NCBI GenBank assembly: GCA_000004985.1 | Contig: GG738896.1 | Length of the DNA: 64,000 bases | Direction: 5' to 3' (one strand) | Origin: Naegleria gruberi | Lineage: Eukaryota | Part shown: positions 1 to 64,000 of the stretch, in pieces | Numbering within the stretch: position 1 is the stretch's first letter | Layout: the number at the start of each line of letters is the position of its first letter | Notes under the pieces: generated by a model | What the model was told of the DNA's origin: nothing | Seen by the model: the letters and a program-made list of their open reading frames with translations, nothing else | Databases searched by the model: none | Translations under genes and position numbers: made by a program

Positions 1-2070
1 GTCAAGGTGAATATTCACCAATTCAATGAGTACAATAACGAATCCTCTGGTAAATAAGGAAACATTGAGGGCTTTGTGGAAAGAAACAGTAAAATTGTTC
101 CAGGCCATAAAGGAGATTGCGAATAAAATAAGTGAGAATGCATTGGATGCAATTGTTGTTGAGTAGTGATATCTGAAAAACATAATCAAAGTTGTGAAAA
201 TGTCAATATTCAGAGTAGCTTCAGCATTGCTTACATCTCCATTCGATAATTCACATCCAGAAATGAATTCAATTTGGAACTTTGAATGATTTCTATTACT
301 TTCAAAGAATTTGAGTTTGTAATTTGCCAAGTTGGAGGAAAAAGGTTCAATACGTTCCTCCTTTCCGTCGTGTGATTTGATCTTGATAATACCATCTACC
401 AAATTATTTTTACAAAAATGTTGAACTCTTAATGAATAGGCAAATTGTGGTCTAACTCCTGCAAAGTTGACTTTCAAATGATTTGAAATTCTGCTCAATA
501 AAAATGGATAAGGGTGGAAACCAACATGTGTAGACACAGTCACTTTAACATCATGAACCACCAATTGACTAGCTCTTTGACTATCTACAATAATGTAGTC
601 ATAGTCAGAAACGTGTTTTTTCTTTAAAGTGACAAAGGATTTGACTTTCTTTGGAGAAATTCTGCTCTCATCAATATCGTTATCAGATCCAACAACATCA
701 AAGAATGGAAGTGAATCAATGTGATCGTGAATGAGAACTTGTGTGGAATTTGTCTTTACGAAAACCAACTTGACCTCTGACTTTAAGCCAGTAAATAAGA
801 GTGAAAATTCATCGACTTTTTTGAGGATATTCTTCACATGAATCACTGGATTTGATGAAGTGAGTGGTGAAGATACGGAGACAGCCTTTGCAAGATTATA
901 CTTGCTAATGTCATACTTCTTTGGTGGGTTATTGTAGAATGAGAGCTCGGAATTCTTATTAGTGAAATATTTTTCAAATATCTTGACCTTCTTCTTGGTT
1001 GACAAATCCATACCACCTTCATAGGCATAATGAACTAAAAATTTGGCAATAGGAAGAATAATTTGTTTACACCATGTGATAGCTTGATGATCAGTTGAGC
1101 AATGAGTATTTGGAACTGAGGTTGTAGACATGATATGGTAGAAATTTGAATTGTTTTTTCCAAGCAAAGGATTTCCAGTGAGATCACTTCTAATTAGCTC
1201 ATCATGCCAACCACCTCCAATCGAGAAAATATCAACCTTTGGATGTGGCAAACGAACCAATTGTTGATAGAATAAATCACTATCCCTGTCCAATAAGACT
1301 GGATGTCTCTTGAATGGAGTACTCAAAGTAATTAGTGTTCTAATTGGGAGAATATCCTTTACAGTTAAAGCACTTGCTGCCTTTAAAACAATACCTCCCA
1401 TACTGTGTCCAACTGCAATAATTTCCTTTGGTTTGTTTTCCTCAGAAGTATAAAGTGATGTAATATATTTCATAACTCCCCTGACATATTTAGCTTGTCT
1501 CACAAGCACATCTCCACTCAAAGCACTCAATTGTTCATTGAAATCCACAAGAAAAACATCAAAATCTTGAGGCAATTTGGCCTTTTCCACATTCTCTCTC
1601 AAAAAACTTCCTTGAAACATGTCCAAATAAACTCTATCTTGTAATTGATACTTTTCCAATCTAGAAATAAATTCAAGTGGTGAAACCCCAAGAGCACGTC
1701 CCTGTTTCATCGATCCAGAATTTCCATGCACAAACAAAATCGGAATTCCCCTATAATACTTTGATTTTGGATCCAACTTTTGTTTTCTCTGCTGATCAAT
1801 ATCATCAACAAATCGATACAAAGTATAGGGAGGTGATTTATCATATTTAGATAAAGTACTCGCATTAGAATCATCTTCGCCAATATAATTAAAAGGCAGA
1901 GGAATATAATTCGGTCTCATCCACGACATGATACACTTGTAGGGTTCATCCTCCGATTGGTGAGAATAATTTTCAATCCAATAGTAGTACAATACCCGAC
2001 CAGCTAGGAGAAAAATCAGCGCGAAGAGTAGGCTGCCTAGAACGTGTAAAAGTTGTGAAGCTTTGGACAT
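1..2070 (-). CDS. GPI inositol-deacylase (PGAP1/Bst1-like), partial; 3' end lies beyond the window start
   Basis: Continuous minus-strand frame from the ATG at 2068-2070 (MSKASQLLHV...) to position 1. Motifs IPILFVHGNSGS and VGHSMGG match the PGAP1 lipase signature. An N-terminal TM segment is present. The ORF track misses it because no stop lies inside the window. Confidence 0.7.
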   Translation of the reverse strand, partial: MSKASQLLHVLGSLLFALIFLLAGRVLYYYWIENYSHQSEDEPYKCIMSWMRPNYIPLPFNYIGEDDSNASTLSKYDKSPPYTLYRFVDDIDQQRKQKLDPKSKYYRGIPILFVHGNSGSMKQGRALGVSPLEFISRLEKYQLQDRVYLDMFQGSFLRENVEKAKLPQDFDVFLVDFNEQLSALSGDVLVRQAKYVRGVMKYITSLYTSEENKPKEIIAVGHSMGGIVLKAASALTVKDILPIRTLITLSTPFKRHPVLLDRDSDLFYQQLVRLPHPKVDIFSIGGGWHDELIRSDLTGNPLLGKNNSNFYHIMSTTSVPNTHCSTDHQAITWCKQIILPIAKFLVHYAYEGGMDLSTKKKVKIFEKYFTNKNSELSFYNNPPKKYDISKYNLAKAVSVSSPLTSSNPVIHVKNILKKVDEFSLLFTGLKSEVKLVFVKTNSTQVLIHDHIDSLPFFDVVGSDNDIDESRISPKKVKSFVTLKKKHVSDYDYIIVDSQRASQLVVHDVKVTVSTHVGFHPYPFLLSRISNHLKVNFAGVRPQFAYSLRVQHFCKNNLVDGIIKIKSHDGKEERIEPFSSNLANYKLKFFESNRNHSKFQIEFISGCELSNGDVSNAEATLNIDIFTTLIMFFRYHYSTTIASNAFSLILFAISFMAWNNFTVSFHKALNVSLFTRGFVIVLIELVNIHLD

Positions 2071-2157
2071 TTTTTTTTAAAGTTTAATATTTAATATTAT
2101 TTAATAATATTTAATAGTATTACAAAGATTACAAAGATGCATGCTATTAAAATTGAA

Positions 2158-3126
2158 TTAATTATGAAAATTGAACTGTACATCATAGAGAGGTCGTTTC
2201 TCATTGATTCTAAATTTCATGGGTGCTTTATATCTCTTTAAACAAATCAAATTCCACATCTTGATTTTGCTCTCTGTTTCATCCATGCTCATTGTAATGG
2301 TTTTTGATATTTTCTTAATTTCAATTCCTTCCTCTTTGTAATTAATTTCACATTCCATCATGTCAATAATTTTGTAAATTGAATAGTTGGAATAAACAAC
2401 TTTTCCTTTACCTCCAAATTCAACTAGATAGTGAAGGGGAGAATAAGGAGCAATTTCACCTTTTACTTTTAACAAGATGAGTTGATTGCTATTTCTGGGA
2501 AAGTAAATCATTCCATGCACAAGTTTCCTCTTCTTGTAAAGGAATTTTCCATACATAAACTTTTTAATATTTAGAGTCACATCCACAATCACCAATTCAT
2601 TCTCAAGATTTTCAATTTGAAAAAACTTTTCATCCCTCATATTCATAACTGAAATAATGGCAAAGTTTGAATTGAGTAAGGTACAAATTTCATTTAATTT
2701 TGCCAAAATTGGATTAATAATTCTGTCCTTAATATCCTCATCCGATTCCCTGCTCAAAATATCTTGATATAACAAACTATATCTGGGCATTCGTCCACAA
2801 AACAAATGTGCCAATTGCCTTCTCAATTCAGGTTGACAAAGAGCAATGTAAGTGGAGAGAAAACCATCGATATTTAGCATTTTAATTAAATTTGATGTAA
2901 ATTCTTCTAATAAAAATTGATAATTATCGGGATTAATGGTTTTAGAATAGTTTGAAACTAATTGAGAGTTTGGCGAGATGAAATTTTGAAACTTTTGTAA
3001 ATGTGATTTGTAGAATTCAAACTGGGGTGATTTATCTGTCAGTAAGAGAGCAAATTGTATATGTTGAATGAAGGAAACTTCCGTTTCGAATAATTCACTC
3101 AATATATCAATCTTGGTTCTTGGCAT
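2158..3126 (-). CDS. RhoGEF-like protein with a DH-type domain followed by a PH-like region
   Basis: 322-aa ORF. The N-terminal SELFETEVSFIQHIQ resembles DH conserved region 1. CGRMPRYSLLYQDIL resembles the DH CR3 motif (P.QR.PRY.LLL.ELL). The domain is shorter than a canonical DH, so the call is tentative. Confidence 0.45.
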   Translation of the reverse strand: MPRTKIDILSELFETEVSFIQHIQFALLLTDKSPQFEFYKSHLQKFQNFISPNSQLVSNYSKTINPDNYQFLLEEFTSNLIKMLNIDGFLSTYIALCQPELRRQLAHLFCGRMPRYSLLYQDILSRESDEDIKDRIINPILAKLNEICTLLNSNFAIISVMNMRDEKFFQIENLENELVIVDVTLNIKKFMYGKFLYKKRKLVHGMIYFPRNSNQLILLKVKGEIAPYSPLHYLVEFGGKGKVVYSNYSIYKIIDMMECEINYKEEGIEIKKISKTITMSMDETESKIKMWNLICLKRYKAPMKFRINEKRPLYDVQFNFHN

Positions 3127-3308
3127 TTTTTAATTATTTTTATTGATAGGGTGACAGGAGATCAAGAATACTTCTATTTGAATGAGAGTAAAGATCCAGT
3201 ACAAAATTTAACTGGAATGGAACTAGGTCAACAATTTTCAGTCTTTAAAACCTTGAAAATGAATGGGCAATAGATTTGTGTATCAAGATCACAAAATAAA
3301 ACAGGTAA

Positions 3309-3380
3309 GGGGACCAGTGGGAATCGAACCCACGGCCTCTCGCACCCAAAGCGAGAATCATACCACTAGACCATGGTCCC
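3309..3380 (-). tRNA. tRNA-Pro (anticodon TGG)
   Basis: The reverse complement GGGACCATGGTCTAGTGGTATGATTCTCGCTTTGGGTGCGAGAGGCCGTGGGTTCGATTCCCACTGGTCCC is a near-canonical eukaryotic tRNA-Pro. It has a 7-bp acceptor stem, a TGG anticodon, a GGTTCGATTCC T-arm and a C discriminator. Confidence 0.9.
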
Positions 3381-3794
3381 TTCACGATTACTATCACAAA
3401 AATAGTCATTTTGACACATCAAATTTCAAGAAACCTTCAGCTTTTAACAATTCCAAAATTGGAAATTGGAAATTTTTGACTTTGGCTGGATTATTCACTT
3501 TCACTTTTATTTGTCAACACCAAAAGCGTCATTTGGAATATGCTTGTAGAATTGTAGTGTAGAATACTAAACAGCTAATGGATGTATTAATTTTTAATGA
3601 TGACATGAATTTGTATAAGTAGCCGTTGTCTTCGTAACAAAACGTCATCAAGATTTTAAAAAAAAATAACACCATAACGTACTGTGTCGTTTCCTATCGA
3701 GACGAGAAAAAAAGCGATCATCACAAATAATTAATTGATCATCATATCTTTAAAAATCCGTGGATATTGCATTATCATTATTTGAAAATAGAGA

Positions 3795-4833
3795 ATGCCA
3801 TTTTTGGATAGAACAAGCGAGATTCAATCTATTATACAGAATCAACAACAAAAGAAACAATATGAACAATCGGAAACTGTAAAAAAGACAAAGAAGAAAT
3901 CGGATAAGGATGTCACTGTGGCCGAATTTAATGGTAAGGCTAGACAAGTATCAAAAGAATTACAGGAAACTGCTGATTTATTACAAAAATTGACCAAGTG
4001 TATGTAATTCTATTAATCATATAGTAGTTTAGATTTATTATTAATAATTATAATAATAACAATGAATAACAGTGGTTAAGAAAAAGACACCCTTTGATGA
4101 TAATTCCGAATTGATAAAATCTTTAACGTTAAAAGTTAAAGAACAATTGTCAAATCAAGATTATTCCCTAAGAAGTCTTCAGGAAATTGTTGATAAAAAG
4201 CAGGAAAAGGAAAAGAAGAGTAATCAACAAACTCAACATTCTACCCAAATAATTACAGGACTTAATTCTAAACTGCTTTATGCCACTGAACAATTTCAAA
4301 ATGTCTTGAAAACAAGAACAACACAAATGAAAACTGACAAAAAAAGAAGAAATATGTATACATTCGAGTCTGGTGTCAAATCGATATCATCACTAACAGT
4401 AGCTGCATCACCAAATAACCACAGTCAATCAGGCAACAATATGATGGCAGCTGGATCGAGCGACGAGCCATCTATTCAAAATGAAAAAATTGATGAACTC
4501 ATTTCTGAAGGAAGTCAATTACAACAAGCCAACGCTTCATCAATTAATAGAAATATATTAGCCAGTAGAACAGATGATATTCTGAGTATTGAACGTGAGG
4601 TTGAAAAATTGGGAGGAATGTTCAACCATTTAGCCATGATGATCAAATCTCATGGTGAATTAACTCAGAGAATAGATCAAAACCTTACTACAGCAGCACA
4701 CGATTTAGAACAAGGTAAAGAGGAATTGTGGAATGTTTGGGAAAATACCAGAGGAAATACTGGCTTGATTCTCAAAGTTTTTGGAGTGCTCGTCATATTT
4801 ATTATCATTGTTGGCTTACTTGTTGTGAGATAA
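3795..4833 (+). CDS. Syntaxin-5/Sed5-like t-SNARE, 2 exons (3795..3999, 4073..4833)
   Basis: The N-terminus MPFLDRTSEIQ is like the Sed5 RDRT motif. A GTATGT donor sits at 4000 and the acceptor AG at 4071-4072, both phase 1. The C-terminus carries a Qa-SNARE heptad region (ILSIEREVEKLGGMFNHLAMMIKSHGELTQRIDQN) and a TM anchor. Confidence 0.8.
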
Positions 4834-4950
4834 ATAAATCATCAACAAACAAATTTTTGATTTAAGTTGAAAGTTTCTCCAGTTTAATCTTCGTATCACA
4901 AAACAACTTTACTCGCTTTTTACAAAACTCAAGAATCATAAAATATGAAA

Positions 4951-5023
4951 CGCCCACCGTGGGGGTCGAACCCACGACCACAAGGTTAAGAGCCTTGCGC
5001 TCTACCGACTGAGCTAGACGGGC
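4951..5023 (-). tRNA. tRNA-Lys (anticodon CTT)
   Basis: The reverse complement GCCCGTCTAGCTCAGTCGGTAGAGCGCAAGGCTCTTAACCTTGTGGTCGTGGGTTCGACCCCCACGGTGGGCG is 73 nt and cloverleaf-compatible. It is very close to eukaryotic tRNA-Lys-CTT. Confidence 0.9.
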
Positions 5024-5113
5024 TACATTCACAATGAAACTTATTCCTTGATATTCATTCCCGCCTTTGAAATAATTTTAGTTCCCAAGTGTTTGAGGAA
5101 CTTATTGAAAAAA

Positions 5114-7310
5114 ATGTCTCAAAATCTTTGTAATCTTCCCTCTCGAACAGGGCATTCTTGTGTGTTGTACAATAGCCATCATCACAAGAACAATTGTGTA
5201 TACATGTTCGGAGGAACTCTTTCCGATCAAAAAACATTTCCTTCCAATGATTTGATTGAAATTAATGTTGAAAATCAGGAATGGAAGGAATTTGAAAATT
5301 CAAAAGCTTCACCAGGTCCTCTCTTTCATCATTGTGCTTGTTTGCATAAATTGGAAAATCATGATGATAATGAGATGATCATTTTCGGAGGGAAATCAAA
5401 AAAGAAACATTTGCAGAACAAGGTTTGGAGCTTTAATTTCTATAGGAAGGAGTGGAAGTGCTTGAGCGAAGGAGACAAGATGGTATCGCCACGATTTGGT
5501 CATTCGGGTGTAGTTTTTGGAAATACTTTATTTGTTTTTGGTGGATTGGATGAGAAGAAGAAATTATGTAGGAATGAATTGATTGCTTTCAATTTGAAGA
5601 GCAAGCAGTGGAAATTAATTGAAATGAGTGTTTCTATTAGTGGGAGATGTCACCATGCAAGTGTTTTGGATCCAGAGAGTGGTGATTGGTATTTATTTGG
5701 TGGGCAATCTGGAAAGAATGTGTTGAATGATTTTGTGAGAATTAAGTTATCGACCTATGATGAAGGAGCTGCAAAATGTGAATCAGAAACTTTAATTTCC
5801 GATTTGAGTGAAGAATTTTCAAGATTTGGACATTCTATGGTGTTGGAGAAATTCGAAAGTGGATTGAAATTCTACTCAATTGGTGGTTATAATATGAAGA
5901 AGGATTTTTTGGATTGTGTTTCTCTCGATTTGAATAATATTTCAAAAGGATGGCAGATTGAAACTGAACATACTCTTTCAAAAACCTTTGAAAATGTCTC
6001 TCAAGATGTTGGACCTGTATTTCATGTCACTACCCCAATTATTATTACAAAAGAAAACGAAACAATTTTAACATACTTTGTATTTGGTGGACTTTATGAA
6101 AATACTAAACCTCCAAAGACAAAGGAAAAAATCAAGAAAGAAGACATTAAGAAAAAGTCAAAACTGCCCGAGTTTGATATTATCAAATTTGAAAATGAAC
6201 TCAATGATGATATTTTCAGATCTATTCTATCATTTTTGAGTATTCCAGATTTACTGAAATTGGAATTGGTTTGTAAGAGATTGAGAATTTGTAATCTCAC
6301 TACAGAAGATGAATTCTGGAAGGCGTACTATCACGACAGAATTAACTGGCTAAAAGAGGCAAGCAACACCACTAAATTGGAATTCAACAGTCAAACAGGA
6401 ACCTATGACACTATCATTGTTCCTTCTACTTTTTATGATACCTATCTTGATTCCAATAGTGATTATAAGAGGCACTTTGTTGAACTAATTGGAGATTTAA
6501 TGAAAGAAGCTGATAAGAATACAAACGAAAGATTAAACCTGATTAATAGGCTCCCAGACATTCCAAAGTATACTTTTAGAACTAGAGAAGAGGTTATGCA
6601 ACATGAATTACAACCTACTGTCAAGAGTGATATTAAGGTAGTTCTGATAGGTATGTAACTTCTAATAATTTCAATTTAATATTTGGTGATAGGAAATGCA
6701 GCTATAGGAAAGACATGTTTTTATCAAGCATTGAGGGGTATTCCTTTGGAACTTGATTACATTCCAACAGTTTTTGATAATTACTCAGTACAATGTCACA
6801 GTGAGGATGTTACTTTCAATATTGCTCTTTGGGATACAGCTGGACAAGTATGTTATAATGTTTGAATTTCTCTAACAACTACAATTAATTTTGGAATAGG
6901 CTGACTATGATAGACTTCGACCCCTTTCGTATCCACAGACGGATATATTTCTTGTTGGTTTCTGTTGTCTTTCTGAATTATCAATGAAAGAAACCATCTA
7001 TAAATGGAAAAAGGAAATAGAAACCTATATGCCAGATATAAAATTGCCAATCATTCTCATGAGCACAAAGATTGATTTAAGAGACGATCCAGTGCAGAGT
7101 AGAAAACTTTTAGTGACAGAAATGAAAAAGCCAATATCCTACCAAGAAGGTGAATTGTTGGCTAGAAAGCTTGGATGTGCAACATATGTGGAAACTAGTG
7201 CTTTGACAAATGCTGGAATGGATCGTATTTGTGAATTGATAATCAAAACGGTAGACCTTCACCGTTGTGGTGGAATCACAAAGAATGGAAAGAAGTGTCT
7301 AGTTCAATAA
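5114..7310 (+). CDS. Chimeric Kelch-repeat / F-box / Rho-family GTPase protein, 3 exons (5114..6650, 6693..6847, 6900..7310), CAAX box CLVQ
   Basis: The ATG at 5114 follows a TTG-initiated ORF start. Kelch-type repeats (FGG...W) fill the first 330 aa. An F-box-like segment reads DDIFRSILSFLSIPDLLKLELVCKRLR. Exon 1 ends KVVLIG, with a GTATGT donor at 6651. The 42-nt and 52-nt introns restore the Rho P-loop GNAAIGKT, then TVFDNY, WDTAGQ, ADYDRLRPLSYPQTDIFLV and LMSTKIDL, ending in CLVQ (a CaaX box). Confidence 0.75.
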
Positions 7311-7521
7311 TTATTAATTGTATCACAAGGTTTGAGTAGTAAATTGGAAGAAATTCTTTGAATCCAAATCATCTTTTCAATCACCCATTCATCAAAAGTG
7401 GTAAATTATTGCATTGAGTCCTTTATTCATTCTTTAGAAAGCCCAGTAACGCACATAGGAAAAGTTCTCGATTATGAAGCATCAAAATGTTGTATCAAGT
7501 ATACTTTATTGTTAAACGTAA

Positions 7522-7594
7522 GGGGATGTAGCTCACATGGTAGAGCGCTTCTTTAGCATGGAAGAGGTACGGGGATCGATACCCCGCATCTCCA
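7522..7594 (+). tRNA. tRNA-Ala (anticodon AGC)
   Basis: GGGGATGTAGCTCACATGGTAGAGCGCTTCTTTAGCATGGAAGAGGTACGGGGATCGATACCCCGCATCTCCA is 73 nt. It shows the G3:U70 Ala identity pair context and an AGC anticodon. Confidence 0.9.
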
Positions 7595-7640
7595 CTTATC
7601 CTTTTTCATCAAGGAATTAAGTATATTTTACTACATTTTA

Positions 7641-8600
7641 TTACATCAAGCCACAATTTGATAATATTGAAGTATTTTGCTTATTAATAACCTCCTTAAT
7701 GTAGTATCCATTTTTGCTTTTAGGAAAGCAAGCTGATTGAAAAAGAGCAAACCAAAAAGGAACATAACAATGTTCTACCTTCATGTCACCTTCCACAAAT
7801 ATTGACTTTTCAAATTGTAATGCCTTTTTCACAGCCTCTCGGTCAATAACTGGTTTTCCATTCCAAATTGGATTCAAATTCACAATTATTCCCAAATTCT
7901 GCAAATTCTTATTGTCTCTCAAATAAGAAAACCATTCGTCCAATTCATCAAATGAATGATGACCCATTGAAAAACATGTGATAATATTGATGGATGAAAT
8001 ACACTCTGTTTGATCGGATATATTATCTGAGAATTCATTTTTCTGAATGAACTCTAAATGACCATGGTAGTATTGAACTGGACCATCATAAATATTTCTA
8101 TAATCACGGAAACGAATAATTGAACCCAACCTTGAAGGACCAAATATTGGCATTCCAACTTTTACAAAGTTTAAGCTTTCAGTACATTCCAAATTTGGAA
8201 AATTGGAATTTTCATAAAGTATTGATCGGTAGAAATTCAATAAAGTGAATTTTGAATGATCCAAAATTTTCAACAAATTTGTTTTGGATTTTTCCAATTC
8301 TTTTTTCAAACAACATTCATACGACAATTCCAATAAATAAAATCGCATAAAATATTTCACATTTCCAATCAATCGAATCCTATTTTCAATATTTTTGCTC
8401 TTACTATTAGTATTCGATTCGAATATAAATGAAATTCTAAAATTACATTTAAAATTATTGTAAAATTTCATAATTTCATCGAAAGAAACAAAACACCTCC
8501 CGATCAATTGATAAATATTCCTATCAAGTGTCAGCAGTGAAGCCAAAACATCAATCGGAAGCATAAACTCCACCACAAGACCCCAAACATCTTGATTCAT
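7641..8600 (-). CDS. Hypothetical protein with an N-terminal F-box-like motif
   Basis: 319-aa ORF. The N-terminus WGLVVEFMLPIDVLASLLTLDRNIYQLI fits an F-box. The rest has no recognisable domain. Confidence 0.45.
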   Translation of the reverse strand: MNQDVWGLVVEFMLPIDVLASLLTLDRNIYQLIGRCFVSFDEIMKFYNNFKCNFRISFIFESNTNSKSKNIENRIRLIGNVKYFMRFYLLELSYECCLKKELEKSKTNLLKILDHSKFTLLNFYRSILYENSNFPNLECTESLNFVKVGMPIFGPSRLGSIIRFRDYRNIYDGPVQYYHGHLEFIQKNEFSDNISDQTECISSINIITCFSMGHHSFDELDEWFSYLRDNKNLQNLGIIVNLNPIWNGKPVIDREAVKKALQFEKSIFVEGDMKVEHCYVPFWFALFQSACFPKSKNGYYIKEVINKQNTSILSNCGLM

Positions 8601-8828
8601 TTTTTTTTAAAGTTATTGTAAACTGATTTGAGTTAAATAACTTCTATTTTACAAAACATCTTGTACAATTACACTTGTATTCATTCGAATAAAATAATAA
8701 GTTTCGTCCATTCTAATTTCTTTCCAGAAATATCTCAAACTCTCACGTGCATTTTCATGTATCATTCCTGAATCTCACTTTCTCTAATATATGCAAATAG
8801 ATATCATGTCAGTTAACCTTCAACTTTG

Positions 8829-9125
8829 TTACTTGATGCACTGTATAACAACCCTTTCATCTATTTTGAATCCGTGTCCAATAACGTGTCCATATCTAGT
8901 GGACATATTTGGACATGTCTCAAATTGTGCAGGATAACGAGTGTAGAATGAGGTAAATTGAATCGATGGATAGGGCCAAAATTCGACCTGAATCCAAAAT
9001 GTGACCATAATCTCAATTCCAAATTTGGAAATATTAAAATGAGTATTTATTTGCCTCTCAACAATTTGAGCTTTGGCTAATTTTTGGTAGAATGGTAAAT
9101 TGTTTGTCCTCGTTTCCTCTATCAT
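8829..9125 (-). CDS. Hypothetical small protein (98 aa)
   Basis: An isolated ORF in an otherwise gene-free 1 kb stretch. No recognisable motifs. It may be an exon of a larger unresolved gene. Confidence 0.2.
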   Translation of the reverse strand: MIEETRTNNLPFYQKLAKAQIVERQINTHFNISKFGIEIMVTFWIQVEFWPYPSIQFTSFYTRYPAQFETCPNMSTRYGHVIGHGFKIDERVVIQCIK

Positions 9126-9841
9126 TTAAAGAGCACACAACAGTTGAGTTTATATTTCATGCAAAACACAAAAAAAAACATGATTGACAATCTAATACAG
9201 TTTCTTCTGACAATTCTATTGCTACTGTTTAGTACTTTCTCGTTCTTTGAGTTGGACGAACTTGATGTGCAGGATAGAGCTCTTGTTCACATGATCAAAA
9301 GAATTGATTCATTTGATCTGATGAGTTATTAAGTTTTTTTTCTCTTTCGAATAGTTATTGTGATAGAAAACAGCAACTGTGGTTGTTGAGAACCTTCTGT
9401 GTAGAAGGTCGTTTCTCTTTACACTAACATTGCAACTAGAGAATACTACACTCTTTAGTCCTCTTTCTAATAAATCCTGAAATTATTCTAATCAGAATAA
9501 TGTTTGAAAAGCAACTTTACAATCTTTTACAGTTCTTCCAGGAATCTTTTCAATTGTAGAGCACCCTGGCTTTAAATTTTATTTAATATTGAATTAATTG
9601 AAACTCTTCAACATTCGAATAATTAAATTCAATTTGTTTACCACAAATAATTGTTAATCCTCCAAACTTGGAACTTCAATCAATCATTGTAATGGGCTTC
9701 AACAAAACCCGTCAAGGCAATGCTCCTTCACGTGTCAACGCTCAGAATTTTGTCACTGCAGTCTTTGAAATAAATTTAATTGACAAGTTGAAGCTGTCAA
9801 AATTTAAATCAAAAAAAACACAACTAAACACACTCACAAAT

Positions 9842-10959
9842 ATGTCCACTTATAAAGACGCCTCTGAAGCTGTTCTCTATGATAAGAATGGTTTGCCAAT
9901 CTATGGTATGGATTTGGAATTGGTATGTAATGATTATTCGAAACTGTTAAACTAAACAATTTTTCTTTTCCTCATTATTATTAATAATAATACAACAAAT
10001 ATTTTCCATTGCCAAATCATTAACCTCATCCATTGTATCAAACATTCCATCCACTCCACACTATTCTTTTATACGAAACCTTTCATAAATTTAAACAACT
10101 ATAGTACAAGAAACAAGCCGGTAAATACGATTCTGACAAGGAAAGAGAAGTTCAACAATGGATCGAATCTGTTGTTGGTGAAAAATTTGCTTCCAACGAT
10201 TTCCAAGAATCACTCAAGGACGGACACTTGTTGTGTAAATTGATCAACAAGATTAAACCAGGTTCCATTCCAAAAATCAACCAATCTAAATTACCATTCA
10301 TGCAAATGGAAAATATTGGTTACTTTTTGAAAGCTGCTGCTGATTTGGGTCTCCAAAAGCATGATGCTTTCATGACTGTTGACTTGTACGAATCAAAGAA
10401 TATTCCACAAGTTATTCAATCACTTTTCATTTTCGGTTCAGTTGTCCAAAAATTGCCAGGTTACAATTTGCCACGTTTAGGATTAAAGTTGGCCGATAAG
10501 AGAGAAATTGAATTCACTGAAGAACAATTGAGAAAGGCCAATGCTGAAGTTGGTCAACAATATATGGCAAGTATTAAGCACGATACTGGTCGTTCAATTT
10601 CCAGAGAAGTTGTCAAGACTCGTGATACTGGTGATGCTTCAGTTACTTCTCAATTGAGTACTGCTTCCATTAAACATGACACTGGTCGTTCAATTTCTAG
10701 AGAAGTTGTCAAGACTAGCTCTACAGGTGACAAGCGTTTCACTTCTCAACAAAATGAAAAGTCAATCTCACACGGTCAAGATAGATCTATCAGTAATGAA
10801 GTTGTCAAGATTCAACCATCTTCATCCAAGAGTCCAACAACCTCCTCTGGATCAATGGATGGTTTGGAAGAATTGGAAAAATTGGCCTCATTGAGAGATA
10901 AGGGAATTTTGACTGAAGAAGAATTCCAACAAAAGAAGAGACAAATTCTCGGATTGTAA
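9842..10959 (+). CDS. Calponin-homology (transgelin/Scp1-like) protein with a C-terminal SHOCT-like motif, 2 exons (9842..9922, 10105..10959)
   Basis: Exon 1 encodes MSTYKDASEAVLYDKNGLPIYGMDLEL. The GTATGT donor is at 9923 and the acceptor AG at 10103-10104. Exon 2 holds the CH domain (YDSDKEREVQQWIE...GHLLCKLINKIKPGSIPKIN...FMQMENIGYFLKAA...VDLYE). Three internal IKHDTGRSISREVVKT repeats follow. The tail is LASLRDKGILTEEEFQQKKRQILGL. Confidence 0.75.
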
Positions 10960-11280
10960 ATCTCATATAATCAAAGTACAAGTGAATAGAAGATTATATT
11001 CTTTTCTCAAATATATTAAATATTATAAAATAGTTAATTCAATATTAAATTTGGTTTCTTTTTGATGTAAATTATTATCGTCAATTCTGGAAATGCATTT
11101 CTTCTTTCTTCCATTTACATATCATCAATTATTAATAAATAATAATTTATTTCCGCATATTGTTGTTATTGTTTTGTAGTACAAACAAATTCATAGAGTT
11201 TAAACTACAAATCAAATTGTAAATTCATTAATCAAAAAGCAAGAATTGGGAAGTGAATATTTGTTCTTCTTGTTGATAAT

Positions 11281-11475
11281 CTATTCTTGACCAACATTTG
11301 GGAAGGCTTCCTTCAAAGTCTTCTTGTGTTTGTTTTCAGCGTGTTCAGCCAAGACTTCAACCTTTGTTGTACACAAGAAGGTTTGCTTGCAGACATCACA
11401 TTGATAAGTGAGAGCCTTTTCGTTAACCTTGGTTTGAGAGGTGTCCTTCTTGTTGAGTTGGGCCATCTTCTTCAT
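11281..11475 (-). CDS. Small C2H2 zinc-finger protein (ZNF706 / SERF-C2H2-like)
   Basis: 64-aa lysine-rich N-terminus followed by YQCDVCKQTF...HAENKHKK. The C-X2-C...H-X3-H spacing matches the ZNF706 family. Confidence 0.5.
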   Translation of the reverse strand: MKKMAQLNKKDTSQTKVNEKALTYQCDVCKQTFLCTTKVEVLAEHAENKHKKTLKEAFPNVGQE

Positions 11476-11999
11476 ATTTCTTTCTCCTATTAATTGTTGT
11501 TATTGTTGTTGAATATTCATCATTAAATATATATTATAATTCGTTTTTGGTTGTTGTTATTATTGTTCAAAAGCAATTCAATGAATATGATAAAACGTTT
11601 TTTCATAATTTCATCATCATTCCATTGTTTTTAAATTTGTTAAACGCATCGGATGGTAATATAAATGCATGAAATGCAAATTAATAATAGAGAGTTGAGA
11701 GAGAACGTACTCTTTTGCTGAGATTGGGCAGAATTTCCTTTGGCCATTGTTGTTGTTATTGATCTAAAAGAACGTTAAAATATTTTTTTAATAAAATTTT
11801 TTGTTGGAGAAATTTTCATAGTTTTTTTCTTTCTTTTCAAAATTTCCTTTTTTAAAACCTTAACGTTCATTTACCTCAATGAATGGTTGAGTATTTTGAA
11901 CAGAATGGGATGTAATTGAAATGATACATATCATTTGAAGTAATTAATTGGTTCTATTGAATAATTTTCATTTTGAAATTTTGAATATTTCAGTGATAT

Positions 12000-12598
12000 T
12001 TATTTACTGAAATATTGAGCTATGGTTTTGACTATATCTTGAGATTCCTTTTCTGAGTTTACTTGATATAAATGTTCGTAAGGGCCTTCATATTGTTGAG
12101 GTGGTTTAAATCCTTTAGCAAATTCATCCACTACCTCATCAGCCTTATCAGCTTGAAGTGTTGGATGGTTCTTTCTCGATTTTACATTTAATTTACATTG
12201 TTCAGGTGTTGTTGCAAACCAAACCAAGTCAATATGTTTCACTCCCAATTTCTTAGCTTCAGTAATCCACATTTTTCTATATCAATTTCAATATCAAAAT
12301 GTCATCGTTATTGTAAATTATTCAATAAATATACTAACCTATCCTTCGGATGAATATTACATCTATCTAATATTACTGACTTGTTATGTTTAAACGATTT
12401 TTCCATCACCTTTTTGCATTCCGAAGCATCTCCCAAAGTATCCTGATTGACTCGCACAAAATTTGTTGATTTCTTTTCTAATTGTTCCGAAAAGGTTGAT
12501 TTTCCAGATCCTGGAAATCCACAACAAATAATTAAATAAGTTTCTGGTGTTACTTTTGCTGTGCTACTACTCGATGATGATTTTTTGGTCATTTTCAA
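12000..12598 (-). CDS. P-loop kinase, polynucleotide-kinase (PNKP kinase-domain)-like, 2 exons (12598..12339, 12276..12000)
   Basis: Walker A LIICCGFPGSGKSTF. Motifs VNQDTLG and ILDRCN are as in PNK-type kinases. The minus-strand GTTAGT donor is at 12338 and the AG acceptor at 12277-12278 (62-nt intron). This joins ...HPKDR to KMWITEAKKLGVKHIDLVWF. Confidence 0.6.
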
Positions 12599-12883
12599 TG
12601 AAGTGTAATAATTATTGGATGAATTTTTATGTTTTGTTATTTTTTTGAGTTTGAATTTTATTTTTAGTTTTATCGTGAACTTTTTGAAACCACATTCAAG
12701 TTCAGAGTTGAAAAATAGTCAAAACTGAGTTTGAATGAATTGTAATTATTATTTAATGGTATTTTGTTAAAGCTTTAAATATTATTACACATGGTGGATT
12801 GTTCTAGTGTGAAAATAGTACACGTGTCGTAGAACTCTGAGTTCTGCTGTTGTTACAATTTCCAGATTTCTTCCTCTTTCTGT

Positions 12884-12897
12884 GAAGGCGCCAAAAT
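12884..12897. promoter_or_regulatory. E2F-like GC element GAAGGCGCCAAAAT, 43 bp upstream of the ATG at 12935
   Basis: GGCGCCAAAA is a half-site of the palindromic TTTGGCGCCAAA motif. It occurs 4 times in this window, always just upstream of a gene start. Confidence 0.4.
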
Positions 12898-12934
12898 TAA
12901 ATGAATTAAAAAACAAATAATTAAAAAAAATAGG

Positions 12935-15508
12935 ATGATGTTTACAAGACAAACTGCCAGAAAATCAACTGGTGGAAAGGCACCTCGCAAACAAGTTGGT
13001 TCAAAATCAGCTTTAGGATTAAATTCTTCTAATGCGAGAAAATATCAAATTAATATTAGCGAGTTGAAGGCTAAACATCAACAGCAACTTTCTGATCAGA
13101 ATAATTATAATTTGAATGATGACGCTGATTTGAAGAAATTTATTGATGATCAATATGAAAATTGTGATGATTTGGTTAAAAAGTGGATTCACGATGATTT
13201 GGTCAATCAAAAAGAGGAGATTCAACAATCGGATAGTGATGTAGAGCTTGATACAAGATTGTTGAAAGAATTGGATGAAAATACCAAGTTTGAAATTTTG
13301 CAATTCATTCCAACATTTTCACCAAATGTTGCCAATCAGTCCTTGACTGAAGAAAGAAATATTGAAATGAATCTCGATACTGAATTGATTAGATTTCACA
13401 AAATGAGATTAATTAACAAGAGTTTCAACAAGATTATGATGAAGAAAATTCTCACTCTCAAACATATTACCTTGAAAACTGCTACCAACACTTTAAATTA
13501 TATTAGTTTGCTCTCTATTGCTCAGAAGGCATACAAACAAGCAATGATGATGAACTCGAACCATGATCTAAATATTGATAATGTTTTATTATATAACCCT
13601 TATTCATCAGTAGAAATAGTTGACAACAACCAAAGTTTTGGTTTCAATAACTTTGGTGGTTTTTCAACAGGTCTCAATAGCTTTGGTGGTTTCTCAACAG
13701 GATTTGGTACTTTCGGTACTACAGCAAGCAGTATACTTCAAAACACCAATGAAATCCCATCCGATTCGAGAGAACTAATTTCTGAAGATTCTGAGGATGA
13801 GCTTATTGCAAAATTGTATTTAAAGAGAGAGGACAAGAAAAATCCCCAAAAAGTAGATATTGATTACATGCGTGAAGAGGTTTATTTATACACACATGCA
13901 TCACATACCACTTCTCAAAATCAAAGTAGTTCATATCCACCTGTTATTATGACAGTCAATGAAACTATTGAAACTTTAACTTTGGTAATGGAAGATCAAT
14001 ATCTAGCCAAAGATATTGTAGGGTTTTTTTCTAAATTGAAAAGACTTAATATTTTCATGAATAATGCAACTTTTTATTACGGAGAAGTATTCAACTTGGC
14101 TTCAGAATCTCTAGAGGAAGTTTTAGTTTGTGGTGCTGGTTTGTTAGAACTTCTTATCAACCAACCATATTTGCTAAGCTCTTTTTCTGGGGCTTCTTGT
14201 CCAAAGATGACATCAGTTACATTTTCTCCTCTACTTCCAAATATTTATGCACCAGAAAATATTCTTGATACCTACTTTTCTCAACTACAAGTCACTAATC
14301 CAACCATCCACAAGCTTAATATTTATGATAAGATTGGTAGAAATGAATCCGCATTTATCAAATCTGAAGTATTTACCACTACCAATCCTGTTCAAAGAGA
14401 GCTAAATGTTTACTGTGTTCAATACAAGTCACTTGTAAACATTGATATCTTGGAGGAACTCTATGATATATTTGGAGACCGTTTCGTGAAAACCGTAATG
14501 CCATTCATGATACTCGGATATAATTGCCCTGTAACATTGGAACATGACCAATCACTTTGGAAATCTCATTTTGTGGAACACATGAAAAAGTTCAAAGATA
14601 CTGCAAATTACTTGTTCAAGAAGAGGAAATTTCCTGTTTCAAACGTGTTGCTTTCATTTGACATTATGACAAATAATGTTTTAGAACAGAACATCAAGGA
14701 CAGCAAATTACAATACCTCATATACCTATGTAACCAGTATCAAAATTCTAAACTTTTAAGCTATCTACCTGAAAACAAACAAACTCTATCAACAATTATT
14801 GCCTCAATTTATAGAGGATGGAATTTCACAAAATATACAAATGATCTCTTGGAATTCTTTGTTAGAGCCTTTTTTCACAGAGGAGTTTCTGCCATGTTAC
14901 ATAACTTTAAGTATGATGAAAAATTTATTGTATCTCAAATTGAGTATTTGGCTACTAGTTACACGATTAGTTCTACGATTAGTTCTAGGGCCGTTATTAC
15001 TGAGATAATTATCCACCTCTTCAGAAATAACTCAAAGGTTCTCTACTCTCTTCTTGCAAAACAGGTGGAAGTTTCTGATAATAACACTACATTTACAATT
15101 CCATTTATTGCCTTCCTCTTCGGAAAGGCAGATTGCTATTTAATTGCTAAACTATTTAATGAAATGGACATGGAAACATTCAATTCTTTAGGTCAAAACA
15201 ATAGAGGCGACAACATTCTCCACATTTATGTTTACTTTCAACAAGAATTTAATTACCTCATCTTTTATTCCATACTAAACAAGAATCCAAACTTGATTAA
15301 CATGGTCAATCACAAATTGCAAACTCCGCTTCATTACTTGATGACACTAAATGACAAGAGATCACCTCTTTTACTTCCAGAAATCAATCAACTTCTTAAA
15401 CGTAATAATATTTTGTTAGATATGAATGTTACCGATTATATGGAACAAACTCCTATGAGTATTCTTAAATCAGAAGAATATGAACATGAAGATATCATGT
15501 TTGAATAA
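12935..15508 (+). CDS. Large protein with a histone H3 tail-like N-terminus, FG-type repeats and C-terminal ankyrin repeats
   Basis: 857-aa single-exon ORF. Residues 3-21, TRQTARKSTGGKAPRKQ, match the H3 tail ARTKQTARKSTGGKAPRKQ at 17 of 18 positions. FGFNNFGGFSTGLNSFGGFSTGFGTFG are nucleoporin-like FG repeats. The C-terminus holds ankyrin repeats (GDNILHIY..., QTPLHYLM..., QTPMSIL). Confidence 0.7.
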   Translation: MMFTRQTARKSTGGKAPRKQVGSKSALGLNSSNARKYQINISELKAKHQQQLSDQNNYNLNDDADLKKFIDDQYENCDDLVKKWIHDDLVNQKEEIQQSDSDVELDTRLLKELDENTKFEILQFIPTFSPNVANQSLTEERNIEMNLDTELIRFHKMRLINKSFNKIMMKKILTLKHITLKTATNTLNYISLLSIAQKAYKQAMMMNSNHDLNIDNVLLYNPYSSVEIVDNNQSFGFNNFGGFSTGLNSFGGFSTGFGTFGTTASSILQNTNEIPSDSRELISEDSEDELIAKLYLKREDKKNPQKVDIDYMREEVYLYTHASHTTSQNQSSSYPPVIMTVNETIETLTLVMEDQYLAKDIVGFFSKLKRLNIFMNNATFYYGEVFNLASESLEEVLVCGAGLLELLINQPYLLSSFSGASCPKMTSVTFSPLLPNIYAPENILDTYFSQLQVTNPTIHKLNIYDKIGRNESAFIKSEVFTTTNPVQRELNVYCVQYKSLVNIDILEELYDIFGDRFVKTVMPFMILGYNCPVTLEHDQSLWKSHFVEHMKKFKDTANYLFKKRKFPVSNVLLSFDIMTNNVLEQNIKDSKLQYLIYLCNQYQNSKLLSYLPENKQTLSTIIASIYRGWNFTKYTNDLLEFFVRAFFHRGVSAMLHNFKYDEKFIVSQIEYLATSYTISSTISSRAVITEIIIHLFRNNSKVLYSLLAKQVEVSDNNTTFTIPFIAFLFGKADCYLIAKLFNEMDMETFNSLGQNNRGDNILHIYVYFQQEFNYLIFYSILNKNPNLINMVNHKLQTPLHYLMTLNDKRSPLLLPEINQLLKRNNILLDMNVTDYMEQTPMSILKSEEYEHEDIMFE

Positions 15509-15617
15509 TTGAAACTTAATGATAGCAAGCATTTCTTCCAAGCTAATAAAATTTTTACAGTAAGGATTTCATGTATTTAATTGTTTGTTGGGCAACCAGA
15601 ATTAATCGATTAATTTT

Positions 15618-15784
15618 ACACTTAAAGGAATCCGCAAACCAATAATGAACCAAAATGAAGTGCATTAGCCGGGAGTCGAACCCGGGTCACCAGCTTGGAA
15701 GGCTGGTATGATACCGTTACACTACTAATGCTTTCTTGGTTAATTCATTCCTTAATGTTCACGATTAAGCACGATATCCCATTC
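15618..15784. repeat. Left arm of an inverted repeat carrying tRNA-Gly(TCC) plus conserved 5' and 3' flanks (partner at 17211..17377)
   Basis: The reverse complement of 15732-15784 (gaatgggatatcgtgcttaatcgtgaacattaaggaatgaattaaccaagaaa) aligns at about 85-90% with 17211-17263 (gaatgagatattgtgcttaaccgtgaatattaaggaatgaaataagcaagaaa). The 3' flanks also align (atgcacttcattttggttcattattggtttgcggattcc versus atgcatttccttttgattcttggtttgcagattccc). Confidence 0.7.
15661..15731 (-). tRNA. tRNA-Gly (anticodon TCC), copy A
   Basis: The reverse complement GCATTAGTAGTGTAACGGTATCATACCAGCCTTCCAAGCTGGTGACCCGGGTTCGACTCCCGGCTAATGCA is 71 nt. It matches eukaryotic tRNA-Gly-TCC (GCCTTCCAAGC anticodon arm, GGGTTCGA T-loop). 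Confidence 0.9.
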
Positions 15785-15912
15785 TGTTTATTCCTTTTTA
15801 ATCAATTTCTGGAACTTTCATTCTTAATTCGAATTGAACATAACGGTACTATAGCATTAGGCCTACTATTCTTGAATTCTCCTGGAGGGAATTTACATCC
15901 CATTTAAAAACA

Positions 15913-17165
15913 ATGAAAGCAAAAAAATTTCAAATCAGTAAAAAAAAAATGGAGCTATTGGAAGAATCATGCTTGCTCTCAGTGATTAATCTTCCAAAAG
16001 AGATTTGGCTCTATCAAATATGTGAATATTTAGATATTCTTGATATGATTTTTTCGCTGGGGAGAGTTTGCAAAGCATTTCGATATGAATTGGCAAACGA
16101 ATATCTTAAAAAATTCCCAAAAACAAAAAAGAAGGATTCGAATGATCAAGTCAGTTCGATAGATAGCTTTTCAATGAGAAGAGTGAAATATATTATCAGA
16201 GATGAATTACTGAAATTTATTGTAAAGTTTGAAAAATCTCTGACGAATGAAGGAATTTTCGAAAAGAAGGACACGAGCCATGTATCAGAACAGTCCAATG
16301 CTCAACAAAATGATCCAAAATCAACAAATGGTGGTCCCACAATAGAAAAAGAACGTTTAATGGAATTATTCCAATCAAGAATGGAAATATTCGACTTTTA
16401 CTTTTCACATTTCTATAAGAAATTACCAAGTGACGCTAGTGAATCAGCTATCAAGCAAACTTCCATTGCTTCTTCCCTATTTAAATCTGAAAATCAATTA
16501 GTTGAATCCTCATCAGCAAGAAACACTGAAATGAAAAAGATTTTGATTATCGGCAATGGTGGAGGTAAGTTTTCATTGTTAAATATTTCTCTAAATATTT
16601 AAAGTTGGAAAAACAACATTTTGCAGATCAATGCAGGATTTACCACTAAACGATAACCGAAATCTACCAACTATTGGTTGTGAAATCAACTCTTACCGAT
16701 TGAAAATTGCCGGTTTGGAAGCAAATATTAATTTATGGGATACAGGTATGTTCCACACTTTTTAATTGAGATTTTTATTAAAATCAAACAGTTGGTCAGG
16801 AAAAGTTTGGTTTTCTTAGAGATACCCTTTATGTGAATACTTCAGTGTGCATCATTTGTTTTGATCTTACCAGTAGATATTCCTACAAATCTATTCTGAA
16901 TTGGTTCAGGGATATCAAAAGAGTGGAACCTGAATGTGAAGTGATATTTGTCGGAACGAAACTAGATCTAACCGACAATCTGAAAGTAACACCCAAGCAA
17001 ATTACTTTTCCAATTAACAAGTATTGTCCATATATTGGATTGAGTAGTCTTCAACAGATTAATAATAGAGCAGTGTTGTGGTATGTTGCTTTTATGAATC
17101 TGTTTGTTTCCCATTTGAAAGGTATTCATGAAACTCTCATTTGTGATAAAGAAACAATAAATTGA
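15913..17165 (+). CDS. Chimeric F-box / Ras-superfamily small GTPase protein, 3 exons (15913..16564, 16605..16745, 16792..17165); 3' end uncertain
   Basis: The N-terminus LPKEIWLYQICEYLDILDMIFSLGRVCKAFRY fits an F-box. Exon 1 ends KILIIGNGG. The GTAAGT donor at 16565 and the 40-nt intron continue VGKTTFCRSMQ...NINLWDT, completing the P-loop GNGGVGKT. A second 46-nt intron gives VGQEKFGFLRD...SVCIICFDLTSRYSY...VIFVGTKLDL (G3, G4 motifs). The C-terminal tail after NKYCPY is unusual and may hide another intron. Confidence 0.65.
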
Positions 17166-17210
17166 TTTAGACTTACCTTAGTGTGGAACATTAAGGTTTT
17201 ATAATAAATA

Positions 17211-17377
17211 GAATGAGATATTGTGCTTAACCGTGAATATTAAGGAATGAAATAAGCAAGAAAGCATTAGTAGTGTAACGGTATCATACCAGCCTTCCAA
17301 GCTGGTGACCCGGGTTCGACTCCCGGCTAATGCATTTCCTTTTGATTCTTGGTTTGCAGATTCCCTTATTATTGTTA
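17211..17377. repeat. Right arm of the inverted tRNA-Gly unit repeat (partner at 15618..15784)
   Basis: See the left-arm entry. The two arms face each other across the F-box-GTPase gene at 15913..17165. Confidence 0.7.
17264..17334 (+). tRNA. tRNA-Gly (anticodon TCC), copy B
   Basis: The 71-nt sequence is identical to the other three copies. Confidence 0.9.
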
Positions 17378-17960
17378 CTGTGGTACTTAAGCAAATGAAA
17401 ATTTTCTCGCGAAAAAATATATATTAAAATACTTCAATACTCTTCTTTGACTCCTTTTGCATATTGGATTATGAACTTTGATTACCATTATTGGTGTTGA
17501 TGTCTAATGGTGAGCTAGTTGAGGGATTGTCTCTTTCAAAATGTGATATTGAGCATATTCATCCTTAATAGAGAGATACCAAGCCGAATCAATTGGCCGT
17601 TCACACACTTGTAAGCATTATTAGACCGTTAGTAGTACATGTACTTGATAAACATGGTAACTAATCGATTGGATTGTTAGTTAAACGAAACTGCTCACAA
17701 CCCATCAAAATATTCGAAAGGTGAAACAAACATCATTTCTGAAATATAGCACGTTTCTTTCGGCGATTTCACATGCATTATTTTGTGAGAACTTTCTATT
17801 TAAGTGCAACATCTTTTTAAATGGAAAGTGATGCCCGAGATGAAATCTCTGAAAAAATAGGTTACTTTCCAATAATTGAAATTTGTAAACGAAAGCACGA
17901 ACAATAACTTTCCACCTGAACCACACAAGAATCTCTTAAAAAAAACAATAACACCCAATC

Positions 17961-19062
17961 ATGAACTATCCTAAAGCTTTAGTTGTATTTCTGATATCTT
18001 TCGCTATCCTCAACGTTGGTATCTTTGCCATCACTGTTTCTCAAGATTTTACCAATGCATTTGATGCAGCTGTCCAAGCAATGATTACTGACAGCGAATG
18101 GAATAAATTCTATTCTGACACGATGTATTTTACAGTGCCAACATGTACAAGTGCAACTGTCAAATGGCCAACTAAGAATCCATTCATTGGTAGAAGTGGT
18201 TTAAACATGTGTTTCGAAACTGGAACTTTATCTCCGTGGTTAGAAACCAAGACGAAAATTGCTCAAATGGTTGTTCAAAAGATTAATTCACACTATGGAA
18301 CAAGTTATAATGCAAATATTTTGAGATTTAATACAAGTGCATTGGGATTCTTTGATACGATGAAAAATGCTGTGAATAATGGAGATTGTAAGTTTCGAAT
18401 ATATTTTTTAAGTTTCGAATATTTTGAAATAATTAATGTTTGATAATTTCGAATAGGTGATATGATAACTGCTAATATTCTTGTTACTGCCGAAAGAAGT
18501 TCATCCATTCATTATCAATGTCCATTCGGATCTGGTTCAAATGGTTGGATCAGAACTAAAAGAGATCCACAACTTTCCATTACTGATATTTCTCAATTGA
18601 ACAAGACTGGAATCATGGTTGGAGGTAAGTTATTGATCATTCATGAAATTTCTCATTCATTATTCAACAAATCTATTCGAAACACAGCTTATGAAGGAAC
18701 TGCTTTTGCAACTTATGTGAAAACTAATCTTCCAGCTGCAACTTTTGTGCCATATTCTGGTATTAACTTGCAATATGACGCTGTTTTGGATGGATCAGTT
18801 CATGCAATTATTGGAGATGGTAAGTTTAATTTAGTTTATTATTGGTATTCGAAACCTTTCAGCTATTCAATATTACAATTGGGCCAATGTTCAAATGTCA
18901 GGAAAATGTAATTGCACTGTTAAAACTTATGGAAATACATTCGGTATGGCCACTTTCACCAATGTGAATATTACAACAAGCGGAGTTGACCAAATCGGCG
19001 GAGGAAATGTTTGGACCTCCTTTTTGGTATTAATAATAGTTTCCATTTTAGTCATGTTTTAA
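17961..19062 (+). CDS. Secreted protein with a bacterial-type periplasmic solute-binding (SBP_bac_3-like) fold, 4 exons (17961..18387, 18457..18624, 18688..18819, 18902..19062)
   Basis: N-terminal signal peptide MNYPKALVVFLISFAILNVGIFA. After splicing out three GTAAGT introns (69, 63 and 82 nt) the protein reads ...DMITANILVTAERSS...GIMVG AYEGTAFATYVKTNLPAATFVPYSGINLQYDAVLDGSVHAIIGDG. This resembles amino-acid-binding SBPs. A hydrophobic C-terminus (SFLVLIIVSILVMF) suggests a GPI or TM anchor. Confidence 0.6.
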
Positions 19063-19160
19063 ATAATAATATACTAATAATTTTTGTCAAGCAACAGTAT
19101 TGTTGACTTCAATAAATCCTAAATATTAAATTAAAAAGAGAAATCTTTAAAAATCTCAAA

Positions 19161-19175
19161 TTTTGGCGCCAAAAG
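19161..19175. promoter_or_regulatory. Palindromic E2F-like element TTTTGGCGCCAAAAG, 11-25 bp upstream of the ATG at 19186
   Basis: A perfect 14-bp palindrome TTTTGGCGCCAAAA lies within an AT-rich intergenic region. Confidence 0.45.
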
Positions 19176-19185
19176 TCAAAAAAAA

Positions 19186-20760
19186 ATGTGGAATGCGAAT
19201 TCTCCTGCGCCATGCTCATCAGGATCATCGGTTGATCAGCAGCAATACAGTCCACTTCCCATCGCCTCTATTCAACAATTTACATCAACAGTAACTCATC
19301 ACGAATTTGTAATGCACTCATCAGAATTATTTGTCGAATTATTTTGAATTCCTGATCGTAAAAAGAAGAATAATTCTGATTATTTGGATGCATATTTCAA
19401 GTCTACAAAGTCTTTTGATGCAAACAAGTATCAATCACAGATTAATCCACAAATTGTACGTCAAGTCCAAATATCAAGTAATGGTATCTCAGATCATTGT
19501 ACAAATGTGCGTTCGTGGTTTATTGAAACCATCATGATGAGAATGGGTATTTTCCTACCTGAGAACATTTCGTTGGTGAAGAGAATTGGAGAGGGAGCTT
19601 ATGGCAGCGTGTATAGAATTGGTAAAGATAAAGTGTTGAAGATTGCTAAAGATGGTGAAGCCATCAAGAAGTTTGATCATCCATTATTGTTGAGTATTGA
19701 GAGGCTTTTTTGGTATGAAGCTGAGAAACTCTTGTTGATTGTTTCTCCATACTATGAATTGGGACATTTGAGAGGTCAATTCACATTAGGTCAATATTGG
19801 TCAATTCTTTGTAATTTGACAAATGCTCTCAAGTATTTACATTCCCAACAAGTTGTTCATAGAGATATCAAGCCAGCAAACATACTTGTAGAAAAAAAGG
19901 ACAAATTTGAAGTGAAAGTTGTTTTAGCTGATTTTGGATTGGCGAAATCGTTCGATTCTTGCAGTGCAGGAAGTGTAGGAACGACCTACTTTGTAGCTCC
20001 AGAATTAATGAAAGGTTATGATGGAGAACATAGTGCTAGAAGAAGAGTTGCCAATGAGAAGAGTGACATTTTTTCTCTTGGAAAGACTATTAGCGTTCTA
20101 ATTTTGAATGACAAACCTGAAGATTTGGAATTTAAGAAGGGGAATTCACTCACCGAATTGCTTAATCGTATGATGAAGTACAAGCCAGAGAATAGACCTT
20201 CGACTGATGAAATTATTTCAATATGTGAAATGGAGATTTCAAAGCTTTCAGAGACTGATTACAATGCAATTTTCAAATTATCCGACAATGATATTGAAAT
20301 ATTTGATGAAATGAGCTTTTACACTGAAAGTAGTTTGAGTGATGGTTTGTTGAAAATGTTAATAAGCGGAGAAAGTTCTCAAAGTCAATCTGCTGTTAAA
20401 CATTCATACACGTTTGATCTTCACGATGACGGTGTTGTAAATGCCAAGAAAATAATTCACATCAAGTGCACACCAGAGGCAAGATTGGCCATCGAATCAA
20501 TCTATCTCAGAATTTACAACACCAAATTCAATACAGGACTCATTGATGTAACCAATTGCTTGTCCAAATCAGTTAGAGAAATATCCAATGATAATGAAAA
20601 GAAATATGCCATCTCTGGTTCACAAAAACAATATCTCATTCCTGCCAAGTCGAAATATCAAAATGAAAAAGGAAAGGACACTATTGAATTGTATATTAAT
20701 AATAGGGATGAACATGTGGCTTCAGCCAATTATGTCGCCAAGAATAATAAAAATAATTAA
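19186..20760 (+). CDS. Ser/Thr protein kinase; the core exon 19366..20760 is certain and the proposed 5' exon 19186..19308 is tentative
   Basis: The kinase core is LVKRIGEGAYGSVYRIGKDKVLKIAK (GxGxxG and VAIK-like), HRDIKPANILV, DFGLAKS, GTTYFVAPE. The TTG-initiated ORF at 19384 has no upstream ATG. An upstream ORF from 19186 (MWNANSPAPCSS...THHEF) ends at a GTAATG donor at 19309. A 57-nt intron to the acceptor AG at 19364-19365 (or 19367-19368) keeps the frame. Confidence 0.6.
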
Positions 20761-20984
20761 TCGAATCCTAAGCTAATAAGAATCAAAAGGAAGTGCATTA
20801 GCCGGGAGTCGAACCCGGGTCACCAGCTTGGAAGGCTGGTATGATACCGTTACACTACTAATGCTTTCTTGCTTATTTATTTTCAACCGTAATGTTCCGG
20901 ATTAAGGGATGCAATATTTTCAATAATTATTTATTTCAATAATCTATTATTCAATTAAAAGTGGAATGACATGTCAGAGAACTT
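20702..20984. repeat. 283-bp direct repeat, copy 1. It spans the kinase C-terminal codons, tRNA-Gly(TCC) and the intergenic region through the 3' end of the RCC1 gene
   Basis: About 97% identical to 22902..23183, with a uniform 2200-bp offset. Confidence 0.85.
20794..20864 (-). tRNA. tRNA-Gly (anticodon TCC), copy C
   Basis: Identical 71-nt sequence on the minus strand. Confidence 0.9.
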
Positions 20985-21034
20985 ATTTATGAACATGAAT
21001 AATAATTCAATATTATTAATTATTACTAAAAAAA

Positions 21035-22714
21035 ATGAGCAAACGAAATAGACACAATTTTCCATTAATTCCGGAGAAGGAAATATTCAATAATAACACT
21101 CAAGCAAAAAAGAAAAAACTTGTACTCCATGAACAACGAGAAGAAATATTTTCAGATGATATTTGTTTTGAAATAATTTCCATGATTGATGATTCGTGGT
21201 TTATTTTAAATAATTGTACTTTAATTTCAAAACAATTCTTTAATGTGATCCGAGAACGTTCTAAACTTGTTATTCAATTTAAAAAAAAATTTACAGAGAA
21301 AAGAATTGAATTATTCATGAAAAGTCAATTCATGAATAGTATTGCTAATGTTAAATTTTCCGTTTACTCCTTAGACAATGCCAAATTCATAAGTGAAATG
21401 AAACAATTGACATCACTTGGTATTGCTGAAAATCGAATTGGTGATGAAGGAGTTAAATTCATAAGTGAAATGAAACAATTAACTTTACTTGATATATGTT
21501 GCAATGAAATTGGTGTTGAAGGAGCCACGTCAATAAGTGAAATGAAGCAATTAACATCACTTAATATTTCTGGCAATCGAATTGGTGATGAAGGAGCTAA
21601 ACTCATCAGTGAAATGAAGCAATTAACATTACTTAATATTGCTGACAACCGAATTTGTGTAGAAGGTGCAAAATCAATAAGTGAAATGAAACAGTTAACA
21701 TCACTTAGTATTTCTGACAACGAAATTGGTGTAGTAGGAGCAAAATTAATAAGTGAAATGAATCAATTAACATTACTTAATATTTCTAACAACGAAATTG
21801 GTGATGAAGGAGCCAAATTCATCAGTGAAATGAAACAATTGATATCGCTTGATATTTCTAACAATCTAATTGATATAGAAGGTGCAAAATCAATAAGTGA
21901 AATGAAACAGTTAACATCACTTGAGATTTATTACAATGAAATTGGTGATGAAGGAGTCAAATTCATAAGTAAAATGGAACAGTTAACATCGCTTGATATT
22001 TCTGGAAATCAAATTGGTGTAGGAGGAGCTAAATCAATAAGTGAGATGAAACAATTGACATTTCTTCAAATATTTTCCAATCGAATTGGTGATGAGGGAG
22101 CAAATTCAATAAGTGAAATGAAGCAATTAACATCACTTAATATTTATTACAATCAAATTGGTGATGAAGGAGTCAAATTCATAAGTGAAATGGAACAATT
22201 AACATCACTTGATATTGGTGGAAATCAAATTGGTGTAGGAGGAGCTAAATCAATAAGTGAGATGAAACAATTGACATTTCTTCAAATATTTTCCAATCGA
22301 ATTGGTGATGAGGGAGTCAAATTCATAAGTGAAATGAAGCAATTAACATCACTTAATATTTCTGGCAATCGAATTGGTGATGAAGGAGCCAAGTCAATAA
22401 GTGAAATGAAGCAATTAACATTACTTTACATTTCTAGCAACGAAATTGGTGATGAAGGAGTCAAATTCATAAGTGAAATGAAACAATTAACTTTACTTCA
22501 AATATATTCCAATCGAATTGGTGATGAGGGAGTCAAATCAATAAGTGAAATGAAGCAATTAACATCACTTAATATTTCTGGCAATCGAATTGGTGATGAA
22601 GGAGTCAAGTCAATAAGTGAAATGAAGCAATTAACATCACTTAATATTTCTAACAATCGAATTGGTGATGAAGGAGTCAAATTATTAACATCACTTAATA
22701 TTGTCTTATTTTAA
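21035..22714 (+). CDS. Leucine-rich-repeat protein (RNI-like, 24-aa repeats), intronless
   Basis: 559-aa ORF from the ATG at 21035. From about aa 120 onward there are roughly 18 tandem units of consensus ISEMKQLTSLNISGNRIGDEGAKS (72-bp DNA period). The N-terminus may contain an F-box-like stretch (ICFEIISMIDDSWFILNNCTLISKQFFNVI). Confidence 0.8.
   Translation: MSKRNRHNFPLIPEKEIFNNNTQAKKKKLVLHEQREEIFSDDICFEIISMIDDSWFILNNCTLISKQFFNVIRERSKLVIQFKKKFTEKRIELFMKSQFMNSIANVKFSVYSLDNAKFISEMKQLTSLGIAENRIGDEGVKFISEMKQLTLLDICCNEIGVEGATSISEMKQLTSLNISGNRIGDEGAKLISEMKQLTLLNIADNRICVEGAKSISEMKQLTSLSISDNEIGVVGAKLISEMNQLTLLNISNNEIGDEGAKFISEMKQLISLDISNNLIDIEGAKSISEMKQLTSLEIYYNEIGDEGVKFISKMEQLTSLDISGNQIGVGGAKSISEMKQLTFLQIFSNRIGDEGANSISEMKQLTSLNIYYNQIGDEGVKFISEMEQLTSLDIGGNQIGVGGAKSISEMKQLTFLQIFSNRIGDEGVKFISEMKQLTSLNISGNRIGDEGAKSISEMKQLTLLYISSNEIGDEGVKFISEMKQLTLLQIYSNRIGDEGVKSISEMKQLTSLNISGNRIGDEGVKSISEMKQLTSLNISNNRIGDEGVKLLTSLNIVLF
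21390..22690 (+). repeat. Intragenic 72-bp tandem repeat array (LRR units)
   Basis: The gtgaaatgaaacaattaacatcacttaatatttctggcaatcgaattggtgatgaaggagc... unit is repeated about 18 times with point variation. It produces spurious antisense ORFs at 21364..21720 and 22498..22680. Confidence 0.8.
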
Positions 22715-22901
22715 TTGGGTGTTTATTGAAACGCCTTAATCAATGATATTAATGAAGAAGGAGTTAAATATTAGAGAGACATGAAACAATTAATTGCTCT
22801 TGTTTAGTTCGTGTGATGGATCTTGACATGAACTTGATTGTTGACTTAATTTGTCTCTCATGGAATCAATGAAGTTACTAACTTTTTGTCATATATAGAC
22901 G

Positions 22902-23183
22902 ATAGGGATGAACATGTGGCTTCAGCCAATTATGTCGCCAAGAATAATAAAAATAATTAATCGAATCCTAAGCTAATAAGAATCAAAAGGAAGTGCATTA
23001 GCCGGGAGTCGAACCCGGGTCACCAGCTTGGAAGGCTGGTATGATACCGTTACACTACTAATGCTTTCTTGCTTATTTATTTTCAACCTTAATGTTCCGG
23101 ATTAAGGGATGCAATATTTTTCTTAAAATAATTATTTATTTCAATAATCTCAATTAAAAGTGGAATGACATGTCAGAGAACTT
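22902..23183. repeat. 283-bp direct repeat, copy 2 (includes a pseudo-fragment of the kinase C-terminus and tRNA-Gly copy D)
   Basis: 22903-22960 repeats the last 19 codons plus stop of the kinase gene (RDEHVASANYVAKNNKNN*). The sequence through 23183 matches 20702..20984. Confidence 0.85.
22994..23064 (-). tRNA. tRNA-Gly (anticodon TCC), copy D
   Basis: Identical 71-nt sequence on the minus strand. Confidence 0.9.
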
Positions 23184-24860
23184 GTGTAAATTATCATCTA
23201 CAGATTGATTCAATAATTTTTGTTTGAAATTGTCTGCTGAGCCACGGAATTCTGCTATCAGAAGCATATTTACATCACATCCAGATTGCACATCCAAAAT
23301 ATCGTATTTTTCTTTGAATAATAACTCGGCCAATTTTCTATCCAACATCTTATTGGTTGCAGAAAGAGAAGATGGTGAAATAACAGAGACGTATGGAGAT
23401 TGAAATGGCAGAATTTCCTTTGAAACACCCGAATATTTACCACCTTGTGTGAATAGAGTCTTCTTATTGATTGTACCAAAAGAGCAATAGTATCCGCCAA
23501 AGAGTTTAATGTCCATCGAGCCCAAATCGCAATAGCTACTGAATAAATCCTGTTGTTTTTTTTCATTACTTGTAATGACTGGTTTTTCAAGAGGAGATGA
23601 GCTATTGATCCAGTGAGAGCTGTTTGACATGTGACCACCAGCAAATGCTCTTACGTTTCTTTCAATCAAATCAAATTCATTTCGTTCCTTTCCAATGAAA
23701 TGGAGAGAATTGTCTTCCAATTGAGCATAGACTCCATTATCAGTTTGTCCAATTTTTACAATAGGATATTTCAATGCATCTAGATTTGGAACTCGGTGTG
23801 TAGTTCCAGCAGTTACTTTCCATGCAGTTTCACCACAACTATAAATCAAAAATCTGTTAAAGACCAATGCACTTGAAAATGTACCACAAGTCAAGTCTGT
23901 CACTCTATAGGTTTCGTATGGATTTTCATCATGATTACCCGATTTAAAAATGTCAAAAGAATCATTCAAAACTTGATATTGAGGATTGAAATCTGCTCCA
24001 AACAATTGTTTGAAATAAGAGTGACCAGCTCCCAAAATAATATTCCTATTCACAACAATAATGGTATGGAACCAACCACAGGCAACAAAATCAACAGTTT
24101 GAATATTACTAAAATGTTGTCTGATAAAACTTTCTTGCTTTTCACTCCAATTACGAGTTCTAATGATAGAAGGCAATGCATTAGACATGGCAGATGTTAA
24201 ATAATCATTCAATGGTGAAAATAGCTCTACATATTCAGAGGGTTCAGTTTGTAACTGATTATAATTATTCTTTCCACAGCCAAATACTTTAGCATCACTC
24301 GCTATATTTGATTAACACAACAACAGTCAATAATATTAGCTACTTACTAGCAATCAATGAGTGAGATCTTCCGCAAGCAATAATATTCACTCGACTAAGA
24401 ATTTCTTCACTTTCATTATCAGAAAGTCCTTTAATTTGTGTAACTTCCTTCCATTCTTCCATTGAACTAACATCATTCCTATCAAAACCTAATTGTGCAC
24501 TATCATTAGATCCTATTTAAATATATTTGTAACGTTAAACTTCATCATGCAAACGTTTCGAAACTTACCTGAAGTAAATATCTTGGCTCTCTTGATAGAA
24601 TTGCCTGACGAGGCTGATGGTAATTGTCTCTTGGTTGCTGGATTTCTTTCCTTTTGCTTCTTTCTATTATTATTTGATAAAGTTGAATTATTCAGTGATG
24701 GTGAGGATATTATCGATGTTTCTGATGATGAAGGAGAAGACTGATCACTAACCACCTGATTCAAATCTTCATTCTGGTCCGATCGGTTGTTATTACTACC
24801 AAATAGCGATCCAAAAAATTGCTTCATTCTTTCAATGAGTTTTTTCAAGTGTTTTTTCAA
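23154..24860 (-). CDS. RCC1-repeat (beta-propeller) protein, 3 exons (24860..24569, 24512..24348, 24301..23154)
   Basis: The ATG at 24860 starts MKKHLKKLIERMKQ.... Minus-strand donors are GTAAGT at 24568 and GTAAGT at 24347, with acceptors AG at 24514-24513 and 24303-24302 (56-nt and 46-nt introns). The spliced protein has RCC1 signatures GSNDSAQLGFD, ACGRSHSLIA, VFGCGKNNYNQL, ACGWFHTIIV, LGAGHSYFKQLG. Confidence 0.7.
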
Positions 24861-25111
24861 GTACGCGTAAAAAACTTTTGCGAATTTTTTTTAAATTTGA
24901 TTTTGCTGTTGAAAGATGCATAAATGTTTGAAATGATGAGTTCGCAATAGTTGCCTTTTTTGGGGACATTTGAGAGGGAAGTTGCTTTAGTGAGTTGTTT
25001 GGAATGTGAGTGTAAAAAACATGGTTCTAATCAGTTGAGAAACTAGTATTGATATTGAGGGAAAATATCTCTAGGAATGACGTTTTGGCGGTTGGCAGTT
25101 GGTGTGGAATT

Positions 25112-26368
25112 TTAGAGAGCTTTCCAGAATTGTCTGATACCGAGAAGGAGCATAGTAAGGGAGAAGGTATGCTTTAAAACTTGTTCGTCCATGTTGCTGG
25201 CAAGGAAACCTCCACTGTAAGCTCCTACTGCACTTCCTGTCATTAAAATTGGAGCTAGTTTGAGAATGACATTTCCAACTCTCCAATGTGAATAGAGAGC
25301 TACTGAAGAAGGGATGGTCATGGCAGCAAGTGAAGTACCAATGACTAGTTTTGTTGATGTGTGTTCCTTTTTGATTGGTGACTTGTCACTCCATAAAAAA
25401 CTCAACGCTGGAACAATTAGAATTCCACCACCAACTCCAAGTAAGCCACTCATCACACCAATGATTGAACCCAAAACAAAGAGAGCTCCTGCTTCTTGAA
25501 TGGATGGTAATTTCAATTTCTGATTTGTTTCAGATTGTTCCTTTGTGCTATCACTCACTGGTTTCTCCTTCTCATCGTCAGAATGAAGCAATGAAACAAG
25601 TGGAGCCACAAACAACATGAAACAGGCAAGAATTAATTTTAAAGTCCTATCCTGAATCGAGCTCGATAATTTGACTCCAAATCTTGCAGTAAAGGCAGCA
25701 AAAGTTGCAATCAAAATTGATGTTACAATATCTACAGAATTATCACCAACAAAATACAATGTACCAGCTCCCACAAAGCCAGCAGTCACAACAGTCACTA
25801 GACAGGTGGCTACAATCTGCTTGGCGCTCAATAAATGTGGAAATAATTGAGTAATTAATGGAATTAAAATGATATTTCCACCCAAACCAACCATTCCACC
25901 AAAAGTTCCTCCCACAATAGAAACTCCAAATAATTTTACAAAATCCCAAGTATTAAACACTGGATTTGGTTTTGTAATTTGTTCATCCTTTTTCATATTT
26001 GAATTTTCCTTATTGTCTGATGAAGAACAAGTCGAATCGGAATTGGTTTGCAAAGATGAAGCTTCCTTTTCCCTCATCAACACTCCCCTACTCCATTCTC
26101 TCTTAATAACCCTTCCAAAATTCATCAATAACCCTTCCGAAGATCCTCTATAATTAATATTCCCATGTTTCTTTTCAAATTCATCATCATGATTATTTAC
26201 AATTTTAAAATTTCTAAAATCTGGCAAAGATTTCTTCATCAACAAATTATTGTTGTTATTATGCAAAGATAATTTTGCTAATCCCGAACCCACAACAACA
26301 GTAGAAATTTTCGGTGGCATCTTACAAGAAGATGTGGAGATGAAAATGGTCGCAGATCGTTTGAGCAT
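25112..26368 (-). CDS. TauE/SafE (TSUP) family membrane permease
   Basis: 418-aa ORF. It has two copies of the TSUP motif set (GGTFGGMVGLGGNIILIPL and GLLGVGGGILIVPAL) and multiple TM segments. Confidence 0.7.
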   Translation of the reverse strand: MLKRSATIFISTSSCKMPPKISTVVVGSGLAKLSLHNNNNNLLMKKSLPDFRNFKIVNNHDDEFEKKHGNINYRGSSEGLLMNFGRVIKREWSRGVLMREKEASSLQTNSDSTCSSSDNKENSNMKKDEQITKPNPVFNTWDFVKLFGVSIVGGTFGGMVGLGGNIILIPLITQLFPHLLSAKQIVATCLVTVVTAGFVGAGTLYFVGDNSVDIVTSILIATFAAFTARFGVKLSSSIQDRTLKLILACFMLFVAPLVSLLHSDDEKEKPVSDSTKEQSETNQKLKLPSIQEAGALFVLGSIIGVMSGLLGVGGGILIVPALSFLWSDKSPIKKEHTSTKLVIGTSLAAMTIPSSVALYSHWRVGNVILKLAPILMTGSAVGAYSGGFLASNMDEQVLKHTFSLTMLLLGIRQFWKAL

Positions 26369-26765
26369 TTTTTTTTATGAATTTTCTTGTTTTTGAAAAT
26401 GTTTTTTGTAATTTTAAAGATTTTGTTTGGTGGGTGGATAATAAATTTCTCCGATTTCATTGGATTCTTGAGTGTCCTTTACAATAACTTGAAATGCTAT
26501 AATCTTCCATTTTAGTCTTTGATGTATAAAGCTCTGATGTTCAGAAATATTAAACTTCAAGTCAAGAGTAGACATACCTTGCCCACATTCTTCAAAACGA
26601 AATCCCGCGCTCAATTCCTCTTATTAAAGCTTTGGAAAACAACAAAGGAGAAAATTCAACAAGAAATTGATTCTCTCTTGGCCTTGAAATCGTGGAAGGC
26701 TTCCAAAAGCTATTATAATCTGATGACTCCAAATTCTTGGAGAATATATTTAAAAAACAAAAAAA

Positions 26766-27674
26766 ATGAATAAGGCAAAGAACAAAGCCAAGAAAACTCA
26801 AGCAAGCACTTCCTTTGCCAAAGATGTTTCCCAAGAAGGCTCTTCCTCGCCAGCTAAAAAAGTATCACAAGTAAGCGCTTCCTATCCATCAAAACAGGTT
26901 TCCCAAGAAGGGTCTTCCCCTCAAAACAAAGAGGTATCACCTACTTTCAAATGTGAATGCAACACTTCTATATACAATCAAATACGCAACGCAGATACAA
27001 CCACAGGTATCCAATTACTTGTAAACACTTTAGTTCAGTTCATAGATGATATTAACCAAGATATTGCATGTATTAAACAAGATATTGCATGTATTAAGCA
27101 AGATATTGCAAGTATTAAGAAGGATTTGAACAATCCTAACACAAATGTTGGATGTTTGTATGAGTTACAAGTTAAGAATGAATTTGAAAAGGAATACAGT
27201 CATGTCGAGTGGCCAATGATATTGCAAAGAAAACAATTTCCTAAGCAATTTTTCGAAGTAGATGCGAACAGCAGTCACTATACTAACCTGTGCAATGAAT
27301 TAGTGGAGTCCAAAGTGATGTCATTGGAGAATGCTACAGTATTGGACTTATTTATTGGCAGTGTGGAAATTAACGTTGTTAGGAAAGAAACACAATCCAA
27401 AAATGATACTCATATCATTGAAGTAACAATGTCCTCCTTTACCAATGACTGCCAGTTGATTTGTAAACTTTTACAATTGGAACGACAAGCTCTTTATTAC
27501 AGAGCTTGCTATCCAAATGACAAAATTACAACAATTGGATTGGTTTCTCCTTCCAGTTTGACTATAGACAGAATTAAGGGGGTAGTAGAGAAATATTCAA
27601 ACTTTGTTATTGTTAGATCATTTCTTGAGAGTGGAAATTTCAAGGTTCAGAGACATAGCAATAAGCCAATTTAA
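26766..27674 (+). CDS. Hypothetical protein with N-terminal KxVSQEGSS repeats and a QDIACIK heptad repeat
   Basis: 302-aa ORF from the ATG at 26766. There are three 21-bp DNA repeats (caagatattgcatgtattaaa) at 27058-27125. No known domain. Confidence 0.45.
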   Translation: MNKAKNKAKKTQASTSFAKDVSQEGSSSPAKKVSQVSASYPSKQVSQEGSSPQNKEVSPTFKCECNTSIYNQIRNADTTTGIQLLVNTLVQFIDDINQDIACIKQDIACIKQDIASIKKDLNNPNTNVGCLYELQVKNEFEKEYSHVEWPMILQRKQFPKQFFEVDANSSHYTNLCNELVESKVMSLENATVLDLFIGSVEINVVRKETQSKNDTHIIEVTMSSFTNDCQLICKLLQLERQALYYRACYPNDKITTIGLVSPSSLTIDRIKGVVEKYSNFVIVRSFLESGNFKVQRHSNKPI

Positions 27675-27848
27675 TAACCATGATAAACATTCCCATAGCT
27701 CATAAAACTCTGTAATTTCTCAATTCAGTTGCAGCATGTTTCCATCACGTTATTAATTATACCATTCCTCAACTTGATTTGCAAATGAAAATAACGATCT
27801 GTGGCAAAGCGCAATGGGTCCCAGATTTAGATAAAAAATCGAAAAAAA

Positions 27849-30800
27849 ATGATGAAAGGATATCTAACCACCCTTGTTATCTTTCTCTATTGTTGCTACT
27901 GTTTTCTCTCTTCAATAGCGTTGGTACAGGTGGGAAATTGTGCATCAATTTCACAGCAAACATTTTCATCTCTACTCAACTCGACTGAAACTCCGATTCT
28001 CTCCTTGACAATGTATCTCGGCGGAGCTAAATCTCCAACCAGTGATTCTACCAGTTGGGGTAATTTATGTGGAGTTGCAATGGAAAACCCTTGCAAAAGT
28101 TTTGGTCAATTGATGATCAGTTTTAATTCGACTTTGTTTAATTTGCATGAAAATTTCACAAATTTACAAGTTGAAAGAAATGTTTATTTGAAGATTTATT
28201 TGTTATCTAGTGATGGATCGGTTGTGTGCTCGAATAATCAGGTGGATTTGGGGATGGTTTCATCGATGAAATATTTTGTGGAAATTACAAAAATAGACGA
28301 AACTAAACCCTTGTTGATTTGTTCGAATACAGTTAATACTTACCTGAGTATTCCAATTCCACCTCAGATCAACGTCATTTACTTTCATTCTTTGAAATTT
28401 CAATCACTCTTGATCAAATATGACAATTCCAAATCAAGACCACTTGACATTTTGATTGAGGATTGTGAAATGGTGAATGTTTCAATTGAAGAATATAGAA
28501 AATCAATTCGAGATGATTGGGCAAAATATTTTATCATGGAGAATTCAAAATTTATTTCCAATATCTTTCCTCTCAAAATTCTCTATACGAATCAAGTCAT
28601 TATCGTAAAATCTCAATTTAATTACATGCTTGGAGTTCAATTTGGACACTCAGTAACTATACAAGAATCGGTAATTCTTGGACACCCTTCAATTATCTCG
28701 AATTTACAGACCTTTCGGATAACTAATTCATCCCTAGAGTCAGTTGGCATTCAAAGTGTGGAAAATGTGGATTTCATTGGTGTGTTTTTCTTTGAATCCA
28801 AATTGTATCAGACATCAATTTCAATTTCTCAGATAACTGGTTTCTCTGGCAACAAGTGGACTTTCACGGATTGCATTTCAAAACGAGTGGAAAATTTTGC
28901 ATCTATTCGCTCAGTGGAAAGTGTTCTAATTGAGAATATTTTATTGGAAAGTTCAGGTTCGATTAGTAATGGAATGGTGCCTTTTATTTATTTAGATAGT
29001 TGCAATACAGTGACCATGCTTAGGAATATCATTAAGAAAGGGGTTTCCTTCATTCAGATTAATTATTATTATACTGTGCAAATAGTTTCGTCTCAATTTT
29101 ATAATAATGCTCCGTTGCTTATTGATAGATCTTCACCAATTGAAACATCCCAAAGTAGAATTTCAATCATTAATTCAAAATTTTCTGGATCTGTTTCTAG
29201 ATATGGACCAGTCCAAATTAATTATTGCACTAATTTAAATATTTATGGTTGTGTATTTAATGATAATATAGCAACAGTGTCTGGAGGTGCTTTGTTCATT
29301 GGAAATTTAGTACATTCTTCACAAATAGCTGAAAGTTATTTTATTAATAATCAAGTGGCATGTGAAGGAATTCCAAATATGGAAAAATGTTCTGGTGGAG
29401 CAATTTCATATACCAATAGTGAAAACTCGAATGGAATTTTAATTGAAAAATGTAATTTTAGAAATAATGTTGCATCTAGAGGTGGAATTTTATATTTTGG
29501 AAAGAATAATGCCTATATTAGGGTTACTAATTCGACTATGGAAAACAATCAAGCCAAGTTGACTGGAAGCATTGCTTATTTTAATTACAAGGAAGAAAGG
29601 TATTTCCAAATGATTGATGTTAATAGGAAGAATAATTTTTCACCAACAAGCATTGATTTGGCTGAGAAGATTTCGTATAATTCAGCTTCAATTATGGGAA
29701 TTTCCAATGAGAATGATGTATATGAATTGTCCATTGGGAAAAAGTATTCACTTAACCTTACTGGTACGGATGGATATGGAAATCAAACTAATCAAGTTAT
29801 TGATCAATTATCAATAGAATCATCTGATTCTCGTTTGACAATGACATTAGATCAGCAACTAGATTCGATTACTTTCCAACTATTCTTCCTTGATTCGGCT
29901 CAGAATTTCTCATTGCTGGGTTTCAAAAATACTTTTAAAATTACAACACCTAACAACCCTGTCAATCTTTCCATTATAATCAAATCATGTGATACAGGTT
30001 TTGAAATAACAAGTACAGTTACCGAAAAAACTGGAATTTACTTGTACGATTGTCGACCTATTCCTGTATTCCCTATTGGAATATTATTGGGTTTAGTAAT
30101 TGGATGTTCATTATTTGTTTTTATTTTAGGAGTTTCTATTGGATTGGCAAGTTATTGTTTGTGGAATGTTGTTAAAAAGTTGAGAAAACTCAGACAAAAG
30201 GAAATTGCAGAGAAACAAATGGAAGACGCTTTATTGAATAAGAGAATAATATTCAACATGACAGAGGATGAGGAGGAATACTATGAGAAACGACCAGAAG
30301 CCGAATCTGGTAGTAAGAATTCAAAAGCTTCCTATCAGAAACTTCCTGATTCTGAACTAAGTTCTTCCTTAATGAATCAAAACAAGACTAAACATAGATA
30401 CAGCATGTCCTCTTCATTCATCATCCCAATAGAAGATATCACAATTATCAAAAAGATTGGTGAAGGAGGTGCTGCAAATGTTTATTACGGAACTTGGACG
30501 AATATTAAGGTTGCAATTAAATCTCTCAAATCTGAAATTAACGAAGATTTCGAACAAAATTTCGAAAGAGAAGCTTCCATTTTGAGTAATATTAGACATC
30601 CAAATGTTTTAACGTTTTATGGTGTTTGCTTAACAGATAAAAGTCGATACATTGTAACTGAATATATGGAGAAGGGAACATTGGAAAAATTTATATACGA
30701 AAGTAGAAATAGAGGAATGAATATTGAGCTTCTCAAGACTATTCTGACATTATTGTGTGGAATTTCTAATGGAATGCAATATCTTCATGCACTTAAACCT

Positions 30801-31435
30801 GCTGTCATTCACAGAGATTTGAAATCGAGTAATATTTTACTTGATGAGAGGAATAATCCAAAAGTTTCGGATTTTGGATTGGTGAAAGTTTTAGGAACGA
30901 ACACAATGCAAACTCAAATGACGAAAGCCATTGGAACCATCTTTTTCATGGTAAGTATTGTAAAATTTAATTCGAATCTCACTAATTTTCTCAAAGGCAC
31001 CAGTAAGTATTTCTATATTTCGATTGACTTGAATCAAAATTTATTGAAATTTGACAGGAATCTTTCATGACTGATCATCCAATTGATAATAAGGAAGCAG
31101 CAACCAAACTAGATGTCTACAGCTTTTCAATCTTAATGTGGGAATTATTCTTTAGGAAAAGTCCCTACCATCACGTCAAGAATACTTTCAAAATTCCACA
31201 ACTAGTTTGCGATGGTGAAAGACCTCAAATACCCTTCTCTGTTGGAAATCAAGAAGAAATTAGGGAATGGTTATTGGAAAGTAATGGAGAATCTAATTCT
31301 GATGTGGTGATACAGTGTATTGATCGATATTTTTCACTTGTTGTAAAGTGTTGGAATCACAATCCATTGGAAAGACCTTTATTTTCGAATATTAGACAAG
31401 AATTGGAAGAAATATTGTCAAGCATTAACCATTAA
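27849..31435 (+). CDS. Receptor-like TKL protein kinase: signal peptide, beta-helix-repeat ectodomain, single TM, cytoplasmic kinase; 3 exons (27849..30950, 30997..31002, 31058..31435)
   Basis: Signal peptide TLVIFLYCCYCFLSSIALVQ. The ectodomain carries repeated N..A..GGA.Y/F units (CVFNDNIATVSGGALFIG, KCSGGAISY, NNVASRGGILYFG, NQAKLTGSIAYF), typical of parallel beta-helix or Pmp-type repeats. The TM segment is IGILLGLVIGCSLFVFILGVSIGLASYCLW. The kinase shows IKKIGEGGAANVYYGTW..VAIK, HRDLKSSNILLD, DFGLVKV. The GT..MAPE motif is restored only by splicing a 6-nt micro-exon GCACCA (Ala-Pro) between GTAAGT introns of 46 and 55 nt. Confidence 0.8.
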
Positions 31436-31588
31436 TTGAACTATTTTGGAAAATGTTATTTTCATTGTAAACATGTGTTTACAATTCCAAAACGCAATTA
31501 TCATAAATTAATCTTTTCAATTCCAAAGATCTTTTTGGATATTCCTCAACTAGTTGCAAGTCTAAAATAGTTAATAATGGCTTGTACT

Positions 31589-31945
31589 TTAAAAAACTTT
31601 GAAGCTCACTGAAATTCTTCTCAAAATTTTCCTTAAATTGTAAAATATTTCCAAGTCACTAATCATTTTGACTCGTTGTTTCAATTCATTCAAGTAGACA
31701 ATCTGAGTCTTCTTTTGAGCTTCCATTTCATCCATAAACTTTTCACTATTCTTATTAACTCTAAAATAAGAATCATTCTTATATTTGGTAATAACATTTT
31801 GTTGCACTTTTGTGGAATTATTAATTTTTTGAATAATTTTAGTGAAATCAAGTTTAGTTTCCAATGAGTAGAATTCCATTTTAAGATCATTTAAGGATGA
31901 CGATGATTGAACTTGAGAATTACTCGAAACAAGTTGATCAATTTC
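31589..31945 (-). CDS. Hypothetical protein (MEIDQLVSS...), about 118 aa
   Basis: The minus ORF is closed upstream by in-frame TAG TAG. The first ATG gives MEIDQL.... No recognisable domain. Confidence 0.3.
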   Translation of the reverse strand, partial: EIDQLVSSNSQVQSSSSLNDLKMEFYSLETKLDFTKIIQKINNSTKVQQNVITKYKNDSYFRVNKNSEKFMDEMEAQKKTQIVYLNELKQRVKMISDLEIFYNLRKILRRISVSFKVF

Positions 31946-32849
31946 CATAACTGAATATTTCACTTTCGGTTGAGATGATGCTTGACTTTTGACTTGTTGT
32001 TGACCACTCGTGGATACACGAACAAGATCATCATGTGAATACTACTATTTGAATTATTACTTTTATAAAAACCTTTAGGAGCTTCCGATATCATATTGGG
32101 AAGTTGTCATAATTACATCCTATGTTTTTTGATACCCTAACCGGCTCTGTAGGAATCGTCACTTCAATTCCTACATCCTACACTCAACTTTTTAAACCCC
32201 TCCGCACTCTTTTGACCAAATTTTCAAGAAAGACTATTTCCATTATCACCAACCCCCTATCAAACCGTAGAGATTTTTTGACCAAATTTTCGACCTCCCT
32301 CCCCAATACCGTAATTATGACAAGCTCCCATTAATTATTACATGATCTGTTTTAACATTAGCCGTCCCTTCCTCTTCCCACAAATAATTACTCGTCTTAT
32401 TTTCATTCACACTATTGGTCATTAGATTACGAATATTTCTAATGAAGAACATTTTTTTTATAAAGCAAGTTTATTAAGCACATTGTGAAAATGGGCATTA
32501 AACTAGATTCAAGGTCGGTGATTGGTTCTATTCATACTAGGGCATATGTTTTGGAACTGGCAAACAATACGGCTGATTTTGTGAGCATATCTTACATTAG
32601 AATACAGAATTCTTAATACAGCCAATAAAATAAGGACAATGACATTCCTAAATAAAAACGCAAAGGAGATTCGAGGACCAAGACACTTACAGCAATATCC
32701 GCCTTTTACTGCCATCTTCCATTTTGTTGCGTGTAACACTCAATCTCTCAATAGATTGGTCTTACATGTTCTTATTTCCTCAAACACAATTTTCACAACT
32801 GATTCCTGTTGATCAATTCATTGCTCATCAGTAATAAAGTTGTGAAAAA

Positions 32850-34416
32850 ATGCAAAACAGTACAGAACAAGAACTTACCCAAACCAAGATCAAATTCACG
32901 CGATGGCTTTCTGAAATGCAATTGGGAAGTGATGTTTTACCAGGCATTGATAGCATGTTCTCCAATTCGATTGGCAATATTTTGAAAAAGTGTAGAGGAA
33001 TTAGATACATGTGTGAAAAGGACATTGAGGATTGTGCGGATCAGTTAAAATTGGCTCTCAAACTTGAAGAAGGAAGACAATTGGAAATTGTTGACGAAAT
33101 TAAAAAGAGAATTCACAAAATTAAGGAATTATTAAGGGATGAAGGAGTAAATTCTGTGGAGATTGTGAAAACAATTGAACAATTAAAGACTATTATTAAT
33201 AATGTTCCGTTAGAAAGTTTGGGAAATTTCCAATTGAATCCAAAGGAAAACTATCAAGAAAAAATTGCAGAACTTTCTTCCAATTTCTTCAAATTGAAAA
33301 GCAATGAAAGTAGTGAATCACAAGTACAAGAAACTGTTTCAGTTCAAGAGATTGTGCCAGAAGAAACTACTCAATTAATTTTAAATACTCCACTCCCATG
33401 TAAACCATTCAGTTTTAAAGAATGTTTGGTGAAGAGAATTGAAAAGGATGCGAATAGCAATCCAATAAGAAAAGGAGTTGGATTTGCCTTCTCGTATAAA
33501 CATAGGCTGTCCATATGTGGTAATGGTAACAAACTCCTCATTTATCATTTAGACACACTGTAAGTTTATCAAATTCCATTATACTAAACTGAACGAAAGT
33601 GAATTTATATGTTATGCACCATTTCCCACTTCCCCAACTGATTTGGAAATCATAAACAACTATGATGGTTTAGGAAATGATGGTTTACTGTTATCCTTTC
33701 CAAGTAAATTAACTAAATTCCAATTAGAACTCTACAATCTCCCTAATTTGGTTAAAATCAAAAAAGTGGTTCCTGACAATGAGGTCAAACCAGTTTGGGG
33801 CTATTCCACCCCCAATGAACACAGTGATATATATGGAGTATGTGTAAAACACGGCACCACACAAAATAACAATAACAATGGAAGAGGACATTTAATTTAC
33901 TTTACAAAAAAAACAGGATTTGAAAAGGGAAAGCATAGTATTGTAATAATTGACTTGAAAGGAAGTGTTATTTGTGAATTTAAACATGGAGCAGCTCATG
34001 GACTTGCTTTGGTTGATGATTGTTTGATTGCAACAGATTCAGATTATAGAATAATTACAGTTTTCCAAAATCAAGGAAATGGTCAATTAGAAAATTATGT
34101 CAATGTGAGCTCAATGAAAAGATCTGTTTCAAGCCCCATATGTTTCGATCCAATAAGCAAGTCTATCTTTATTTCAGATATTTTGAAATCGAATACTGAA
34201 AGTGTTGTCTCTGTATTCAAGTTGGAGAAGGGAAATTTAGTTTTTTCCAAACAATTGAAAACACCCGATGAATCAGGAAGTTATCGTAAAAACGAAAAAG
34301 AGTTTACAATTCACAGATTTTTTGGAATGGATTTTGATTCTAGTAATGGAAGGTTATGGATGTTTGAAACTGCTCATTTCCATAATAATCAGGGAAGTAT
34401 TATCATTTTGAGTTGA
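32850..34416 (+). CDS. Coiled-coil plus NHL-repeat beta-propeller protein, 2 exons (32850..33559, 33600..34416)
   Basis: The GTAAGT donor is at 33560 (phase 2) and the acceptor AG at 33598-33599, giving a 40-nt intron that restores the frame (...HLDT-L-EFICYAPF...). The C-terminal half has NHL repeats (GHLIYFTKKTG, IVIIDLKGSVI, GLALVDDCLIATDSDYRIITVF, IFISDILKSN..VVSVF). Confidence 0.65.
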
Positions 34417-34619
34417 TTGTAAAATTGATAAAAATGTCTTCAATGTTTAATTTCTGAAATGTTTAGTATAGAATCTCAATTGAATGTTGTTATTCTAATG
34501 GAAAGATTGGTAATAGAAAGATAACAGCTTTTGAAGAAACACCGATGACATAAAAAGTGTTTCGTATGAGATTCTTCTAAACATTCGAACAGATCAAAAA
34601 AAAAAATTCACACTGGGAA

Positions 34620-35084
34620 ATGCAAACTCCAACAAAGGTCATCCTCTCCCATAGCATTCAACTTTCTGGTGTGAAATGCAGAACAACCAACAAGGACGAA
34701 ATGAATCCTTCCACAGCAAGAATTGGTCAACTTTGGGGTCAATTCTTCCAACAATCTACTCAACCAATTCAATCCAAAATTTACAGTGTCTATACCAACT
34801 ATGAATCAGACCATAATGGAGCATATGATATCTACGTAGCCACTCCATCATCAGAAAGCAATCGAAACTTGACCGAAACTATTCAAATTCCTCAAGAAAA
34901 TGATGAAGAATTTCTCGTCTTTTCAGGCAGTGGAAAGATGCCAGAGACATGCATTAACTTATGGCAGTCCATTTGGCAATATTTTGACAAGCACCACGTA
35001 GAATATTCACGTGCCTTCTCTCTCGATTTTGAAGAGTACGACGACAAGGAAAATGTTAAGATTTACATTGCATTGAAAAAGTAA
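34620..35084 (+). CDS. GyrI-like (SbmC/AraC effector-binding type) small-molecule-binding protein
   Basis: 154 aa with no intron. ARIGQLWGQFF...YSVYTNYESDHNGAYDIYVATP...EFLVFSGSG...NLWQSIWQYFDKHHVEYSRAFSLDFEEY is collinear with bacterial GyrI-like domains. Confidence 0.55.
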   Translation: MQTPTKVILSHSIQLSGVKCRTTNKDEMNPSTARIGQLWGQFFQQSTQPIQSKIYSVYTNYESDHNGAYDIYVATPSSESNRNLTETIQIPQENDEEFLVFSGSGKMPETCINLWQSIWQYFDKHHVEYSRAFSLDFEEYDDKENVKIYIALKK

Positions 35085-35540
35085 GCAAATAATTTATTGA
35101 TGTGTTCGTTTGTTTGCGTTATGATGAGGATATTGGTATATATAATAATAAATAGTAAGCATGTAAATTTATGGCCTTGCTCCGTTAGCCGTTATCTTCA
35201 CACAAACCTCTTGGTAAATGAAATCATTGTGATGATGATGAAAATAAGGACAAATTGATACTTCTTGCATCGGACAGAAGAATATAGAGCACAAAAAAAC
35301 GAACAACAATTCGTTCGAGTTAAAAGGCTTTTCATCATCATCTTTTGTTAACAACAGTACGGTAGTTTTGTGTGTGTGGATATTAGCTCGAACGTCAAGG
35401 AGTGTCATTTTGCAAAGATTAATCTTCTTATCCGTTACATTTATCATCACAGAATCTTTTTTCAAAGCCTATTAATATTCATCATCATATTTAACAAATT
35501 AACAACAATAACTAATATATTTACAACTAATAACAACAAT

Positions 35541-35813
35541 ATGGCCATCGACACAAAATCAGAACTCAGAAAGAGAACACAACAATCCATAAAAACAGAG
35601 GATATTGCCACTACGAGTACTTCTCCCGAACAACTTAAGGATCATCAACATCAACACAATCATCATCAACATCATCATGAAGAGAATATGCATGCTCACG
35701 AACTTTTTCAATCGATGAAGGCTGAATCTAAACGTCTCATATTCGATCCAAAGAATTATCCAAAGGAAAAGGTATTTTGTTCTCAAGCCGATAAACACAA
35801 AATTCCAGTCTAG
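35541..35813 (+). CDS. His-rich ORF. It may be the 5' exon of the downstream PAQR gene, or a separate small gene
   Basis: MAIDTKSELRKRTQ...HQHQHNHHQHHHEE...KHKIPV*. It ends ...KIPV immediately upstream of the PAQR exon, which begins where the family motif P.W..DN.YI..GYR is expected. No canonical GT/AG junction that keeps the frame could be found. Confidence 0.3.
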   Translation: MAIDTKSELRKRTQQSIKTEDIATTSTSPEQLKDHQHQHNHHQHHHEENMHAHELFQSMKAESKRLIFDPKNYPKEKVFCSQADKHKIPV

Positions 35814-36043
35814 TAAGTAAGAGTTTCATCTTCACTTTTTAGATGTTAATAATTTTACTATTATGCATAATACTTGTTGTGAATATTGCATATTTAATTA
35901 TTAATCCATATCACATATATTCATCATTAACAAAATAATTGTGTGGTTGGAATATCATGAAAATCATGATCATATATTACTGTTATCAATATTACTACTT
36001 TTAAATCCTATAATTATTATTATTATTATTTGAATTAATTAGT

Positions 36044-36989
36044 ATGTATGAAAAATACGTTTGGGGAGGATATCGTATGAACCTAAGTTTCAAGGAAGCA
36101 TTCTTATCAATATTCCAGATCAATAATGAAACTGTTAACAATTGGACTGCAATACTGTCGGCTTTGGTATTCTTCTACTTTACTATAGACGTCATCTTCT
36201 TCTGGGAACCAACTTTGATTGGAGAAACAAAGAATGGTTATTCTTCATACTTTAATCATGTTGTGAGTGAAAACTTTTTGGAAAAGTCCATGTTTGTGGT
36301 TTATTGTGTATCATCAATTATAACATTTGGTGCATCTTTATTTTACCATTGGTTCAGTTGCATGTCTGAGAGTGCTTTCCATACCTTGTTGAGAATTGAC
36401 ATTAGTTCCATTGCATTATTGATTGGTGGTAGTTGTAAGTTTCAATAATTCTTATTATGGAATATCTCTAACATTATTTTGTAGACTATCCTCCATTATA
36501 TTATGCATTCTATTGTACACAATCTGTTGGAGTTTTCTACATTTCCACAATTACAATCTTGTGTTTGAGTTGTGTTGCAATGTTCATCATTCCAAGATTT
36601 TCCAGAGAAGATTATAGACAATTTAGAGTTCGAGTTTTTGGATTTACTGCACTTTATGGTTTATGTCCACTAGTTCATATCATTTATCTTTATGGATTTG
36701 ATAATGACGCCCTTAATAATAGACTGTTAGGTATCATGTACATGTATTTGTGCTATGCTGCTGGTGTCTTTTTCTATAGTACCAAATTGCCAGAAAGATT
36801 ATGGCCTGGCAAGTTTGACATTTTCTGTCATAGCCATCAATTTTGGCACATTTTTGTCTTTTCGGTATGTAGTAGTTCTATATTTTTCTTCTTATTAACA
36901 ATTAATAGGCCACATTGCTTCACTTTTACAATTGTGTCTACATGAAGACAGAGTCTGGAGTTTGTTTTGCTCCTCTTCCAAATACTTAA
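36044..36989 (+). CDS. PAQR / adiponectin-receptor / hemolysin-III family 7-TM protein, at least 3 exons (36044..36434, 36485..36864, 36909..36989)
   Basis: YVWGGYR, NETVNNWTAIL (ETxNIWTHL-like), HSHQFWHIFVF and the C-terminal ATLLHFYN are PAQR hallmarks. GTAAGT and GTATGT donors at 36435 and 36865 join to AG acceptors at 36483-36484 and 36907-36908. Confidence 0.75.
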
Positions 36990-37217
36990 TTTATGTAAAC
37001 TATAAATATTTATTATTCACTTTAATAGAGATTGTTCATCTCCTTTTCGAAATGGTTACGCAATGGACTAACAAGAGAAAAGTTTTTGCATCATTGGTAG
37101 ATTGTTGTGTCAATACACATACAGACGTTGCTATTATATTGACCAAGACACTCCAGTCAATTGTGAATAAGAGAGATACAGAGACAAGCAAAAAAAACAA
37201 ACGCAACACATCATCAC

Positions 37218-38132
37218 ATGACATGGTCAGTTTTCTCTCCAAGAGGGAACAAATCAACAAGTAAGAAGAACACCGAAGAAATGATTGATAGACTAATATC
37301 AACAACACCTCAAGATGACAATAAGCTCACTCTTCCCAGTATTTCGAGAAAGCCAATGAAAATGGATTTTCGAGTAACTGAGAGAATTCAATCAAATGAT
37401 GTCAATTGCCCACCCCTCAGAGGATCACCAACAAGTAGTCGAAAGAAAAATTCTATGCTAAACGATATTCAAAAGAGGGATTTGGATGCAACCATTCATA
37501 GGAGGCAAATGCTCAAGTCAACCAATTCGAAACGTCTCCTCGATACATTCCAGAAAACTAAGAGCAGTAGAGAAGTTCTCAAACAAGATCCCTCATTTCA
37601 GGAAAAGATTTTGGAATACGAAACTATTCAACCCATCGATGAAATTCAAGAAGCCAAACAAAAGATCTTTTCTCAACTGGATGACATAAGGAAGAAATCG
37701 AGAAATAATTCACCAGAAAATTCTCATAATGATCGTACTGGCGGACAGGAAGTTCCAAATCTCAAAATTTCAACAATTATCCCAACAAATTCTATTGGAA
37801 ATGAAACTATTTCCACTCCAAAATCATCTTCCTTAACTGTTGCTCCAGACAACATGACACCAGTGAGTAAGAAAACCAAAAAGAAGAAGCCCAGAAGATT
37901 CGAGTCGATGAGTATTGAGGAATTGACTATTTCTGATACGGACGAAGGTAAAATGTATGCCTCTGATATTGGAAAGGAGAGTTTCAAAGTGATTTGTCAA
38001 GCAAGAAGAACACTCATCAAACAGAATAGTTACTTGCAAGAAATGGATGGATATCAATCAAGTATTAAGGAAAAATTAGAAAGGAACCGAAACTTGCTGA
38101 AACCCTATTCAAATCAGAATCCTTCAGAGTAA
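37218..38132 (+). CDS. Hypothetical Ser/Lys-rich protein
   Basis: 304-aa ORF from the ATG at 37218. Low complexity, no known domain. Confidence 0.4.
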   Translation: MTWSVFSPRGNKSTSKKNTEEMIDRLISTTPQDDNKLTLPSISRKPMKMDFRVTERIQSNDVNCPPLRGSPTSSRKKNSMLNDIQKRDLDATIHRRQMLKSTNSKRLLDTFQKTKSSREVLKQDPSFQEKILEYETIQPIDEIQEAKQKIFSQLDDIRKKSRNNSPENSHNDRTGGQEVPNLKISTIIPTNSIGNETISTPKSSSLTVAPDNMTPVSKKTKKKKPRRFESMSIEELTISDTDEGKMYASDIGKESFKVICQARRTLIKQNSYLQEMDGYQSSIKEKLERNRNLLKPYSNQNPSE

Positions 38133-38559
38133 GATTCTATACACTTTATTGTTGTATTCTTCTTCTTCATTGTAAATATTTAAAAGATAATTCAGGATAA
38201 TCATACTTTTCCAGAATATCGACACCATCTGATGTATTATACAAAGTATTGAATGGGAATTCACCGAATCTAAAACTTCCACTAAGAATTTTCAGTCTGA
38301 ACAATAGAACCTAAATATTCCATTTGAAGCTATTTGATTGGATTTTACAATTCCAAACAAACATCAAATGGATTAATCGATTTTCCCGCCTCAATCGGAA
38401 TTATTTACAACTATTAATGGCCATTGAGAGGATTCAATACTACACTTTAAACTTTCAGTTGAGTAAGAACTTGTTGTATTATGAAGAGTGACTTGCTTTC
38501 TCTCTTCACTGACCCAATCTCACTACAACTTCTGACACCAGACAGCTGACATCTACGGC

Positions 38560-38567
38560 TATAAAAA
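38560..38567 (+). promoter_or_regulatory. TATA box (TATAAAAA) about 45 bp upstream of the ATG at 38612
   Basis: ggcTATAAAAAcctggcaatgcgcg precedes the start codon of the secreted K-rich protein. Confidence 0.35.
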
Positions 38568-38611
38568 CCTGGCAATGCGCGAATCATATCCAAACATCAA
38601 CAAGAAAAAAA

Positions 38612-40123
38612 ATGAACAAAATCTTCTCACTCTGCTTACTCGCATTGTTCTGTGCAGTTCTTTTCTGCGCTTCCACTTCTGAAGCCTTGAGCGTCATCAA
38701 AACCGTTCAAGCAAAGGCTGTCCCTGCCAATAAACCAAAACAACAAAAAGGAAAGAAATTTGGTAAACTCTTGAAGAAGGGTGCTTCCAAGAAGCAAATT
38801 AAGAAGGCTGCTAAGAAAGCTATCAAGAAATCAAAGAAGGAATTGAAGAAGGCTACCAAGAAGGTTAAGAAGGCTGCTAAGAAGAATCTTGCCAAGTGGA
38901 GAGCTTTGTGGGCTAAGTATAAGAGAATTGCTCAACGTGCTTTGAGAAAGTTTAGAAGAACTCAAAGGTAAGTGTCATGTCATTCGTGTTGACAATTAAC
39001 GAATAATTTTATTTGTTATCCTCTCTCTCGCTTGATGACTAAATTACGGAAAATATTCGAATGTTTATTATCATCATCATTTTGATTAACATACAACAAC
39101 AATTTGTGGACAATTTGTGTGATCATCATGTTGGAATGTCATGACTTTACAATATATTCTAAACGTATGATTAGAAAGTTGAAGAGAGCTCGTAGATCTG
39201 CTTCCAGAAAGACTGTTAGAAAGTTGAAGAAACAAGCCAAGAAGGCCAAGAAGACTGCCAAGAAGGCCCAAAAGAAGGTCAAGAAGGCTTCCAGAAAGGT
39301 TAAGAAGGCTAAGAAGCAAGTCAAGAAGGCTGCTAAGAAAGCTGCTAGAAAGCTCCAAAAGAAGGCTGCTAGAAAACTCAAGTTGAGCAAGACTTCTATC
39401 AAGAAACTCAATGCTACTGTTAAGAAGTTGTTAAAGTTGAAGAAGAAGTTGGGTAAGAAGTTCTCCAGAAAGTCAATTCCTGCCAAGATTAAATTGTTAG
39501 CTGCCAAGTTGAGAATTATTAAGAAGTGTAAGATTTCAAAGAAGTCTGCTGCTAAGAAGGCAAAGAAGGTTGCTGGTAAGAAGACTGCCAAGAAGGCCAA
39601 GAAGCAAGTTAAGAAGGCAAAGAAGGCTGAAAAGAAGGCTAAGAAGCTCGTCAAGCAAGCTAAGAAGGCTGCTAAGAGTGGAAACAAGAAGGCTGCCAAG
39701 AAGATTGCCAAGAAGGCTATTGTCAATGCTAAGAAGTCAATTGAAGTTGCCAAGAAGTCAGTTACTGTTGCTAAGGTTGCTGTTGAAAAGGCCAAGCAAG
39801 TTTTCACTACTATTGTCAACAAGCTTAAGGAATTAGTCAAGAAGGCTCAAATCACCGTTCAAACTGGTAAGACTACTGAAATCAAGAAGATTCAAAAGAA
39901 GGTTGAAGTTGTTAAGAAGACTGTCAAGAAGGCCAAGAAGAATGTCAAGAAGGCTCAAAAGAAGGCTAGAAAGGTTGTTAAGAAGGCTAAGAAGGTCATC
40001 AAGAAGGCCAAGAAGGTTCAAAAGCAAGCCAAGAGAGTTCTCAAGAATAAGGTCACTAAGAAGGGTATCAATAGACTTGTTAACAAGTTGATTAGACTCC
40101 AAAAGTGTTCCAAGAAGAACTAA
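38612..40123 (+). CDS. Secreted lysine/alanine-rich polycationic protein, 2 exons (38612..38967, 39175..40123), about 450 aa
   Basis: Signal peptide MNKIFSLCLLALFCAVLFCASTSEA. The rest is KKAxKK-type low complexity. The exon-1 frame ends at a GTAAGT donor at 38968 (phase 2). The acceptor AG at 39173-39174 continues the same KKA repeat frame of the 39104 ORF (…RTQ-R-KLKRARRSASRK…). Confidence 0.6.
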
Positions 40124-40399
40124 ATTGATGACTAGTTTTTGTATATAAATCACCTCCATATGCTACAGATGTATATTAATGTGGTATAACCAAATAATAT
40201 TGAGTTATACTTTATCAACTGTGCAATAATTGTGTATAGTTCCAATAATAATAAATCAACCTATTTGTAAATCTTGTTTTGTTTTTCCCGCCAAATTTTT
40301 TATAAAATTATAAAAAAATGCCATTACTTGCATCCCACAACAACATTGTGTTCAATTTGAAAAGCATCGGAAGAGAATGAAAAACATGCTGCTTATCTA

Positions 40400-40545
40400 T
40401 CGGCAAACGGCAAGTCGTCGTTGGGTGGATTGGAATGAATTCAGTCTCCCTCTAGGCTTCCTGTGATAACAAAATACCCCATGGTCTTGCATTTAGCCGC
40501 AGCGGCCCTCCCGACTCACGTCATGGTCGCCTCCTGAGAGATCAA
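40400..40545. ncRNA. GC-rich island, candidate structured ncRNA (class not identified)
   Basis: About 145 nt at roughly 55% GC (ggcaagtcgtcgttgggtgg...gccgcagcggccctcccgactcacgtcatggtcgcctcctgagag) inside a 550-bp AT-rich convergent intergenic region. No ORF. It contains GTGATAA (C-box-like) and CTGA (D-box-like), but no convincing terminal stem was found. Confidence 0.2.
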
Positions 40546-40678
40546 CATTATCTTTTTATTATGTACTGGATTTTACTGTGGAATGCATGTTTACAAGAGG
40601 GAGAAATTCGAATAAGAGTACCAGTTGCAATTATTTCTTTGAGTTTTTAAACAGTTTCTGATTCTATTCCTTCAGAAA

Positions 40679-42037
40679 CTATTGAACTAACATTGGTTGG
40701 TTGATTGATGGATGAAGGTGTCGATTCATCCCTAAGATCACCATAACAGATGAAATTCTCACAGGATTAGTTGATGAAGATGGAAGAACACTCTCCTTTC
40801 TCTTCATGACATTGGATCCAACAATTTCATCCTTCTTTTCCAAAATAACTTTTGTTGAGTATTTGAGTTCTTGCATAACAAATTGAACTGGATGACTCAA
40901 AACTGGTAATCTGTAAGGCCAGAAAATCAAAATAACACACAATGCAAAGGAAACATCAGGAATAGCCTTAACCAGTGGATAAATCACATAGCTCGGTAAA
41001 TCAATTGCATAAATAGCAACAGCAACCAATCTAACAATAACACCAATACCCAAAATAACTACAGCAACTGTCAATTTAACAATGGTTTGTTTCTGGAGAA
41101 TGTACAATTCACCATCTTCAGGTTGACTCTTTGAAGTGGCTTTAATCATGTGAATGATAATGGCAACACAAGCAATACTCATAGCAAGAACTGCCAACAC
41201 AGCCAATCCACCCAATGGAGCAGCCATTCCATACATTAAATAACGTCTTGTCTTTTCATAATCAATGGTTGGATGAGCCAAAGCCAAAATTGCCATCACT
41301 ACCAATGGTGCCAATCCAACAAATGCTGCAATATTACACAAAATCAAAATAACATAAATTGTAATGGTGATGGCCTTCTTTTTGGTGGTCTGACCCATCC
41401 AAGACATACAGACCTTCAACCAAATCGGCAAAATCAGTGTGTAATTAAACAGGTACCAATAAATTGAAATGTAATCGAAAATTCTTCTCACTTGTTTTGT
41501 TGTTTCAAAATCACTCTCAATTCTCTGCAATTCAAATACGTGTTGAATAATAGTCACAATTTCATGTCCAATTCTCATCAGGTAAAACACCAACAAGGAG
41601 TGTAACAATAAAAAGAAGAAACCTTTCGACTGTGTCTTTTGATTATTCTTCTTTTCATCAACTTTCACAAATCGTTTCAATAACCTCACTGGCCATGTAC
41701 TATCCTGTAAATCTCCCTTCTTTCCACAAAGTCTAGAATTAATAATCAACCAGCCCAATAACCATGATTCTCTCTTGATGTAAACAATCAGAGTTGGAAT
41801 GTAGAGTAGAATAAATGCAAGTAACGAGATGGAATCAATGACTAGATTGGCTGTTGATTCGCCCACTGAAACCCATTTAACTGTTGAATTTGTTGCTGTT
41901 GTTTGAGTTGTTGCAAATAGAGAGATTCCTTCAAAATTATTCGAATCTGGATACATGTTGTTAGTGGATGGGATTGTTGAGGAGAGAATAGAATGAGTTA
42001 GTTGAGCGGTAAAATACAATGCATTTGAAAAGTCCAT
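40679..42037 (-). CDS. Multi-pass (at least 7 TM) membrane protein, family unassigned
   Basis: 452 aa with seven or more hydrophobic helices (for example LLAFILLYIPTLIVYI, FFFLLLHSLLVFYLM, LAPLVVMAILALA, GGLAVLAVLAMSIACVAIII, LTVAVVILGIGVIVRLVAVAIYAI). Confidence 0.55.
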   Translation of the reverse strand: MDFSNALYFTAQLTHSILSSTIPSTNNMYPDSNNFEGISLFATTQTTATNSTVKWVSVGESTANLVIDSISLLAFILLYIPTLIVYIKRESWLLGWLIINSRLCGKKGDLQDSTWPVRLLKRFVKVDEKKNNQKTQSKGFFFLLLHSLLVFYLMRIGHEIVTIIQHVFELQRIESDFETTKQVRRIFDYISIYWYLFNYTLILPIWLKVCMSWMGQTTKKKAITITIYVILILCNIAAFVGLAPLVVMAILALAHPTIDYEKTRRYLMYGMAAPLGGLAVLAVLAMSIACVAIIIHMIKATSKSQPEDGELYILQKQTIVKLTVAVVILGIGVIVRLVAVAIYAIDLPSYVIYPLVKAIPDVSFALCVILIFWPYRLPVLSHPVQFVMQELKYSTKVILEKKDEIVGSNVMKRKESVLPSSSTNPVRISSVMVILGMNRHLHPSINQPMLVQ

Positions 42038-43168
42038 CTTTATGTTTAGTTTCGAATAGAATGATAAATCAACTAAATCCTTTCTTCTAACACAAAATGA
42101 AAGAGTCTATAGTTTAACAAGTTGTTTGTTTTTTTTAAAGTGTGTTTGGCTTCCTTATCAGAAACCATACGAAAAGCTATGAATCGAATAGCGAGAGATA
42201 TCTTTCCACAGTATTACTTGCGATCTTAGAAGAGAAAACTCGGTCATTGTATTCACCTCTCAATTATTCATCATTCACAAATGTCATCCAATTAAAATAA
42301 AGTTTGCATTTTTGGTTTGAATAAAAAATCAAACCTTTCCAATAAATTTTTTTAGCAATACGAAAGAGGCAACCCAAACTGTGACCATGTTTGGACTATG
42401 GAGAAATGTTGTTTGTATACGAATCATTGTATGAAGGCTCTTTGTGCATTACAACAAATTATTCGAAACTTGTCAATACATTGTGAAACTTCTTAATTAT
42501 CAAAATTGGTCTTTAATTGAAACTTATTTCACAATTTAAATATTGAATGTTACCTATACAGTTTCAAGCCTTTCCAAAATTCGAATAGCAAACCAGTTTA
42601 GTCTGAAAACGCAAAGGCTCATGTAACATGTTACTTGACCAAATATGAATACCAAAACAAAAGGTCACATCACTTGAATGTTCTCTAACCAAATATCAAT
42701 CCTGTAAATTTTTTCAATAAATACATTCTATCGGATTTTGAGAAACTACGGTTTTTAACATTATTGAATTACACTCATAAATTTCCTTAATAAACATTTC
42801 CACTTATCCTAAATGAAATTTGTTCATGTATTCAAACTCTTGAAAAGTGCCAAAACCCTGGTATTATTTCAGTTTCTGCAATAATTCACAAAATTTTGAA
42901 AAGACTAAATCCATCATTCGTATCATTGTTCGAAGGTCATCAAAGGCCATCAAAGACTGTGCCTGATCTAAAAAAGGAAACCGTAGTGTGTTTCCTTCCT
43001 TTTTAATTCTTGGAGAGGTACATCATCTATCTGTTTTTCAATGCAAAATAATCTGTTTTACATAGCTGGACTTTATGTTCTATCGAACAAAAGAACAAAA
43101 CAATTTTAATAAAAAGGCAAGACAAGCAACAACACGCACAATGATCAAGACCAATTTTCGTTCCGAAT

Positions 43169-44390
43169 ATGCTAAGCATGAGTCCACCACGATTGATTCC
43201 GAACATAATTAATCTTGATGATGATGATGATGAAGATTTGATGCAATTTTCATCATCGTCTCCTTTGCAAGACGATACTAACATCATCATCGCAAAATAT
43301 TTGGAAAATACATCAGATAAGGAAAATACTTCTGATAATGAATCGACTCGCACCACTCGTACAAGTGAAACGTTGCACTCTTCTTGGGAGAATGACACAC
43401 TATCCGAGTTATCGATGAATTCAATCTTAACAAAGCAAACAGAAGCATCCGATAATGAAGATGAAGACCTTGAGGAAGATGAAATGGAGACTAATGGATC
43501 GGAAGAAGAAACTGAAGAAGAAGAAGTAATTCAGAAAAAGAGAAGGCATGGGGAAGTTGTGAGTAAATCTAAAAGGATCAAGACAGAAGGAGAAACTAAT
43601 GAACACCACATTCCTTCACACCTACTTCTCACCTTAGGCCAAACACTTTTCATTCCATATGCAGGCGATTCTGTTTTGATTGGAAACTTATTAGACTCAA
43701 TGGTTGGCTTATCTGTTGAAGAAATGCTCGAACAAGATATGGTAAAGATGGTTCTCTCTGTAATGCAACCAAAGGAAGCTGCTGAGGAAGAATGGAATCA
43801 AAGATTGAATGAGGATAAATCAACGCAATGGACAGCTTTATTAGATACCTATCCAAAGTAAGTATTGGAATATCTCTCTCTATTAATTAACACGAATCAG
43901 ATTGAAAGAATACAGCATGTTCAATTTAAAGTATGTTCATGTGAAGGAATGCCTTGAGAACGATTTTGAATTAAGGAACAAATTTGGATATGTATACACT
44001 ATTGAAGATGAAGATGACAATATTATTTTGTGGATTGAATGTGAAAATGGAGACAAGTATGTGGATAAAGTCAGTCTTAGATCACATTTAAAGAAAAAGC
44101 GTTTGAGATCTGACAAACCACATTACAAAACAAACTGTTCTACATTTACCCAGCTACTTCTTAAGAGTTTACCATATCAAGCTGAAAAGATAATAGCAAA
44201 TGGTTACAATGAGGTGGCATTCATAAATGTTGAGGAGGCCACTAAAAGATATGGTGCATTCATTCTTCAAGACAAATACAAGTTGGATTTCAGTAAATTG
44301 GGATTAAAGGAATACCAGGTAAAAAAGAATAGAAGTAAGAAAGCAAGTAAGGAAAAGGAAGAAAAGAAATCAGTTAGCAAAAAACCATAA
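43169..44390 (+). CDS. Acidic (Asp/Glu-rich) nuclear-type protein, 2 exons (43169..43857, 43916..44390)
   Basis: The GTAAGT donor at 43858 (phase 2) and the acceptor AG at 43914-43915 (58-nt intron) join ...LDTYP-N-MFNLKYVHVKECLEND... Runs DDDDDED and EEETEEEE are present. The C-terminal tail is K-rich. Confidence 0.55.
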
Positions 44391-45498
44391 TTTCCATTGA
44401 ATCGCCATCACTTGTTGTAACATAGCAAAACCCTGTATAATTATCAATGAAAATATTTTGAATATTTGTAAATGAATCAATTTCAAATAGTTTTTTTCCT
44501 TGATCAGAAAAAACGTGCATTACATTAGTTGTACACAAATAAATGCTCTGAGAAATACAATCATAATCCATACAGAGTCCCTCATATTCATATGAAAATG
44601 TTTTTGGTTGTTTCCATTCTTGTCTAGAATCAAAAGTGTGAAATCCAATTTCATTATTGTGGTTACCAAGCTCTGTGCAAACTAGACTAAGAGTGTAGGG
44701 ATTGTATGAAATTCCAAAAAGAAAAAGGAATGTTCCAAATTTTGGAACACCATGATAAATTTCGTATAATAATTCACCATTAAGAGAATTTAGAAATTTG
44801 AAACCCTCCCTTGATCCAACTATAATTGCACTCGATCCATTCAATGAATTCATTTCCTTAATTTTCCCCAACATGGGATGTCCTCTCTCCATCAAACTCA
44901 ATGAAAAACCCTTTCCTATCTCAGAAATCCACACACATTCCTCAAGTCGAAGTGTAGTTTCCTTTCCAGAATAATCTCCAATAAATCGAGTTAAATCAAA
45001 CAAAGCAACTCCCTTATTAGTTGATAATATTGCAACCAATGAATCATTTCTCTCCTCCAAAATTAAAGTAAATGCAAAACTATCAAACCGCACTGTATTC
45101 ATCACTTTCAATTCCTCTCTCCTATATTCTCCCTTATTTTCCGTATTCAAATTATTATTATTATGTTCAATACTATTATTAATCATTGATGAAGATGAAC
45201 AGAATGTAACTCGATTTCCACATTCAATAAAACAAATCACTTGTTCCTCCTTATACATTTTACCATGCAACACATGTAACGTAAAATCTTCCATGGTTTG
45301 TTGATTGCATACTATCGTCTTTACATGCTTAAATTGATTAGAGAAGGCTTTCCGAATAGGTGAAGGCTTTCGGAATTGTTGGATAAGTCTCGGACAAGGC
45401 TGAAAATTAAAATCTACTAATTGTATAGTACATAATGATGTCGAAGAGGTTTCTTCATGTTTAAAATTGTTGAATTTTCTCTTCTTTGCTTGTTGCAT
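44374..45498 (-). CDS. Hypothetical protein (374 aa). Its 3' end overlaps the convergent gene by 17 bp
   Basis: The ATG at 45498 starts MQQAKKRKFNNF.... No recognisable domain. Confidence 0.45.
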   Translation of the reverse strand: MQQAKKRKFNNFKHEETSSTSLCTIQLVDFNFQPCPRLIQQFRKPSPIRKAFSNQFKHVKTIVCNQQTMEDFTLHVLHGKMYKEEQVICFIECGNRVTFCSSSSMINNSIEHNNNNLNTENKGEYRREELKVMNTVRFDSFAFTLILEERNDSLVAILSTNKGVALFDLTRFIGDYSGKETTLRLEECVWISEIGKGFSLSLMERGHPMLGKIKEMNSLNGSSAIIVGSREGFKFLNSLNGELLYEIYHGVPKFGTFLFLFGISYNPYTLSLVCTELGNHNNEIGFHTFDSRQEWKQPKTFSYEYEGLCMDYDCISQSIYLCTTNVMHVFSDQGKKLFEIDSFTNIQNIFIDNYTGFCYVTTSDGDSMEIMVFC

Positions 45499-45562
45499 TT
45501 TTTTTAATTATTAAATTAATATTAAAATCTTTACAAAATTATTAAATATTATTAAATAGTTT

Positions 45563-46830
45563 TTATAATTGTTCTTCTTGTTGTTTTTGTTCTTCAGTAG
45601 TGTATTCATAAACATAATCAGTAATAATTTCCTTAGCTTCATCAGATAAATATTTAGAAATTGCTTTCTGGTCAACTTTAGCGAGAGAATCCCACTCATT
45701 CGAATGTTCCTTCTTGAAATCTGCCAAAATATCCTGAACAAACAAAGCCAAACACTTATTTCTCAATTTAAATGAAGTGATAATATTACCAATTTTGGAA
45801 ATGGCAGATTCCAATCGATTATCATTCAAATATTGAACTATTAAATCGAATACTGGAGTGGAAACAGATTCATTATCAAAGGTTGGCTTTTTGGTTTTTT
45901 TTCTAGGTCTTGGTGGCTTTTTTGGTTGCACAACTTCCTTAAATGCTTCATTCTTCTTCTTGATAATAAATCGTTCTCCCTTTTCCTTTGTGAACATATC
46001 TCTGATTGGCTTAATAACCACTCCTTCACAGATATTTGGACATGATTCAACGAGTGGGAGGTTGTAGAATAATTGTGGAATTTTGGTTGGATAATTGCAA
46101 TCGTATTCTAAACATTCTTCCAAAGTTCCTCTCATCACTTCTTTGGCATATCGAGAAATTCCACATTCAGTGAGTAATTGAATCATCTTGTCATAGGCCA
46201 AATAGAATCCTTCTTCCTTCTTTGTTTCTACATTTAATCCAAATACATAGACATCGAACATATAGAAATCATAATCAGGAGTATAATACACATGTTTTTG
46301 AATTGGATATCTTCCTTTTACATTTTCTATTTGATCATGAGGATATTGACCTCCAAAACTATTTCAAGAATTCCAAAATAAATAAATTTTACACTTAAGG
46401 ACACTTACATTTCTCCATAGAAATTAGCTCTTCTCACCTTAAAATTATCATTCGAATAGATATCACAAATACTCTTAAAAACCTTCTTTATCTGTTCCTC
46501 ATATCTATTCCTCACAATCTCCACAGCCTCAGGAAAGAAATCGTCATCTTCATGAGGTGATTTTTTCTTCTTTTGTTTTTCCTCTTCATCCAATCCAACA
46601 TATTGTCTTCGGGATGCAACCTGGCATTGAATATCTTCCACAAGACACGAATTGGCAGTCTGATAATTATCCCTCCACATTACAAAACTAAAATTACATC
46701 CATGAATCTTTTCAGAGACAACCCAAGGAATTGATGGATCATAATTCTCATCACGGATTAAATTCTTGGCAAATTCTTGATAGTGATTCTCGATGGAACT
46801 GTACGCTTTGAAATGATGTTGATTCTTCAT
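45563..46830 (-). CDS. Rnl2-family ATP-dependent RNA ligase-like protein, 2 exons (46830..46409, 46358..45563)
   Basis: Motif I VVSEKIHGCNFSF is like KIHGTN of T4 Rnl2 and kinetoplastid REL1. The minus-strand GTAAGT donor at 46408 and AG acceptor at 46360-46359 (50-nt intron) join ...ANFYGE-I-FGGQYPHDQIENVKGRYPIQKHVYYTPDYDFYMFDVYVFG. Confidence 0.65.
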
Positions 46831-46875
46831 GAGTTTATTGTTGGATGTTTTTTTCTTGTTGATTTACTTGAATTT

Positions 46876-46889
46876 TGTTGGCGCCAAAT
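46876..46889. promoter_or_regulatory. E2F-like palindrome TGTTGGCGCCAAAT, about 50 bp upstream (minus strand) of the RNA-ligase ATG
   Basis: TTGGCGCCAA is a perfect 10-bp palindrome. Confidence 0.4.
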
Positions 46890-47012
46890 GTTGTGAAGTT
46901 CAAAGTGCAAACTCAGATTAGCACTTGAAGTATCACTTGGGATTTGCATTTAATAACTAAGCTCATTGAAATCTCACAAATTACTCACTTTATTTGAAGT
47001 TAATAGGAACAA

Positions 47013-47960
47013 TTAAATGGCAGTTCCAGTTTCAGTCAATTGACCAAGACATTGTCTAGCTCCAACCTTTGAAATGGTTGGCCAAACTTGATTATCAATC
47101 TTATCAATCTTTGTCTTGTTCAAAACAATGACCTTCATATATTGTAAATAATAGTAAAGTTCCTTATCTGATTTTTCACATTCTCTCAATTTCTTATCCA
47201 AATCAGAGATGGAACGACCCAAACAATTCAACTTGACATTTCCTCCCCAAACATCTTTCAACCATCCACCAAATTTGTTCATGGTAATTCTGTCAGAATA
47301 AATTGGGACGAATTGATATTCGAATTTGGTGAATTCCTTTCTAGCAATAAGTTCTGAAACGAATTTTGCAACATCTTCATAATTGGAAATTTCAAATTCT
47401 TCATCACCAGTTCCATAGAAATTCAAAGCATGTTTCTTAGTATCGACAATGAAGGAAACTTGGAGCAACTTTTCAATAAAGATACCACACAAGATGGAAA
47501 TCCATTTCAATTGAGTATTCTGATTCAAGAGTGCGTGAACCTTCTTTCTTACATCAATTCTAGGCAACATTTCTGTATTATCAAGTTTAGTAAAATCAAT
47601 ACTAAAGTCAGATGGAATGTAATACTTGACGTTGGCCTTGATACATGATTCAATGACACGAGTTTCAGCTTTCAATTCTTCTTCATGATCGAAAAAGTTC
47701 ATACAATTCAACACCAAAGTGAAATCTTTGAGAATATTAACGAAATCTTCACATGAATCTTTCAAGACATCGAAACAGAAAATCTTTCCATTAAGCTTCT
47801 TCTCCCATACGTTCAATTTGTCACGACTTTCGGATGGAACTAACAAGGAGCATTTAACATCTTTTTGATGATTTTCGCACAAGTTTTTGACTATTTGGCA
47901 ACCAAGATGACCGGAAGCACCAAGGATTAGGACATTCAAATCAGAGATTTTAGATTCCAT
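47013..47960 (-). CDS. NmrA-like / atypical SDR NAD(P)-binding Rossmann protein
   Basis: N-terminal NVLILGASGHLGCQIV (GxxGxxG), 315 aa, NmrA-like length and pattern. Confidence 0.65.
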   Translation of the reverse strand: MESKISDLNVLILGASGHLGCQIVKNLCENHQKDVKCSLLVPSESRDKLNVWEKKLNGKIFCFDVLKDSCEDFVNILKDFTLVLNCMNFFDHEEELKAETRVIESCIKANVKYYIPSDFSIDFTKLDNTEMLPRIDVRKKVHALLNQNTQLKWISILCGIFIEKLLQVSFIVDTKKHALNFYGTGDEEFEISNYEDVAKFVSELIARKEFTKFEYQFVPIYSDRITMNKFGGWLKDVWGGNVKLNCLGRSISDLDKKLRECEKSDKELYYYLQYMKVIVLNKTKIDKIDNQVWPTISKVGARQCLGQLTETGTAI

Positions 47961-48148
47961 TGGAAATGATTATGATGTAATTTTTTCTCAATGCAAATAT
48001 GAGTTTCTTATATAATTGTTGTCTTTAAAGGAAATCAACTTTTTCATTTTTGGAAAATTAACAATTTTGGCAAGAGTATTGAATTGATAATTTCCATTTT
48101 CTAAATAATTGTTAATTGTTCCAACCCTTTTTTGAAGAAATTCTGGAT

Positions 48149-49312
48149 TCAACAATTATTCATACGGTAAGCAAATGCATACTGAAGAGGAAATTGTAAA
48201 TCTTGAATTGAATCTTCCTTTGAACTAATCTCAAAATAAACTAATTTTGCATTTGAGAATTTCATTGCATCATTATATGTGGGCACAAGTTCAGCAATAT
48301 ATTCAGAAATTACTTGTTGAGAGACTTGTCTTTTCAAATCCCTCTTCATTCCCAAAATAATAAACAGTATGCTATCTTTTCTGGTATCTTCTTTCATTTC
48401 TCTGAAAATGTAAAATTGCTGGTCCAAATCGACAACTTGTTTTTTCATATCCTCAAATGAGGCGGAATCACTCAAATCAAAGCAGAAGAAAACAACACGG
48501 GCTCCTCTATAGTAAGATAATGAGTTATGTGAAAATTGTGGATCACCACTTGTGTCCCAAATTAGAAATTTCATCATACATTGACTATCGTTAAAGTATT
48601 TCGGATAGAATTCCACGCCAATTGTTGGACGATATATACTGCTAAATTCTGATTGGTGTAACCTTTTCAAATATTCACTCTTTCCACATTTCATAGGTCC
48701 TAACAATGTCACATTATGGAGATAGTCAATTTTCTTCTCTGGACGAGATTGACTCTTTCGAATTTCACTCATAAATCTTTCATACAATAAAACATAATCC
48801 CGTGGATGCACCATCTGCATCTGACTCTTCTCGTATGCAACTGGTTTGAAATGTATCCAAGTTTCATTGGCAAGCTTATTCAATTCTTGTCGCCAAAAAA
48901 TATCCAATCCCGACCAAACGTTGAAACTCTTTGAAACTCTTTCCATCATTATAACATCAAAGATTGTAAGATAATCCATAATGTGCATTTTCATCTCATC
49001 AGGTAATTTGATAATTAAAATTCCTAATTTTGTTGTTATTATTGAATTGTTAGTTTCATCATGTATACTATCAATTTGTTGTTGTTCATTGAAATTTTCA
49101 TCATGATCACAATTAATTAATTGATTATTATTCCGATCATCTTGAGAAATTAAATTATTCTCTTCTTGCTGTTCCGATGTGTTGGGAAGACTTTGAACCA
49201 ATGCTGAATATCTCGCTGATGAAACCAATTTCCAATGCGAAAATTGTTGATATCTTGAAAAATCGATTACCTTTCTAGTACTACTTGCTGGCGGCACTTG
49301 TTTTTGTCCCAT
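48149..49312 (-). CDS. Chimeric F-box / Rab-like small GTPase protein, single exon
   Basis: The ATG at 49312 starts MGQKQV.... The F-box-like stretch is LPDEMKMHIMDYLTIFDVIMMERVSKSFNVW. The GTPase domain shows GPMKCGKSEY (P-loop), YRPTIGVEF (Rab switch I), LIWDTSGD (G3), and ILGMKRDL (G4, NKxD-like). Confidence 0.65.
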   Translation of the reverse strand: MGQKQVPPASSTRKVIDFSRYQQFSHWKLVSSARYSALVQSLPNTSEQQEENNLISQDDRNNNQLINCDHDENFNEQQQIDSIHDETNNSIITTKLGILIIKLPDEMKMHIMDYLTIFDVIMMERVSKSFNVWSGLDIFWRQELNKLANETWIHFKPVAYEKSQMQMVHPRDYVLLYERFMSEIRKSQSRPEKKIDYLHNVTLLGPMKCGKSEYLKRLHQSEFSSIYRPTIGVEFYPKYFNDSQCMMKFLIWDTSGDPQFSHNSLSYYRGARVVFFCFDLSDSASFEDMKKQVVDLDQQFYIFREMKEDTRKDSILFIILGMKRDLKRQVSQQVISEYIAELVPTYNDAMKFSNAKLVYFEISSKEDSIQDLQFPLQYAFAYRMNNC

Positions 49313-49532
49313 TTTTTGTAATGCTTTCCTTTACTAGCATCACACATGGTAGAACAAACAAACTCGGCTTGTTACCTGCCTGGATGATCCTTCCACCCGT
49401 TAGTTACCTTAATATTTTTCAAATTGTCTTCTTGCAAGGCTTGTAAATTTTTTTGGCGAACAAGACTCTGCGGTAATTAAGCTTGAACTATTAAATGATT
49501 GGAAAGATATAAAAAATAATAAAACAATCATC

Positions 49533-50327
49533 ATGATGATGAAGATGGAATGTCCACTCATGTTTCTTCAAGAGGAGGTGGGAGAATTCAGTACCACTGT
49601 ATATTTCAGAGTAGCAGCATCTCAATCCGAACACCAACTCCCAACTAACTATTTTGAACCTATAAGGAGTGAGGTAATTATTGATAGTTACTTTGAAATT
49701 CCACCCTTTTGCTTACTAGAGGTGGATGGTGATTGGCCAATGGCAAGACTAATCTTTTCAGATTTGAATACATGTAAAGAGGACTTTATTTTGAAGAGTA
49801 AGAAACGAGAAGGCAACCAAATCACTGACGATTCACTAGTTCACTTTAATGTTAAACATTATGGCAGTAGCACAGATCTTGTGAATGCAATTTTGGAGAA
49901 TAAGAAAGATAAGTTAGCATTTGTGAAATCTAGTGTTTGCCAACGATTCATTGCCACCACTCACATTCTGAGATATGTACTGCAACACAAAACAGACCCA
50001 CAAGTTGAATTGCAACTGTGCAGTCTAAAGATTGGACTCGAGTATTATAATTTCGGTAAGATTAAGGTGGGAAGAAAGTGTGATGCAAATGAAATGGAAA
50101 CCTTTTTCAGTCAATTGAATCCAATGGAATTGCAATACATTATTCCAGCAAATAGTCCTGTTATTAGAAAAATGCAAAGTGAAAAATCCCTCCTTCTCCA
50201 GACCATACCATCCTCTCAAATCTACCACTTTATAGACACATCATTATCTGAAAGTCCTCTTCACTTTAAACATGAAAAATTTAATGACATTCTATTAGAA
50301 ACTCTAGAAGAAGTTTCTGAATACTGA
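49533..50327 (+). CDS. Hypothetical protein (264 aa)
   Basis: The ATG at 49533 starts MMMKMECPLMF.... No recognisable domain. Confidence 0.4.
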   Translation: MMMKMECPLMFLQEEVGEFSTTVYFRVAASQSEHQLPTNYFEPIRSEVIIDSYFEIPPFCLLEVDGDWPMARLIFSDLNTCKEDFILKSKKREGNQITDDSLVHFNVKHYGSSTDLVNAILENKKDKLAFVKSSVCQRFIATTHILRYVLQHKTDPQVELQLCSLKIGLEYYNFGKIKVGRKCDANEMETFFSQLNPMELQYIIPANSPVIRKMQSEKSLLLQTIPSSQIYHFIDTSLSESPLHFKHEKFNDILLETLEEVSEY

Positions 50328-50408
50328 GAATAAAGTAATACAACATGTGAAAGTAATATATTTAAAGTTTATATTCACTTCAAATATAGTATTATTTCCA
50401 TAAAAAAT

Positions 50409-51314
50409 TTAAGCATTGAAACCAGCAGCTCTAACAACTTGTGCAGAGGTGTATGATGAAACACTGAATCCAGAATCATTAACTTCGAAAACACCATTAG
50501 AGTAACTCTTAGCCAAAACCCAATGTCCACCATTTCTGACGTTCAAAATGACAACCTTTCCTTGACAGACCCAATTGATAATAGCTTGCTTATCAGTAGT
50601 TTGTCCAAGATAATTGAATCCAAGTCTAGAAACAGCTCCCCAAACAAACAAATTTCCATAATAACCTCCATTCTTCAACAAGTATTGGTTCAATTGACCT
50701 GGGTTCATTGAACTCTTTCCTCTACCATTCAAAGCAGAACAAACTGAATTCATCAAACAACCAACTTGACAAATAGTGGAAGAACTTCCAAGTCTATCAC
50801 CACCCCATCTAGAATCACATTGTTTAAAGAGTGGATAATTGTAATTTTGTCTACAACCAGATGTAGAACCACCACCACCACCTCCATTTTGAACAACAGT
50901 TAAGAAATTAGAGGCAGCATAACCAGTTCCAAAACTACCAGAAACCTTATACCAAGTATAACCACATCCACTTTGGACTTCACCAGTGAATTTGACAACT
51001 TGACCATTTCCAAGAGTAGTAATAATTGATTTACCAGTGCATGGTCCACTTCTGACATTCAAAGCAGTGGTTGCTTTCAAGGAAGCTCCACTAGCAATTG
51101 ATGAATCAGATTCGGCATCTGACATTTCGAAATCTTCTTCAGATTCGGATTGAACACTTTGAATGGCATTAATTGGAAGATCAATAGCGAAATTGGTGGC
51201 CAATGAAGGTTCTCCAACCAATTTGACACTTCTATTGTTTGGATAAGCACGTTGACAAGAGACAACGACAGCAAATGTCAAGAGCAATAAAATTCCCACG
51301 AAGATTTTGTTCAT
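50409..51314 (-). CDS. Secreted bacterial-type cell-wall hydrolase-like protein: signal peptide, SH3b domain, Gly linker and papain-like C39-type cysteine peptidase domain
   Basis: The ATG at 51314 starts MNKIFVGILLLLTFAVVVSCQ (signal peptide). The SH3b-like segment is LNVRSGPCTGKSIITTLGNGQVVKFTGEVQSGCGYTWYKVSGSFGTGYAASNFL. A GGGGGGS linker follows. The peptidase module has Cys in QVGCLMNSVCSAL and His in NGGHWVLA, then NDSG. No intron. Confidence 0.6.
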   Translation of the reverse strand: MNKIFVGILLLLTFAVVVSCQRAYPNNRSVKLVGEPSLATNFAIDLPINAIQSVQSESEEDFEMSDAESDSSIASGASLKATTALNVRSGPCTGKSIITTLGNGQVVKFTGEVQSGCGYTWYKVSGSFGTGYAASNFLTVVQNGGGGGGSTSGCRQNYNYPLFKQCDSRWGGDRLGSSSTICQVGCLMNSVCSALNGRGKSSMNPGQLNQYLLKNGGYYGNLFVWGAVSRLGFNYLGQTTDKQAIINWVCQGKVVILNVRNGGHWVLAKSYSNGVFEVNDSGFSVSSYTSAQVVRAAGFNA

Positions 51315-51729
51315 TTTTTTTGTGATGATTTTTTGGCAGTTGAAAGGTTGAATATTAAAATCAAATTGCTGCTCAGCCAATACGGATAATAAACATGAAC
51401 GAGATGGTAATGAAAGAATAAAAATAGAATGTTAAATAATTGGGGCATTATGATATTGAGGGGGCATTGAAACGAATCGAATAGAAAATGTGCATTTATT
51501 CCAAACAAAATACTAAGTGATGCTTGAAAGGTAATCTTGCGCTGGAGTAACCGACAACATGATCTTGAAATGCATGCTTGTTGTTTGAAGAAGGTGGTTA
51601 TTGTAATAGTTTGTGATTGTTCAAATGGATGTTAGATAGAGAAATTTCAATCTTTTTGCATCTACAGTTCTATCAAATAACTTCTTTCCAATATTCGAAT
51701 AAGATTTTTACAAAATATACAATAGGATT

Positions 51730-52806
51730 TTATGCCTCCTTGTTTGGAATTGGAGATTCAGATGGATATGTTATCTGTTCGTTTGGAGCCTCAATTGAAA
51801 ACATATCTTTACCATTATAAATAAATTTCTTACTCTTGTACATGTATTCATATTCATTCCTAAATGAATCTGCAATCTGACACCACAATGAGGCATTTTC
51901 CTCAATATCAAGTTCAGTTTTTCCATCCAACCATATCAGTGCAATTCGAATCTTGTCTCTTAATGATTCCATTGTGGCAATCTCTGAAAAGATAAACGTC
52001 CTGTTTGTAACTGTATCCTTCTGGCAATGTTCCTTTTCAAACTCTTGTTGATAAATCTTGGGTATCGACATTTTAGCCCACAAATGATACAGGTAATTCC
52101 TAGCTGATTTGTAATCATTCAATTCTCCATATTCATCTGTGAGTGAATCAATATCAAAAGAAAACCAATCGATTGGCATTTCTACTTGTTGTCTACTTCT
52201 CATTGAAGAAGACAATGGTTTGAAATTAAAAACTGGAAAATCTCCCAAATCCAATTCATCTAACATGTCTGCACTTTTCCAATACTCTTCTTCCTTTTCA
52301 AAGAAATTAGATGAAAATCCTAGAGGGCTCTTCTTATCATTACAAGGTGATCGAACATATTCATTTGGATTACTAAATGGAAATCTATTATCCCATTCCT
52401 TCTTTACAGATCTGACACTATTCGATCTCTCAATAGGTTCACAAGCCCACCTCGAAAGTAACGACGAATTCATCGTCATTGTTGATGAAGAAGGTACTGA
52501 AGATTTAGATCTTTGAGAGGAGTAGGATCTCGTCGATGGAGAGGTAGAATACATAGTCCTAGTGGTACTTGGGTTGGATCGGGATTGAGTCTTATTCATA
52601 CTATTAGATTCATACCCGATGGGATTATCAAATTTACTCCTAAATTTAGCTAGTTTTAGTCTCTTCTTTTGTTGGTAGGTGAGTTGTTGTTGTTGTGCTT
52701 GTTGTTTATCCATGCTGTTCATTCCCTTAAAGGTTTGTAGGGGTGGCGGTTGTAAATGTACAAGATGTTGATGATCCGACCTCTTTGATGACATTGTAGT
52801 GGTCAT
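51730..52806 (-). CDS. Hypothetical Ser/Thr/Gln-rich protein (358 aa)
   Basis: The ATG at 52806. The N-terminal half is low complexity and the C-terminal half is more ordered. No known domain. Confidence 0.4.
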   Translation of the reverse strand: MTTTMSSKRSDHQHLVHLQPPPLQTFKGMNSMDKQQAQQQQLTYQQKKRLKLAKFRSKFDNPIGYESNSMNKTQSRSNPSTTRTMYSTSPSTRSYSSQRSKSSVPSSSTMTMNSSLLSRWACEPIERSNSVRSVKKEWDNRFPFSNPNEYVRSPCNDKKSPLGFSSNFFEKEEEYWKSADMLDELDLGDFPVFNFKPLSSSMRSRQQVEMPIDWFSFDIDSLTDEYGELNDYKSARNYLYHLWAKMSIPKIYQQEFEKEHCQKDTVTNRTFIFSEIATMESLRDKIRIALIWLDGKTELDIEENASLWCQIADSFRNEYEYMYKSKKFIYNGKDMFSIEAPNEQITYPSESPIPNKEA

Positions 52807-53037
52807 GCTGATTCGTTATATTATTATTATATGATAGTGGGTGTAACGGTCGTTTTAAAAATGATGATTGAGGGTGAGAGGTAAGGTGGTGTCCTTTTTT
52901 TTTCGTTGAAAAAATCGTTACACGATGTTGCTGTAGTTCAAGCATGAACTATGTGACATTACCGTAACGAATGGTTGCAAATCAAGAATGGTTTGAATTC
53001 GCGAATAAGAGTAAAAAGGAATAATGGTAAGGAAAAT

Positions 53038-56000
53038 TTATTCAACCTTAGATGATTGCTCTGATTGTTCTAGAGAGAGGGATCTGAAAATAGGGAAGAA
53101 GGAAGTAACATCATCATTGTCTTCACATCGATCGTAAATGTATTGTTCTGTACCTGTGAATTCAGTCACTGATTTTTGGTAGAGGTAAATTAAAAAGTAG
53201 ACATAATTCCACAAGTAGTGTTCCTCCTTGACATGCTTTTCAAAGGTGATACCTTCATTGGCTCTTGTATCGAATTTAGTTCGTTCCAATCCACAAATAA
53301 AACACTTATCTCGAATGTCCTTCTTTCTGTCTTCTCTTTCATTTCTCAGTACTTCAAACGAATCGAGAATGACACCAAACACAACGTTAACAAGTAACAC
53401 AATAACTATCACTAAAAAGGAAAGGTCAAGTATGGCTCTCTGAACTGAAACATTTGGATCATAAATATCCTCCCAAAAAGATTCTCCTCTAAAGCCATAA
53501 TCCAACATGGTCACATAGCAAGCTAACATATCTTCACATGTCTTGTCGCCTGTCTTGGAGATTTTAAAATCTGAAGAAAAGAAGGTAAAATAGAGTGTAC
53601 CAAAGAAGAATAAGGCAATACACAACAACATTCCTGTAAAGAACAAACGTTTCACATTCGAAGTAACTGATTTCAACACATCGGTCAATGACTTGAAGAT
53701 GTAAACCATTTCAAAAAGCTGTATCGAGTAAATAATTGGAGTTATCAACAATCCAATCACAGAGACTACAATGTAAATAATAAAATACCAAATTTGAGAA
53801 TCTTGTATGGTATATAAAAAGCATTTGGTCATAAAATCAAAATCTCTTGGAATTGAGTCCCACGTTTCGTTTTTCTTTAGCTTGAATCGTTTCTTCACTT
53901 CCAACGTCAAGAAGAGTGATACATAAATGACAAATAGAATTACCAGGAAAATCAATTGTGTCACACCAACAATAATAAGAATTATATCACTTGCAAGATT
54001 TCTAGGTGCTGTAGTTTTGGTGAGAGCATATACATCAAAGTCACTGCCAGGTAAAGGTATTTGAGAATACTCTGTTGTTGCATAAATTCTCTTAAATGTT
54101 CCCAAAACAATAATATTAATAATAACAGAGAGGAAGAATGAAGACAATCTCAAGTAATCCCACCAATTGGCAATATATTCCCATGATGCTGTTTTAACCT
54201 CTTGTTTCTTCTTTTTCTTTCGTTTTGCTAGCAAATTGCTGGTTGTGGCAACGAGAGACATTGAAGGCAAAAGATTTTCCATTTCCTCCTCTGGTTCCTC
54301 TTCTTCTTTCTTGTTGAGATTCGGAATAGTAAAAGTCTTTTTCATATTTTCATAGTGACACATTTCCACATAGAATGTACTGAATGTGTCATTGTACAAT
54401 TTCCTAACTTTTTCTTGTGGAGTCATTACGTGCAACGAATTGGCATAGTTGCTTCTTGCCTTATCGATAATATTGTTACATATTGTTGGTTTGGGAAAGT
54501 AGATCTTTTCAAGTACGTTATTTCTCAATACTTCAATGCTACCAGTTCTTTGTTTGAAATAAGAGAGCTCCTTTGAATTGGTTTGGAAAAAGTTGGCTAC
54601 TCTTGATTCCTCTTCCAAAGCTTGAGTACCCTTTCTGAATTCAGTCTCACTGTCCCTGATCATGGAGAGAAGGAAAAAGATGTGAGTTCCCAAGTCATCG
54701 TATTGCAATCTAATCTTCTCGAGATTGTCCTCCATATAGTCGTCGACACGGATTGGCTTCTTTGAACTCTTCTCAGATTGATACAAAACATGGAATCCAA
54801 AGTCTTTACGCATTCTCTTTTTGAGTCTTTCAAGATCATCACAATCATCATGGTTATTACCCGATAGAGTTTCGAACAATCTCAAAATGTACAATAATTT
54901 TTGTTCAAAATCATCCAAATTCAAAGAATTTTTCATGAATTCTAATGTGACTGTGTTTCTTCCTTCCAATAGAGATATTAAGAAGAGTGTAATTTCCTTC
55001 TTGAGGTCAAGCTCTTGTTCCTTCAACAACTTGCTGTCATCGTAGGTCTTACTCATGATTTCATTGATAAGTCTTGGATAAATCTTATTGGATGTACCAA
55101 TTAAATTTTGGTTAAAGACAGCAGGTCCTTGGACAAATTCGGTCAGGGTCTTAAAACCTTGGATGGCTACTTGAACATTGTCTGCATCCAATTTCTTTTC
55201 CAAAGCAATCAAATATTCAATAATTTCCGTAATTAAATCAAAGCTGAAAATATTTCTTGGTTGATGTTTCAATAGGGCTTGATTTTTGGTATTATGGCCT
55301 TCACACAATAATCTCAAAAATTCCATAGTGTTAAAAATGAATCCCTTTTCTACAAATTCCACACCAACTTCATCTTCTTCGTTATCATGGTCAGCATTGA
55401 GGTTAGTTGTAGACTTTTTCTGGTTAGCTAGTGCCAACTCCTTGTCTCTCTTTTTCTTCAAGTGATTCTTCATTTGTTTGATTTCAATCTTTGAGAGACG
55501 GATTCTGTCTCTAAGAGACATGAAAAATTCGGTAGAGTCTTGATCTGTAAGAAGCGAATAAATATGATTCTGAACGTCAAGATCTCCGTCATTCAATATT
55601 AAAATACCAAGCTCCAAAGCTGATTTTGCAATTTGATGGTGGTTAGAGTTGAGGAATTCAATAACTACCTCAGGAATTTTCTTTTCCACCAAATCTAATT
55701 TAAGAGTTGATTCTTCGGTTTGTTGGTTTTGCCTTTCAACAATACTCTTCAAAATATCCATACCAAAGAGTCCTACCTTCATGTTCTGAAGAAGTAAACC
55801 AGAACTATTCAAGTCACGTAATACATTGACGAGTGTTTTGATAAATCCATCATATTTGATAAATATGGCAGCAAGCTCTGAAAAGTTGGAAAAGTTTCTA
55901 TTAATCTTGGAAATTATTCTGTCTTTCAAGTACTTTTTGTATGTGTTGTGGATAAGTTCGTCCTTCTCGGTACTGGTTGATGTTTGTATTCTTGATCTAT

Positions 56001-59000
56001 GTACCTTGGCTTTAGTGGCCTTATTTGAAATGAAATTAGAAATTGCTTTCTGACTAGTTGAAGACATACTTCTCTTCAACATGGCCTGAATACATTTGAG
56101 AACTTTATCCCTATTCTCTGGATTTGGTGTATGTTTGTGAAGTTCTATGAGTTTTATCAACAAATCTTCTGCAATATCCAACTGTTCTTTTGTCAGATTT
56201 GGAGGTGGGAAGTGGAGATGGAAATAATCTCTCACACAAGGAATCATAATATCAAACAAATAGGTATTATCAACTTGATAGGTTTCTTGATCTTCCTCAC
56301 TAGGTCCAACGACTTTTGGAAGTGCTACAGAGTATGTTTTCGAAGATCGTTTGGAAGCAGTTGTTGACAATCCACGGTTTTTGGTTGGAGTAGCAAACAG
56401 TGAAGTGTTTGAGAGGGTTTTGCTTGGTGTTGTTGGGGTTCGAGTATGGGCATGCATAATACTTTGTCTTTCACCTTTTTGTGTGGATAAAATCAAGTCG
56501 TTACCATCTGATTCATTTGAATAGGTCATTTCTAACACTTCCAATTCAGTAACCATTTTAGAGAATAACTTGAAAAGCATTGGATGATGAACATTTACCA
56601 TCTTGCTCTCAGATTCTGTAGAGTCATCTGATGCCTTTTCAACATTCAAGTAAATTTCATCAATAACTTTAACCAATGGATTTCTCAATACAGGTAGAGT
56701 ACAACAAATAACTTGTTCTAAAAGTTCTTCATAGCTGTAGAGGGTTTGTAATTTAAGCTCACTCTCTCTGTTTTTACCATCAGCAAGAGAGGCCAACAAG
56801 TATAAAAGGGCAATGTGATAATTTAAAATACCATCTGGTTCAGTTTTGTGTTCACCTTTGATAATTCTTTGATTACGTTCTCTGAGACCTTCTTCGTCTT
56901 TGAAAAGAATCATAATGTCCTTCTTTCTTTCGAGCAGATATTTGGTAATGAGTGATTGGTTTCGTTTGATTGGATTGCCATTATTTGTTCCCAGAATGAC
57001 ATGCAAGAACAACAACATGAAAGAGCAAGGTTGCTCAGCAATTTGGTCAATGTAGTGTTCGATTAATTTTTCTTCAATAGTACTGCACAGACCTCTATTG
57101 TCTCTTACCATTTCACAAAGGAGAATGACAATCTTCTTATCTAGACTTCTATTCTCACCAATAGTGTGAATAAAGAATTCCAATTGTTTGAACATAATCT
57201 TTTGATTGTCTTGATTTCCTCTAACAAAAGCAATTAAAATATCAATACCAATCTCTTCAATTTCCTTGCTCACAATATAATCCTTCTTGAGGAATGTGAG
57301 AATAATATCATAAATGAAGAGATTTCTCACTATTCTTTGTGATCTTTGACCATTCTTCTTGATATCTGATAGGATTTCATTGAGAGCTTTTAGGACTTTT
57401 TTCTCTTCCTGTTCTGTGAGTCTTCTAGTACCAAAATAATTGCTTTGACCATAACCAAAAACAGATCGCAACTCAACTACCTGTGAAAGTAGCAAATCGT
57501 AGGATTTAGCCATTTCTCTCGAAACGATAAGTTCAATCTTTGGAAGAACTTCACATAATTCTTGAGCAGATCTGTACTTTCTAATTAGTAAATCAAGGCA
57601 GGTTGTAGCGAGTTCCTTATTTTCATATTTGGTCAGCGAAAGAATTTTAACATCGAATCGATCCATCTTGTTGAAAATAACATCCTTTTCGAGAATATCT
57701 TTGATTACAGCATATTCATTAGAGTCAATTTCGGCAAGTCTTTTCTGTTGTAAAGCTCTATTGTCCATTGGTATCACCTCTTGTTCTCTAAGTACAGTCT
57801 CAATCTCTTCCTCTCTGTATTTCTTCCAAAAGAATTGCAAGAATTTTGTCACTCTCTTGTCTAAAATAATGTCTAGAATCATGTGGAAGATGGAAGCAAT
57901 TTCAATTTTGATCTTCATGAGGGTTAAATTTTCTTCTACGTTTTTGTGTCTTTCTTCCTCACTAAGAATTCTACCATCCTTCTTGTCATTATCTCCTCTG
58001 AGCATATCAAAGAGAGAATTCAACAAATCACCCTCCTCAAAGTCTATCAATGTAAGAACTCCAAATTCCAACATTCTCTTACACATAATTACAACGTATA
58101 ATGTAAAGTTGTTGTGATCCTTCTTTTCTAAAGACACATCCAAGCTAACATTCTCTCTAAGGAATTTCCCTAAAAAATCTTTGATTTCTGCCAAATCCTT
58201 TGAGTTGCCGTCTTCTTTTGATCTTTGATTGAGAGTACTGGTTTTTCTGGTGTAGTCAATCAGTGGTTTCTTTTCTCTCTTCTCCGTATCAATGAAAGTT
58301 TGGATCAAAAGCTTTACAAATGATGTTCTGACGGCTGGTGTTAAATTCTTATCAGAGACACATTTGTGGACAACTTCGTAGGTGAACAGAGAAACAACAG
58401 ATCTTCTCGCATCCTCAATTTCTTCATTTCTTCCTGTACAGAGGGCAGCAAAAAGACGAATTTCCTCTTGGAAGAAGATGAGTTGTTCATAATTTGGTCT
58501 TGTGTATCCATTGTATGTATCATCTGTTGCAGACTGAGAGAAACTAATCAAGTCTATTTCATCATGATTGACTTCTACCACAACCTTGTCTTCATTGTTA
58601 AGCTTTGGAATGATAAAAACTCTTCTCAATTGGTCCTTATATTTTGAAAAAAGCAAATTACCAATATATACCTGATTTTTCACCACAGTTTTACCTTCAC
58701 AAATGATCAAGCTAGTCAAAAAGGATAAATAGACAGCCTTCTTCAAGCTCTTGGAACTTTGTCGCATACCAATCTTTGATGTGTTTTCAAAGAGAAGCTT
58801 GACGAAAAAGTCAATTTGTGACTCGGTAATCTTGTTCAAAAGTGGATAATTGTTGGATAAGATTTCCAACAGAGCTTCACTTGCAGCAATGCTATGTTCA
58901 ATCAGAGTTTGGATAAAGTTGATATATTGTGCCATGTAGAGACCGTTAGATTCGTTTGAAAGGACAAACTGTCTAATGAGTCTGAAGGAGTACTGAACCA

Positions 59001-61385
59001 CATCAAAATAAAGTGCCTTCTCTGGCTTTTCATAAATTAAAGATAAATCCTCAATTGATAAATATTTCTTCAATAATAGAGTGATATTTTCCATTACAAG
59101 ACCAATGACTCCCATATCTCTGATGATATTTTGTCTAAGTTTAACAGGAATACCACCTCTTGTTAGAGGGTCTGTCTCTTCACTAATAGTACAAAATCTA
59201 ATGCAATTTGCCAATGCACCAATGTAGAGTTTGATATCTGACTTGTCAATGAGCGAGTCGTCCAACTTGGATTTGAAATACCTAATAATTGGCATGTAAC
59301 CAGCTACGGTGAGTGCATCATTCAAATCCTCATGTGAAACAGCTGAAAAATTGAAAACATCCTGTTCAAACATTTTCAAAGATGAAGTTACTCTCTGATA
59401 GGTTGAGTCAGCAAGTGGTCTAGATATGTGTACCCAAGAATTAGTGGCTTCATGCCTCAATCTAAAGTAATCGGTGGTTTGAACTTTCTCACCCTTCTTT
59501 TGTCCTCCAGTCGAGTCGGTGAAATGGAAGACACTGGTTGGTATTGGTTGTGTAATCAAGTCATCAAAGTTTTCAACATGAAGAGTCCACAATGAATCAT
59601 TTTGTGTTACGCTGCCTGATCTATTTCCTCGTGGAGTGGCTACAATTGAACTTTTTCTAGGTGCATTAACTCCAAGTTGGCTCAAGTTATCACCAGATGT
59701 TGGTGTGTTTTCTCGTTCATATCTTTCTTCAATGGCATCATCCGCTTCAATGGTTATTCCTTTAATAGGACGAATCACCATGTATTTTCCACTTGCCAAG
59801 TGTCTTAGACGGAATTTCGAAGTCCACTTTACAGTACCAGAACAGCTAGAGTCTAAAAATTCCAATTGCCACAAAGTTTGAGGACTCACATAGTCAGAAG
59901 ATTTAGATTCCATACCAGCCAAGCTTGTATCCTCAGAGTCGTTGATTTGTAGATTGCTTGATTTCTTGAAAAATTTAATTCTATCCGTTTTTTCATTCAC
60001 TCCAATATATCCTTCCAATTCCTTGTGGTATATTCTCATAATGGTGGATCCTGCTTTGAGTTTTCTATTTGTTTCATCATTTTGTGGTGTGTATTTTTGG
60101 TAGAGTTTCATTCTCCACCTAGTGAATGCAGTACTATTCGCCATGTTAACTTCTCTTCTACTATCGTAGGAATATTTTCCTCTATTTCGTGATAATTTTA
60201 CAGCTTGTTGAGCTAATTCTGTGTATGAAGAATTTTCATTCACTCTTTGATAGGTACCATCATTGTCTTCTCCAGTTGTGTATCTATAATAGGATAAGTG
60301 AATAAATTGGTTGGACTTTTTGTTGTAAAGTCTAATTTGATCAGTGAGTTTAACTTGATCTCCATCCTTTTGAAAACTGGAATATGGCATTATTTGAAAG
60401 TATGAATAGGTAGATCCTTCTTTATCGAGGGCCAATCTCATACAATCCTTTTGCATTTCTGCAGATTCTCTTGCTACTGTCAGATAGCACTGTGTTTGTA
60501 CATGATACAATTGTACTGTTTGTCCATAGACAACTGGTTTTGAAAGGTTTCTTTGTGATTCCATCCTATTTTGTTCAAGTTCTCTTTCAGCTCGTTGTTC
60601 CAATTGTTGATATTCTGTTGAGAAGGAGGCTGTCGAAGGCATTACATTATTCTTGTTATCCTTTGTTTTTTTGTTGGCCTCTTTCAACTCTTGTTCTTCT
60701 TTGAAGGTTTTGAACTTTTTCAGTGCTGAATAACTCTTTGGATGACAAATCTTGAAAACACAATTAGAAAAGTTTGGTGTAAAGAAGGAAGAATCCTTTT
60801 CTGAAATGACAGATTCCACCAGACCACATCTAGCTTGTGGTTTGTTTCTAAAATATTGATGAAATAATAAAAGTAGTATTTAACAGAGAATAAAGAAGGT
60901 GAATAATTAGTTGAATATTTAAACAATATTTACCCTTTAACATTCTCGGAACAAGTCAAATTAATACCATCCACACTCAAGAACCCAATCATTGAATTAC
61001 CAGTACTTTTTGATGACAAATCCGTATAGAAGGAAATTTCCTCTCCAATTCTCAAATAATCTCCCTTCTTTTTCATCATCATATTATTCATCCACAATTG
61101 TTGCTCATCCTCCTTCACATCACTCATCACATCTTCATCCTCATCATACAAATGATGATCAAAGCCTTGTTGTTGCTGTGCAGAAGAGGATGATGATGAC
61201 GAATATTCGGAATGTTGTTCATGATGATGATTTGATGTGGCGCCATTATTTTTAACGGCAGAAGTGGCGCTTACCGATACGATGAGTTGTTCTTGTTGTT
61301 GATGAAATAAGAGTGCATAGTCAAAGAGGTGTTGTGATGATGGTTCGGAAGAGTTGCTATTGTTATGATTATTGGATAGTGTCAT
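53038..61385 (-). CDS. Inositol 1,4,5-trisphosphate receptor (IP3R/RyR superfamily) homolog, 2 exons (61385..60934, 60847..53038), about 2750 aa
   Basis: The exon-1 tail LRIGEEISFYTDLSSKSTGNSMIGFLSVDG is like the IP3R N-terminus SFLHIGDIVSLY...GFISTLG. The minus-strand GTAAAT donor at 60933 and AG acceptor at 60849-60848 (86-nt intron) continue into NKPQARCGLVESV...FSNCVFKICHPKSYSALKKF (like [20 protein letters not shown]). A six-TM C-terminal channel region follows. The signature tail is CFICGLERTKFD...FEKHVKEEHYLWNYVYFLIYL (IP3R: CFICGLERDKFD...EEHNMWHYLCFIVLV). Confidence 0.85.
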
Positions 61386-61568
61386 GTTGTGAAAAGTCTT
61401 CCAAAACTATTTCACTTATTTTTTTTTGTTAAATGTTGACAGATGAAGGATTGTCAGCTTATCAATATTTCAAGACGTGTGTTATACAATTTAATTGATA
61501 AATATTTCCTCAATCAATACAACTATTAGCCATTGTTAATCCTAATGTTGTATTATCTGAATTATTTA

Positions 61569-61584
61569 AATTTTGGCGCCAACT
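61569..61584. promoter_or_regulatory. E2F-like palindrome AATTTTGGCGCCAACT in the divergent promoter between the IP3R gene (minus) and the 61744 gene (plus)
   Basis: TTTTGGCGCCAA lies 190 bp upstream of the IP3R ATG (minus) and 160 bp upstream of the ATG at 61744 (plus). Confidence 0.4.
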
Positions 61585-61743
61585 AGTTGAAAAAAAAGAA
61601 CAAACATCTCATCAAGGTTTTGCTTTTGATTTACAGTTTTTTTGTATTCCTTCCGATCACTGACTCACCCTGGCTACAACTTCTGTAATATTGTTATTCT
61701 TGCTACAGTAATACTCCTCCTTTTTGTAAATATATTAAAAAGA

Positions 61744-62616
61744 ATGAAATTAACAATTCGATCCGATAAACCAATTGTAAATTTGTATAATAATTTCCCA
61801 AAAGATTTAAGGGAACATTTGGAAAAGTGGGATTTAGGTACTGAGAGTACTTTCTATGAATCGTTCTATGTGGATTTGGATATGAATCAACATGATGAAG
61901 CATTAGTAAATACCGAATCTAAGGAACTGCTCCTCAAAAGGGCCCTTGCAAATTCTGATCAAATCAAGGAACTGGCTAATGAGTACTTGAATAGATTGAA
62001 AGAGAGATTTATTTGCTGTGGAGCTCTGCATCAATTAGATACTGTTCAAGATGTGTCACCTATGAACATCAAGTTGGCAGACATGACGTTAATTCAGAGA
62101 GAATTTCTAACCAATGAGTCGTTGTTATACTTGAAATCTCTCAACACCAGAAAATGCTTAGACGAACAAATTGACTCTGAAATGTATGTCTCTGATGAGT
62201 ACAGAAAGGCTATGGCATACATGTTGTGGGCTGAAGGATGTACCTATTACAATGAAGATACTTTCATTGAGAATTGTAACTTCCAACAGTACGGACTAGT
62301 GGAGGACTCTTGGACTAATATTTGTGCTCGAGAGCTACTGTTGCATATACATGCAAGATTGGTTATAGGAGGAAAATTTGGCCAGTATGAAGATAATTTG
62401 ATGCCATATTTTAATAATACCAAGTTACTATATAAGAACATTGTCTCCGTGCAGAAAGTGAGCAGTGTTGATTCAAATCAAAGTAGTCAAGGTTTTTCCA
62501 TTGCATCCAAAGCGTACAAATGCCCAGTCACCAACGATCTGGTGGATAAGAGTTACTTCCTCCTAATTGTTCATCCAATAGATAAGAAGGTTACAATCAT
62601 GTTGCATGCAGAGTGA
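61744..62616 (+). CDS. Hypothetical protein (about 290 aa)
   Basis: The ORF-track start at 61642 is TTG. The first ATG at 61744 gives MKLTIRSDKPIVNLY.... No recognisable domain. Confidence 0.45.
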   Translation: MKLTIRSDKPIVNLYNNFPKDLREHLEKWDLGTESTFYESFYVDLDMNQHDEALVNTESKELLLKRALANSDQIKELANEYLNRLKERFICCGALHQLDTVQDVSPMNIKLADMTLIQREFLTNESLLYLKSLNTRKCLDEQIDSEMYVSDEYRKAMAYMLWAEGCTYYNEDTFIENCNFQQYGLVEDSWTNICARELLLHIHARLVIGGKFGQYEDNLMPYFNNTKLLYKNIVSVQKVSSVDSNQSSQGFSIASKAYKCPVTNDLVDKSYFLLIVHPIDKKVTIMLHAE

Positions 62617-62910
62617 ACACAACATAAATTCTTTTGATTTTCCAACATGACATTTTTGCTAAAATATTGCCTTGCCTCTTTTGTAAGAAATCCAAGAATG
62701 GCACTATCGAAGGATTTTGCTGACATGAAGAAGGTCGAATAAAGATGCAGCTTGCCACACCAACAACGCGGCATTCACTGACACCAAAGTGATTAATCAA
62801 TCGAATAATTCAATTGTCAAACTGGCACAATTAAAACAAATACCAAAACACTGCTGACTCTCCTTTTTCACAACAAGAAGAGATAACGTATTGGCCTCTC
62901 GATTATTATA

Positions 62911-63864
62911 ATGAATGAAACTAGACATGTATCTTCCTCCACACCAAGAAAATTAAATACCTACTCCTCTTCTTCTTCAACAAGTCCTTCACAGCAACAA
63001 CAATCAGAATGTTCAACATCATCCTCTACATCGGTTGAAGGAACAACCATACCAGCTGCCACATCAAACTTTGGAAGCACGAGAATAACAATTGTAAGTG
63101 ACAATATTTGGTTCACACATGTGATAAAAATCCTGGTTCCTCACTATTTAATCATCTACATGTTACATTTCAATATTTCGTAATTATCGATAGACTAAAG
63201 AGGATATGGTAAGTAATTGTTTTATTGAATGATCTCATGAATTTTATGATGATGCATTTCAGAGTCGTTACTTTAATGCACCACAAGTCATGGCTGCTCG
63301 ATTATTGAATGTCAGTGTGTCAACTCTCAAGAGAAGATTTTATGAAATGTATGAAGGGAGGTGGCCCTATCAAAAAGTAAGTTTTTCTGAATGCATGCAT
63401 TTGCAACTTCAATACATCATTACATCTACAATACATGTCAAAATGTCATCATCTGTCTTGACATTTTGAAATACATAACATTCGTGGATCTACATCATCT
63501 TTGTTCCATCTCTTTCTAGATGCCAACACAAGAAAGAAAGAAAACCATCTGGTATTACATTAACGAGGAAGATGAACCTGAAAAGAACATTTCAGATCAT
63601 AGTTTAAGAGTGTTAAATTTAGCATTTACAGACCCAACTCAGCCCAAAGTCATTTTCTTTCCTGAGGAAGCTAAAGTGGATAAACCTCGTAAAAAGGATA
63701 TCACATTCCTGAGCTATGTTCCACAAAGTGGATCAGGTGAAGGAAATTTGGAAAATGTAACCAAAGACTTGGGTAAATTAAAAGGAGGTTCTCGTCAAAA
63801 GTACTCTCTTGTTGGTGTTACTGGTGTTAAAAAAACTAGAAAGATGACTTCTAAAAAAAAGTGA
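62911..63864 (+). CDS. RWP-RK domain transcription factor, 3-4 exons (62911..63093, [63194..63208], 63263..63376, 63520..63864)
   Basis: The Ser-rich N-terminus ends at a GTAAGT donor at 63094. A possible 15-nt micro-exon ACTAAAGAGGATATG (TKEDM) has perfect AG/GTAAGT flanks. Exon 3 encodes SRYFNAPQVMAARLLNVSVSTLKRRFYEMYEGRWPYQK, a good match to the RWP-RK consensus (..yF..P...AA..LgvS.T.LKR.CR..GI.RWPyRK). A 143-nt intron leads to a basic C-terminal exon. Confidence 0.65.
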
Positions 63865-64000
63865 ATTTACTGTTGACATGCTCTCCAGAAAAATAGGGCA
63901 GAAAATACCAAAAGATATAGGATGCAAAAAGCTATCAGACTGTACTTTTTTGGAGATTTCATTCCTGTTATCATAAGTGTTATCAATTAATTGGAAAAGA

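Follow-up and report, generated by a model that had tools for sequence, protein, structure and literature searches.

We found a recurrent GC-rich motif in a 64-kb stretch of Naegleria gruberi DNA (hereafter the window), and we regard its copies, the GC boxes, as candidate E2F/DP binding sites with a probability of about 60%. The motif is non-random and close to promoters. Most likely, it marks an ordinary, previously undescribed set of E2F-type promoter elements. We consider E2F/DP sites to be the best explanation because the motif matches the E2F1 consensus and because the genome encodes a factor with an identical recognition helix.

GC boxes in the window

The original prediction listed four GC boxes, at 12887, 19161, 46878 and 61571, and all of them are present (Table 1). 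They had been described as one palindrome family. This is accurate for three of them: the exact 12-mer TTTGGCGCCAAA occurs only at 19162, in site 2, while sites 3 (46877) and 4 (61572) each differ from it at one position. Site 1 (12884), in contrast, is a half-site that has the E2F core TTTGGCGC and three mismatches to the 12-mer. The shorter word TTGGCGCCAA is located at 19163, 46878 and 61573. GGCGCC with T/A flanks occurs at 12887, 19165, 46880 and 61575, and a 10-bp perfect palindrome exists in three of these four flanked sites. A fifth GGCGCC, at 61239 (TGTGGCGCCATT), lies within a coding exon and lacks the T/A flanks. We also identified two loci that were absent from the earlier list of four, at 40284 and 38382, both having an asymmetric E2F core (TTTCCCGC). 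At 40284, TTTCCCGCCAAA is directly followed by TATAAAATTATAAAAAAA, a TATA-like run.

Table 1. Motif sites and neighbouring genes in the window
Feature	Position	Strand	Description
Site 1	12884..12897	-	GAAGGCGCCAAAAT context; GGCGCC-bearing GGCGCCAAAA at 12887; minus strand reads TTTTGGCGCC
Site 2	19161..19174	.	Perfect palindrome TTTTGGCGCCAAAA; E2F core on both strands
Site 3	46877..46889	-	GTTGGCGCCAAAT; in gene sense ATTTGGCGCCAAC; TTGGCGCCAAAT at 46878
Site 4	61571..61583	+	TTTTGGCGCCAAC; divergent promoter of IP3R and CFAP300
Additional E2F-core site	38382..38393	+	TTTCCCGCCTCA
Additional E2F-type site	40284..40295	+	TTTCCCGCCAAA; E2F7/8-like flavour
NAEGRDRAFT_72319	12000..12592	-	176-aa stand-alone P-loop kinase (AAA_33), like the PNKP kinase domain; one 62-nt intron
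NAEGRDRAFT_72320	12935..15508	+	857 aa; N-terminus mimics the histone H3 tail
NAEGRDRAFT_72323	19186..20760	+	Ser/Thr protein kinase; generic CAMK-like similarity
NAEGRDRAFT_52138 (XP_002672691.1)	45563..46830	-	405-aa Rnl2-family RNA ligase; one 50-nt intron
NmrA-like ORF	47016-47960	-	N. fowleri orthologue 57% identical
IP3/ryanodine-receptor-like channel gene (IP3R)	53038..61385	-	Exon 1 = 60933-61385
NAEGRDRAFT_72345 (CFAP300)	61744..62616	+	Cilia- and flagella-associated protein

The window is gene-dense, with 31-37% GC and short introns. Its NmrA-like ORF has 100% identity to a predicted N. gruberi protein, and five more of its proteins agree exactly with N. gruberi NCBI entries, all from a single scaffold of 331,721 bp. 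The original prediction had put the chance expectation of the box at about 0.01 occurrences, and the rarity holds up: TTGGCGCCAA is found three times against an analytic expectation of about 0.016, with no match in 100 dinucleotide-preserving shuffles. GGCGCC occurs five times (0.52 expected). The degenerate core TTTSSCGC gives seven matches at six loci where 1.4 matches are expected, and none of the 100 shuffles reached seven. The list of enriched non-coding 8-mers is dominated by tRNA-gene words; when these are set aside, GGCGCCAA is the top over-represented 8-mer in non-ORF sequence. ORFs of at least 100 aa leave 21% of the window uncovered, and this part contains all six loci. Five of the six lie within 250 bp 5' of the first ATG of such an ORF (binomial P = 3.6e-4, the 250-bp upstream zone being 14.7% of the window), a count that is generous because 40284 enters only via a probably spurious antisense ORF. 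The sixth locus is site 2, which is 11 bp 5' of the true start codon (ATG 19186).

Match to the E2F consensus

JASPAR/HT-SELEX gives the 12-mer TTTGGCGCCAAA as the consensus for human E2F1 (PMC11580471, PMC5449588), and TTTSSCGC is the classical in vitro E2F consensus (PMC3069401). The E2F1 12-mer is identical to that of site 2, and the 8-mer core is found in all six loci. The box had been called a textbook E2F/DP site, and its sequence agrees with this description. According to one paper, which applies the E2F consensus to the ciliate Tetrahymena, this consensus has been largely conserved in evolution. Like animal and plant E2F/DP sites, the Naegleria sites combine this sequence with promoter proximity in an organism that encodes E2F, DP, an E2F7/8-like protein and RB. 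They differ from the animal and plant sites in that their neighbour genes are not the classical G1/S set and in that they are predicted from sequence. Sites of the atypical E2F7/E2F8 proteins (DEL in plants) have the form TTCCCGCCAAAA. The TTTCCCGCCAAA at 40284 fits this form (compare the E2F8 structure, entry 4YO2), and the N. gruberi DEL has two DNA-binding domains; the four originally listed sites, however, have a GGCGCC core rather than CCCGCC. Another parallel is the putative E2F/DP-CHR-like motif of Tetrahymena and its DREAM-like complex, where an E2F consensus was likewise inferred in a distant unicellular eukaryote. The Tetrahymena work drew on ChIP peaks and knockout expression data, whereas ours draws only on the DNA.

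E2F, DP, DEL and RB in N. gruberi

In the E2F family, RRXYD is the base-contacting motif. The N. gruberi E2F is NAEGRDRAFT_54558, which has the PF02319 and PF16421 domains and is 100% identical to the sequence of Medina et al. 2016. In an alignment of its DNA-binding domain with that of human E2F4 (1CF7; E = 7e-25), a 24-residue stretch with RRXYD is identical between the two proteins, and the 13-residue recognition helix is unchanged. An unchanged DNA specificity is therefore the simplest expectation. The original prediction had proposed looking for E2F/DP homologues in the proteome, and the outcome is positive: the organism has E2F, DP, RB and the two-domain, E2F7/8-like DEL (Medina et al. 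2016, supplement files 4 and 6). The DP recognition motif in the Medina 2016 sequence is RRRVYDALNVL. E2F orthologues are also found in N. lovaniensis, N. fowleri, Willaertia and Acrasis.

These proteins suggest how the boxes might work. A Naegleria E2F/DP heterodimer would bind the GC boxes in or beside the core promoters of a subset of genes. The E2F subunit would read the T-rich half (TTTGGCGC), and either orientation would be possible at the fully palindromic sites. The functional unit is probably the 8-bp core rather than the full palindrome. The two-domain DEL may also bind the boxes, although sequence does not decide which family member would pair with which site. Depending on the proliferative state, RB would repress, or E2F would activate, the adjacent genes.

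Genes flanking the GC boxes

The flanking genes were identified by Pfam matches, splicing and exact look-ups. Site 1 stops 38 bp short of ATG 12935 of the gene for the H3-tail protein; relative to the divergent PNKP-like kinase gene (ATG 12592), it is about 295 bp upstream. Between the end of site 2 and the ATG of the protein kinase NAEGRDRAFT_72323 there are 11 bp. Site 3 is 47 bp upstream of ATG 46830 of the Rnl2 ligase, in a 182-bp spacer past the stop codon of the NmrA-like ORF. Site 4 is 185 bp from ATG 61385 of IP3R and 161 bp from ATG 61744 of CFAP300. The site at 38382 is 218 bp 5' of ATG 38612, the start of a gene for a predicted secreted protein. In the searched literature, the locus tags of the flanking genes appear only in the Rnl5 paper.

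None of the canonical E2F targets (such as MCM, PCNA, RNR, ORC/CDC6 or a cyclin) is found among these genes or elsewhere in the window, and the flanking genes together do not resemble a G1/S regulon. The original prediction of an E2F-like cell-cycle regulon is thus supported as to the type of motif and its position near promoters, but not as to the genes. NAEGRDRAFT_72323 was rejected as a cell-cycle kinase, its similarity to CAMK, CDPK, RAD53 and Myt1 being generic. Two of the flanking genes, those of the PNKP-like kinase and the Rnl2 ligase, encode nucleic-acid end-processing enzymes. These two would fit an S-phase or repair programme, whereas the other genes have no obvious fit. The two genes are 33 kb apart with a GC box upstream of each, and the healing and sealing enzymes would therefore share a candidate regulatory element. 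N. gruberi has an unusually large set of RNA-repair enzymes (PMC4408790), and XP_002672691.1 is among the five Rnl2-family RNA ligases listed for this organism (Unciuleac and Shuman).

A more ambitious version of the E2F reading is that E2F/DP/DEL would control a broader, non-canonical set of genes (CFAP300/IP3R, Rnl2 and the PNKP-like kinase) and be a candidate factor for amoeba-to-flagellate differentiation. This would parallel the control of centriole amplification by E2F4/5 and multicilin in the multiciliated cells of animals. Naegleria is reported to have no RFX, FoxJ1 or XAP5, and the regulators of its cilia genes are reported as unknown (PMC12183034). We consider such a role in the flagellate programme highly improbable, because only one of the six loci adjoins a cilia gene.

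We noticed further properties of two flanking genes. The first 20 residues of NAEGRDRAFT_72320 reproduce the N-terminal tail of histone H3 over about 15 positions. No Pfam domain was found in its 857 aa, and the 'ANK' label that it had initially been given received no confirmation from Pfam. The protein is a member of a family of 28 cluster representatives, and several of these open with a perfect H3 tail. The family members are 550-860 aa long and have a conserved F-box-looking block after the H3 tail, with no Pfam-detectable domain; related loci are L011:6001-8614, L012:471-2972 and L014:1172-3319. Our literature search found nothing on such H3-tail-bearing proteins. NAEGRDRAFT_72323 has an in-frame TGA at 19345-19347, codon 54 from ATG 19186, and for this reason the NCBI model of the kinase starts 351 bp downstream (19537). 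In a 97.7%-identical strain (L015:1-420), GGA is found at this position and a single open frame runs from the position equivalent to 19186. The ancestral start of the gene is ATG 19186, and the TGA is either a nonsense mutation specific to this strain or an error in sequencing.

Comparison of strains and species

A second N. gruberi-like strain is represented by contigs of ENA ERZ929261 that share 97.7-97.8% identity with the window. On contig L015 of this strain, site 2 is the same as in the window, while the adjacent upstream spacer has several substitutions and indels. Site 4 reads TTTTGGCGCTAAC in contig L009: one substitution abolishes the palindrome and keeps TTTGGCGC, and the spacer has about 10 other changes. 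This substitution fits constraint on the 8-bp core, and neutral drift fits equally well at about 2% divergence. Contigs L013 and L014 do not carry the motif or do not reach site 1.

Among other species, N. lovaniensis has a homologue of the H3-tail gene, of uncertain orthology at 29% identity, and the 113 bp of spacer upstream of it contain no E2F core. In N. fowleri and N. lovaniensis DNA totalling about 57 kb, TTTSSCGC was not found and GGCGCC occurs once, 141 bp 5' of a gene. We also looked for signs of E2F autoregulation: the E2F gene of N. lovaniensis lacks an upstream E2F core, and a TTTGGCGC in the Willaertia locus was rejected as a regulatory site because it sits within coding sequence. 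The other match in this locus (Willaertia magna, L005:15203-15256) is a single case of TTTGCCGC located 46 bp 5' of a gene whose product has an MGMT-like DNA-repair domain (PF01035); the divergent gene next to it is 66 bp away. Synteny with N. fowleri was of no help: the NmrA locus (L001) has no adjacent Rnl2 gene, and none of the neighbouring proteins of the window has a match there. Relatives of the Rnl2 ligase in a metagenome scan have only 24-27% identity and are of no use for promoter comparison.

Other explanations for the motif

The symmetry of the boxes raises the question of another factor, lineage-specific or uncharacterised, which would bind the symmetric GGCGCC core with T/A flanks, for example as a homodimer, and whose target would resemble an E2F site by coincidence. 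E2F/DP binding would indeed not require the degree of symmetry of the 10-bp perfect palindromes in three of the four GGCGCC sites. Two further points agree with such a factor: cell-cycle genes are absent from the candidate targets, and similar amounts of N. fowleri and N. lovaniensis DNA did not show the motif. However, the coincidence would have to produce a 12-mer that is exactly the E2F1 consensus in an organism whose cognate factor has an unchanged helix. The half-site at site 1 and the strain variant of site 4 keep just the E2F core, and the cores at 40284 and 38382 are asymmetric. We therefore judge this explanation unlikely, although it is the one that survives best beside E2F/DP binding.

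Two known factors with similar sites were considered and rejected. NFI sites have the spacing TTGGC-N5-GCCAA, and to our knowledge NFI is confined to animals; the required 5-bp spacer is absent from the boxes. The other is RFX, which came into question through the cilia gene CFAP300: the RFX X-box (GTNRCC-N0-3-RGYAAC) is likewise a palindromic promoter element, and one Naegleria site adjoins CFAP300. However, the half-site here is GCCAAC rather than RGYAAC, and Naegleria is reported to lack RFX (PMC12183034).

The placement of the boxes could also point to a core-promoter, transcription-start or 5'UTR element that acts by its position or in RNA, and not to a switch regulated by E2F. The original prediction placed the boxes 20-190 bp upstream of gene starts; this holds for three of the four (38, 47 and 161/185 bp) but not for site 2, with its gap of 11 bp. 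Three sites end only 11-47 bp before a start codon; the transcription start may therefore coincide with them or be upstream of them, and A-rich or TATA-like runs follow several sites. On the other hand, only about 6 of the roughly 35-40 promoters in the window have the motif, its distance from the ATG ranges from 11 to 218 bp across the loci, and its orientation varies. A loopless 10-nt palindrome has no obvious RNA structure either. Because clustering at the transcription start is also typical of animal E2F sites, this explanation and E2F binding cannot be told apart by position. Taking these points together, we regard a purely positional element as quite improbable.

Finally, the boxes might have no function and be products of chance or compositional bias, or remnants of dispersed repeats. 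The window is small (64 kb), one site is polymorphic between strains, and no cross-species conservation was seen at the N. lovaniensis H3-tail homologue. Nevertheless, the counts were reproduced in none of the 100 shuffles, and all sites are non-coding and near promoters even though coding sequence is GC-richer. In addition, the window has only about half of the expected CpG (observed/expected 0.51), and a word that contains CpG should arise by chance even less often. The original prediction itself named a dispersed repeat as the finding that would speak against it. An all-against-all blastn of the ±200-bp flanks gave no similarity longer than 15 bp, and the matches were centred on the motif. 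The sites are thus not copies of a dispersed repeat or remnants of a mobile element, because their flanks share nothing beyond the motif. Absence of function is accordingly very unlikely in our estimation.

Other features of the window

The first 23 kb of the window contain seven tRNA genes (3309-23064), which are interspersed among protein-coding genes. Four of them (15660, 17264, 20793 and 22993) are copies of tRNA-Gly(TCC) with identical Rfam scores. Downstream of the site at 40284, an ORF-less segment at 40340-40555 has 46% GC between flanks of 25-32% GC, ends in TTTTT and resembles a small RNA gene; Rfam gave no match for it, and its folding energy shows no excess (z = +0.7, +1.3). Two proteins encoded in the window have unusual domains. 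One is a calponin-homology protein (10105-10956, plus strand) with a C-terminal SHOCT domain (PF09851, E = 3e-10), and the other is a 167-aa Cass2/GyrI-like protein (34581-35081, plus strand; PF14526, E = 1.5e-19). SHOCT and Cass2/GyrI-like domains are mainly bacterial, and these genes may therefore have been acquired horizontally.

Implications

Few promoter elements are better known than E2F sites, and a specialist would find the proposed mechanism unsurprising. The practical value of the finding is modest, and it arises because no Naegleria promoter motif or cis-regulatory element is described in the literature that we searched. If the boxes are real E2F sites, they would provide a first handle on promoter architecture in a heterolobosean. 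The E2F-RB module has been inferred for the last eukaryotic common ancestor from the distribution of its proteins, Excavata included (Medina 2016). Real E2F sites in N. gruberi would extend the E2F-RB circuit to the level of the DNA site in Discoba. They would also supply a sequence tag to predict proliferation-linked genes in N. gruberi as well as in N. fowleri, a pathogen.

Follow-up and report, generated by a model that had tools for sequence, protein, structure and literature searches.

In Naegleria gruberi, four tRNA-Gly(UCC) genes lie within 7.4 kb of genomic DNA and share flanking sequence on both sides; judging from the sequence, these shared flanks are probably the residue of repeated local duplications at the DNA level, with selection acting on the tRNA only. 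The window, i.e. the whole 64-kb stretch of DNA analysed here, is AT-rich (31-37% G+C) and has short introns of the form GTAAGT...AG. ARAGORN predicted seven tRNA genes in it, including four of tRNA-Gly(TCC). The positions that the initial annotation had given for these four genes, here called copies A to D, were recovered by both ARAGORN and Rfam:

15661-15731, minus strand, copy A, tRNA-Gly(UCC)
17264-17334, plus strand, copy B, tRNA-Gly(UCC)
20794-20864, minus strand, copy C, tRNA-Gly(UCC)
22994-23064, minus strand, copy D, tRNA-Gly(UCC)

Every copy scored 69.3 bits against Rfam RF00005 (gathering score 29), and the 71-nt tRNA sequence is 100% identical across A, B, C and D. A perfect B box, GGTTCGACTCC, lies inside each of the four genes, and perfect matches to the pattern GGTTCGANTCC place this internal B box at 15672-15682, 17313-17323, 20805-20815 and 23005-23015. 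A candidate terminator, TTTT, is found at +6 to +9 in all four copies. Covariance-model match, B box and oligo-T, all features of a canonical type-2 Pol III tRNA gene, were thus found in each of them, and each also has an internal A box. Copies A to D are most likely ordinary, self-sufficient Pol III genes, all of which would give the same tRNA-Gly(UCC). The gaps between successive genes measure 1532, 3459 and 2129 nt.

The flank common to all four copies comprises about 38-43 nt on the 5' side and about 37-39 nt on the 3' side. The portion clearly shared by all four is therefore about 150 nt long (~40 + 71 + ~39), with weaker homology extending to about -75, so the unit of about 200 bp proposed at the outset is generous yet acceptable; beyond about -90, no sequence is shared between A/B and C/D. 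A 5' motif, CTTAATCGTGAACATTAAGG, has exactly four matches in the 64 kb when up to three mismatches are allowed, and a junction motif, AAATAAGCAAGAAAGCATTAG, also has exactly four. All these matches are located at the tRNA-Gly loci and shuffled sequences are expected to give none, which indicates that the repeat is real and far beyond chance. The only flank copy devoid of a tRNA in the 64 kb is a second 5' element close to copy B on its upstream side. Unrelated flanks, in which the tRNA-Gly flank motifs are absent, surround the tRNA-Pro, -Lys and -Ala genes of the window, as the initial annotation had said of these other three tRNAs. The repeat units and their parts are as follows:

15622-15792, minus strand, copy A unit; its 3' flank is 15622-15660, with TTTT at 15652-15655
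15732-15769, 5' side of copy A common to all copies, with an A/B-specific extension up to 15792
17176-17211, plus strand, tandem second copy of the 5'-flank element, at -88 to -53 of copy B
17203-17371, plus strand, copy B unit; its 5' flank is 17203-17263, with the shared core at 17226-17263
17335-17371, 3' flank of copy B, with TTTT at 17340-17343
20692-20985, minus strand, copy C unit, including the authentic 3' terminus of the kinase CDS, which runs to 20760
about 20951-20989, stray 3' fragment of the RCC1-like CDS in copy C
22892-23184, minus strand, copy D unit, including the authentic 3' terminus of the RCC1-like gene (stop at 23154)
22892-22960, stray 3' fragment of the kinase CDS in copy D

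Pairwise local alignment of the flanks gave 88.5% identity over 61 nt (5') and 78% over 37 nt (3') for A versus B, 90% over 125 nt (5', gapped) and 95% over 108 nt (3') for C versus D, and 74-80% over about 43 nt (5') and 77-78% over about 39 nt (3'), with indels, for A/B versus C/D. The similarity is hence nested, and the copies group as ((A,B),(C,D)). An identity of 85-100% in the flanks, reported earlier for all copies, holds only within the pairs; between them it drops to 74-80% with indels. The limits of homology also belong to the pair, lying at -61 and +37 for A/B and at about -125 and +105 for C/D. The inverted match between A and B covers 146 nt at 93% identity without gaps, within a homologous unit of about 170 bp in total. 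C and D align without gaps at 98% over 229 nt and at 95% over a further 39 nt, with a spacing of 2200 nt; overall they are about 98% identical over about 294 bp, of which about 176 nt show no difference at all.

Copies A and B stand on either side of a small protein-coding gene with three exons:

15913-17165, plus strand, Ran-family small GTPase gene, exons 15913-16564, 16605-16745 and 16792-17165

The spliced product of this gene is 100% identical to an N. gruberi 'ran family small GTPase' in the NCBI protein collection, and the annotated protein, EFC39869.1, begins at the second Met (15949). The inverted pair flanking a GTPase gene is thus real, whereas its description needs two amendments. 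The two copies, said to face each other, are indeed inverted, but they are divergent rather than convergent: their 5' flanks are turned towards the gene between them, and they would be transcribed outward. The gene between them had been read as F-box/Ras-like, and its GTPase part stands (annotated as ran family), but the F-box-like match at the N-terminus is weak (Pfam E=0.0037, 17.5 bits, under the 24.3-bit cut-off). No orthologue of the Ran-like gene was found outside N. gruberi in the protein collection, and the regions inside and outside the A/B pair have no homology to anything else in the window. The second 5' element just upstream of B (17176-17211) is 83% identical to the 5' core of C and D. 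Its alignment score was reached in 0 of 300 and 0 of 500 shuffles, and the similarity extends further, as a degenerate match to the tRNA's first ~19 nt. This indicates that small tandem or partial duplications have been recurrent at this tRNA gene.

The C/D repeat reaches into the neighbouring genes on both sides. Homology begins at 20692/22892, within the last ~69 nt of the kinase CDS (stop at 20760), and stops near 20985/23184, within the last ~31-35 nt of the RCC1-like CDS on the minus strand. Since the ends of both coding sequences lie inside the repeat, it represents a segmental DNA duplication and not a discrete element, and the presence of one stray gene fragment in each copy points to an ancestral locus in which a tRNA-Gly gene on the minus strand lay between the plus-strand kinase gene and the minus-strand RCC1-like gene. 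The gene models underlying these boundaries agree with annotated proteins: the kinase, a TauE-family protein and an 857-aa protein match N. gruberi NEG-M proteins exactly, and so does a three-exon model of the RCC1-like gene. The protein collection contained no orthologue of the kinase from any organism other than N. gruberi. The C and D units are separated by a 1.9-kb segment (20986-22891), whose junctions have no homology to anything else in the window and which holds one gene:

21035-22714, plus strand, gene of 17-19 leucine-rich repeats (LRR), each 72 nt long (Pfam LRR_6, E=2e-85)

The link that had been drawn between the tRNA repeat and the LRR insertion is therefore real, with the C and D units bracketing the LRR gene. 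A contig from an ENA metagenome (L007) represents a strain that is 97.7% identical to the window in DNA, and it carries the same tRNA-Gly 33-34 nt past the kinase stop, which identifies copy C as the resident copy. At loci anchored on the TauE-family gene in N. lovaniensis, in Willaertia magna and in three metagenome/Logan contigs, no tRNA genes were found, indicating that the tRNA cluster is not syntenic in those genomes. A search of JGI metagenomes with sub-patterns of the tRNA gave no matches. A 351-kb ENA contig (L008), considered on account of a 53-aa RCC1-like cluster member (P0166), has no DNA similarity to the window and was set aside.

The copies themselves, the nesting of their similarity, the limits of the duplications and the gene pieces within C and D, all of which are observed directly, probably arose through a short series of local events. 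In the most plausible order, (i) an old duplication would have founded the A/B and C/D lineages, whose flanks are now 74-80% alike; (ii) the 5' flank would have been partially duplicated in tandem within the A/B lineage; (iii) an inverted duplication of about 170 bp would have placed A and B on either side of the lineage-specific Ran-like gene; and (iv) a recent direct duplication of about 294 bp, covering the kinase/tRNA/RCC1-like intergenic region, would have come to bracket the inserted LRR gene. Each duplication would have taken the tRNA gene plus 40-130 bp per side, after which the flanks may have drifted in a roughly neutral manner, while the 71-nt tRNA would have been kept identical by purifying selection, possibly with the help of gene conversion. 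At a tRNA gene under heavy transcription, a conceivable route would be template switching or the repair of breaks, and the resulting copies could later have served as substrates for non-allelic recombination. Between A and B, 4 of 38 positions differ in the 5' core common to all copies, 3 of 23 in the pair-specific extension and 0 of 71 in the tRNA; core and extension have thus diverged about equally, which is the pattern expected if only the tRNA is under selection. Moreover, N. gruberi has been reported to contain 924 tDNAs (PMC2888827), which suggests that tRNA amplification is common in this genome.

Alternatively, the shared flanks could be functional and selected in their own right, acting as an upstream element, specific for the anticodon, that would position TFIIIB or determine the expression level, together with a 3' trailer/terminator context. 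We consider this unlikely; such an element would contain the imperfect palindrome CCTTAAT-N7-ATTAAGG and the A/T-rich stretch at -21 to -8. There is a precedent in animals, where upstream motifs are common to tRNA genes for the same codon (PMC3082873). Between about -16 and +14, only one position differs among B, C and D, whereas their distal flanks are about 25% different; this near-invariance runs counter to pure drift and fits a constraint on the start site and trailer, or gene conversion, better. Copy A, however, has four changes within this 'invariant' proximal zone, and, as noted above, the core shared by A and B is conserved no better than their extension. Leader and trailer of copy A are distinct from those of the other copies, and B differs at +1. 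The 3' homology stops at +37 to +39 in two supposedly independent duplications, which counts against duplication alone. The palindrome is kept in 5 of 5 copies of the 5' element, including the second one upstream of B, but the mismatches in its arms are uncompensated in B, in C and in the distal B copy, and five copies descending from one ancestor within 7.4 kb are not independent evidence. A further motif, GAACATTAAGG, occurs 10 times with up to one mismatch where 1.95 occurrences are expected, and half of these (5 of 10) are at the Gly loci.

Other observations weigh against selection on the flanks. The window's Pro, Lys and Ala tRNA genes do not carry the motifs, which are thus no general element of Pol III genes. 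In the strain represented by L007, only 2.3% diverged overall, one substitution and one indel have already altered 2 of 33 positions in the 3' flank of copy C. The folding of the flanks as RNA is no better than that of shuffled sequences (z-scores from -1.6 to +0.6). The earlier suggestion of a promoter or TFIIIB-positioning element accordingly finds nothing in the window to support it, given that the other tRNAs lack the motif and the flank core is not extra-conserved. A YGTGAA-like hexamer, which directly precedes the Pro and Lys tRNAs and lies at -34 to -26 of Gly copies A and B, was noticed post hoc and was rejected as non-significant after multiple testing. In dictyostelids, a second B-box consensus, the external B box (ex-B), lies 20-40 nt downstream of the tRNA; none of the four tRNA-Gly 3' flanks contains a match to GGTTCGANTCC with up to two mismatches. 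A companion snRNA or 7SL gene of the trypanosomatid type, divergent and about 95-100 nt upstream, was likewise not detected by Rfam at E<=1 over 15000-24000, where the search returned only tRNAs plus one sub-threshold snoRNA-like match elsewhere in that interval.

In its most specific form, the functional reading would make the 5' element a Naegleria-specific and tRNA-Gly-specific upstream control element, composed of the palindrome at about -43 to -24 and the A/T-rich stretch and present once or twice per copy, and we regard this form as quite improbable. If it were true, the element would act on Pol III and may also serve the divergent protein genes 170-181 nt away, and it would have been co-duplicated because a tRNA copy without it would not be expressed. 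The Ran-like and LRR genes do each start 170-181 nt from a divergent tRNA-Gly, but with only two cases, the similar spacing of both lineage-specific genes may be due to chance.

The C/D duplication around the LRR gene could also be an artefact of assembly, in which two haplotypes of a heterozygous or polyploid genome, with and without the LRR gene, were merged in series. It is true that C and D are identical over about 176 nt and about 98% identical overall, at a tidy spacing of 2200 nt. In addition, the L007 contig crosses the left duplication boundary unbroken from unique kinase sequence, runs through the whole tRNA and ends exactly at the tRNA 5' end. This continuity fits a related strain that would lack the D-type junction; however, coverage in the metagenome behind L007 is low, and the lack of a branch in it is only weakly informative. 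C and D are moreover separated by several indels and substitutions in their 5' part, every junction is continuous with unique sequence, and an artefact would leave both the A/B pair and the older similarity between A/B and C/D unexplained. We hold such an artefact to be very unlikely.

It is still harder to believe that the unit is a mobile or tRNA-derived repeat (SINE, MITE), or a tRNA-targeting cassette that spreads and carries or attracts F-box genes, even though four copies in both orientations occur within 7.4 kb and the Ran-like and LRR genes, both lineage-specific, are each enclosed by a pair of copies. All copies have an intact, identical tRNA, which is not the degenerate head of a SINE, and the homology covers 40-130 nt ahead of the Pol III start and continues beyond the TTTT. 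The co-copying of upstream and post-terminator DNA argues against an RNA intermediate, i.e. against retroposition. Poly(A) or simple-repeat tails are lacking, no short target-site duplications or flanking direct repeats were seen, the boundaries differ from pair to pair, with the C/D ends falling inside neighbouring CDSs, and there are no other partial or solo copies in the 64 kb. A tRNA-derived SINE was rejected on the combination of intact tRNA, upstream homology, missing tail, missing target-site duplications and variable ends. The description as a 'tRNA-derived dispersed repeat' consequently fails where it means a SINE or mobile element and holds where it means DNA-level duplicates tied to local rearrangement.

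The successive local duplications favoured here resemble tDNA amplification as surveyed in eukaryotes, in which same-isoacceptor copies lie nearby in either orientation and identical tRNAs are accompanied by flanks that decay with age (Bermudez-Santana et al. 2010, PMC2888827). Unlike the homogeneous clusters of that survey, with a spacing below 1000 nt, the Naegleria copies are spaced at 1.5-3.5 kb and have protein-coding genes in between, and, as a further difference, one of the Naegleria duplications also takes the ends of two CDSs. The tRNA-Gly locus is thus a looser, gene-interspersed cluster. As with the anticodon-specific 5' motifs of animals, the 5' similarity is confined to tRNA genes with the same anticodon and sits in the TFIIIB-binding region, but the animal motifs come from unlinked genes genome-wide whereas the Naegleria evidence consists of four linked recent paralogues (Zhang et al. 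2011, PMC3082873). As with tRNA-derived SINEs and the retrotransposons that target tRNA genes, such as Dictyostelium TRE and DGLT-A and yeast Ty3, repeats accompany tRNA genes, and foreign DNA is found within about 100-130 bp of a tRNA gene; in contrast to these elements and to SINEs, there is no retroelement sequence, target-site duplication or A-tail, and the tRNA is intact (PMC5006619). The duplicated flanks in Naegleria also hold upstream DNA plus neighbouring CDS, unlike SINEs or tRNA-targeting retrotransposons. Plant tRNA genes have TATA and CAA motifs in their upstream sequence; the seven tRNA genes in the window showed no shared signature of the TATA/CAA type. Inverted pairs of same-type tRNA genes were reportedly found by Kellis et al. 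(2003) at the ends of small inversions in Saccharomyces genomes. The identical, inverted tRNA genes A and B similarly bracket a short segment (1.4 kb) and could readily undergo inversion by non-allelic recombination, but, unlike those pairs, they are a candidate inversion substrate only.

Local tDNA duplication, the most likely explanation here, is an already known, ordinary way in which tRNA gene families grow, and the finding has little significance beyond documentation. If the flanks did act as a Pol III element specific to Gly, they would count as one of the first Pol III cis-elements described in Heterolobosea, but nothing requires this. What the locus offers is a clean, datable case of copy gain in a protist whose set of tRNA genes is unusually large, in which tRNA-bearing segments of 150-300 bp have been duplicated within a few kilobases in either orientation. 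The inverted A/B and direct C/D pairs are potential substrates for inversion and deletion and could affect structural variation among strains.

A Naegleria gruberi-like strain is present in the ENA metagenome ERZ929261 (run ERR1078381, project PRJEB11402), with DNA identity to the window of 96.6-97.7%, and two contigs of this metagenome are listed here:
L001, contig of 2192 nt, ENA metagenome ERZ929261 / ERR1078381 / PRJEB11402
L007, contig of 1911 nt, ENA metagenome ERZ929261 / ERR1078381 / PRJEB11402
The terminus of L007 coincides exactly with the 5' end of the tRNA-Gly gene orthologous to copy C.

Directly upstream of the genes for tRNA-Pro, tRNA-Lys and tRNA-Ala, and around -34 to -26 in tRNA-Gly copies A and B, lies a YGTGAA/CGTAAG-like hexamer, a motif that was picked post hoc and is without significance once multiple testing is allowed for. 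Its sites in the window are as follows:
3381-3390, hexamer site
5024-5040, hexamer site
7510-7521, hexamer site
15757-15765, hexamer site
17231-17239, hexamer site
A weak SNORD25-like C/D-box match at 19241-19331 (-), whose 21.8 bits (E=0.75) fall short of the gathering score of 39, is probably due to chance. Elsewhere in the window, long Lys/Ala-rich coding repeat arrays of the AAGAAGGC-type (38780-40050, +; periods of 9, 12 and 21 nt) resemble a strongly basic protein, for instance one like histone H1, and short tandem repeats of 21 nt (27050-27125) and 36 nt (26820-26940), both in frame, apparently lie inside coding sequence.

At 20692-23184, two direct repeats of ~294 bp each, both containing a tRNA-Gly gene together with pieces from the ends of the kinase and RCC1-like coding sequences, enclose a 1.9-kb segment with a leucine-rich repeat (LRR) gene:
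21035-22714, LRR gene within the bracketed 1.9-kb segment
Between the 5' end of a divergent tRNA-Gly and the start of this gene there are 170 nt (20864-21035), and for the Ran-like small GTPase gene, which is likewise lineage-specific, the corresponding distance from another divergent tRNA-Gly is 181 nt (15731-15913); the similar spacing may be coincidence, because there are just two cases. The site at 32959-32993 (-) resembles the LRR repeat unit, a likeness which suggests that the window has a second LRR gene; none of the seven tRNA genes called, all within 3309-23064, is anywhere near this site. Degenerate LRR-like sequence also runs past the stop codon of the bracketed LRR gene up to ~22802. 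The arrangement has the look of an inserted gene whose target was duplicated over a very long stretch, or else of a tandem duplication that later received an insertion.

Follow-up and report, generated by a model that had tools for sequence, protein, structure and literature searches.

A gene of four exons occupies the plus strand of Naegleria gruberi contig GG738896.1 between an ATG at position 17961 and the end of a TAA stop codon at 19062, within the 64-kb stretch of DNA that was analyzed (64,000 nucleotides; here called the window), and no second copy of it was found in this 64-kb window. Once spliced, it forms an in-frame ORF of 927 nt that encodes 308 amino acids. Exon 1 (17961 to 18387; amino acids 1 to 142 plus the first base of codon 143) specifies a predicted signal peptide (17961 to 18041; residues 1 to 27), a relocated helix pair (18042 to 18125; residues 28 to 55, DFTNAFDAAVQAMITDSEWNKFYSDTMYF) whose homologues are the helices that end classical SBP_bac_3 proteins, a linker containing cysteine, and the first four elements of lobe I (strand 1, helix 1, strand 2, and helix 2). 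Lobe I strand 3, a TAER motif that includes Arg156 (codon 18495 to 18497), the first crossing of the hinge, and the beginning of lobe II follow in exon 2 (18457 to 18624; amino acids 143 to 199). Exon 3 (18688 to 18819; amino acids 200 to 242 plus the first base of codon 243) contributes lobe II, with a Gly202-Thr203 motif and with Asp242 at the second hinge, and exon 4 (18863 to 19062; amino acids 243 to 308 and the stop codon) supplies a helix (residues 243 to 253), a CxC motif (C258 and C260), a strand run (residues 261 to 276) that ends as the last strand of lobe I, and a GPI-attachment-type C-terminal signal recognized by inspection (18976 to 19059; residues 281 to 308).

The three short GTAAGT introns proposed in an earlier, sequence-only reading of this DNA were borne out. 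Intron 1 (18388 to 18456; 69 nt, GTAAGT...TTCGAATAG), intron 2 (18625 to 18687; 63 nt, GTAAGT...TTCGAAACACAG), and intron 3 (18820 to 18862; 43 nt, GTAAGT...TTCGAAACCTTTCAG) all begin with GTAAGT, end with AG, and lie in phase 1, and the removal of these U2-type GT-AG introns restores the conserved reading frame. Intron 1 holds an in-frame stop codon (together with three copies of TTCGAA, which did not prove to be a general N. gruberi intron signal in this window), intron 3 would shift the frame if retained, since its 43 nt are not a multiple of three, and intron 2 matches in position and phase an intron in the Naegleria lovaniensis homologue P0001. Furthermore, the spliced protein aligned without gaps to five Naegleria homologues over all of the junctions (NNGDC/DMITAN, IMVG/AYEG, and IIGD/AIQY, where the slash marks the junction). 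These observations support the splice junctions, and comparison at the sequence level thus confirmed the predicted gene of four exons and three spliceosomal introns. One peptide string in the sequence-only reading overshot into intron 3 by a codon, so that it ended in IIGDG where the spliced product has IIGDA. The N. gruberi protein set seems to lack this gene, as no N. gruberi protein model matched it above 40% identity in the protein database searched. The only near-identical database entry, P0009, is an ORF call that runs from exon 1 into intron 1.

HMM and structure searches both supported the SBP_bac_3-like, type II periplasmic-binding-protein (PBP) fold that had been proposed for the product. 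The single 308-amino-acid protein matched TIGR01096 with an E value of 3.9e-8. Its match to PF00497 reached 22.1 bits against a gathering threshold of 26.4 (E = 1.3e-4) and covered only residues 131 to 181 of this divergent sequence, whereas 30 of 50 family members matched PF00497, the best of them at 5.2e-35, and no competing family emerged. Profiles of the family were compared with binding proteins in the PDB, giving an E value of 8e-9 for the A1 profile and of 3.3e-37 for the 50-sequence (A3) profile against solved class-F amino-acid-binding proteins. The AlphaFold model built from 50 family sequences (a six-sequence run gave a pLDDT of 66) is a bilobed alpha/beta type II fold with two hinge crossings, in which the domain is unbroken between residues 80 and 276 and residues 286 to 289 form the sole low-confidence segment. 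We attribute the sub-threshold PF00497 score to an operational cut-off and a divergent sequence and take the profile- and fold-level evidence as decisive; on profile alignments and the predicted model, the assignment of the domain as a class-F (SBP_bac_3, type II PBP) Venus flytrap holds. Six cysteines and a set of N-x-S/T sequons are conserved.

The sequence-only reading had aligned the mature region in order with amino-acid-binding proteins of bacteria. This holds for most of that region but fails for its first ~30 residues, which correspond to the bacterial C terminus. In the canonical order, strand 1 is N terminal and the helix pair (L..a.n.aL.el..dGt...i..KWf) is C terminal. Here, that order is changed, such that only a linker and a hydrophobic tail follow the last strand, where classical proteins have helices. 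Among solved class-F binding proteins, a profile of residues 28 to 55 from 48 family members found its matches at the extreme C termini alone. With an N-terminal 34-residue profile, 41 of 43 PDB matches were class-F binding proteins, always at the C-terminal end, among them 3vv5 (residues 224 to 254 of 260) and the end of SBD1 in the tandem structure 6h30 (E = 3.4e-7). The reconstructed protein AncCDT-1 matched the family profile in two stretches, in permuted order. As judged from these alignments, the domain is circularly permuted, a noncanonical family variant in which the terminal helix pair now starts the mature protein. The two helices (residues 28 to 42 and 45 to 55) were modeled at a pLDDT of ~98, and this, with the homology, suggests that residues 28 to 55 would occupy the site of the classical C-terminal helices. 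Neither the permutation nor the gene family had been noticed in the sequence-only reading, and we found no description of a natural permuted class-F binding protein or of the amoeba family in the literature retrieved, an incomplete library that makes this weak evidence of novelty.

A known analogue of the rearrangement is the SBD1-SBD2 tandem of Lactococcus lactis GlnPQ (6h30). The family profile was collinear across the SBD1/SBD2 junction (profile positions 31 to 264 to chain residues 195 to 405), so that the Naegleria family corresponds to the last helices of SBD1 followed by SBD2. If permutation proceeds by duplication followed by truncation, the duplicated intermediate should resemble a GlnP-like tandem, and the permuted family may descend from such a tandem protein. 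The GlnP domains themselves are complete, unpermuted, and fused to the permease, whereas the Naegleria protein has one permuted domain and a predicted lipid anchor. The family would offer a case from nature of permutation by duplication and truncation, one for which GlnP is a tandem-domain analogue that still exists, and the permutation marks where a flytrap tolerates new termini, a point of practical interest to biosensor engineers. Relative to bacterial class-F proteins of the PF00497 type (GlnH/GlnBP, HisJ/LAO, ArtJ, and the reconstructed AncQR and AncCDT-1), the Naegleria protein has the C-terminal helix pair at its N terminus, and its gene differs in having introns and in encoding six conserved cysteines and a GPI-type C-terminal signal. 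There is also no ABC permease or ATPase among the three neighboring Naegleria genes that were scanned.

The same permutation was found in prokaryotic proteins, namely, P0119, P0150, and the product of L003 4004 to 4999, the last in a metagenome-assembled genome titled 'Candidatus Heimdallarchaeota archaeon RS678', a name that is the label of a metagenome bin. The permutation point is identical, with residues 32 to 62 aligning to AncCDT-1 residues 216 to 246 and residues 89 to 295 aligning to residues 14 to 216. The prokaryotic proteins share with the amoebal family an N-terminal signal, a [YFW]-P motif in the linker ahead of strand 1, and a C-terminal hydrophobic membrane anchor straight after the last strand. 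They are only ~20% identical to the Naegleria protein, however, and differ from it in being intronless, in lacking the six cysteines, and in having a basic cluster past the anchor. Next to them lie genes for a GlnQ-like ATPase and for an ABC permease that is fused to BNR repeats, a setting that marks them as true parts of a transporter. With an identity of only ~20%, a shared origin of the permutation in the prokaryotic and amoebal proteins is no more than plausible.

Positions that contact the backbone of an amino acid ligand are retained in the family. In an hhalign alignment to GlnBP, R156 corresponded to R75, G202-T203 to G117-T118, and D242 to D157; we take GlnBP R75, G117-T118-G119, and D157 to be the contacts to the alpha-carboxylate and alpha-ammonium groups of the amino acid. 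Arg156 is kept in 54 of 55 family members, G202 in 45, T or S at position 203 in 52, and D or E at position 242 in 44, so the positions equivalent to alpha-amino-acid-binding residues are conserved and are putative binding residues of the family. When the alignment was extended manually, GlnBP G68 and T70 fell opposite N149 and L151. The main-chain and hydroxyl contacts made by lobe I may therefore differ, and the ligand is perhaps not a standard amino acid.

The protein belongs to a multigene family that is expanded in Naegleria and Willaertia and includes the pathogen Naegleria fowleri. The best homologues (E values of about 1e-95, with 6e-96 for N. lovaniensis, which has at least seven paralogues) occurred only in Naegleria, and remoter relatives were found in Willaertia, Heterolobosea sp. 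BB2, and two Amoebozoa. In one of these relatives, Cavostelium P0094, the shared ectodomain leads into a hydrophobic stretch and then into kinase-like sequence, a call that we made by eye from HRDIALRNIL and DFG motifs rather than from a Pfam scan. The introns, the six conserved cysteines, the GPI-type signal, and a multigene family spread over Heterolobosea and Amoebozoa uphold the earlier suggestion of a domesticated bacterial-type module. The three neighboring genes scanned encode a Ras-family GTPase, a protein kinase, and an LRR protein, and we saw no functional link to the gene from any of them. The neighbors of the N. lovaniensis homologue belong to different families, with no obvious synteny.

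On balance, we favor the reading that this gene encodes a cell-surface, GPI-anchored, circularly permuted class-F amino acid receptor of N. gruberi, and we hold it with moderate confidence; we infer signal cleavage, GPI attachment, the class of ligand, and a signaling role within it. The N-terminal signal would direct the protein to the endoplasmic reticulum, where the six cysteines and N-x-S/T sequons would fit an oxidized, glycosylated ectodomain. The C-terminal signal would then be exchanged for a GPI anchor a few residues past the last strand of lobe I, an arrangement that would tether lobe I to the outer leaflet and leave lobe II mobile. The lobes would close on an alpha-amino acid or a closely related small carboxylate/amine ligand, with Arg156 gripping the carboxylate, Gly202-Thr203 providing main-chain and hydroxyl contacts, and Asp242 gripping the ammonium group. 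Since such a protein would have nothing on the cytoplasmic side, its closed, ligand-bound form would need either a transmembrane partner, for chemosensing or the control of feeding, or internalization with its cargo.

The protein may serve in nutrient or prey sensing. The best functional precedent by analogy is EhVFT of Entamoeba histolytica, a signal-peptide-bearing, GPI-anchored Venus flytrap of ~43 kDa without a transmembrane domain, the knock-down of which reduced motility and phagocytosis (PMC12965686, 2026). EhVFT is a type I PBP (an ANF-receptor/LIVBP-like flytrap of the class C GPCR type), neither SBP_bac_3 nor permuted, and it is homologous to the Naegleria protein only at the superfold level. 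This precedent, the conserved contact residues, and the kinase-like fusion seen by eye in P0094 make a sensor role more plausible. The ligand-binding domains of ionotropic glutamate receptors (GluR0, AvGluR1, NMDA receptors, and plant GLRs) are split into S1 and S2 by an inserted ion channel and lack a GPI anchor. In the Naegleria protein, no pore-forming transmembrane segment lies between the equivalent halves, the only hydrophobic segments being those at the two termini, and the change of topology is a permutation rather than an insertion. PfVFT1 of Plasmodium was grouped with the ionotropic receptor domains as a comparison system. If members of the family bind amino acids, they are candidate prey- or nutrient-sensing receptors in free-living and pathogenic amoebae, and their ectodomains, which are small, soluble, and predicted with high confidence, would make this directly testable.

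A GPI-anchored receptor could instead gather amino acids or some scarce metabolite on the cell surface and bring them in by endocytosis without any signaling, as GPI-anchored folate receptors and trypanosome nutrient receptors do in capturing their ligands. The lack of a cytoplasmic domain or an obvious partner fits such a role, as do the highly endocytic habit of Naegleria, a family whose seven or more N. lovaniensis paralogues could form a set of nutrient specificities, and the uptake context of the prokaryotic proteins with the same permutation, which lie in ABC-importer operons. We nevertheless consider simple nutrient capture unlikely. Free amino acids normally enter cells through carriers in the membrane, and phagosomes are where a bacterivore gets them; moreover, the relative with an ectodomain upstream of kinase-like sequence (as read by eye) points toward signaling, and EhVFT knock-down alters motility and phagocytosis (PMC12965686).

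A bolder form of the receptor reading, which we regard as speculative and rather doubtful, is that the family is an undescribed class of eukaryotic surface chemoreceptor, a lipid-anchored, permuted amino acid flytrap derived from an already permuted, anchored prokaryotic protein in which GPI and a signaling partner replaced the anchor and the transporter. The permutation would then be more than incidental, since with the helices moved to the front the last lobe I strand would have been left with a free end to which a C-terminal membrane anchor could be joined. The prokaryotic ABC transporter binding proteins, including the one from the bin labeled Heimdallarchaeota, have the same C-terminal-anchor solution, and the Cavostelium kinase-like relative can be cited as an example of a signaling partner in the place of the transporter. 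Descent from the prokaryotic protein would have been by transfer or, as the least likely course, vertical from the archaeal ancestor. The ligand-binding parts of glutamate receptors and class C GPCRs descend from solute-binding flytrap domains, and to our knowledge few cases of eukaryotic recruitment of such domains are known. The locus would add a route of recruitment that we did not find described, combining a naturally permuted class-F domain, a surface lipid anchor, and multigene expansion.

Hydropathy analysis revealed hydrophobic segments only at residues 3 to 28 and 287 to 308, in line with the signal peptide and C-terminal hydrophobic anchor originally proposed. The N-terminal segment (MNYPK, with its basic residue, then 19 hydrophobic residues and TVS/Q, where the slash marks a cleavage site inferred from the -3/-1 rule only) has a rather long hydrophobic region for a signal peptide, and a comparable segment starts all of the homologues. 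At the other end, the layout NITTSGVDQIGGGNVWT-SFLVLIIVSILVMF-stop places small residues (T-S-G and G-G-G) and a short polar spacer before a hydrophobic tail, SFLVLIIVSILVMF, after which the protein stops without any cytosolic residues; the omega site could be either TSG or GGG in this tripartite signal, which was judged by heuristic inspection. The sequence-only reading had allowed either a GPI or a transmembrane anchor, and the layout of the tail, a point that it missed, favors the former. A C-terminal transmembrane helix (type I or tail-anchored-like) or an uncleaved N-terminal signal anchor, with no GPI in either case, would accommodate the hydrophobic C terminus and the long, 19-residue N-terminal stretch, and in the prokaryotic relatives that share the permutation, a basic cluster (RRKK or RKLRQ) comes after the hydrophobic segment and marks a true membrane or sortase-type anchor. 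Such anchoring is distinctly improbable for the Naegleria protein, however. Its tail of 14 to 17 residues (14 in the core, 17 uncharged) is short for a bilayer-spanning helix, is preceded by the small residues and spacer, and has no basic cytosolic residues after it, and most of the full-length family members from eukaryotes show this pattern as well (an uncharged run of 11 to 28 residues, mostly with 0 to 6 residues after it). EhVFT has a comparable tail, and its GPI anchor was shown experimentally (PMC12965686). Evidence for GPI-anchored proteins in the genus has been reported in a Naegleria pangenome paper (PMC9928731). The protein is thus probably GPI anchored rather than held by a transmembrane segment.

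Recruitment of the flytrap for catalysis, as in a cyclohexadienyl dehydratase, or for a nonligand role as an adhesive or structural surface glycoprotein is very improbable. AncCDT-1 belongs to the binding proteins itself, and ancestral sequences, being consensus-like, often rank first in profile searches; the positions for the amino acid backbone (Arg, Gly-Thr, and Asp) are retained in 80 to 98% of the 55 members, and an extracellular, GPI-anchored dehydratase would have no obvious substrate. Finally, although the domain type is overwhelmingly prokaryotic and no matching N. gruberi protein model turned up in the database searched, where the only near-identical entry is the ORF call P0009, the notion that the gene is a bacterial contaminant, was transferred very recently, or is a pseudogene in decay merits almost no credence and is already contradicted by the data, namely, a neighboring 857-amino-acid ORF 100% identical to an N. 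gruberi protein, a uniform local GC content of 31 to 37%, three spliceosomal introns of which one is common to N. lovaniensis, an intact spliced ORF with all of the family-conserved residues, and paralogues and orthologues in four heterolobosean genomes or transcriptomes.

The ATG at position 17961 opens a 160-codon ORF that terminates within a segment beginning with GTAAGT, in surroundings that are AT rich throughout (31 to 37% GC). Removal of three GTAAGT...AG segments from the plus strand, all in phase 1 (intron 1, 18388-18456, 69 nt; intron 2, 18625-18687, 63 nt; intron 3, 18820-18862, 43 nt), leaves a single 927-nt frame of 308 codons ending with TAA at 19060-19062. Intron 1 contains an in-frame stop, intron 3 shifts the frame, and the spliced protein aligns with five homologues with no gaps at any of the three junctions. 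Furthermore, the Naegleria lovaniensis homologue P0001 (contig L002, 8001-9254) likewise has three GTAAGT introns, one of which matches intron 2 in codon position and phase, between ILVG and AY, while the remaining two lie at different positions. As a consequence of the stop, the frameshift, the gap-free alignment, and the common intron position, the splice junctions are not arbitrary, and the three-intron gene that the sequence-only reading had placed at 17961-19062 was confirmed.

A word-index search found close homologues in Naegleria only: N. lovaniensis matches of 55 to 56% identity (E = 6e-96), N. fowleri matches of 48 to 51% identity, and a single N. gruberi paralogue (P0004, 40% identity). 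No N. gruberi protein model in the databases searched matched the window gene itself, and the one entry close to identity, the 149-aa P0009 of an ENA contig, was exon 1 translated on into intron 1; judging from these searches, the gene seems to be missing from the N. gruberi reference protein set. When 1.84 billion cluster representatives were searched exhaustively with an HMM, 198 relatives emerged. The E value was below 1e-10 for 106, and many of the 198 were full length (300 to 340 aa) with the layout of the window protein. Members with a named source comprised at least seven paralogues in N. lovaniensis, at least four members each in N. fowleri and Willaertia magna, and others from Heterolobosea sp. 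BB2 and two amoebozoans, Cavostelium apophysatum and Mastigella eilhardi; all remaining relatives came from metagenome or SRA contigs. The N. lovaniensis paralogues P0017 (C9374_002535) and P0019 (C9374_002538) share a 689-kb contig and have locus tags that differ by three, which suggests that the family expanded locally in tandem in that species.

Pfam family SBP_bac_3 matched the window protein alone only weakly (E = 1.3e-4; 22.1 bits over residues 131-181, the gathering score being 26.4 bits), TIGR01096 matched it at E = 3.9e-8, and PDB amino-acid-binding proteins matched the single sequence at about 1e-4. A profile of six Naegleria sequences (alignment A1) reached AncCDT-1, a reconstructed class-F binding protein, at E = 8e-9. 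With a 50-sequence family profile, the best PDB match had an E value of 3.3e-37 and 429 sequences fell below 1e-3; among the matches listed (60 of 429), all were class-F binding proteins or their derivatives. PF00497 was matched individually by 30 of the 50 family members (best, 5.2e-35), and there were no competing families. An AlphaFold model built on a shallow alignment had a pLDDT of 66; nonetheless, its Foldseek matches were all class-F. The profiles settle the question: the window protein has a type II PBP fold, and the SBP_bac_3-like fold proposed from sequence alone was supported by HMM and structure searches alike. Several Naegleria members carry the UniProt name [quoted passage not shown] so the domain has already been picked up by automated annotation.

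In classical SBP_bac_3 proteins, the last lobe-I strand is followed by a helix-turn-helix with the motif L..a.n.aL.el..dGt...i..KWf. Past its last strand (...FGMATFTNVN), the window protein has a short linker and a hydrophobic tail and nothing else. Its mature N terminus reads DFTNAFDAAVQAMITDSEWNKFYSDTMYF, and a near-textbook version of the helix-pair motif is found at the N termini of distant members (e.g., LNAGLAETMASGEWERTYAKWF and LDAMDVALTAIVDSGDYDTIFETWF). We therefore compared a profile of this 34-residue N-terminal segment, made from 48 members, with all PDB sequences. It matched 43. Class-F binding proteins, or flytrap domains closely related to them, made up 41 of these, and in the 41 the match invariably lay at the extreme C terminus (3vv5, 224-254 of 260; 5eyf, 209-236 of 245; 8b5e, 194-223 of 225). 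The top match (E = 3.4e-7) was to the end of SBD1 in 6h30, the tandem SBD1-SBD2 of GlnPQ. The full-length family profile aligned with AncCDT-1 in permuted order (profile 81-272 on chain 15-197 and 31-60 on 216-245) and with 6h30 collinearly over the SBD1/SBD2 junction (31-264 on 195-405). In the structure predicted from 50 family sequences, helices occupy residues 28-42 and 45-55 (pLDDT, about 98). These results make the window protein a naturally occurring circular permutant, and we hold its identification as a permuted class-F flytrap with very high confidence. The obvious route to such a protein would be truncation of a tandem-domain protein at both ends; the search also found a tandem-domain example (P0143). 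A different SBP_bac_3 permutant, a lipoprotein (lipobox LSGC) in an Actinomycetota MAG (L005, 3566-4489, +), has the order lobe II, last strand, C-terminal helices, linker, and lobe I, with an ABC permease directly downstream. Either a genuine second type of permutation or truncation of a tandem protein could account for it, and it suggests that permutation is recurrent in this family.

Exactly the same permutation point as in the amoebal family was found in three prokaryote-style proteins: P0119, P0150, and the 331-aa product of L003 4004-4999, a contig labeled "Candidatus Heimdallarchaeota archaeon isolate RS678" from its metagenome bin. The L003 product aligns with AncCDT-1 as residues 32-62 on 216-246 and 89-295 on 14-216. 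All three have an N-terminal signal, an aromatic-Pro pair in the linker before strand 1 that aligns with the near-invariant amoebal Pro70, and a hydrophobic C-terminal anchor followed by basic residues. The L003 gene adjoins a BNR-repeat/ABC-permease fusion and a GlnQ-type ATPase, with the same neighbor in contig L001. This transporter context implies that permuted, C-terminally anchored class-F binding proteins are real prokaryotic transporter components. They hint at a link between the amoebal family and anchored archaeal or bacterial transporter proteins, from which the family may or may not descend; their identity to the Naegleria protein is only about 20%. The adjoining permease (L003, 2045-3811, −; L001, 2-1345, −) is of the amino-acid ABC type with a long N-terminal BNR/PSII_BNR-type β-propeller ectodomain, an unusual permease architecture.

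When aligned with GlnBP by hhalign, CDMITANILVTAER falls on VDLALAGITITDER, AYEGTAF on VKSGTGS, and VHAIIGDA on ADAVLHDT, which places Arg156, Gly202-Thr203, and Asp242 at the positions of GlnBP Arg75, Gly117-Thr118, and Asp157. In the 1WDN complex, these GlnBP residues hold the α-carboxylate and α-ammonium of the ligand; the numbering of the GlnBP sequence used is consistent with the published contact list. Among 55 members, Arg156 is conserved in 54, Gly202 in 45, Thr/Ser203 in 52, and Asp/Glu242 in 44. Extending the alignment by hand made Asn149 and Leu151 the equivalents of lobe-I GlnBP Gly68 and Thr70, so that details of ligand contact may differ from those in GlnBP. On balance, this pattern of residues favors an amino-acid-like ligand, if by a modest margin.

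Strong hydrophobicity is confined to residues 3-28 and 287-308. Cysteines 62, 84, 143, 164, 258, and 260 are each kept in 42 to 51 of the 55 members. Asn191 (sequon N191-K-T) is kept in 45 of 55, the sequon itself less completely, with Pro at position 193 in 9; full invariance of N278-I-T is limited to the six Naegleria sequences of A1 (Asn278 in 15 of 55 overall). These cysteines and sequons would fit a secretory-pathway ectodomain. The C-terminal tail, ...NITTSGVDQIGGGNVWT-SFLVLIIVSILVMF, runs from small residues through a brief polar spacer to 14 hydrophobic residues, with which the protein ends, a design that recurs in most full-length eukaryotic members at the point where classical proteins have the helix pair. 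Its architecture is the canonical one for a GPI-attachment signal and makes GPI anchoring probable. Of the "GPI- or TM-anchored" C terminus proposed earlier, the hydrophobic tail stood, and a typical transmembrane anchor is unlikely, the tail being too short and too terminal for one.

Two relatives have additional C-terminal regions: in P0094 (673 aa, from a Cavostelium apophysatum transcript), the permuted ectodomain leads into a hydrophobic stretch and a sequence resembling a kinase (HRDIALRNIL and DFG, by eye), and in P0111 (1013 aa, SRA contig), the permuted flytrap is followed by long Cys-rich EGF-like repeats. They suggest that the permuted ectodomain may serve as a modular receptor head in Amoebozoa.

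The window protein is homologous to class-F amino-acid-binding proteins and would work like them, but two things set it apart from canonical members: the linear order of elements that helps to define the family has changed, and none of the three neighboring genes scanned encodes an ABC permease or ATPase. Nor is it an iGluR, for it lacks an inserted channel. The nearest parallel in function is EhVFT of Entamoeba histolytica. Experiments showed that this flytrap, which has no transmembrane domain, is GPI anchored and that its knock-down makes motility and phagocytosis fall (PMC12965686). It belongs, however, to the type I (LIVBP/ANF-receptor-like) flytraps, is related to the window protein by superfold only, and has a ligand that is not known. 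Taken together, the gene model, class-F homology, and type II PBP fold bear out the earlier observation and interpretation, and the best explanation is a putative receptor at the surface of the amoeba: a circularly permuted flytrap of the amino-acid type, probably held by a GPI anchor, which would act via a partner or through internalization and might serve either sensing or uptake. It is a tidy natural permutation that brings no new principle. In a literature search of incomplete coverage, we found no description of the Naegleria family or of a natural permuted class-F binding protein; the putative amoebal receptor family, with N. fowleri genes among its members, appears to be previously unrecognized.

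The window gene lies among an 857-aa ORF (12935-15508) 100% identical to an N. gruberi predicted protein, part of a Ras-family GTPase gene (16833-17165, +), a protein kinase gene (19384-20760, +), and a gene for a 559-aa LRR protein (21035-22714, +), with a 2593-codon ORF farther off (53038-60819, −). The perfect match of the 857-aa ORF assigns the window to N. gruberi. No functional link to the flytrap gene was evident among the kinase, Ras-family GTPase, and LRR neighbors. Four identical tRNA-Gly(UCC) genes (15660-15731, −; 17264-17334, +; 20793-20864, −; 22993-23064, −) flank it at spacings of 1.5 to 3.5 kb; with their 20-nt flanks about 90% identical, they are a dispersed repeated tRNA unit. 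tRNA-Pro, tRNA-Lys, and tRNA-Ala genes lie farther upstream.

Five of the 46 TTCGAA sites in the window fall within the 175 nt of the gene's introns (18394, 18414, 18448, 18676, and 18848), and ATTCGAA(A/T)N(0-8)AG terminates each of the three; a direct repeat, AAGTTTCGAATAT, lies inside intron 1 as well. The element, absent from most other GTAAGT sites of the window, might act like a branch point directly next to the 3′ splice site, or it could mark a shared origin of the three introns.

Follow-up and report, generated by a model that had tools for sequence, protein, structure and literature searches.

Does the locus at positions 27849-31435 encode a genuine receptor kinase, and if so, on what kind of outer domain is it built? 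It lies on the + strand of a 64,000-nucleotide stretch of Naegleria gruberi DNA, the whole of which we call the window. The locus is a single gene of three exons with a product of 1161 aa. We believe this product is probably a type I single-pass receptor Ser/Thr kinase of the TKL type with a ligand-sensing ectodomain that is predicted to be a beta-helix. The gene is built as follows.

27849-30950, + strand: exon 1, codons 1-1034, an uninterrupted ORF with the leader, ectodomain, TM, juxtamembrane region and kinase up to ...GTIFFM; GTAAGT follows codon 1034
30951-30996, + strand: intron 1, 46 nt, GTAAGTAT...AAAG, read from the sequence
30997-31002, + strand: microexon GCACCA, 6 nt, inferred from the sequence, coding Ala-Pro of the kinase APE motif
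31003-31057, + strand: intron 2, 55 nt, GTAAGTAT...ACAG
31058-31435, + strand: exon 3, codons 1037-1161 and the stop codon, with kinase subdomains VIII-XI

Removing both introns recovers the reading frame and the MAPE motif of the kinase. With the microexon included the product aligns without a gap to the GTVYYLAPETF of its paralogue, and the position of intron 2 also bears an intron in one N. fowleri paralogue. Two other splice forms were set aside: keeping intron 1 while removing intron 2 gives, on reading the sequence, a stop after five codons, and skipping the microexon keeps the frame intact but loses the Ala-Pro of APE. Kinase subdomains I-VIII lie in the exon 1 ORF, in the same frame as the ectodomain, TM and juxtamembrane region. 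The fusion of these parts in one continuous ORF is therefore not an artefact of the gene model. No DNA-level tandem repeats are present within the gene.

It could be objected that the assembly is chimeric here, that the DNA is a contaminant, or that the locus is a pseudogene or codes for a pseudokinase. The protein collections searched hold neither the window protein nor a near-identical one, an exact look-up of three gene-model variants found none on record, and the kinase has a non-canonical G-loop and an APE motif that needs the microexon. Yet the spliced model has a frame of 1161 codons without an internal stop, interrupted in the DNA by spliceosomal introns, and it is flanked by exact N. 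gruberi genes, the four adjoining ORFs being exact matches to NAEGRDRAFT proteins. Paralogues and homologues in three species have the same order of parts, and K, E, HRD and DFG of the kinase are all kept, so an artefact or a dead gene seems to us extremely improbable.

The order of domains is a hydrophobic leader, an ectodomain of about 715 aa, one TM helix, a basic juxtamembrane helix, a Ser-rich linker and the kinase.

27849-27920, + strand: N-terminal hydrophobic leader, aa 1-24, with the hydropathy peak at aa 5-29; cleavage is inferred after SIA
27927-28373, + strand: N-terminal ectodomain region, aa 27-175, with a conserved C-G-x5-P-C loop; pLDDT below 50
28374-29078, + strand: predicted beta-helix rungs without Pmp motifs, aa 176-410
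29079-29648, + strand: Pmp-type repeat block, aa 411-600, with FxxN...GG(A/I) pairs at aa 470, 498 and 537, a looser unit at 564 and two decayed units upstream
29649-30068, + strand: membrane-proximal all-beta stalk, aa 601-740, of low confidence (strands at pLDDT 40-55), with a conserved Cys before the TM
30069-30146, + strand: single transmembrane helix, aa 741-766, from a Kyte-Doolittle maximum of 2.69 and a confident helix in the single-sequence AF2 model
30147-30248, + strand: conserved basic juxtamembrane helix, aa 767-800, KKLRKLRQKEIAEKQMEDALLNKRIIF, helical in AF2
30249-30437, + strand: acidic, Ser-rich linker, aa 801-863, ending in a conserved SSSF-IPIEDI motif
30438-31405, + strand: TKL-like Ser/Thr protein kinase domain, aa 864-1152; the range includes both introns

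Hydropathy finds just two hydrophobic segments, the leader at aa 5-29 and the TM at aa 735-775. Single-sequence AlphaFold of aa 1-785 has a mean pLDDT of 34 and is usable for the TM helix only, with aa 741-784 a confident helix. Since the single TM is followed by a strongly basic segment, the kinase is placed in the cytoplasm. In that segment K47, L48, L51, K54, E55, A57, E58 and K68 (numbered along the aligned segment) are invariant in 5/5 family members. The layout is thus that of a receptor kinase in one polypeptide: a leader, a predicted extracellular domain, one TM helix and a predicted cytoplasmic kinase. A preliminary description of the locus had proposed a signal peptide, a single TM between ectodomain and kinase, and a kinase of TKL type, and these agree with the hydrophobic leader, the one TM segment and the TKL-like kinase described here.

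The kinase matches PF07714 at 188.7 bits (E 1.6e-55, cut-off 23.1, aa 864-1152) and PF00069 at 164.8 bits. The catalytic motifs are all present (GEGGAANV at 871, VAIK at 888, E907, HRDLKSSN at 988, DFG at 1008 and APE at 1035), with Ala in place of the third Gly of the G-loop (GEGGAA). The closest solved single-domain relatives are CTR1, TNNI3K and RIPK2, which we take to be kinases of the TKL group, together with the tyrosine kinases ABL and ITK; EGFR is also among the matches. The Lys of HRDLK is a mark of the Ser/Thr type and not of the Tyr type. On Pfam and best-hit evidence we class the domain as TKL-like.

The ectodomain is the more unusual part. The preliminary description had N-x-x-A/V-x-x-GGA repeats running across some 700 aa of it. 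The repeats are indeed far beyond chance, since strict F..N-(3-20)-GG[AI][ILVF] pairs number three (aa 470, 498 and 537) against 0.01 expected, and 0/5000 shuffles reach the observed count. But they are confined to aa 411-600, about a quarter of the ectodomain, where three canonical pairs stand with two or three decayed units. A looser fourth unit lies at aa 564, the two decayed upstream units are canonical in homologues only, and a Cys-x8-Cys loop separates the two motifs of the aa 498 unit.

The proposed relationship to PMP proteins is well supported over this block, to which similarity at the sequence level is restricted. Searches with phmmer match the PMP proteins P0002-P0004 at E 1.5e-53, 7.7e-45 and 7.3e-24 over aa ~453-570. 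A family profile finds 20 proteins, nearly all annotated Chlam_PMP with or without Beta_helix (best E 2.6e-39), and a profile of aa 411-600 reaches E values down to 1e-161 against PMP proteins in a small local database. The Pfam search suggested in the preliminary description divides. The window protein scores 13.1 bits on Chlam_PMP (PF02415), under the 20.6 cut-off, but its homologues in N. fowleri (40.4 bits) and Willaertia (31.8 bits) pass. The matched multi-repeat PMP proteins score 220-370 bits on this model, with 266-370 for P0002-P0004 and 307 for P0002. TIGR01376 (cut-off 15) has no match in the window protein; N. fowleri passes it at 37.1 bits and Willaertia at 18.4 bits. Judged by these similarities, aa 411-600 is homologous to the FxxN/GGA repeats of the Chlamydia Pmp type. 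No Pfam match to the autotransporter beta-barrel PF03797 or to the Pmp middle region was found in the window protein. What it has in common with the chlamydial Pmp autotransporter family is the repeat alone, and it does not belong to that family.

Beyond the repeats, the fold depends on a structural model built from 4 sequences, with a mean pLDDT of 61.7. It agrees with the beta-helix of the preliminary description for aa ~176-606, which are predicted to form one right-handed parallel beta-helix, but it is unreliable for aa 27-175 and 607-742. For aa 176-410 the predicted rungs come from the model alone, and AF2 is reported to predict beta-solenoids too often when given repeat sequences (bioRxiv 10.1101/2024.10.30.621056). 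Foldseek returns weak E-values (best 1.8e-3), the ectodomain-family profile has no meaningful match among PDB sequences, and the ectodomain alone finds nothing in a word-index homologue search. The N-terminal region, aa 27-175, is 51% identical to the paralogue P0005 and has no similarity to PMP proteins. A beta-helix of this kind could also be read as a membrane-tethered polysaccharide lyase or hydrolase, with the kinase as an accessory. We think this very unlikely: the protein has no Pfam match to Pectate_lyase, Glyco_hydro_28 or Beta_helix at E<=1, its identity to carbohydrate-active enzymes of the pectin-lyase fold is 8-13%, and the PMP repeat, the one element to which its ectodomain is homologous in sequence, is not enzymatic.

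A small gene family of Naegleria and Willaertia keeps this architecture. Homologues with the same arrangement of parts were found in Heterolobosea only: a paralogue in N. gruberi, a pair of adjacent genes in N. fowleri and a single gene in Willaertia. In a HMMER search of 1.84 billion representatives, matches reaching beyond the PMP block come from N. gruberi, N. fowleri and Willaertia magna only, in line with the earlier suggestion that the sensor is specific to its lineage. The survey of paralogues that accompanied that suggestion yields the one N. gruberi paralogue in the protein collections (NAEGRDRAFT_75121 plus EFC35522) and none inside the 64-kb window. The sole other kinase match in the window is an unrelated cytosolic kinase at 19384-20757. 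We rejected a reading of P0001/P0005 as an orthologue from another species; they represent the paralogue, because the four neighbouring ORFs exactly match NAEGRDRAFT proteins and the window itself is N. gruberi. In N. fowleri, FDP41_004237 has Chlam_PMP and a kinase, and the second paralogue adjoins it; in Willaertia ABK040_005612 the kinase is contiguous in the genome. Candidates from other organisms picked up by a regular expression for a kinase plus GGA (P0034 and P0066) were false positives. Between the N. gruberi paralogues the kinase is 67% identical and the ectodomain 33-51%, so the ectodomain diverges faster than the kinase, which is what is expected of a receptor. The predicted Pmp-repeat beta-helix type of outer domain appears to be found in no receptor kinase beyond Naegleria and Willaertia, and we found no paper describing these heterolobosean receptor kinases.

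It is useful to set the protein beside better known systems. Plant RLK/Pelle kinases, LRR-RLKs among them, also have an ectodomain, one TM helix and a TKL-like kinase. Two plant LRR-RLKs are the best full-length scorers among the word-index matches listed (E<=1e-40), yet the match is confined to the kinase, at 27-29% identity over 25% of the query. The candidate list of that word-index search saturates at 8000, and it misses the Naegleria relatives recovered by HMMER. We know of no plant RLK ectodomain class that is a parallel beta-helix. The TMKs of Entamoeba histolytica have ectodomains of Cys-rich CXXC-type repeats and not beta-helices. What they share is that they, too, are single-pass receptor kinases of an amoeba, encoded by a multigene family, and their kinase domains lie close to the TKL/Raf/STKR groups (PMC10463195). 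The trypanosomatid DGF-1 proteins likewise are membrane-anchored surface proteins of Discoba made of right-handed parallel beta-helix modules, and DGF-1 modules have no match in N. gruberi (bioRxiv 10.64898/2026.07.27.741050). DGF-1 differs in having no kinase; its beta-helix modules, seven in tandem, go with a hat domain and several TM helices.

The chlamydial Pmps share with the window protein the paired FxxN and GGA(I/L/V) motifs and a variable loop that sits inside a rung and separates its two motifs (aa 502-515 in the window protein). They too are predicted to be right-handed beta-helices with the motifs as rungs, and they are surface exposed (PMC10715098, PMC11166332), as is predicted for the window protein. 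Unlike it, they belong to the type V autotransporters of bacteria, carry a C-terminal beta-barrel and have 9-25 regular rungs. The window protein comes from a eukaryote and is a type I membrane protein. It has only about six Pmp-type units, half of them decayed, along with rungs that are not of the Pmp type, a stalk, a TM helix and a kinase. We know of no kinase domain reported for the Pmp-like proteins of Trichomonas, which belongs to a different lineage (Metamonada). Surface proteins of this eukaryotic protist carry Pmp-signature motifs according to Handrich et al., as cited in PMC10715098.

How might such a receptor work? The Pmp motifs would be buried elements of the rungs, with loops such as the Cys-bracketed one at aa 505-514 projecting from one face, and the all-beta stalk would raise the beta-helix above the membrane. 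An extracellular ligand would bind the exposed face or the loops; candidates are surface material of prey or substrate, or another copy of the receptor. Binding may alter the oligomeric state of the receptor, a change that the TM and juxtamembrane helices would relay. The RD-type kinase would then autophosphorylate its Thr-rich activation loop (TNTMQTQMT) and signal inward.

The last of these candidate ligands could be the real one, the PMP block making receptor-receptor contacts between or within cells so that the signal is cell contact or density. Motif-bearing fragments of chlamydial Pmps form homo- and hetero-oligomers, and N. gruberi has two diverged paralogues in one genome. This is argument by analogy only, and in the predicted Pmp rungs the motifs lie buried as structural elements (PMC10715098), so we hold homotypic self-recognition to be quite unlikely. 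Because they are buried, the motifs are also silent on sugar binding; the preliminary description had raised polysaccharides as a possible ligand. The literature describes Pmps as adhesins and as mediating interaction with the host (PMC10715098, PMC11166332), and Naegleria is a bacterivorous phagocyte (PMC9928731). By analogy with chlamydial Pmps and further beta-helix adhesins, the main role of the beta-helix might be adhesion to bacterial prey or to the substrate, with the kinase regulating the cytoskeleton locally and no soluble cue being reported. We regard this as possible but rather doubtful; it overlaps with the ligand-sensing receptor that we favor, the sole distinction being what kind of ligand is bound and what kind of output follows.

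A more speculative history may be told, which we consider unlikely. The ancestor of Naegleria and Willaertia would have captured a Pmp adhesin module of bacterial type, perhaps from chlamydiae or other bacteria hosted or eaten by amoebae, and a TKL kinase would have been fused to it. Heterolobosea would thereby have gained a class of pattern-recognition receptors of their own for bacterial or host surface material, driving feeding or, in N. fowleri, invasion. If true, receptor-kinase "innate immunity" would have been invented independently here, with a beta-helix as its scaffold.

It is the target recognised by its ectodomain that defines a receptor kinase. To our knowledge the well-studied classes all use other scaffolds, for example LRR, Ig/FN3, EGF, lectin or Cys-rich repeats. 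A Pmp-repeat beta-helix would add one that is best known from bacterial adhesins and polysaccharide-processing enzymes, and we see in the family a predicted variation on receptor kinases that is new in its ectodomain. For now its impact is modest, since the family is small and its function is a prediction from sequence. The published accounts of Naegleria sensing that we searched deal with GPCRs, histidine kinases and cyclases, and with no receptor kinases (PMC9928731). The family is a concrete candidate for the detection of prey or surfaces by these amoebae. It may also be of practical interest, since N. fowleri, the brain-eating species, possesses two or more homologues that are predicted to be surface-exposed and whose kinase domain might be a drug target.

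The fusion of ectodomain and kinase is independent of any gene model because kinase subdomains I-VIII share exon 1 with the TM segment and the ectodomain. The receptor-kinase gene lies on a 1073-codon ORF (27849-31070), after which comes a 122-codon ORF that is in a different frame and ends at 31435. Reading the splice pattern from the DNA, we propose two introns around a 6-nt microexon:

30951-30996, (+), putative intron 1, 46 nt, GTAAGTAT start, AG end
30997-31002, (+), putative microexon GCACCA, 6 nt, Ala-Pro of the kinase APE motif
31003-31057, (+), putative intron 2, 55 nt, GTAAGTAT start, AG end

The spliced CDS has 3486 nt (1161 codons) and brings back the kinase motif ...GTIFFM-AP-ESF..., which aligns without gaps to GTVYYLAPETF of a second N. 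gruberi gene, the paralogue. If the microexon is skipped the frame is kept and the Ala-Pro is lost, and such skipping would yield a kinase without APE. A paralogous N. fowleri gene has one intron at the intron-2 position (FYMSN, then gtaagt...aag, then EMISGD; locus L001, about 21200-21270, minus strand), and this intron is absent from N. fowleri FDP41_004237 and the Willaertia gene. Three splice variants of the protein had no exact match in a collection of 15 billion proteins. Either the gene lacks an annotation or its product was kept out of the databases. The window is AT-rich and eukaryotic (GC about 0.31-0.37), and four of its intron-less ORFs are exact N. gruberi predicted proteins, all from one 331,721-bp scaffold:

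2161-3126, (-), NAEGRDRAFT_72315
25115-26368, (-), NAEGRDRAFT_72326
47016-47960, (-), NAEGRDRAFT_72338
51733-52806, (-), NAEGRDRAFT_52141

The single TM segment that the preliminary description placed between ectodomain and kinase stands, and at the N terminus, where it gave a signal peptide, there is a hydrophobic leader. Hydropathy gives only two hydrophobic segments, aa 5-29 (the leader) and aa 735-775 (peak 2.69), and AlphaFold, run on the single sequence, still predicts aa 741-784 as a helix with confidence. A Lys/Arg run (WNVVKKLRKLRQKE) comes after the TM helix, so the C-terminal part should be on the cytoplasmic side. Pfam finds a full kinase domain there, aa 864-1152 (PF07714, E 1.6e-55; PF00069, E 3.4e-48), with these motifs:

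aa 871, G-loop GEGGAANV
aa 888, VAIK
aa 907, alphaC Glu
aa 988, HRDLKSSN
aa 1008, DFG
aa 1035, APE
aa 1055, DVYSF

HRDLK..N is a Ser/Thr kinase signature. The nearest solved single kinase domains are the TKL-group kinases CTR1, TNNI3K and RIPK2, plus ABL, ITK and EGFR; judged by these closest domains the kinase fits a TKL-like assignment, as had been proposed. Another kinase gene, at 19384-20757 (+), is unrelated; its product lacks a TM segment and is 26% identical to the receptor's kinase domain.

Repeats had been described for an ectodomain of about 700 aa. Their kind was named correctly and their extent was overstated. Within the ectodomain GG[AISL] occurs only at aa 58, 479, 516 and 545, and there are three strict F..N-(3-20)-GG[AI][ILVF] pairs (FNDNIATVSGGAL at 470, FINNQVACEGIPNMEKCSGGAI at 498, FRNNVASRGGIL at 537); shuffled ectodomains average 0.01 such pairs and none of 5000 reaches three. 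A fourth, looser unit is MENNQAKLTGSIA at aa 564. The family alignment adds two upstream units that have the canonical form in N. fowleri and Willaertia but are decayed in both N. gruberi paralogues (for example FYNNAPLLIDRSSPIE against FISNSAETGGAIYV). The Pmp-type block is thus about six units confined to aa 411-600 and takes up about a quarter of the ectodomain.

By the curated threshold alone the protein is not a member of Chlam_PMP (PF02415), since it scores 13.1 bits (E 0.13) against a cut-off of 20.6 bits, and the NCBIfam POMP_repeat model does not match it. Sequence searches nevertheless show the relationship, through other proteins. In an exhaustive phmmer search, 1.84 billion representatives yielded 68 matches, none of them near-identical. 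The majority are long proteins with many repeats, whose similarity is limited to aa ~440-590 and covers as many as 16 stretches per protein; the best of these (E 1.5e-53, 7.7e-45 and 7.3e-24) score 266-370 bits on PF02415, and one also matches Beta_helix. A profile of the family ectodomains (the four-sequence alignment A2) retrieved 20 further proteins, best E 2.6e-39, nearly all with precomputed PF02415, with or without PF13229. When this profile was cut into four parts and run against the collected proteins, only aa 411-600 was related to PMP proteins; aa 27-175, 176-410 and 601-740 found no match among them.

AlphaFold with A2, a very shallow alignment, gave a mean pLDDT of 61.7 and a pTM of 0.60. 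It predicts that aa ~176-606 form a right-handed beta-helix: the region is made of short strands, and most 10-residue blocks have a mean pLDDT of 75-95. Values drop to about 50 or lower over the first 150 residues and the last ~130. A Foldseek search of the PDB returns almost only right-handed beta-helix proteins, although the matches are weak (E 1.8e-3 or worse, TM-scores 0.1-0.3), so the fold that had been suggested is favoured with that reservation.

Structural matches of the ectodomain model, with the three values recorded for each
GH87 alpha-1,3-glucanase: 24.7, 2.8, 297
GH110: 24.5, 2.7, 299
Vag8 autotransporter passenger: 24.1, 3.5, 352
RbmB lyase: 23.8, 2.9, 269

Further matches include NosD, AlgE4, AlgG, polygalacturonases, the adhesins PfbA and EtpA, pertactin and many phage tailspikes. 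Beta-solenoids are reportedly over-predicted by AF2 for repeat sequences (bioRxiv 10.1101/2024.10.30.621056), and for aa 176-410 the AlphaFold model is the sole basis of the predicted helix. For aa 411-600 a beta-helix agrees with published Pmp analyses, in which the FxxN and GGA motifs are buried in the rungs and variable loops emerge between them (PMC10715098, PMC11166332). The second Pmp unit has an insertion between these motifs, ACEGIPNMEKC, enclosed by two Cys and kept in the paralogue as ECVDNIPNLEIC; it is a candidate exposed loop.

Only four representatives in the phmmer search match beyond the PMP block, and they come from N. gruberi, N. fowleri and Willaertia magna, which upholds the claim of lineage specificity. 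Among them is one N. gruberi paralogue. EFC35522 (partial, on a 4.9-kb contig) and NAEGRDRAFT_75121 overlap identically in their juxtamembrane segments, so both probably belong to a single gene, split in the records, on another scaffold. Compared with the window protein, this paralogue has an identity of 67% in the kinase, 51% in the N-terminal region, 45% in the Pmp block, 38% in the stalk and 33% in the non-Pmp rungs; the ectodomain has diverged faster than the kinase. In N. fowleri, the alignment to FDP41_004237 (1259 aa) spans the entire ectodomain, and this protein is above cut-off on Chlam_PMP (40.4 bits) and on kinase models. About 8 kb from it in L001 is a second gene, which encodes Pmp-like units, a TM segment and the same juxtamembrane motif and also has kinase exons. 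Willaertia magna ABK040_005612 scores 31.8 bits on Chlam_PMP; its annotated model ends early, and the complete kinase is contiguous in the genome. All five proteins share a Cys just upstream of the TM and the juxtamembrane motif (K/R)KL(K/R).L..KE.AE......(L/I).(D/E/N)K..(I/V)(F/L). SSSF-IPIEDI precedes the G-loop in the family and was not seen in the part of the adjacent N. fowleri gene that was aligned, an exon fragment. Outside the Naegleria/Willaertia lineage we found no protein with both PMP repeats and a kinase; two regex candidates from other lineages were false positives. RCC1-like repeat genes adjoin the receptor-kinase gene in all three species, which could reflect a conserved neighbourhood or the mere abundance of the RCC1-like family:

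23157-24311, (-), window
3833-9202, locus L001 (N. fowleri)
8640-11924 and 13878-14386, locus L002 (Willaertia)

The order of the parts is clear, the catalytic motifs are intact and the architecture is conserved. The protein would be a type I receptor at the cell surface. Its ligand may touch the exposed face or the loops of the beta-helix, the conserved TM and juxtamembrane helices may couple a change of oligomeric state to the kinase, and this RD kinase would then trans-autophosphorylate its Thr-rich activation loop. The ligand might be a polysaccharide, as had been suggested. The beta-helix fold is frequent in polysaccharide enzymes and in adhesins alike. Sequence homology is only to the non-enzymatic PMP repeat and Pfam finds no glycosidase or lyase family signature in the protein, so a catalytic ectodomain is unlikely; recognition of prey, or a role like that of an adhesin, is a plausible variant of the receptor reading.

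This receptor has the repeat in common with the chlamydial Pmps, and probably also the structure of the rungs, but it lacks their autotransporter barrel and so is not a Pmp family member. With plant, animal and Entamoeba receptor kinases it has only the kinase and the topology in common (PMC10463195), as the claim that it is unlike animal and plant receptors would have it. The receptor-kinase architecture is already known; what is new is the ectodomain with Pmp-type repeats and a predicted beta-helix. In the Naegleria literature covered, which did not include the N. gruberi genome paper, we found no account of such receptors, and neither Naegleria nor PMP nor beta-helix ectodomains come up in a survey of transmembrane kinases from protists across kingdoms. 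Among sensors, the Naegleria pangenome paper names GPCRs, histidine kinases and cyclases (PMC9928731).

Other genes in the window deserve mention:

5048-6655, (+), and 48152-49312, (-), F-box fusions with unusual partners, the types being Kelch repeats then F-box, and F-box then a Ras/Roc-like small GTPase
10105-10956, (+), calponin-homology domain and C-terminal SHOCT domain, with internal repeats ...IKHDTGRSISREVVKT...
21035-22711, (+), 559-aa protein of near-identical ~24-aa RNI-type leucine-rich repeats (ISEMKQLTSLNISGNRIGDEGAK...), LRR_6 274 bits
39104-40120, (+), 339-codon ORF of extreme Lys/Ala richness (KKAKK-type low complexity), no Pfam match
45566-46363, (-), RNA_ligase and T4_Rnl2_C ORF, an RNA ligase of the phage T4 Rnl2 type, here in a eukaryote
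50412-51380, (-), secreted-looking protein with an N-terminal hydrophobic leader, a bacterial-type SH3_3 domain and a Gly run
53041-60819, (-), one 2593-codon ORF, IP3-receptor/ryanodine-receptor-type channel (Ins145_P3_rec, MIR, RIH, RIH_assoc, Ion_trans)

The long ORF at 39142-39846, on the strand opposite the Lys/Ala-rich ORF, looks like a compositional mirror artefact. The SH3_3 protein might be a binder of bacterial walls or laterally acquired.

Follow-up and report, generated by a model that had tools for sequence, protein, structure and literature searches.

Gene anatomy at the activation segment of a receptor kinase

The window (the whole 64-kb stretch of Naegleria gruberi DNA that was analysed) was AT-rich (31-37% GC) and gene-dense, with few introns. 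On its plus strand lay a gene predicted to encode, after splicing, a receptor kinase of 1161 aa. The gene was resolved into the following features.

27849-30950, plus strand: exon 1, a single open reading frame of 1034 codons from the ATG at 27849, ending in phase 0; hydrophobic N-terminus, ectodomain, transmembrane segment, juxtamembrane region and kinase subdomains I-VIII up to ...AIGTIFFM
30951-30996, plus strand: intron 1, 46 nt; donor GTAAGTATT; acceptor AAAG (AG at 30995-30996); branch-point-like CACTAAT at 30980-30986
30997-31002, plus strand: putative micro-exon GCACCA, 6 nt; flanked by phase-0 junctions; supplies Ala-Pro to the APE motif in the activation segment
31003-31057, plus strand: intron 2, 55 nt; donor GTAAGTATT; acceptor GACAG (AG at 31056-31057); phase 0
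31058-31435, plus strand: exon 3, 125 open codons with the stop TAA at 31433-31435; E of APE, subdomain IX (KLDVYSFSILMWELF) and the remainder of the C-lobe

Exon 1 ended with GGA ACC ATC TTT TTC ATG, in phase 0 at 30950. Read straight through, its frame continued as ...AIGTIFFM VSIVKFNS... and reached a stop at 31068-31070. Exon 3 opened at 31058 with GAA TCT TTC ATG ACT GAT CAT CCA, which placed intron 2 directly before the Glu codon of APE. Because a TGA at 31052-31054 closed the exon 3 frame two codons upstream of 31058, the AG at 31056-31057 was the sole usable acceptor for this exon. The junctions predicted for the spliced mRNA read …ATCTTTTTCATG/GCACCA/GAATCTTTCATG… (slashes, here and below, mark exon boundaries). 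The splice coordinates and the intron lengths of 46 and 55 nt given in the original prediction all matched the sequence, as did its description of a read-through that ends in ...AIGTIFFM and then enters a stop-containing frame. It had further argued from the restoration of the reading frame. The spliced frame was indeed correct, but it was not diagnostic, since joining 30950 directly to 31058 was also in frame (both junctions being phase 0). As skipping of the micro-exon preserves the frame, the frame cannot decide between the models, which are told apart instead by motif, spacing and splice signals.

The identity of the gene as a receptor-like kinase, proposed earlier, was borne out by reading the translation, which revealed a hydrophobic N-terminus, an ectodomain of ~760 aa and one membrane-spanning stretch, and by Pfam, which assigned residues 864-1152 of the spliced product to a kinase domain (PF07714, E=1.6e-55; PF00069, E=3.4e-48). 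By these features the protein is predicted to be a single-pass, receptor-like kinase of the TKL/TK-like class. An exact look-up of both spliced products and of the read-through product returned no entry in a collection of 15 billion proteins. The segment coding for the ectodomain (27849-30140) gave no significant Pfam match, and its sole hit, one Chlam_PMP repeat with E=0.018, fell short of the curated cut-off. Many short repeats in this region, in which Asn, Ser and Gly abound, suggested a beta-helix-like fold.

The Ala-Pro residues and the splice signals

The catalytic motifs of exon 1 (Gly-loop GEGGAANVY, VAIKSLK, HRDLKSSN and SDFG) were followed in the spliced product by GTIFFM-AP-ESFM, which has the overall pattern G-T-x-x-F-M-A-P-E. 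The APE motif was whole only when the micro-exon was included. With all catalytic motifs intact, activity would be expected of the spliced product, and kinase function should depend on the P+1/APE segment. We compared the two spliced products on both Pfam kinase models. The PK_Tyr_Ser-Thr model (PF07714, curated cut-off 23.1) scored 195.0 bits with Ala-Pro and 183.6 without, and the Pkinase model (PF00069, curated cut-off 31.7) scored 169.2 and 157.3 bits respectively, so that the two residues brought 11.4 and 11.9 bits, about 11.5 each. A gap at the Ala or Pro column was found in none of the 260 homologues spanning the site, which were all those fetched in this analysis that do so; their residues at this site were APE (190), SPE (25), DPE (21) and PPE (8) among others.

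A query with the full-length protein was swamped by unrelated kinases, whereas the kinase domain as query brought up Naegleria relatives. The best match was an N. gruberi protein (P0037, 67% identity in the kinase domain), followed by relatives such as FDP41_009158 of N. fowleri (P0039, 43% identity). The N. gruberi relative was collinear at the N-terminus, had its GTVYYLAPETFIAEHQIENKEEATKLDIYSF opposite GTIFFMAPESFMTDHPIDNKEAATKLDVYSF of the window's protein, and carried the motif …YYLAPETF…; its GIGTVYYLAPETFIAEHQIENKEEATKLDIYSFAI aligned gaplessly to AIGTIFFMAPESFMTDHPIDNKEAATKLDVYSFSI of the spliced product, and the alignment continued through the part encoded by exon 3 with no gaps near the junction. 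The nearest solved kinases included Arabidopsis CTR1, human TNNI3K, RIPK2 and ABL1 (E 1e-33 to 1e-37), besides an EGFR construct. They belong to the same fold family by sequence, at no more than about 30% identity and with an unrelated ectodomain. APE was aligned ungapped in the two alignments printed, those with the EGFR construct and with a reconstructed Src-Abl ancestor. Together with the splice signals described below, the Pfam gain, the absence of gaps among the homologues and the alignment with the N. gruberi relative supported the original claim that the micro-exon completes the activation-segment motif.

These comparisons bear directly on the simplest competing structure, a single 107-nt intron (30951-31057) in which GCACCA would be merely intronic and the protein would read ...GTIFFM-ESFM... 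without Ala-Pro. Its junction is in frame, its donor at 30951 and acceptor at 31057 are both good, and a 123-nt intron in N. fowleri, described below, shows that such a length is feasible in the genus. However, it would impose a 2-residue deletion matched by 0 of the 260 homologues and would forfeit about 11.5 bits on both kinase models. We searched the window for introns, taking a strong donor followed by an acceptor that joined two long open frames and then assembling the products. Nine other short introns were inferred:

16565-16604, plus strand: 40 nt, GTAAGT…AAAG
33560-33599, plus strand: 40 nt, …AAAG
6651-6692, plus strand: 42 nt, GTATGT…ATAG
18820-18862, plus strand: 43 nt
43858-43900, plus strand: 43 nt, donor GTAAGTATT
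36435-36484, plus strand: 50 nt
46408-46359, minus strand: 50 nt
24568-24513, minus strand: 56 nt
18388-18456, plus strand: 69 nt

Four of the nine were confirmed by continuity of a Pfam domain across the junction (two Ras/Roc P-loops, HlyIII and RNA ligase). The P-loops were split as GNGG/VGKT and VVLI/GNAAIGKT. The introns at 16565-16604 and 6651-6692 belonged to two different Ras/Roc-type GTPase genes, each with the intron in or beside the P-loop at positions that were close and not identical; both genes encoded a long N-terminal extension, one of them with Kelch repeats and an F-box. The donor was GTAAGT in eight of the nine introns and the acceptor AAG in two. Since the nine spanned 40-69 nt, introns of 46 and 55 nt are typical of the window and one of 107 nt is not.

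Both introns flanking the micro-exon had GT-AG ends (GT at 30951 and AG at 30996; GT at 31003 and AG at 31057), and the extended donor of both was GTAAGTATT, which fits the window consensus GTAAGT. This donor sequence was expected 0.27 times per strand and was seen four times in all, two of them in this gene. Intron 1 had the branch-like CACTAAT with its A 11-12 nt before the AG, and ended in the acceptor AAG, which is rarer than YAG; the branch candidates of intron 2 were weaker (TTGAC and TTGAA), the nine other introns being too few for a branch-point model. On these signals both would be ordinary U2-type GT-AG introns. Since the first AG, at 30996, follows the branch-like sequence at 30980, use of the proximal acceptor would be expected, which again argues against removal of the 107 nt in one step, and that model also leaves an internal AG+GCNCCN+GTAAGTATT unexplained. 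We regard the single long intron as very unlikely.

Other combinations were tried and rejected. The donors at 30955, 30960 and 31007 all led into stop codons, as did retention of either intron and use of the donor at 31003 with intron 1 retained. The two-intron model and the single 107-nt intron were the only ones that kept both frame and homology.

We then asked how often random AT-rich intron sequence would hold AG-GCACCA-GT by chance. The pattern AG+GCNCCN+GT occurred once on both strands of the window (128 kb in total), at 30995. The 107-nt intron offers 31 admissible positions, each leaving two introns of at least 35 nt, and by an analytic Markov calculation the pattern was expected at these positions with a probability of 6e-5 when the model was first-order and built from the window, and of 3e-6 when it was trained on introns. 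When a GTAAGT donor was also required, the figure fell to about 2e-7. The small size of the feature, and nothing more, speaks for coincidence, against which stand these probabilities and the placement of the one occurrence exactly at the missing motif, so that chance is practically negligible as an explanation.

Of the models compared, that of two introns and a 6-nt exon was favoured by all tests that could be run. It is thus very probable that GCACCA is included in the main mRNA, with exons at 27849-30950, 30997-31002 and 31058-31435. This mRNA would be formed from three exons by removal of the 46- and 55-nt GT-AG introns. From established knowledge, two spliceosomes could not occupy both introns together when the splice sites are 6 nt apart, and for this reason their removal would be sequential, through intron definition. 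Whichever intron goes first, the second step would start from a normal substrate, namely …ATG/GTAAGT…AAAG/GCACCAGAA… if intron 2 goes first, or …ATGGCACCA/GTAAGT…CAG/GAA… if intron 1 goes first. The arrangement suggests that in a deep-branching eukaryote an exon of 6 nt is within reach of intron-defined splicing with introns of 40-55 nt.

Naegleria relatives and the history of the two introns

The gene structure of the relatives separated the two introns. In N. fowleri (contig VFQX01000067.1, L001, encoding FDP41_009158) the site read TAT ATG GCG AGA/GTAAGTGTGT…AACAG/GAA ATG GTG, with an intron of 123 nt (4270-4392) and a GTAAGT donor. In N. lovaniensis (C9374_002741, P0163, on L008) it read TAC ATG TCG AAT/GTAAGTACGA…AATAG/GAA ATG ATC, with an intron of 68 nt (1462-1529), again with a GTAAGT donor. 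A phase-0 intron before the Glu codon was therefore common to both relatives and to intron 2 of the window, and this shared position supports the two-intron model. In both relatives the two codons before the donor were joined to the upstream exon, unlike the window, in which a 46-nt GT…AG segment parts GCA CCA from …TTC ATG. No counterpart of intron 1 was found in the N. fowleri contig, the two N. lovaniensis loci (L007 and L008) or an ENA metagenome contig (L002). The motif was uninterrupted in the N. lovaniensis paralogue (L007), in the ENA contig and in several metagenomic open reading frames. A scan of JGI metagenomes gave relatives of at most 38% identity, also with an uninterrupted motif, which were uninformative on orthology. 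The original prediction had proposed that orthologues be examined for the micro-exon; it was not shared, as the N. fowleri and N. lovaniensis relatives hold only the downstream intron and the others neither.

Since the relatives carry the two codons on the upstream exon, intron 1 appears specific to the window's lineage, and their lack of a micro-exon argues for its recent origin. The simplest history has intron 2 as an old feature of the kinase family and intron 1 as a gain of the lineage to which the window belongs. A new intron inserted 6 nt upstream of the old one would have stranded the two codons as an exon. We compared the interior of intron 1 with intron 2 and found, apart from the shared 9-nt donor, a similarity no better than that of shuffled sequences (323 of 2000 shuffles reached the score). 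Neither another copy of intron 1 nor a likeness to its flanking sequence was found in the 64-kb window, and with no similarity found there an origin of intron 1 by duplication or from an introner was unsupported. The relatives in N. fowleri and N. lovaniensis tolerated ARE, ANE and SNE at the motif, which indicates that in this kinase family the presence of the two residues is constrained, their identity not strictly so.

The lineage-specific segment could also be read as a disruptive insertion in a pseudogene, with the gene either cut short at 31070 or in decay. Only the window's lineage carries the insertion, and dead copies of the family may exist, as one environmental relative carries an in-frame TGA just after SPE. 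The insertion, however, begins and ends precisely as a GT…AG intron does, is of typical length for one and contains both the full GTAAGTATT donor and a branch-like CTAAT motif; the 1034 codons of exon 1 and the 125 of exon 3 are fully open in AT-rich DNA of 31-33% GC; and the kinase domain retains its catalytic motifs and its 67% identity to the N. gruberi relative. We hold decay of the gene to be most improbable. The environmental relative with the TGA (L002; ENA ERZ4903137 k141_443234, positions 640-668) was 62% identical and read TAT ATG AGT CCA GAA without interruption. Its TGA fell at a Ser/Thr position (E-*-F-S-T-K versus E-S-F-M-T-D), and the contig ended 14 nt later. An assembly error could account for the TGA, or this relative may be a pseudogene, perhaps a retrocopy that lacks introns.

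A further alternative is that the micro-exon is alternatively spliced, so that inclusion would yield an active kinase, and skipping would leave a receptor still in frame but crippled in its activation segment, as a regulatory on/off or decoy switch. Both products are in frame, two identical GTAAGTATT donors would compete for one downstream acceptor, and low-frequency exon skipping is known in N. gruberi transcriptomes (PMC6142364). The same study, however, found intron retention rather than exon skipping to be dominant in non-animal eukaryotes (PMC6142364), short-intron, intron-defined splicing allows little regulated skipping, and in the relatives both codons are a constitutive part of the upstream exon. 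Such a switch is unlikely. We are similarly doubtful of its evolutionary extension, in which a micro-exon young by intron gain would have acquired tunable inclusion, switching the receptor between an active and a catalytically impaired kinase. If true, a unicellular excavate, far removed from animals and plants, would possess a regulated switch based on a micro-exon. A gene predictor would either truncate the receptor kinase at 31070 or drop two residues of its activation segment.

Public models of related receptor kinases also looked fragmentary. On the N. fowleri contig two adjacent annotated genes (1067-2956 and 3001-4800) lay 44 nt apart, with products of 629 aa, showing a faint Chlam_PMP hit, and a 530-aa kinase. 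The N. gruberi model P0037 (519 aa) had the first ~100 ectodomain residues joined directly to the juxtamembrane region. Ectodomain-like sequence was present upstream of the kinase in both P0037 and P0039, as in the window gene.

Known micro-exons and other features of the window

Plants have micro-exons, at most 15 nt long, that code for residues at the core of a domain and escape gene predictors (PMC8831610), and stepwise splicing by intron definition has been proposed for them in general (PMC8831610). A second source documents exons of 1-3 nt, including the 1-nt exon of Arabidopsis APC11, and models stepwise removal of the flanking introns for that exon and for the 9-nt exon of potato invertase (PMC4674806). 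Tiny exons are routinely misannotated according to both (PMC8831610, PMC4674806). The original placement of the exon at the lower limit of spliceosomal exon definition was overstated, since exons of 1-3 nt are documented (PMC4674806) and introns as short as those of the window point to intron definition. The plant micro-exons (the 9-nt VYLG exon of AP2, the 9-nt invertase exon and the 1-nt APC11 exon) resemble the window exon in being tiny and internal, encoding core domain residues and lying between ordinary GT-AG introns, and the 9-nt ones also in a length divisible by three. They differ in being ancient and land-plant-wide, whereas the putative window exon looks young and is not shared by its congeners; its host, unlike plants, is a heterolobosean amoeba with introns of 40-70 nt. 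Motif-guided searches for micro-exons, as done in plants, would improve annotation of the Naegleria kinome.

A constitutive exon of 6 nt was cited as the smallest known before 2015 (PMC4674806). It had the same length as the window micro-exon, two codons. Presumably this was the exon of chicken cardiac troponin T, which lies in a vertebrate gene with long introns, in a context of exon definition. The neural micro-exons of animals (3-27 nt) are, like the window exon, in frame, add one or a few residues that alter a surface or motif of the protein, and can be skipped without loss of frame. They are alternatively spliced and tissue-regulated, have long introns with enhancers, and depend on SRRM4 or PRP-40; SRRM4 is specific to animals. 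For the window exon, in contrast, regulation is not hinted at, and constitutive inclusion is the default expectation. The literature searched held no discussion of micro-exons in Naegleria, papers with both words covering other subjects, and the search for Naegleria intron-length statistics gave nothing usable. The micro-exon is thus of a kind already known in plants and animals, to which it adds an apparently young case in which an intron would have been gained beside an older one. It would be a clean example of this route to a micro-exon, and it brings no new principle and no change to the understanding of how micro-exons work.

A second micro-exon candidate was found in an RWP-RK gene (62911-63865, plus strand). 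Its 15-nt exon ACTAAAGAGGATATG (63194-63208, encoding TKEDM) lay between introns of 100 nt (63094-63193) and 54 nt (63209-63262), both with GTAAGT donors, and a third intron followed at 63377-63519. Pfam gave RWP-RK a score of 41.8 bits when the 15-nt exon was present, against 35.6 for a 6-nt variant and 35.8 for skipping; all three variants were in frame. The 15-nt exon is a probable micro-exon by these scores, and since it is the second in the window, very short exons may be tolerated, and may not be rare, in this genome.

The window also held LRR_6, Kelch/F-box, F-box-Ras and IP3-receptor-like genes. Seven tRNA genes lay between protein-coding genes at 3309-23064:

tRNA-Gly(TCC), four genes: at 15660, 17264, 20793 and 22993, on both strands
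tRNA-Pro(TGG), tRNA-Lys(CTT) and tRNA-Ala(AGC): within 3309-23064

On the minus strand, 53038-61385 contained an open reading frame of 2593 aa, with one of 151 aa upstream, for a channel resembling IP3 and ryanodine receptors, with RIH, MIR, Ins145_P3_rec, RIH_assoc and Ion_trans domains. At 38500-40123 (plus strand) lay a Lys/Ala-rich, low-complexity open reading frame of about 460 aa with KKAKK repeats, a start resembling a signal peptide and a possible 207-nt intron (38968-39174). An antisense open reading frame at 39139-39840 is probably an artefact of the KKAKK repeat.
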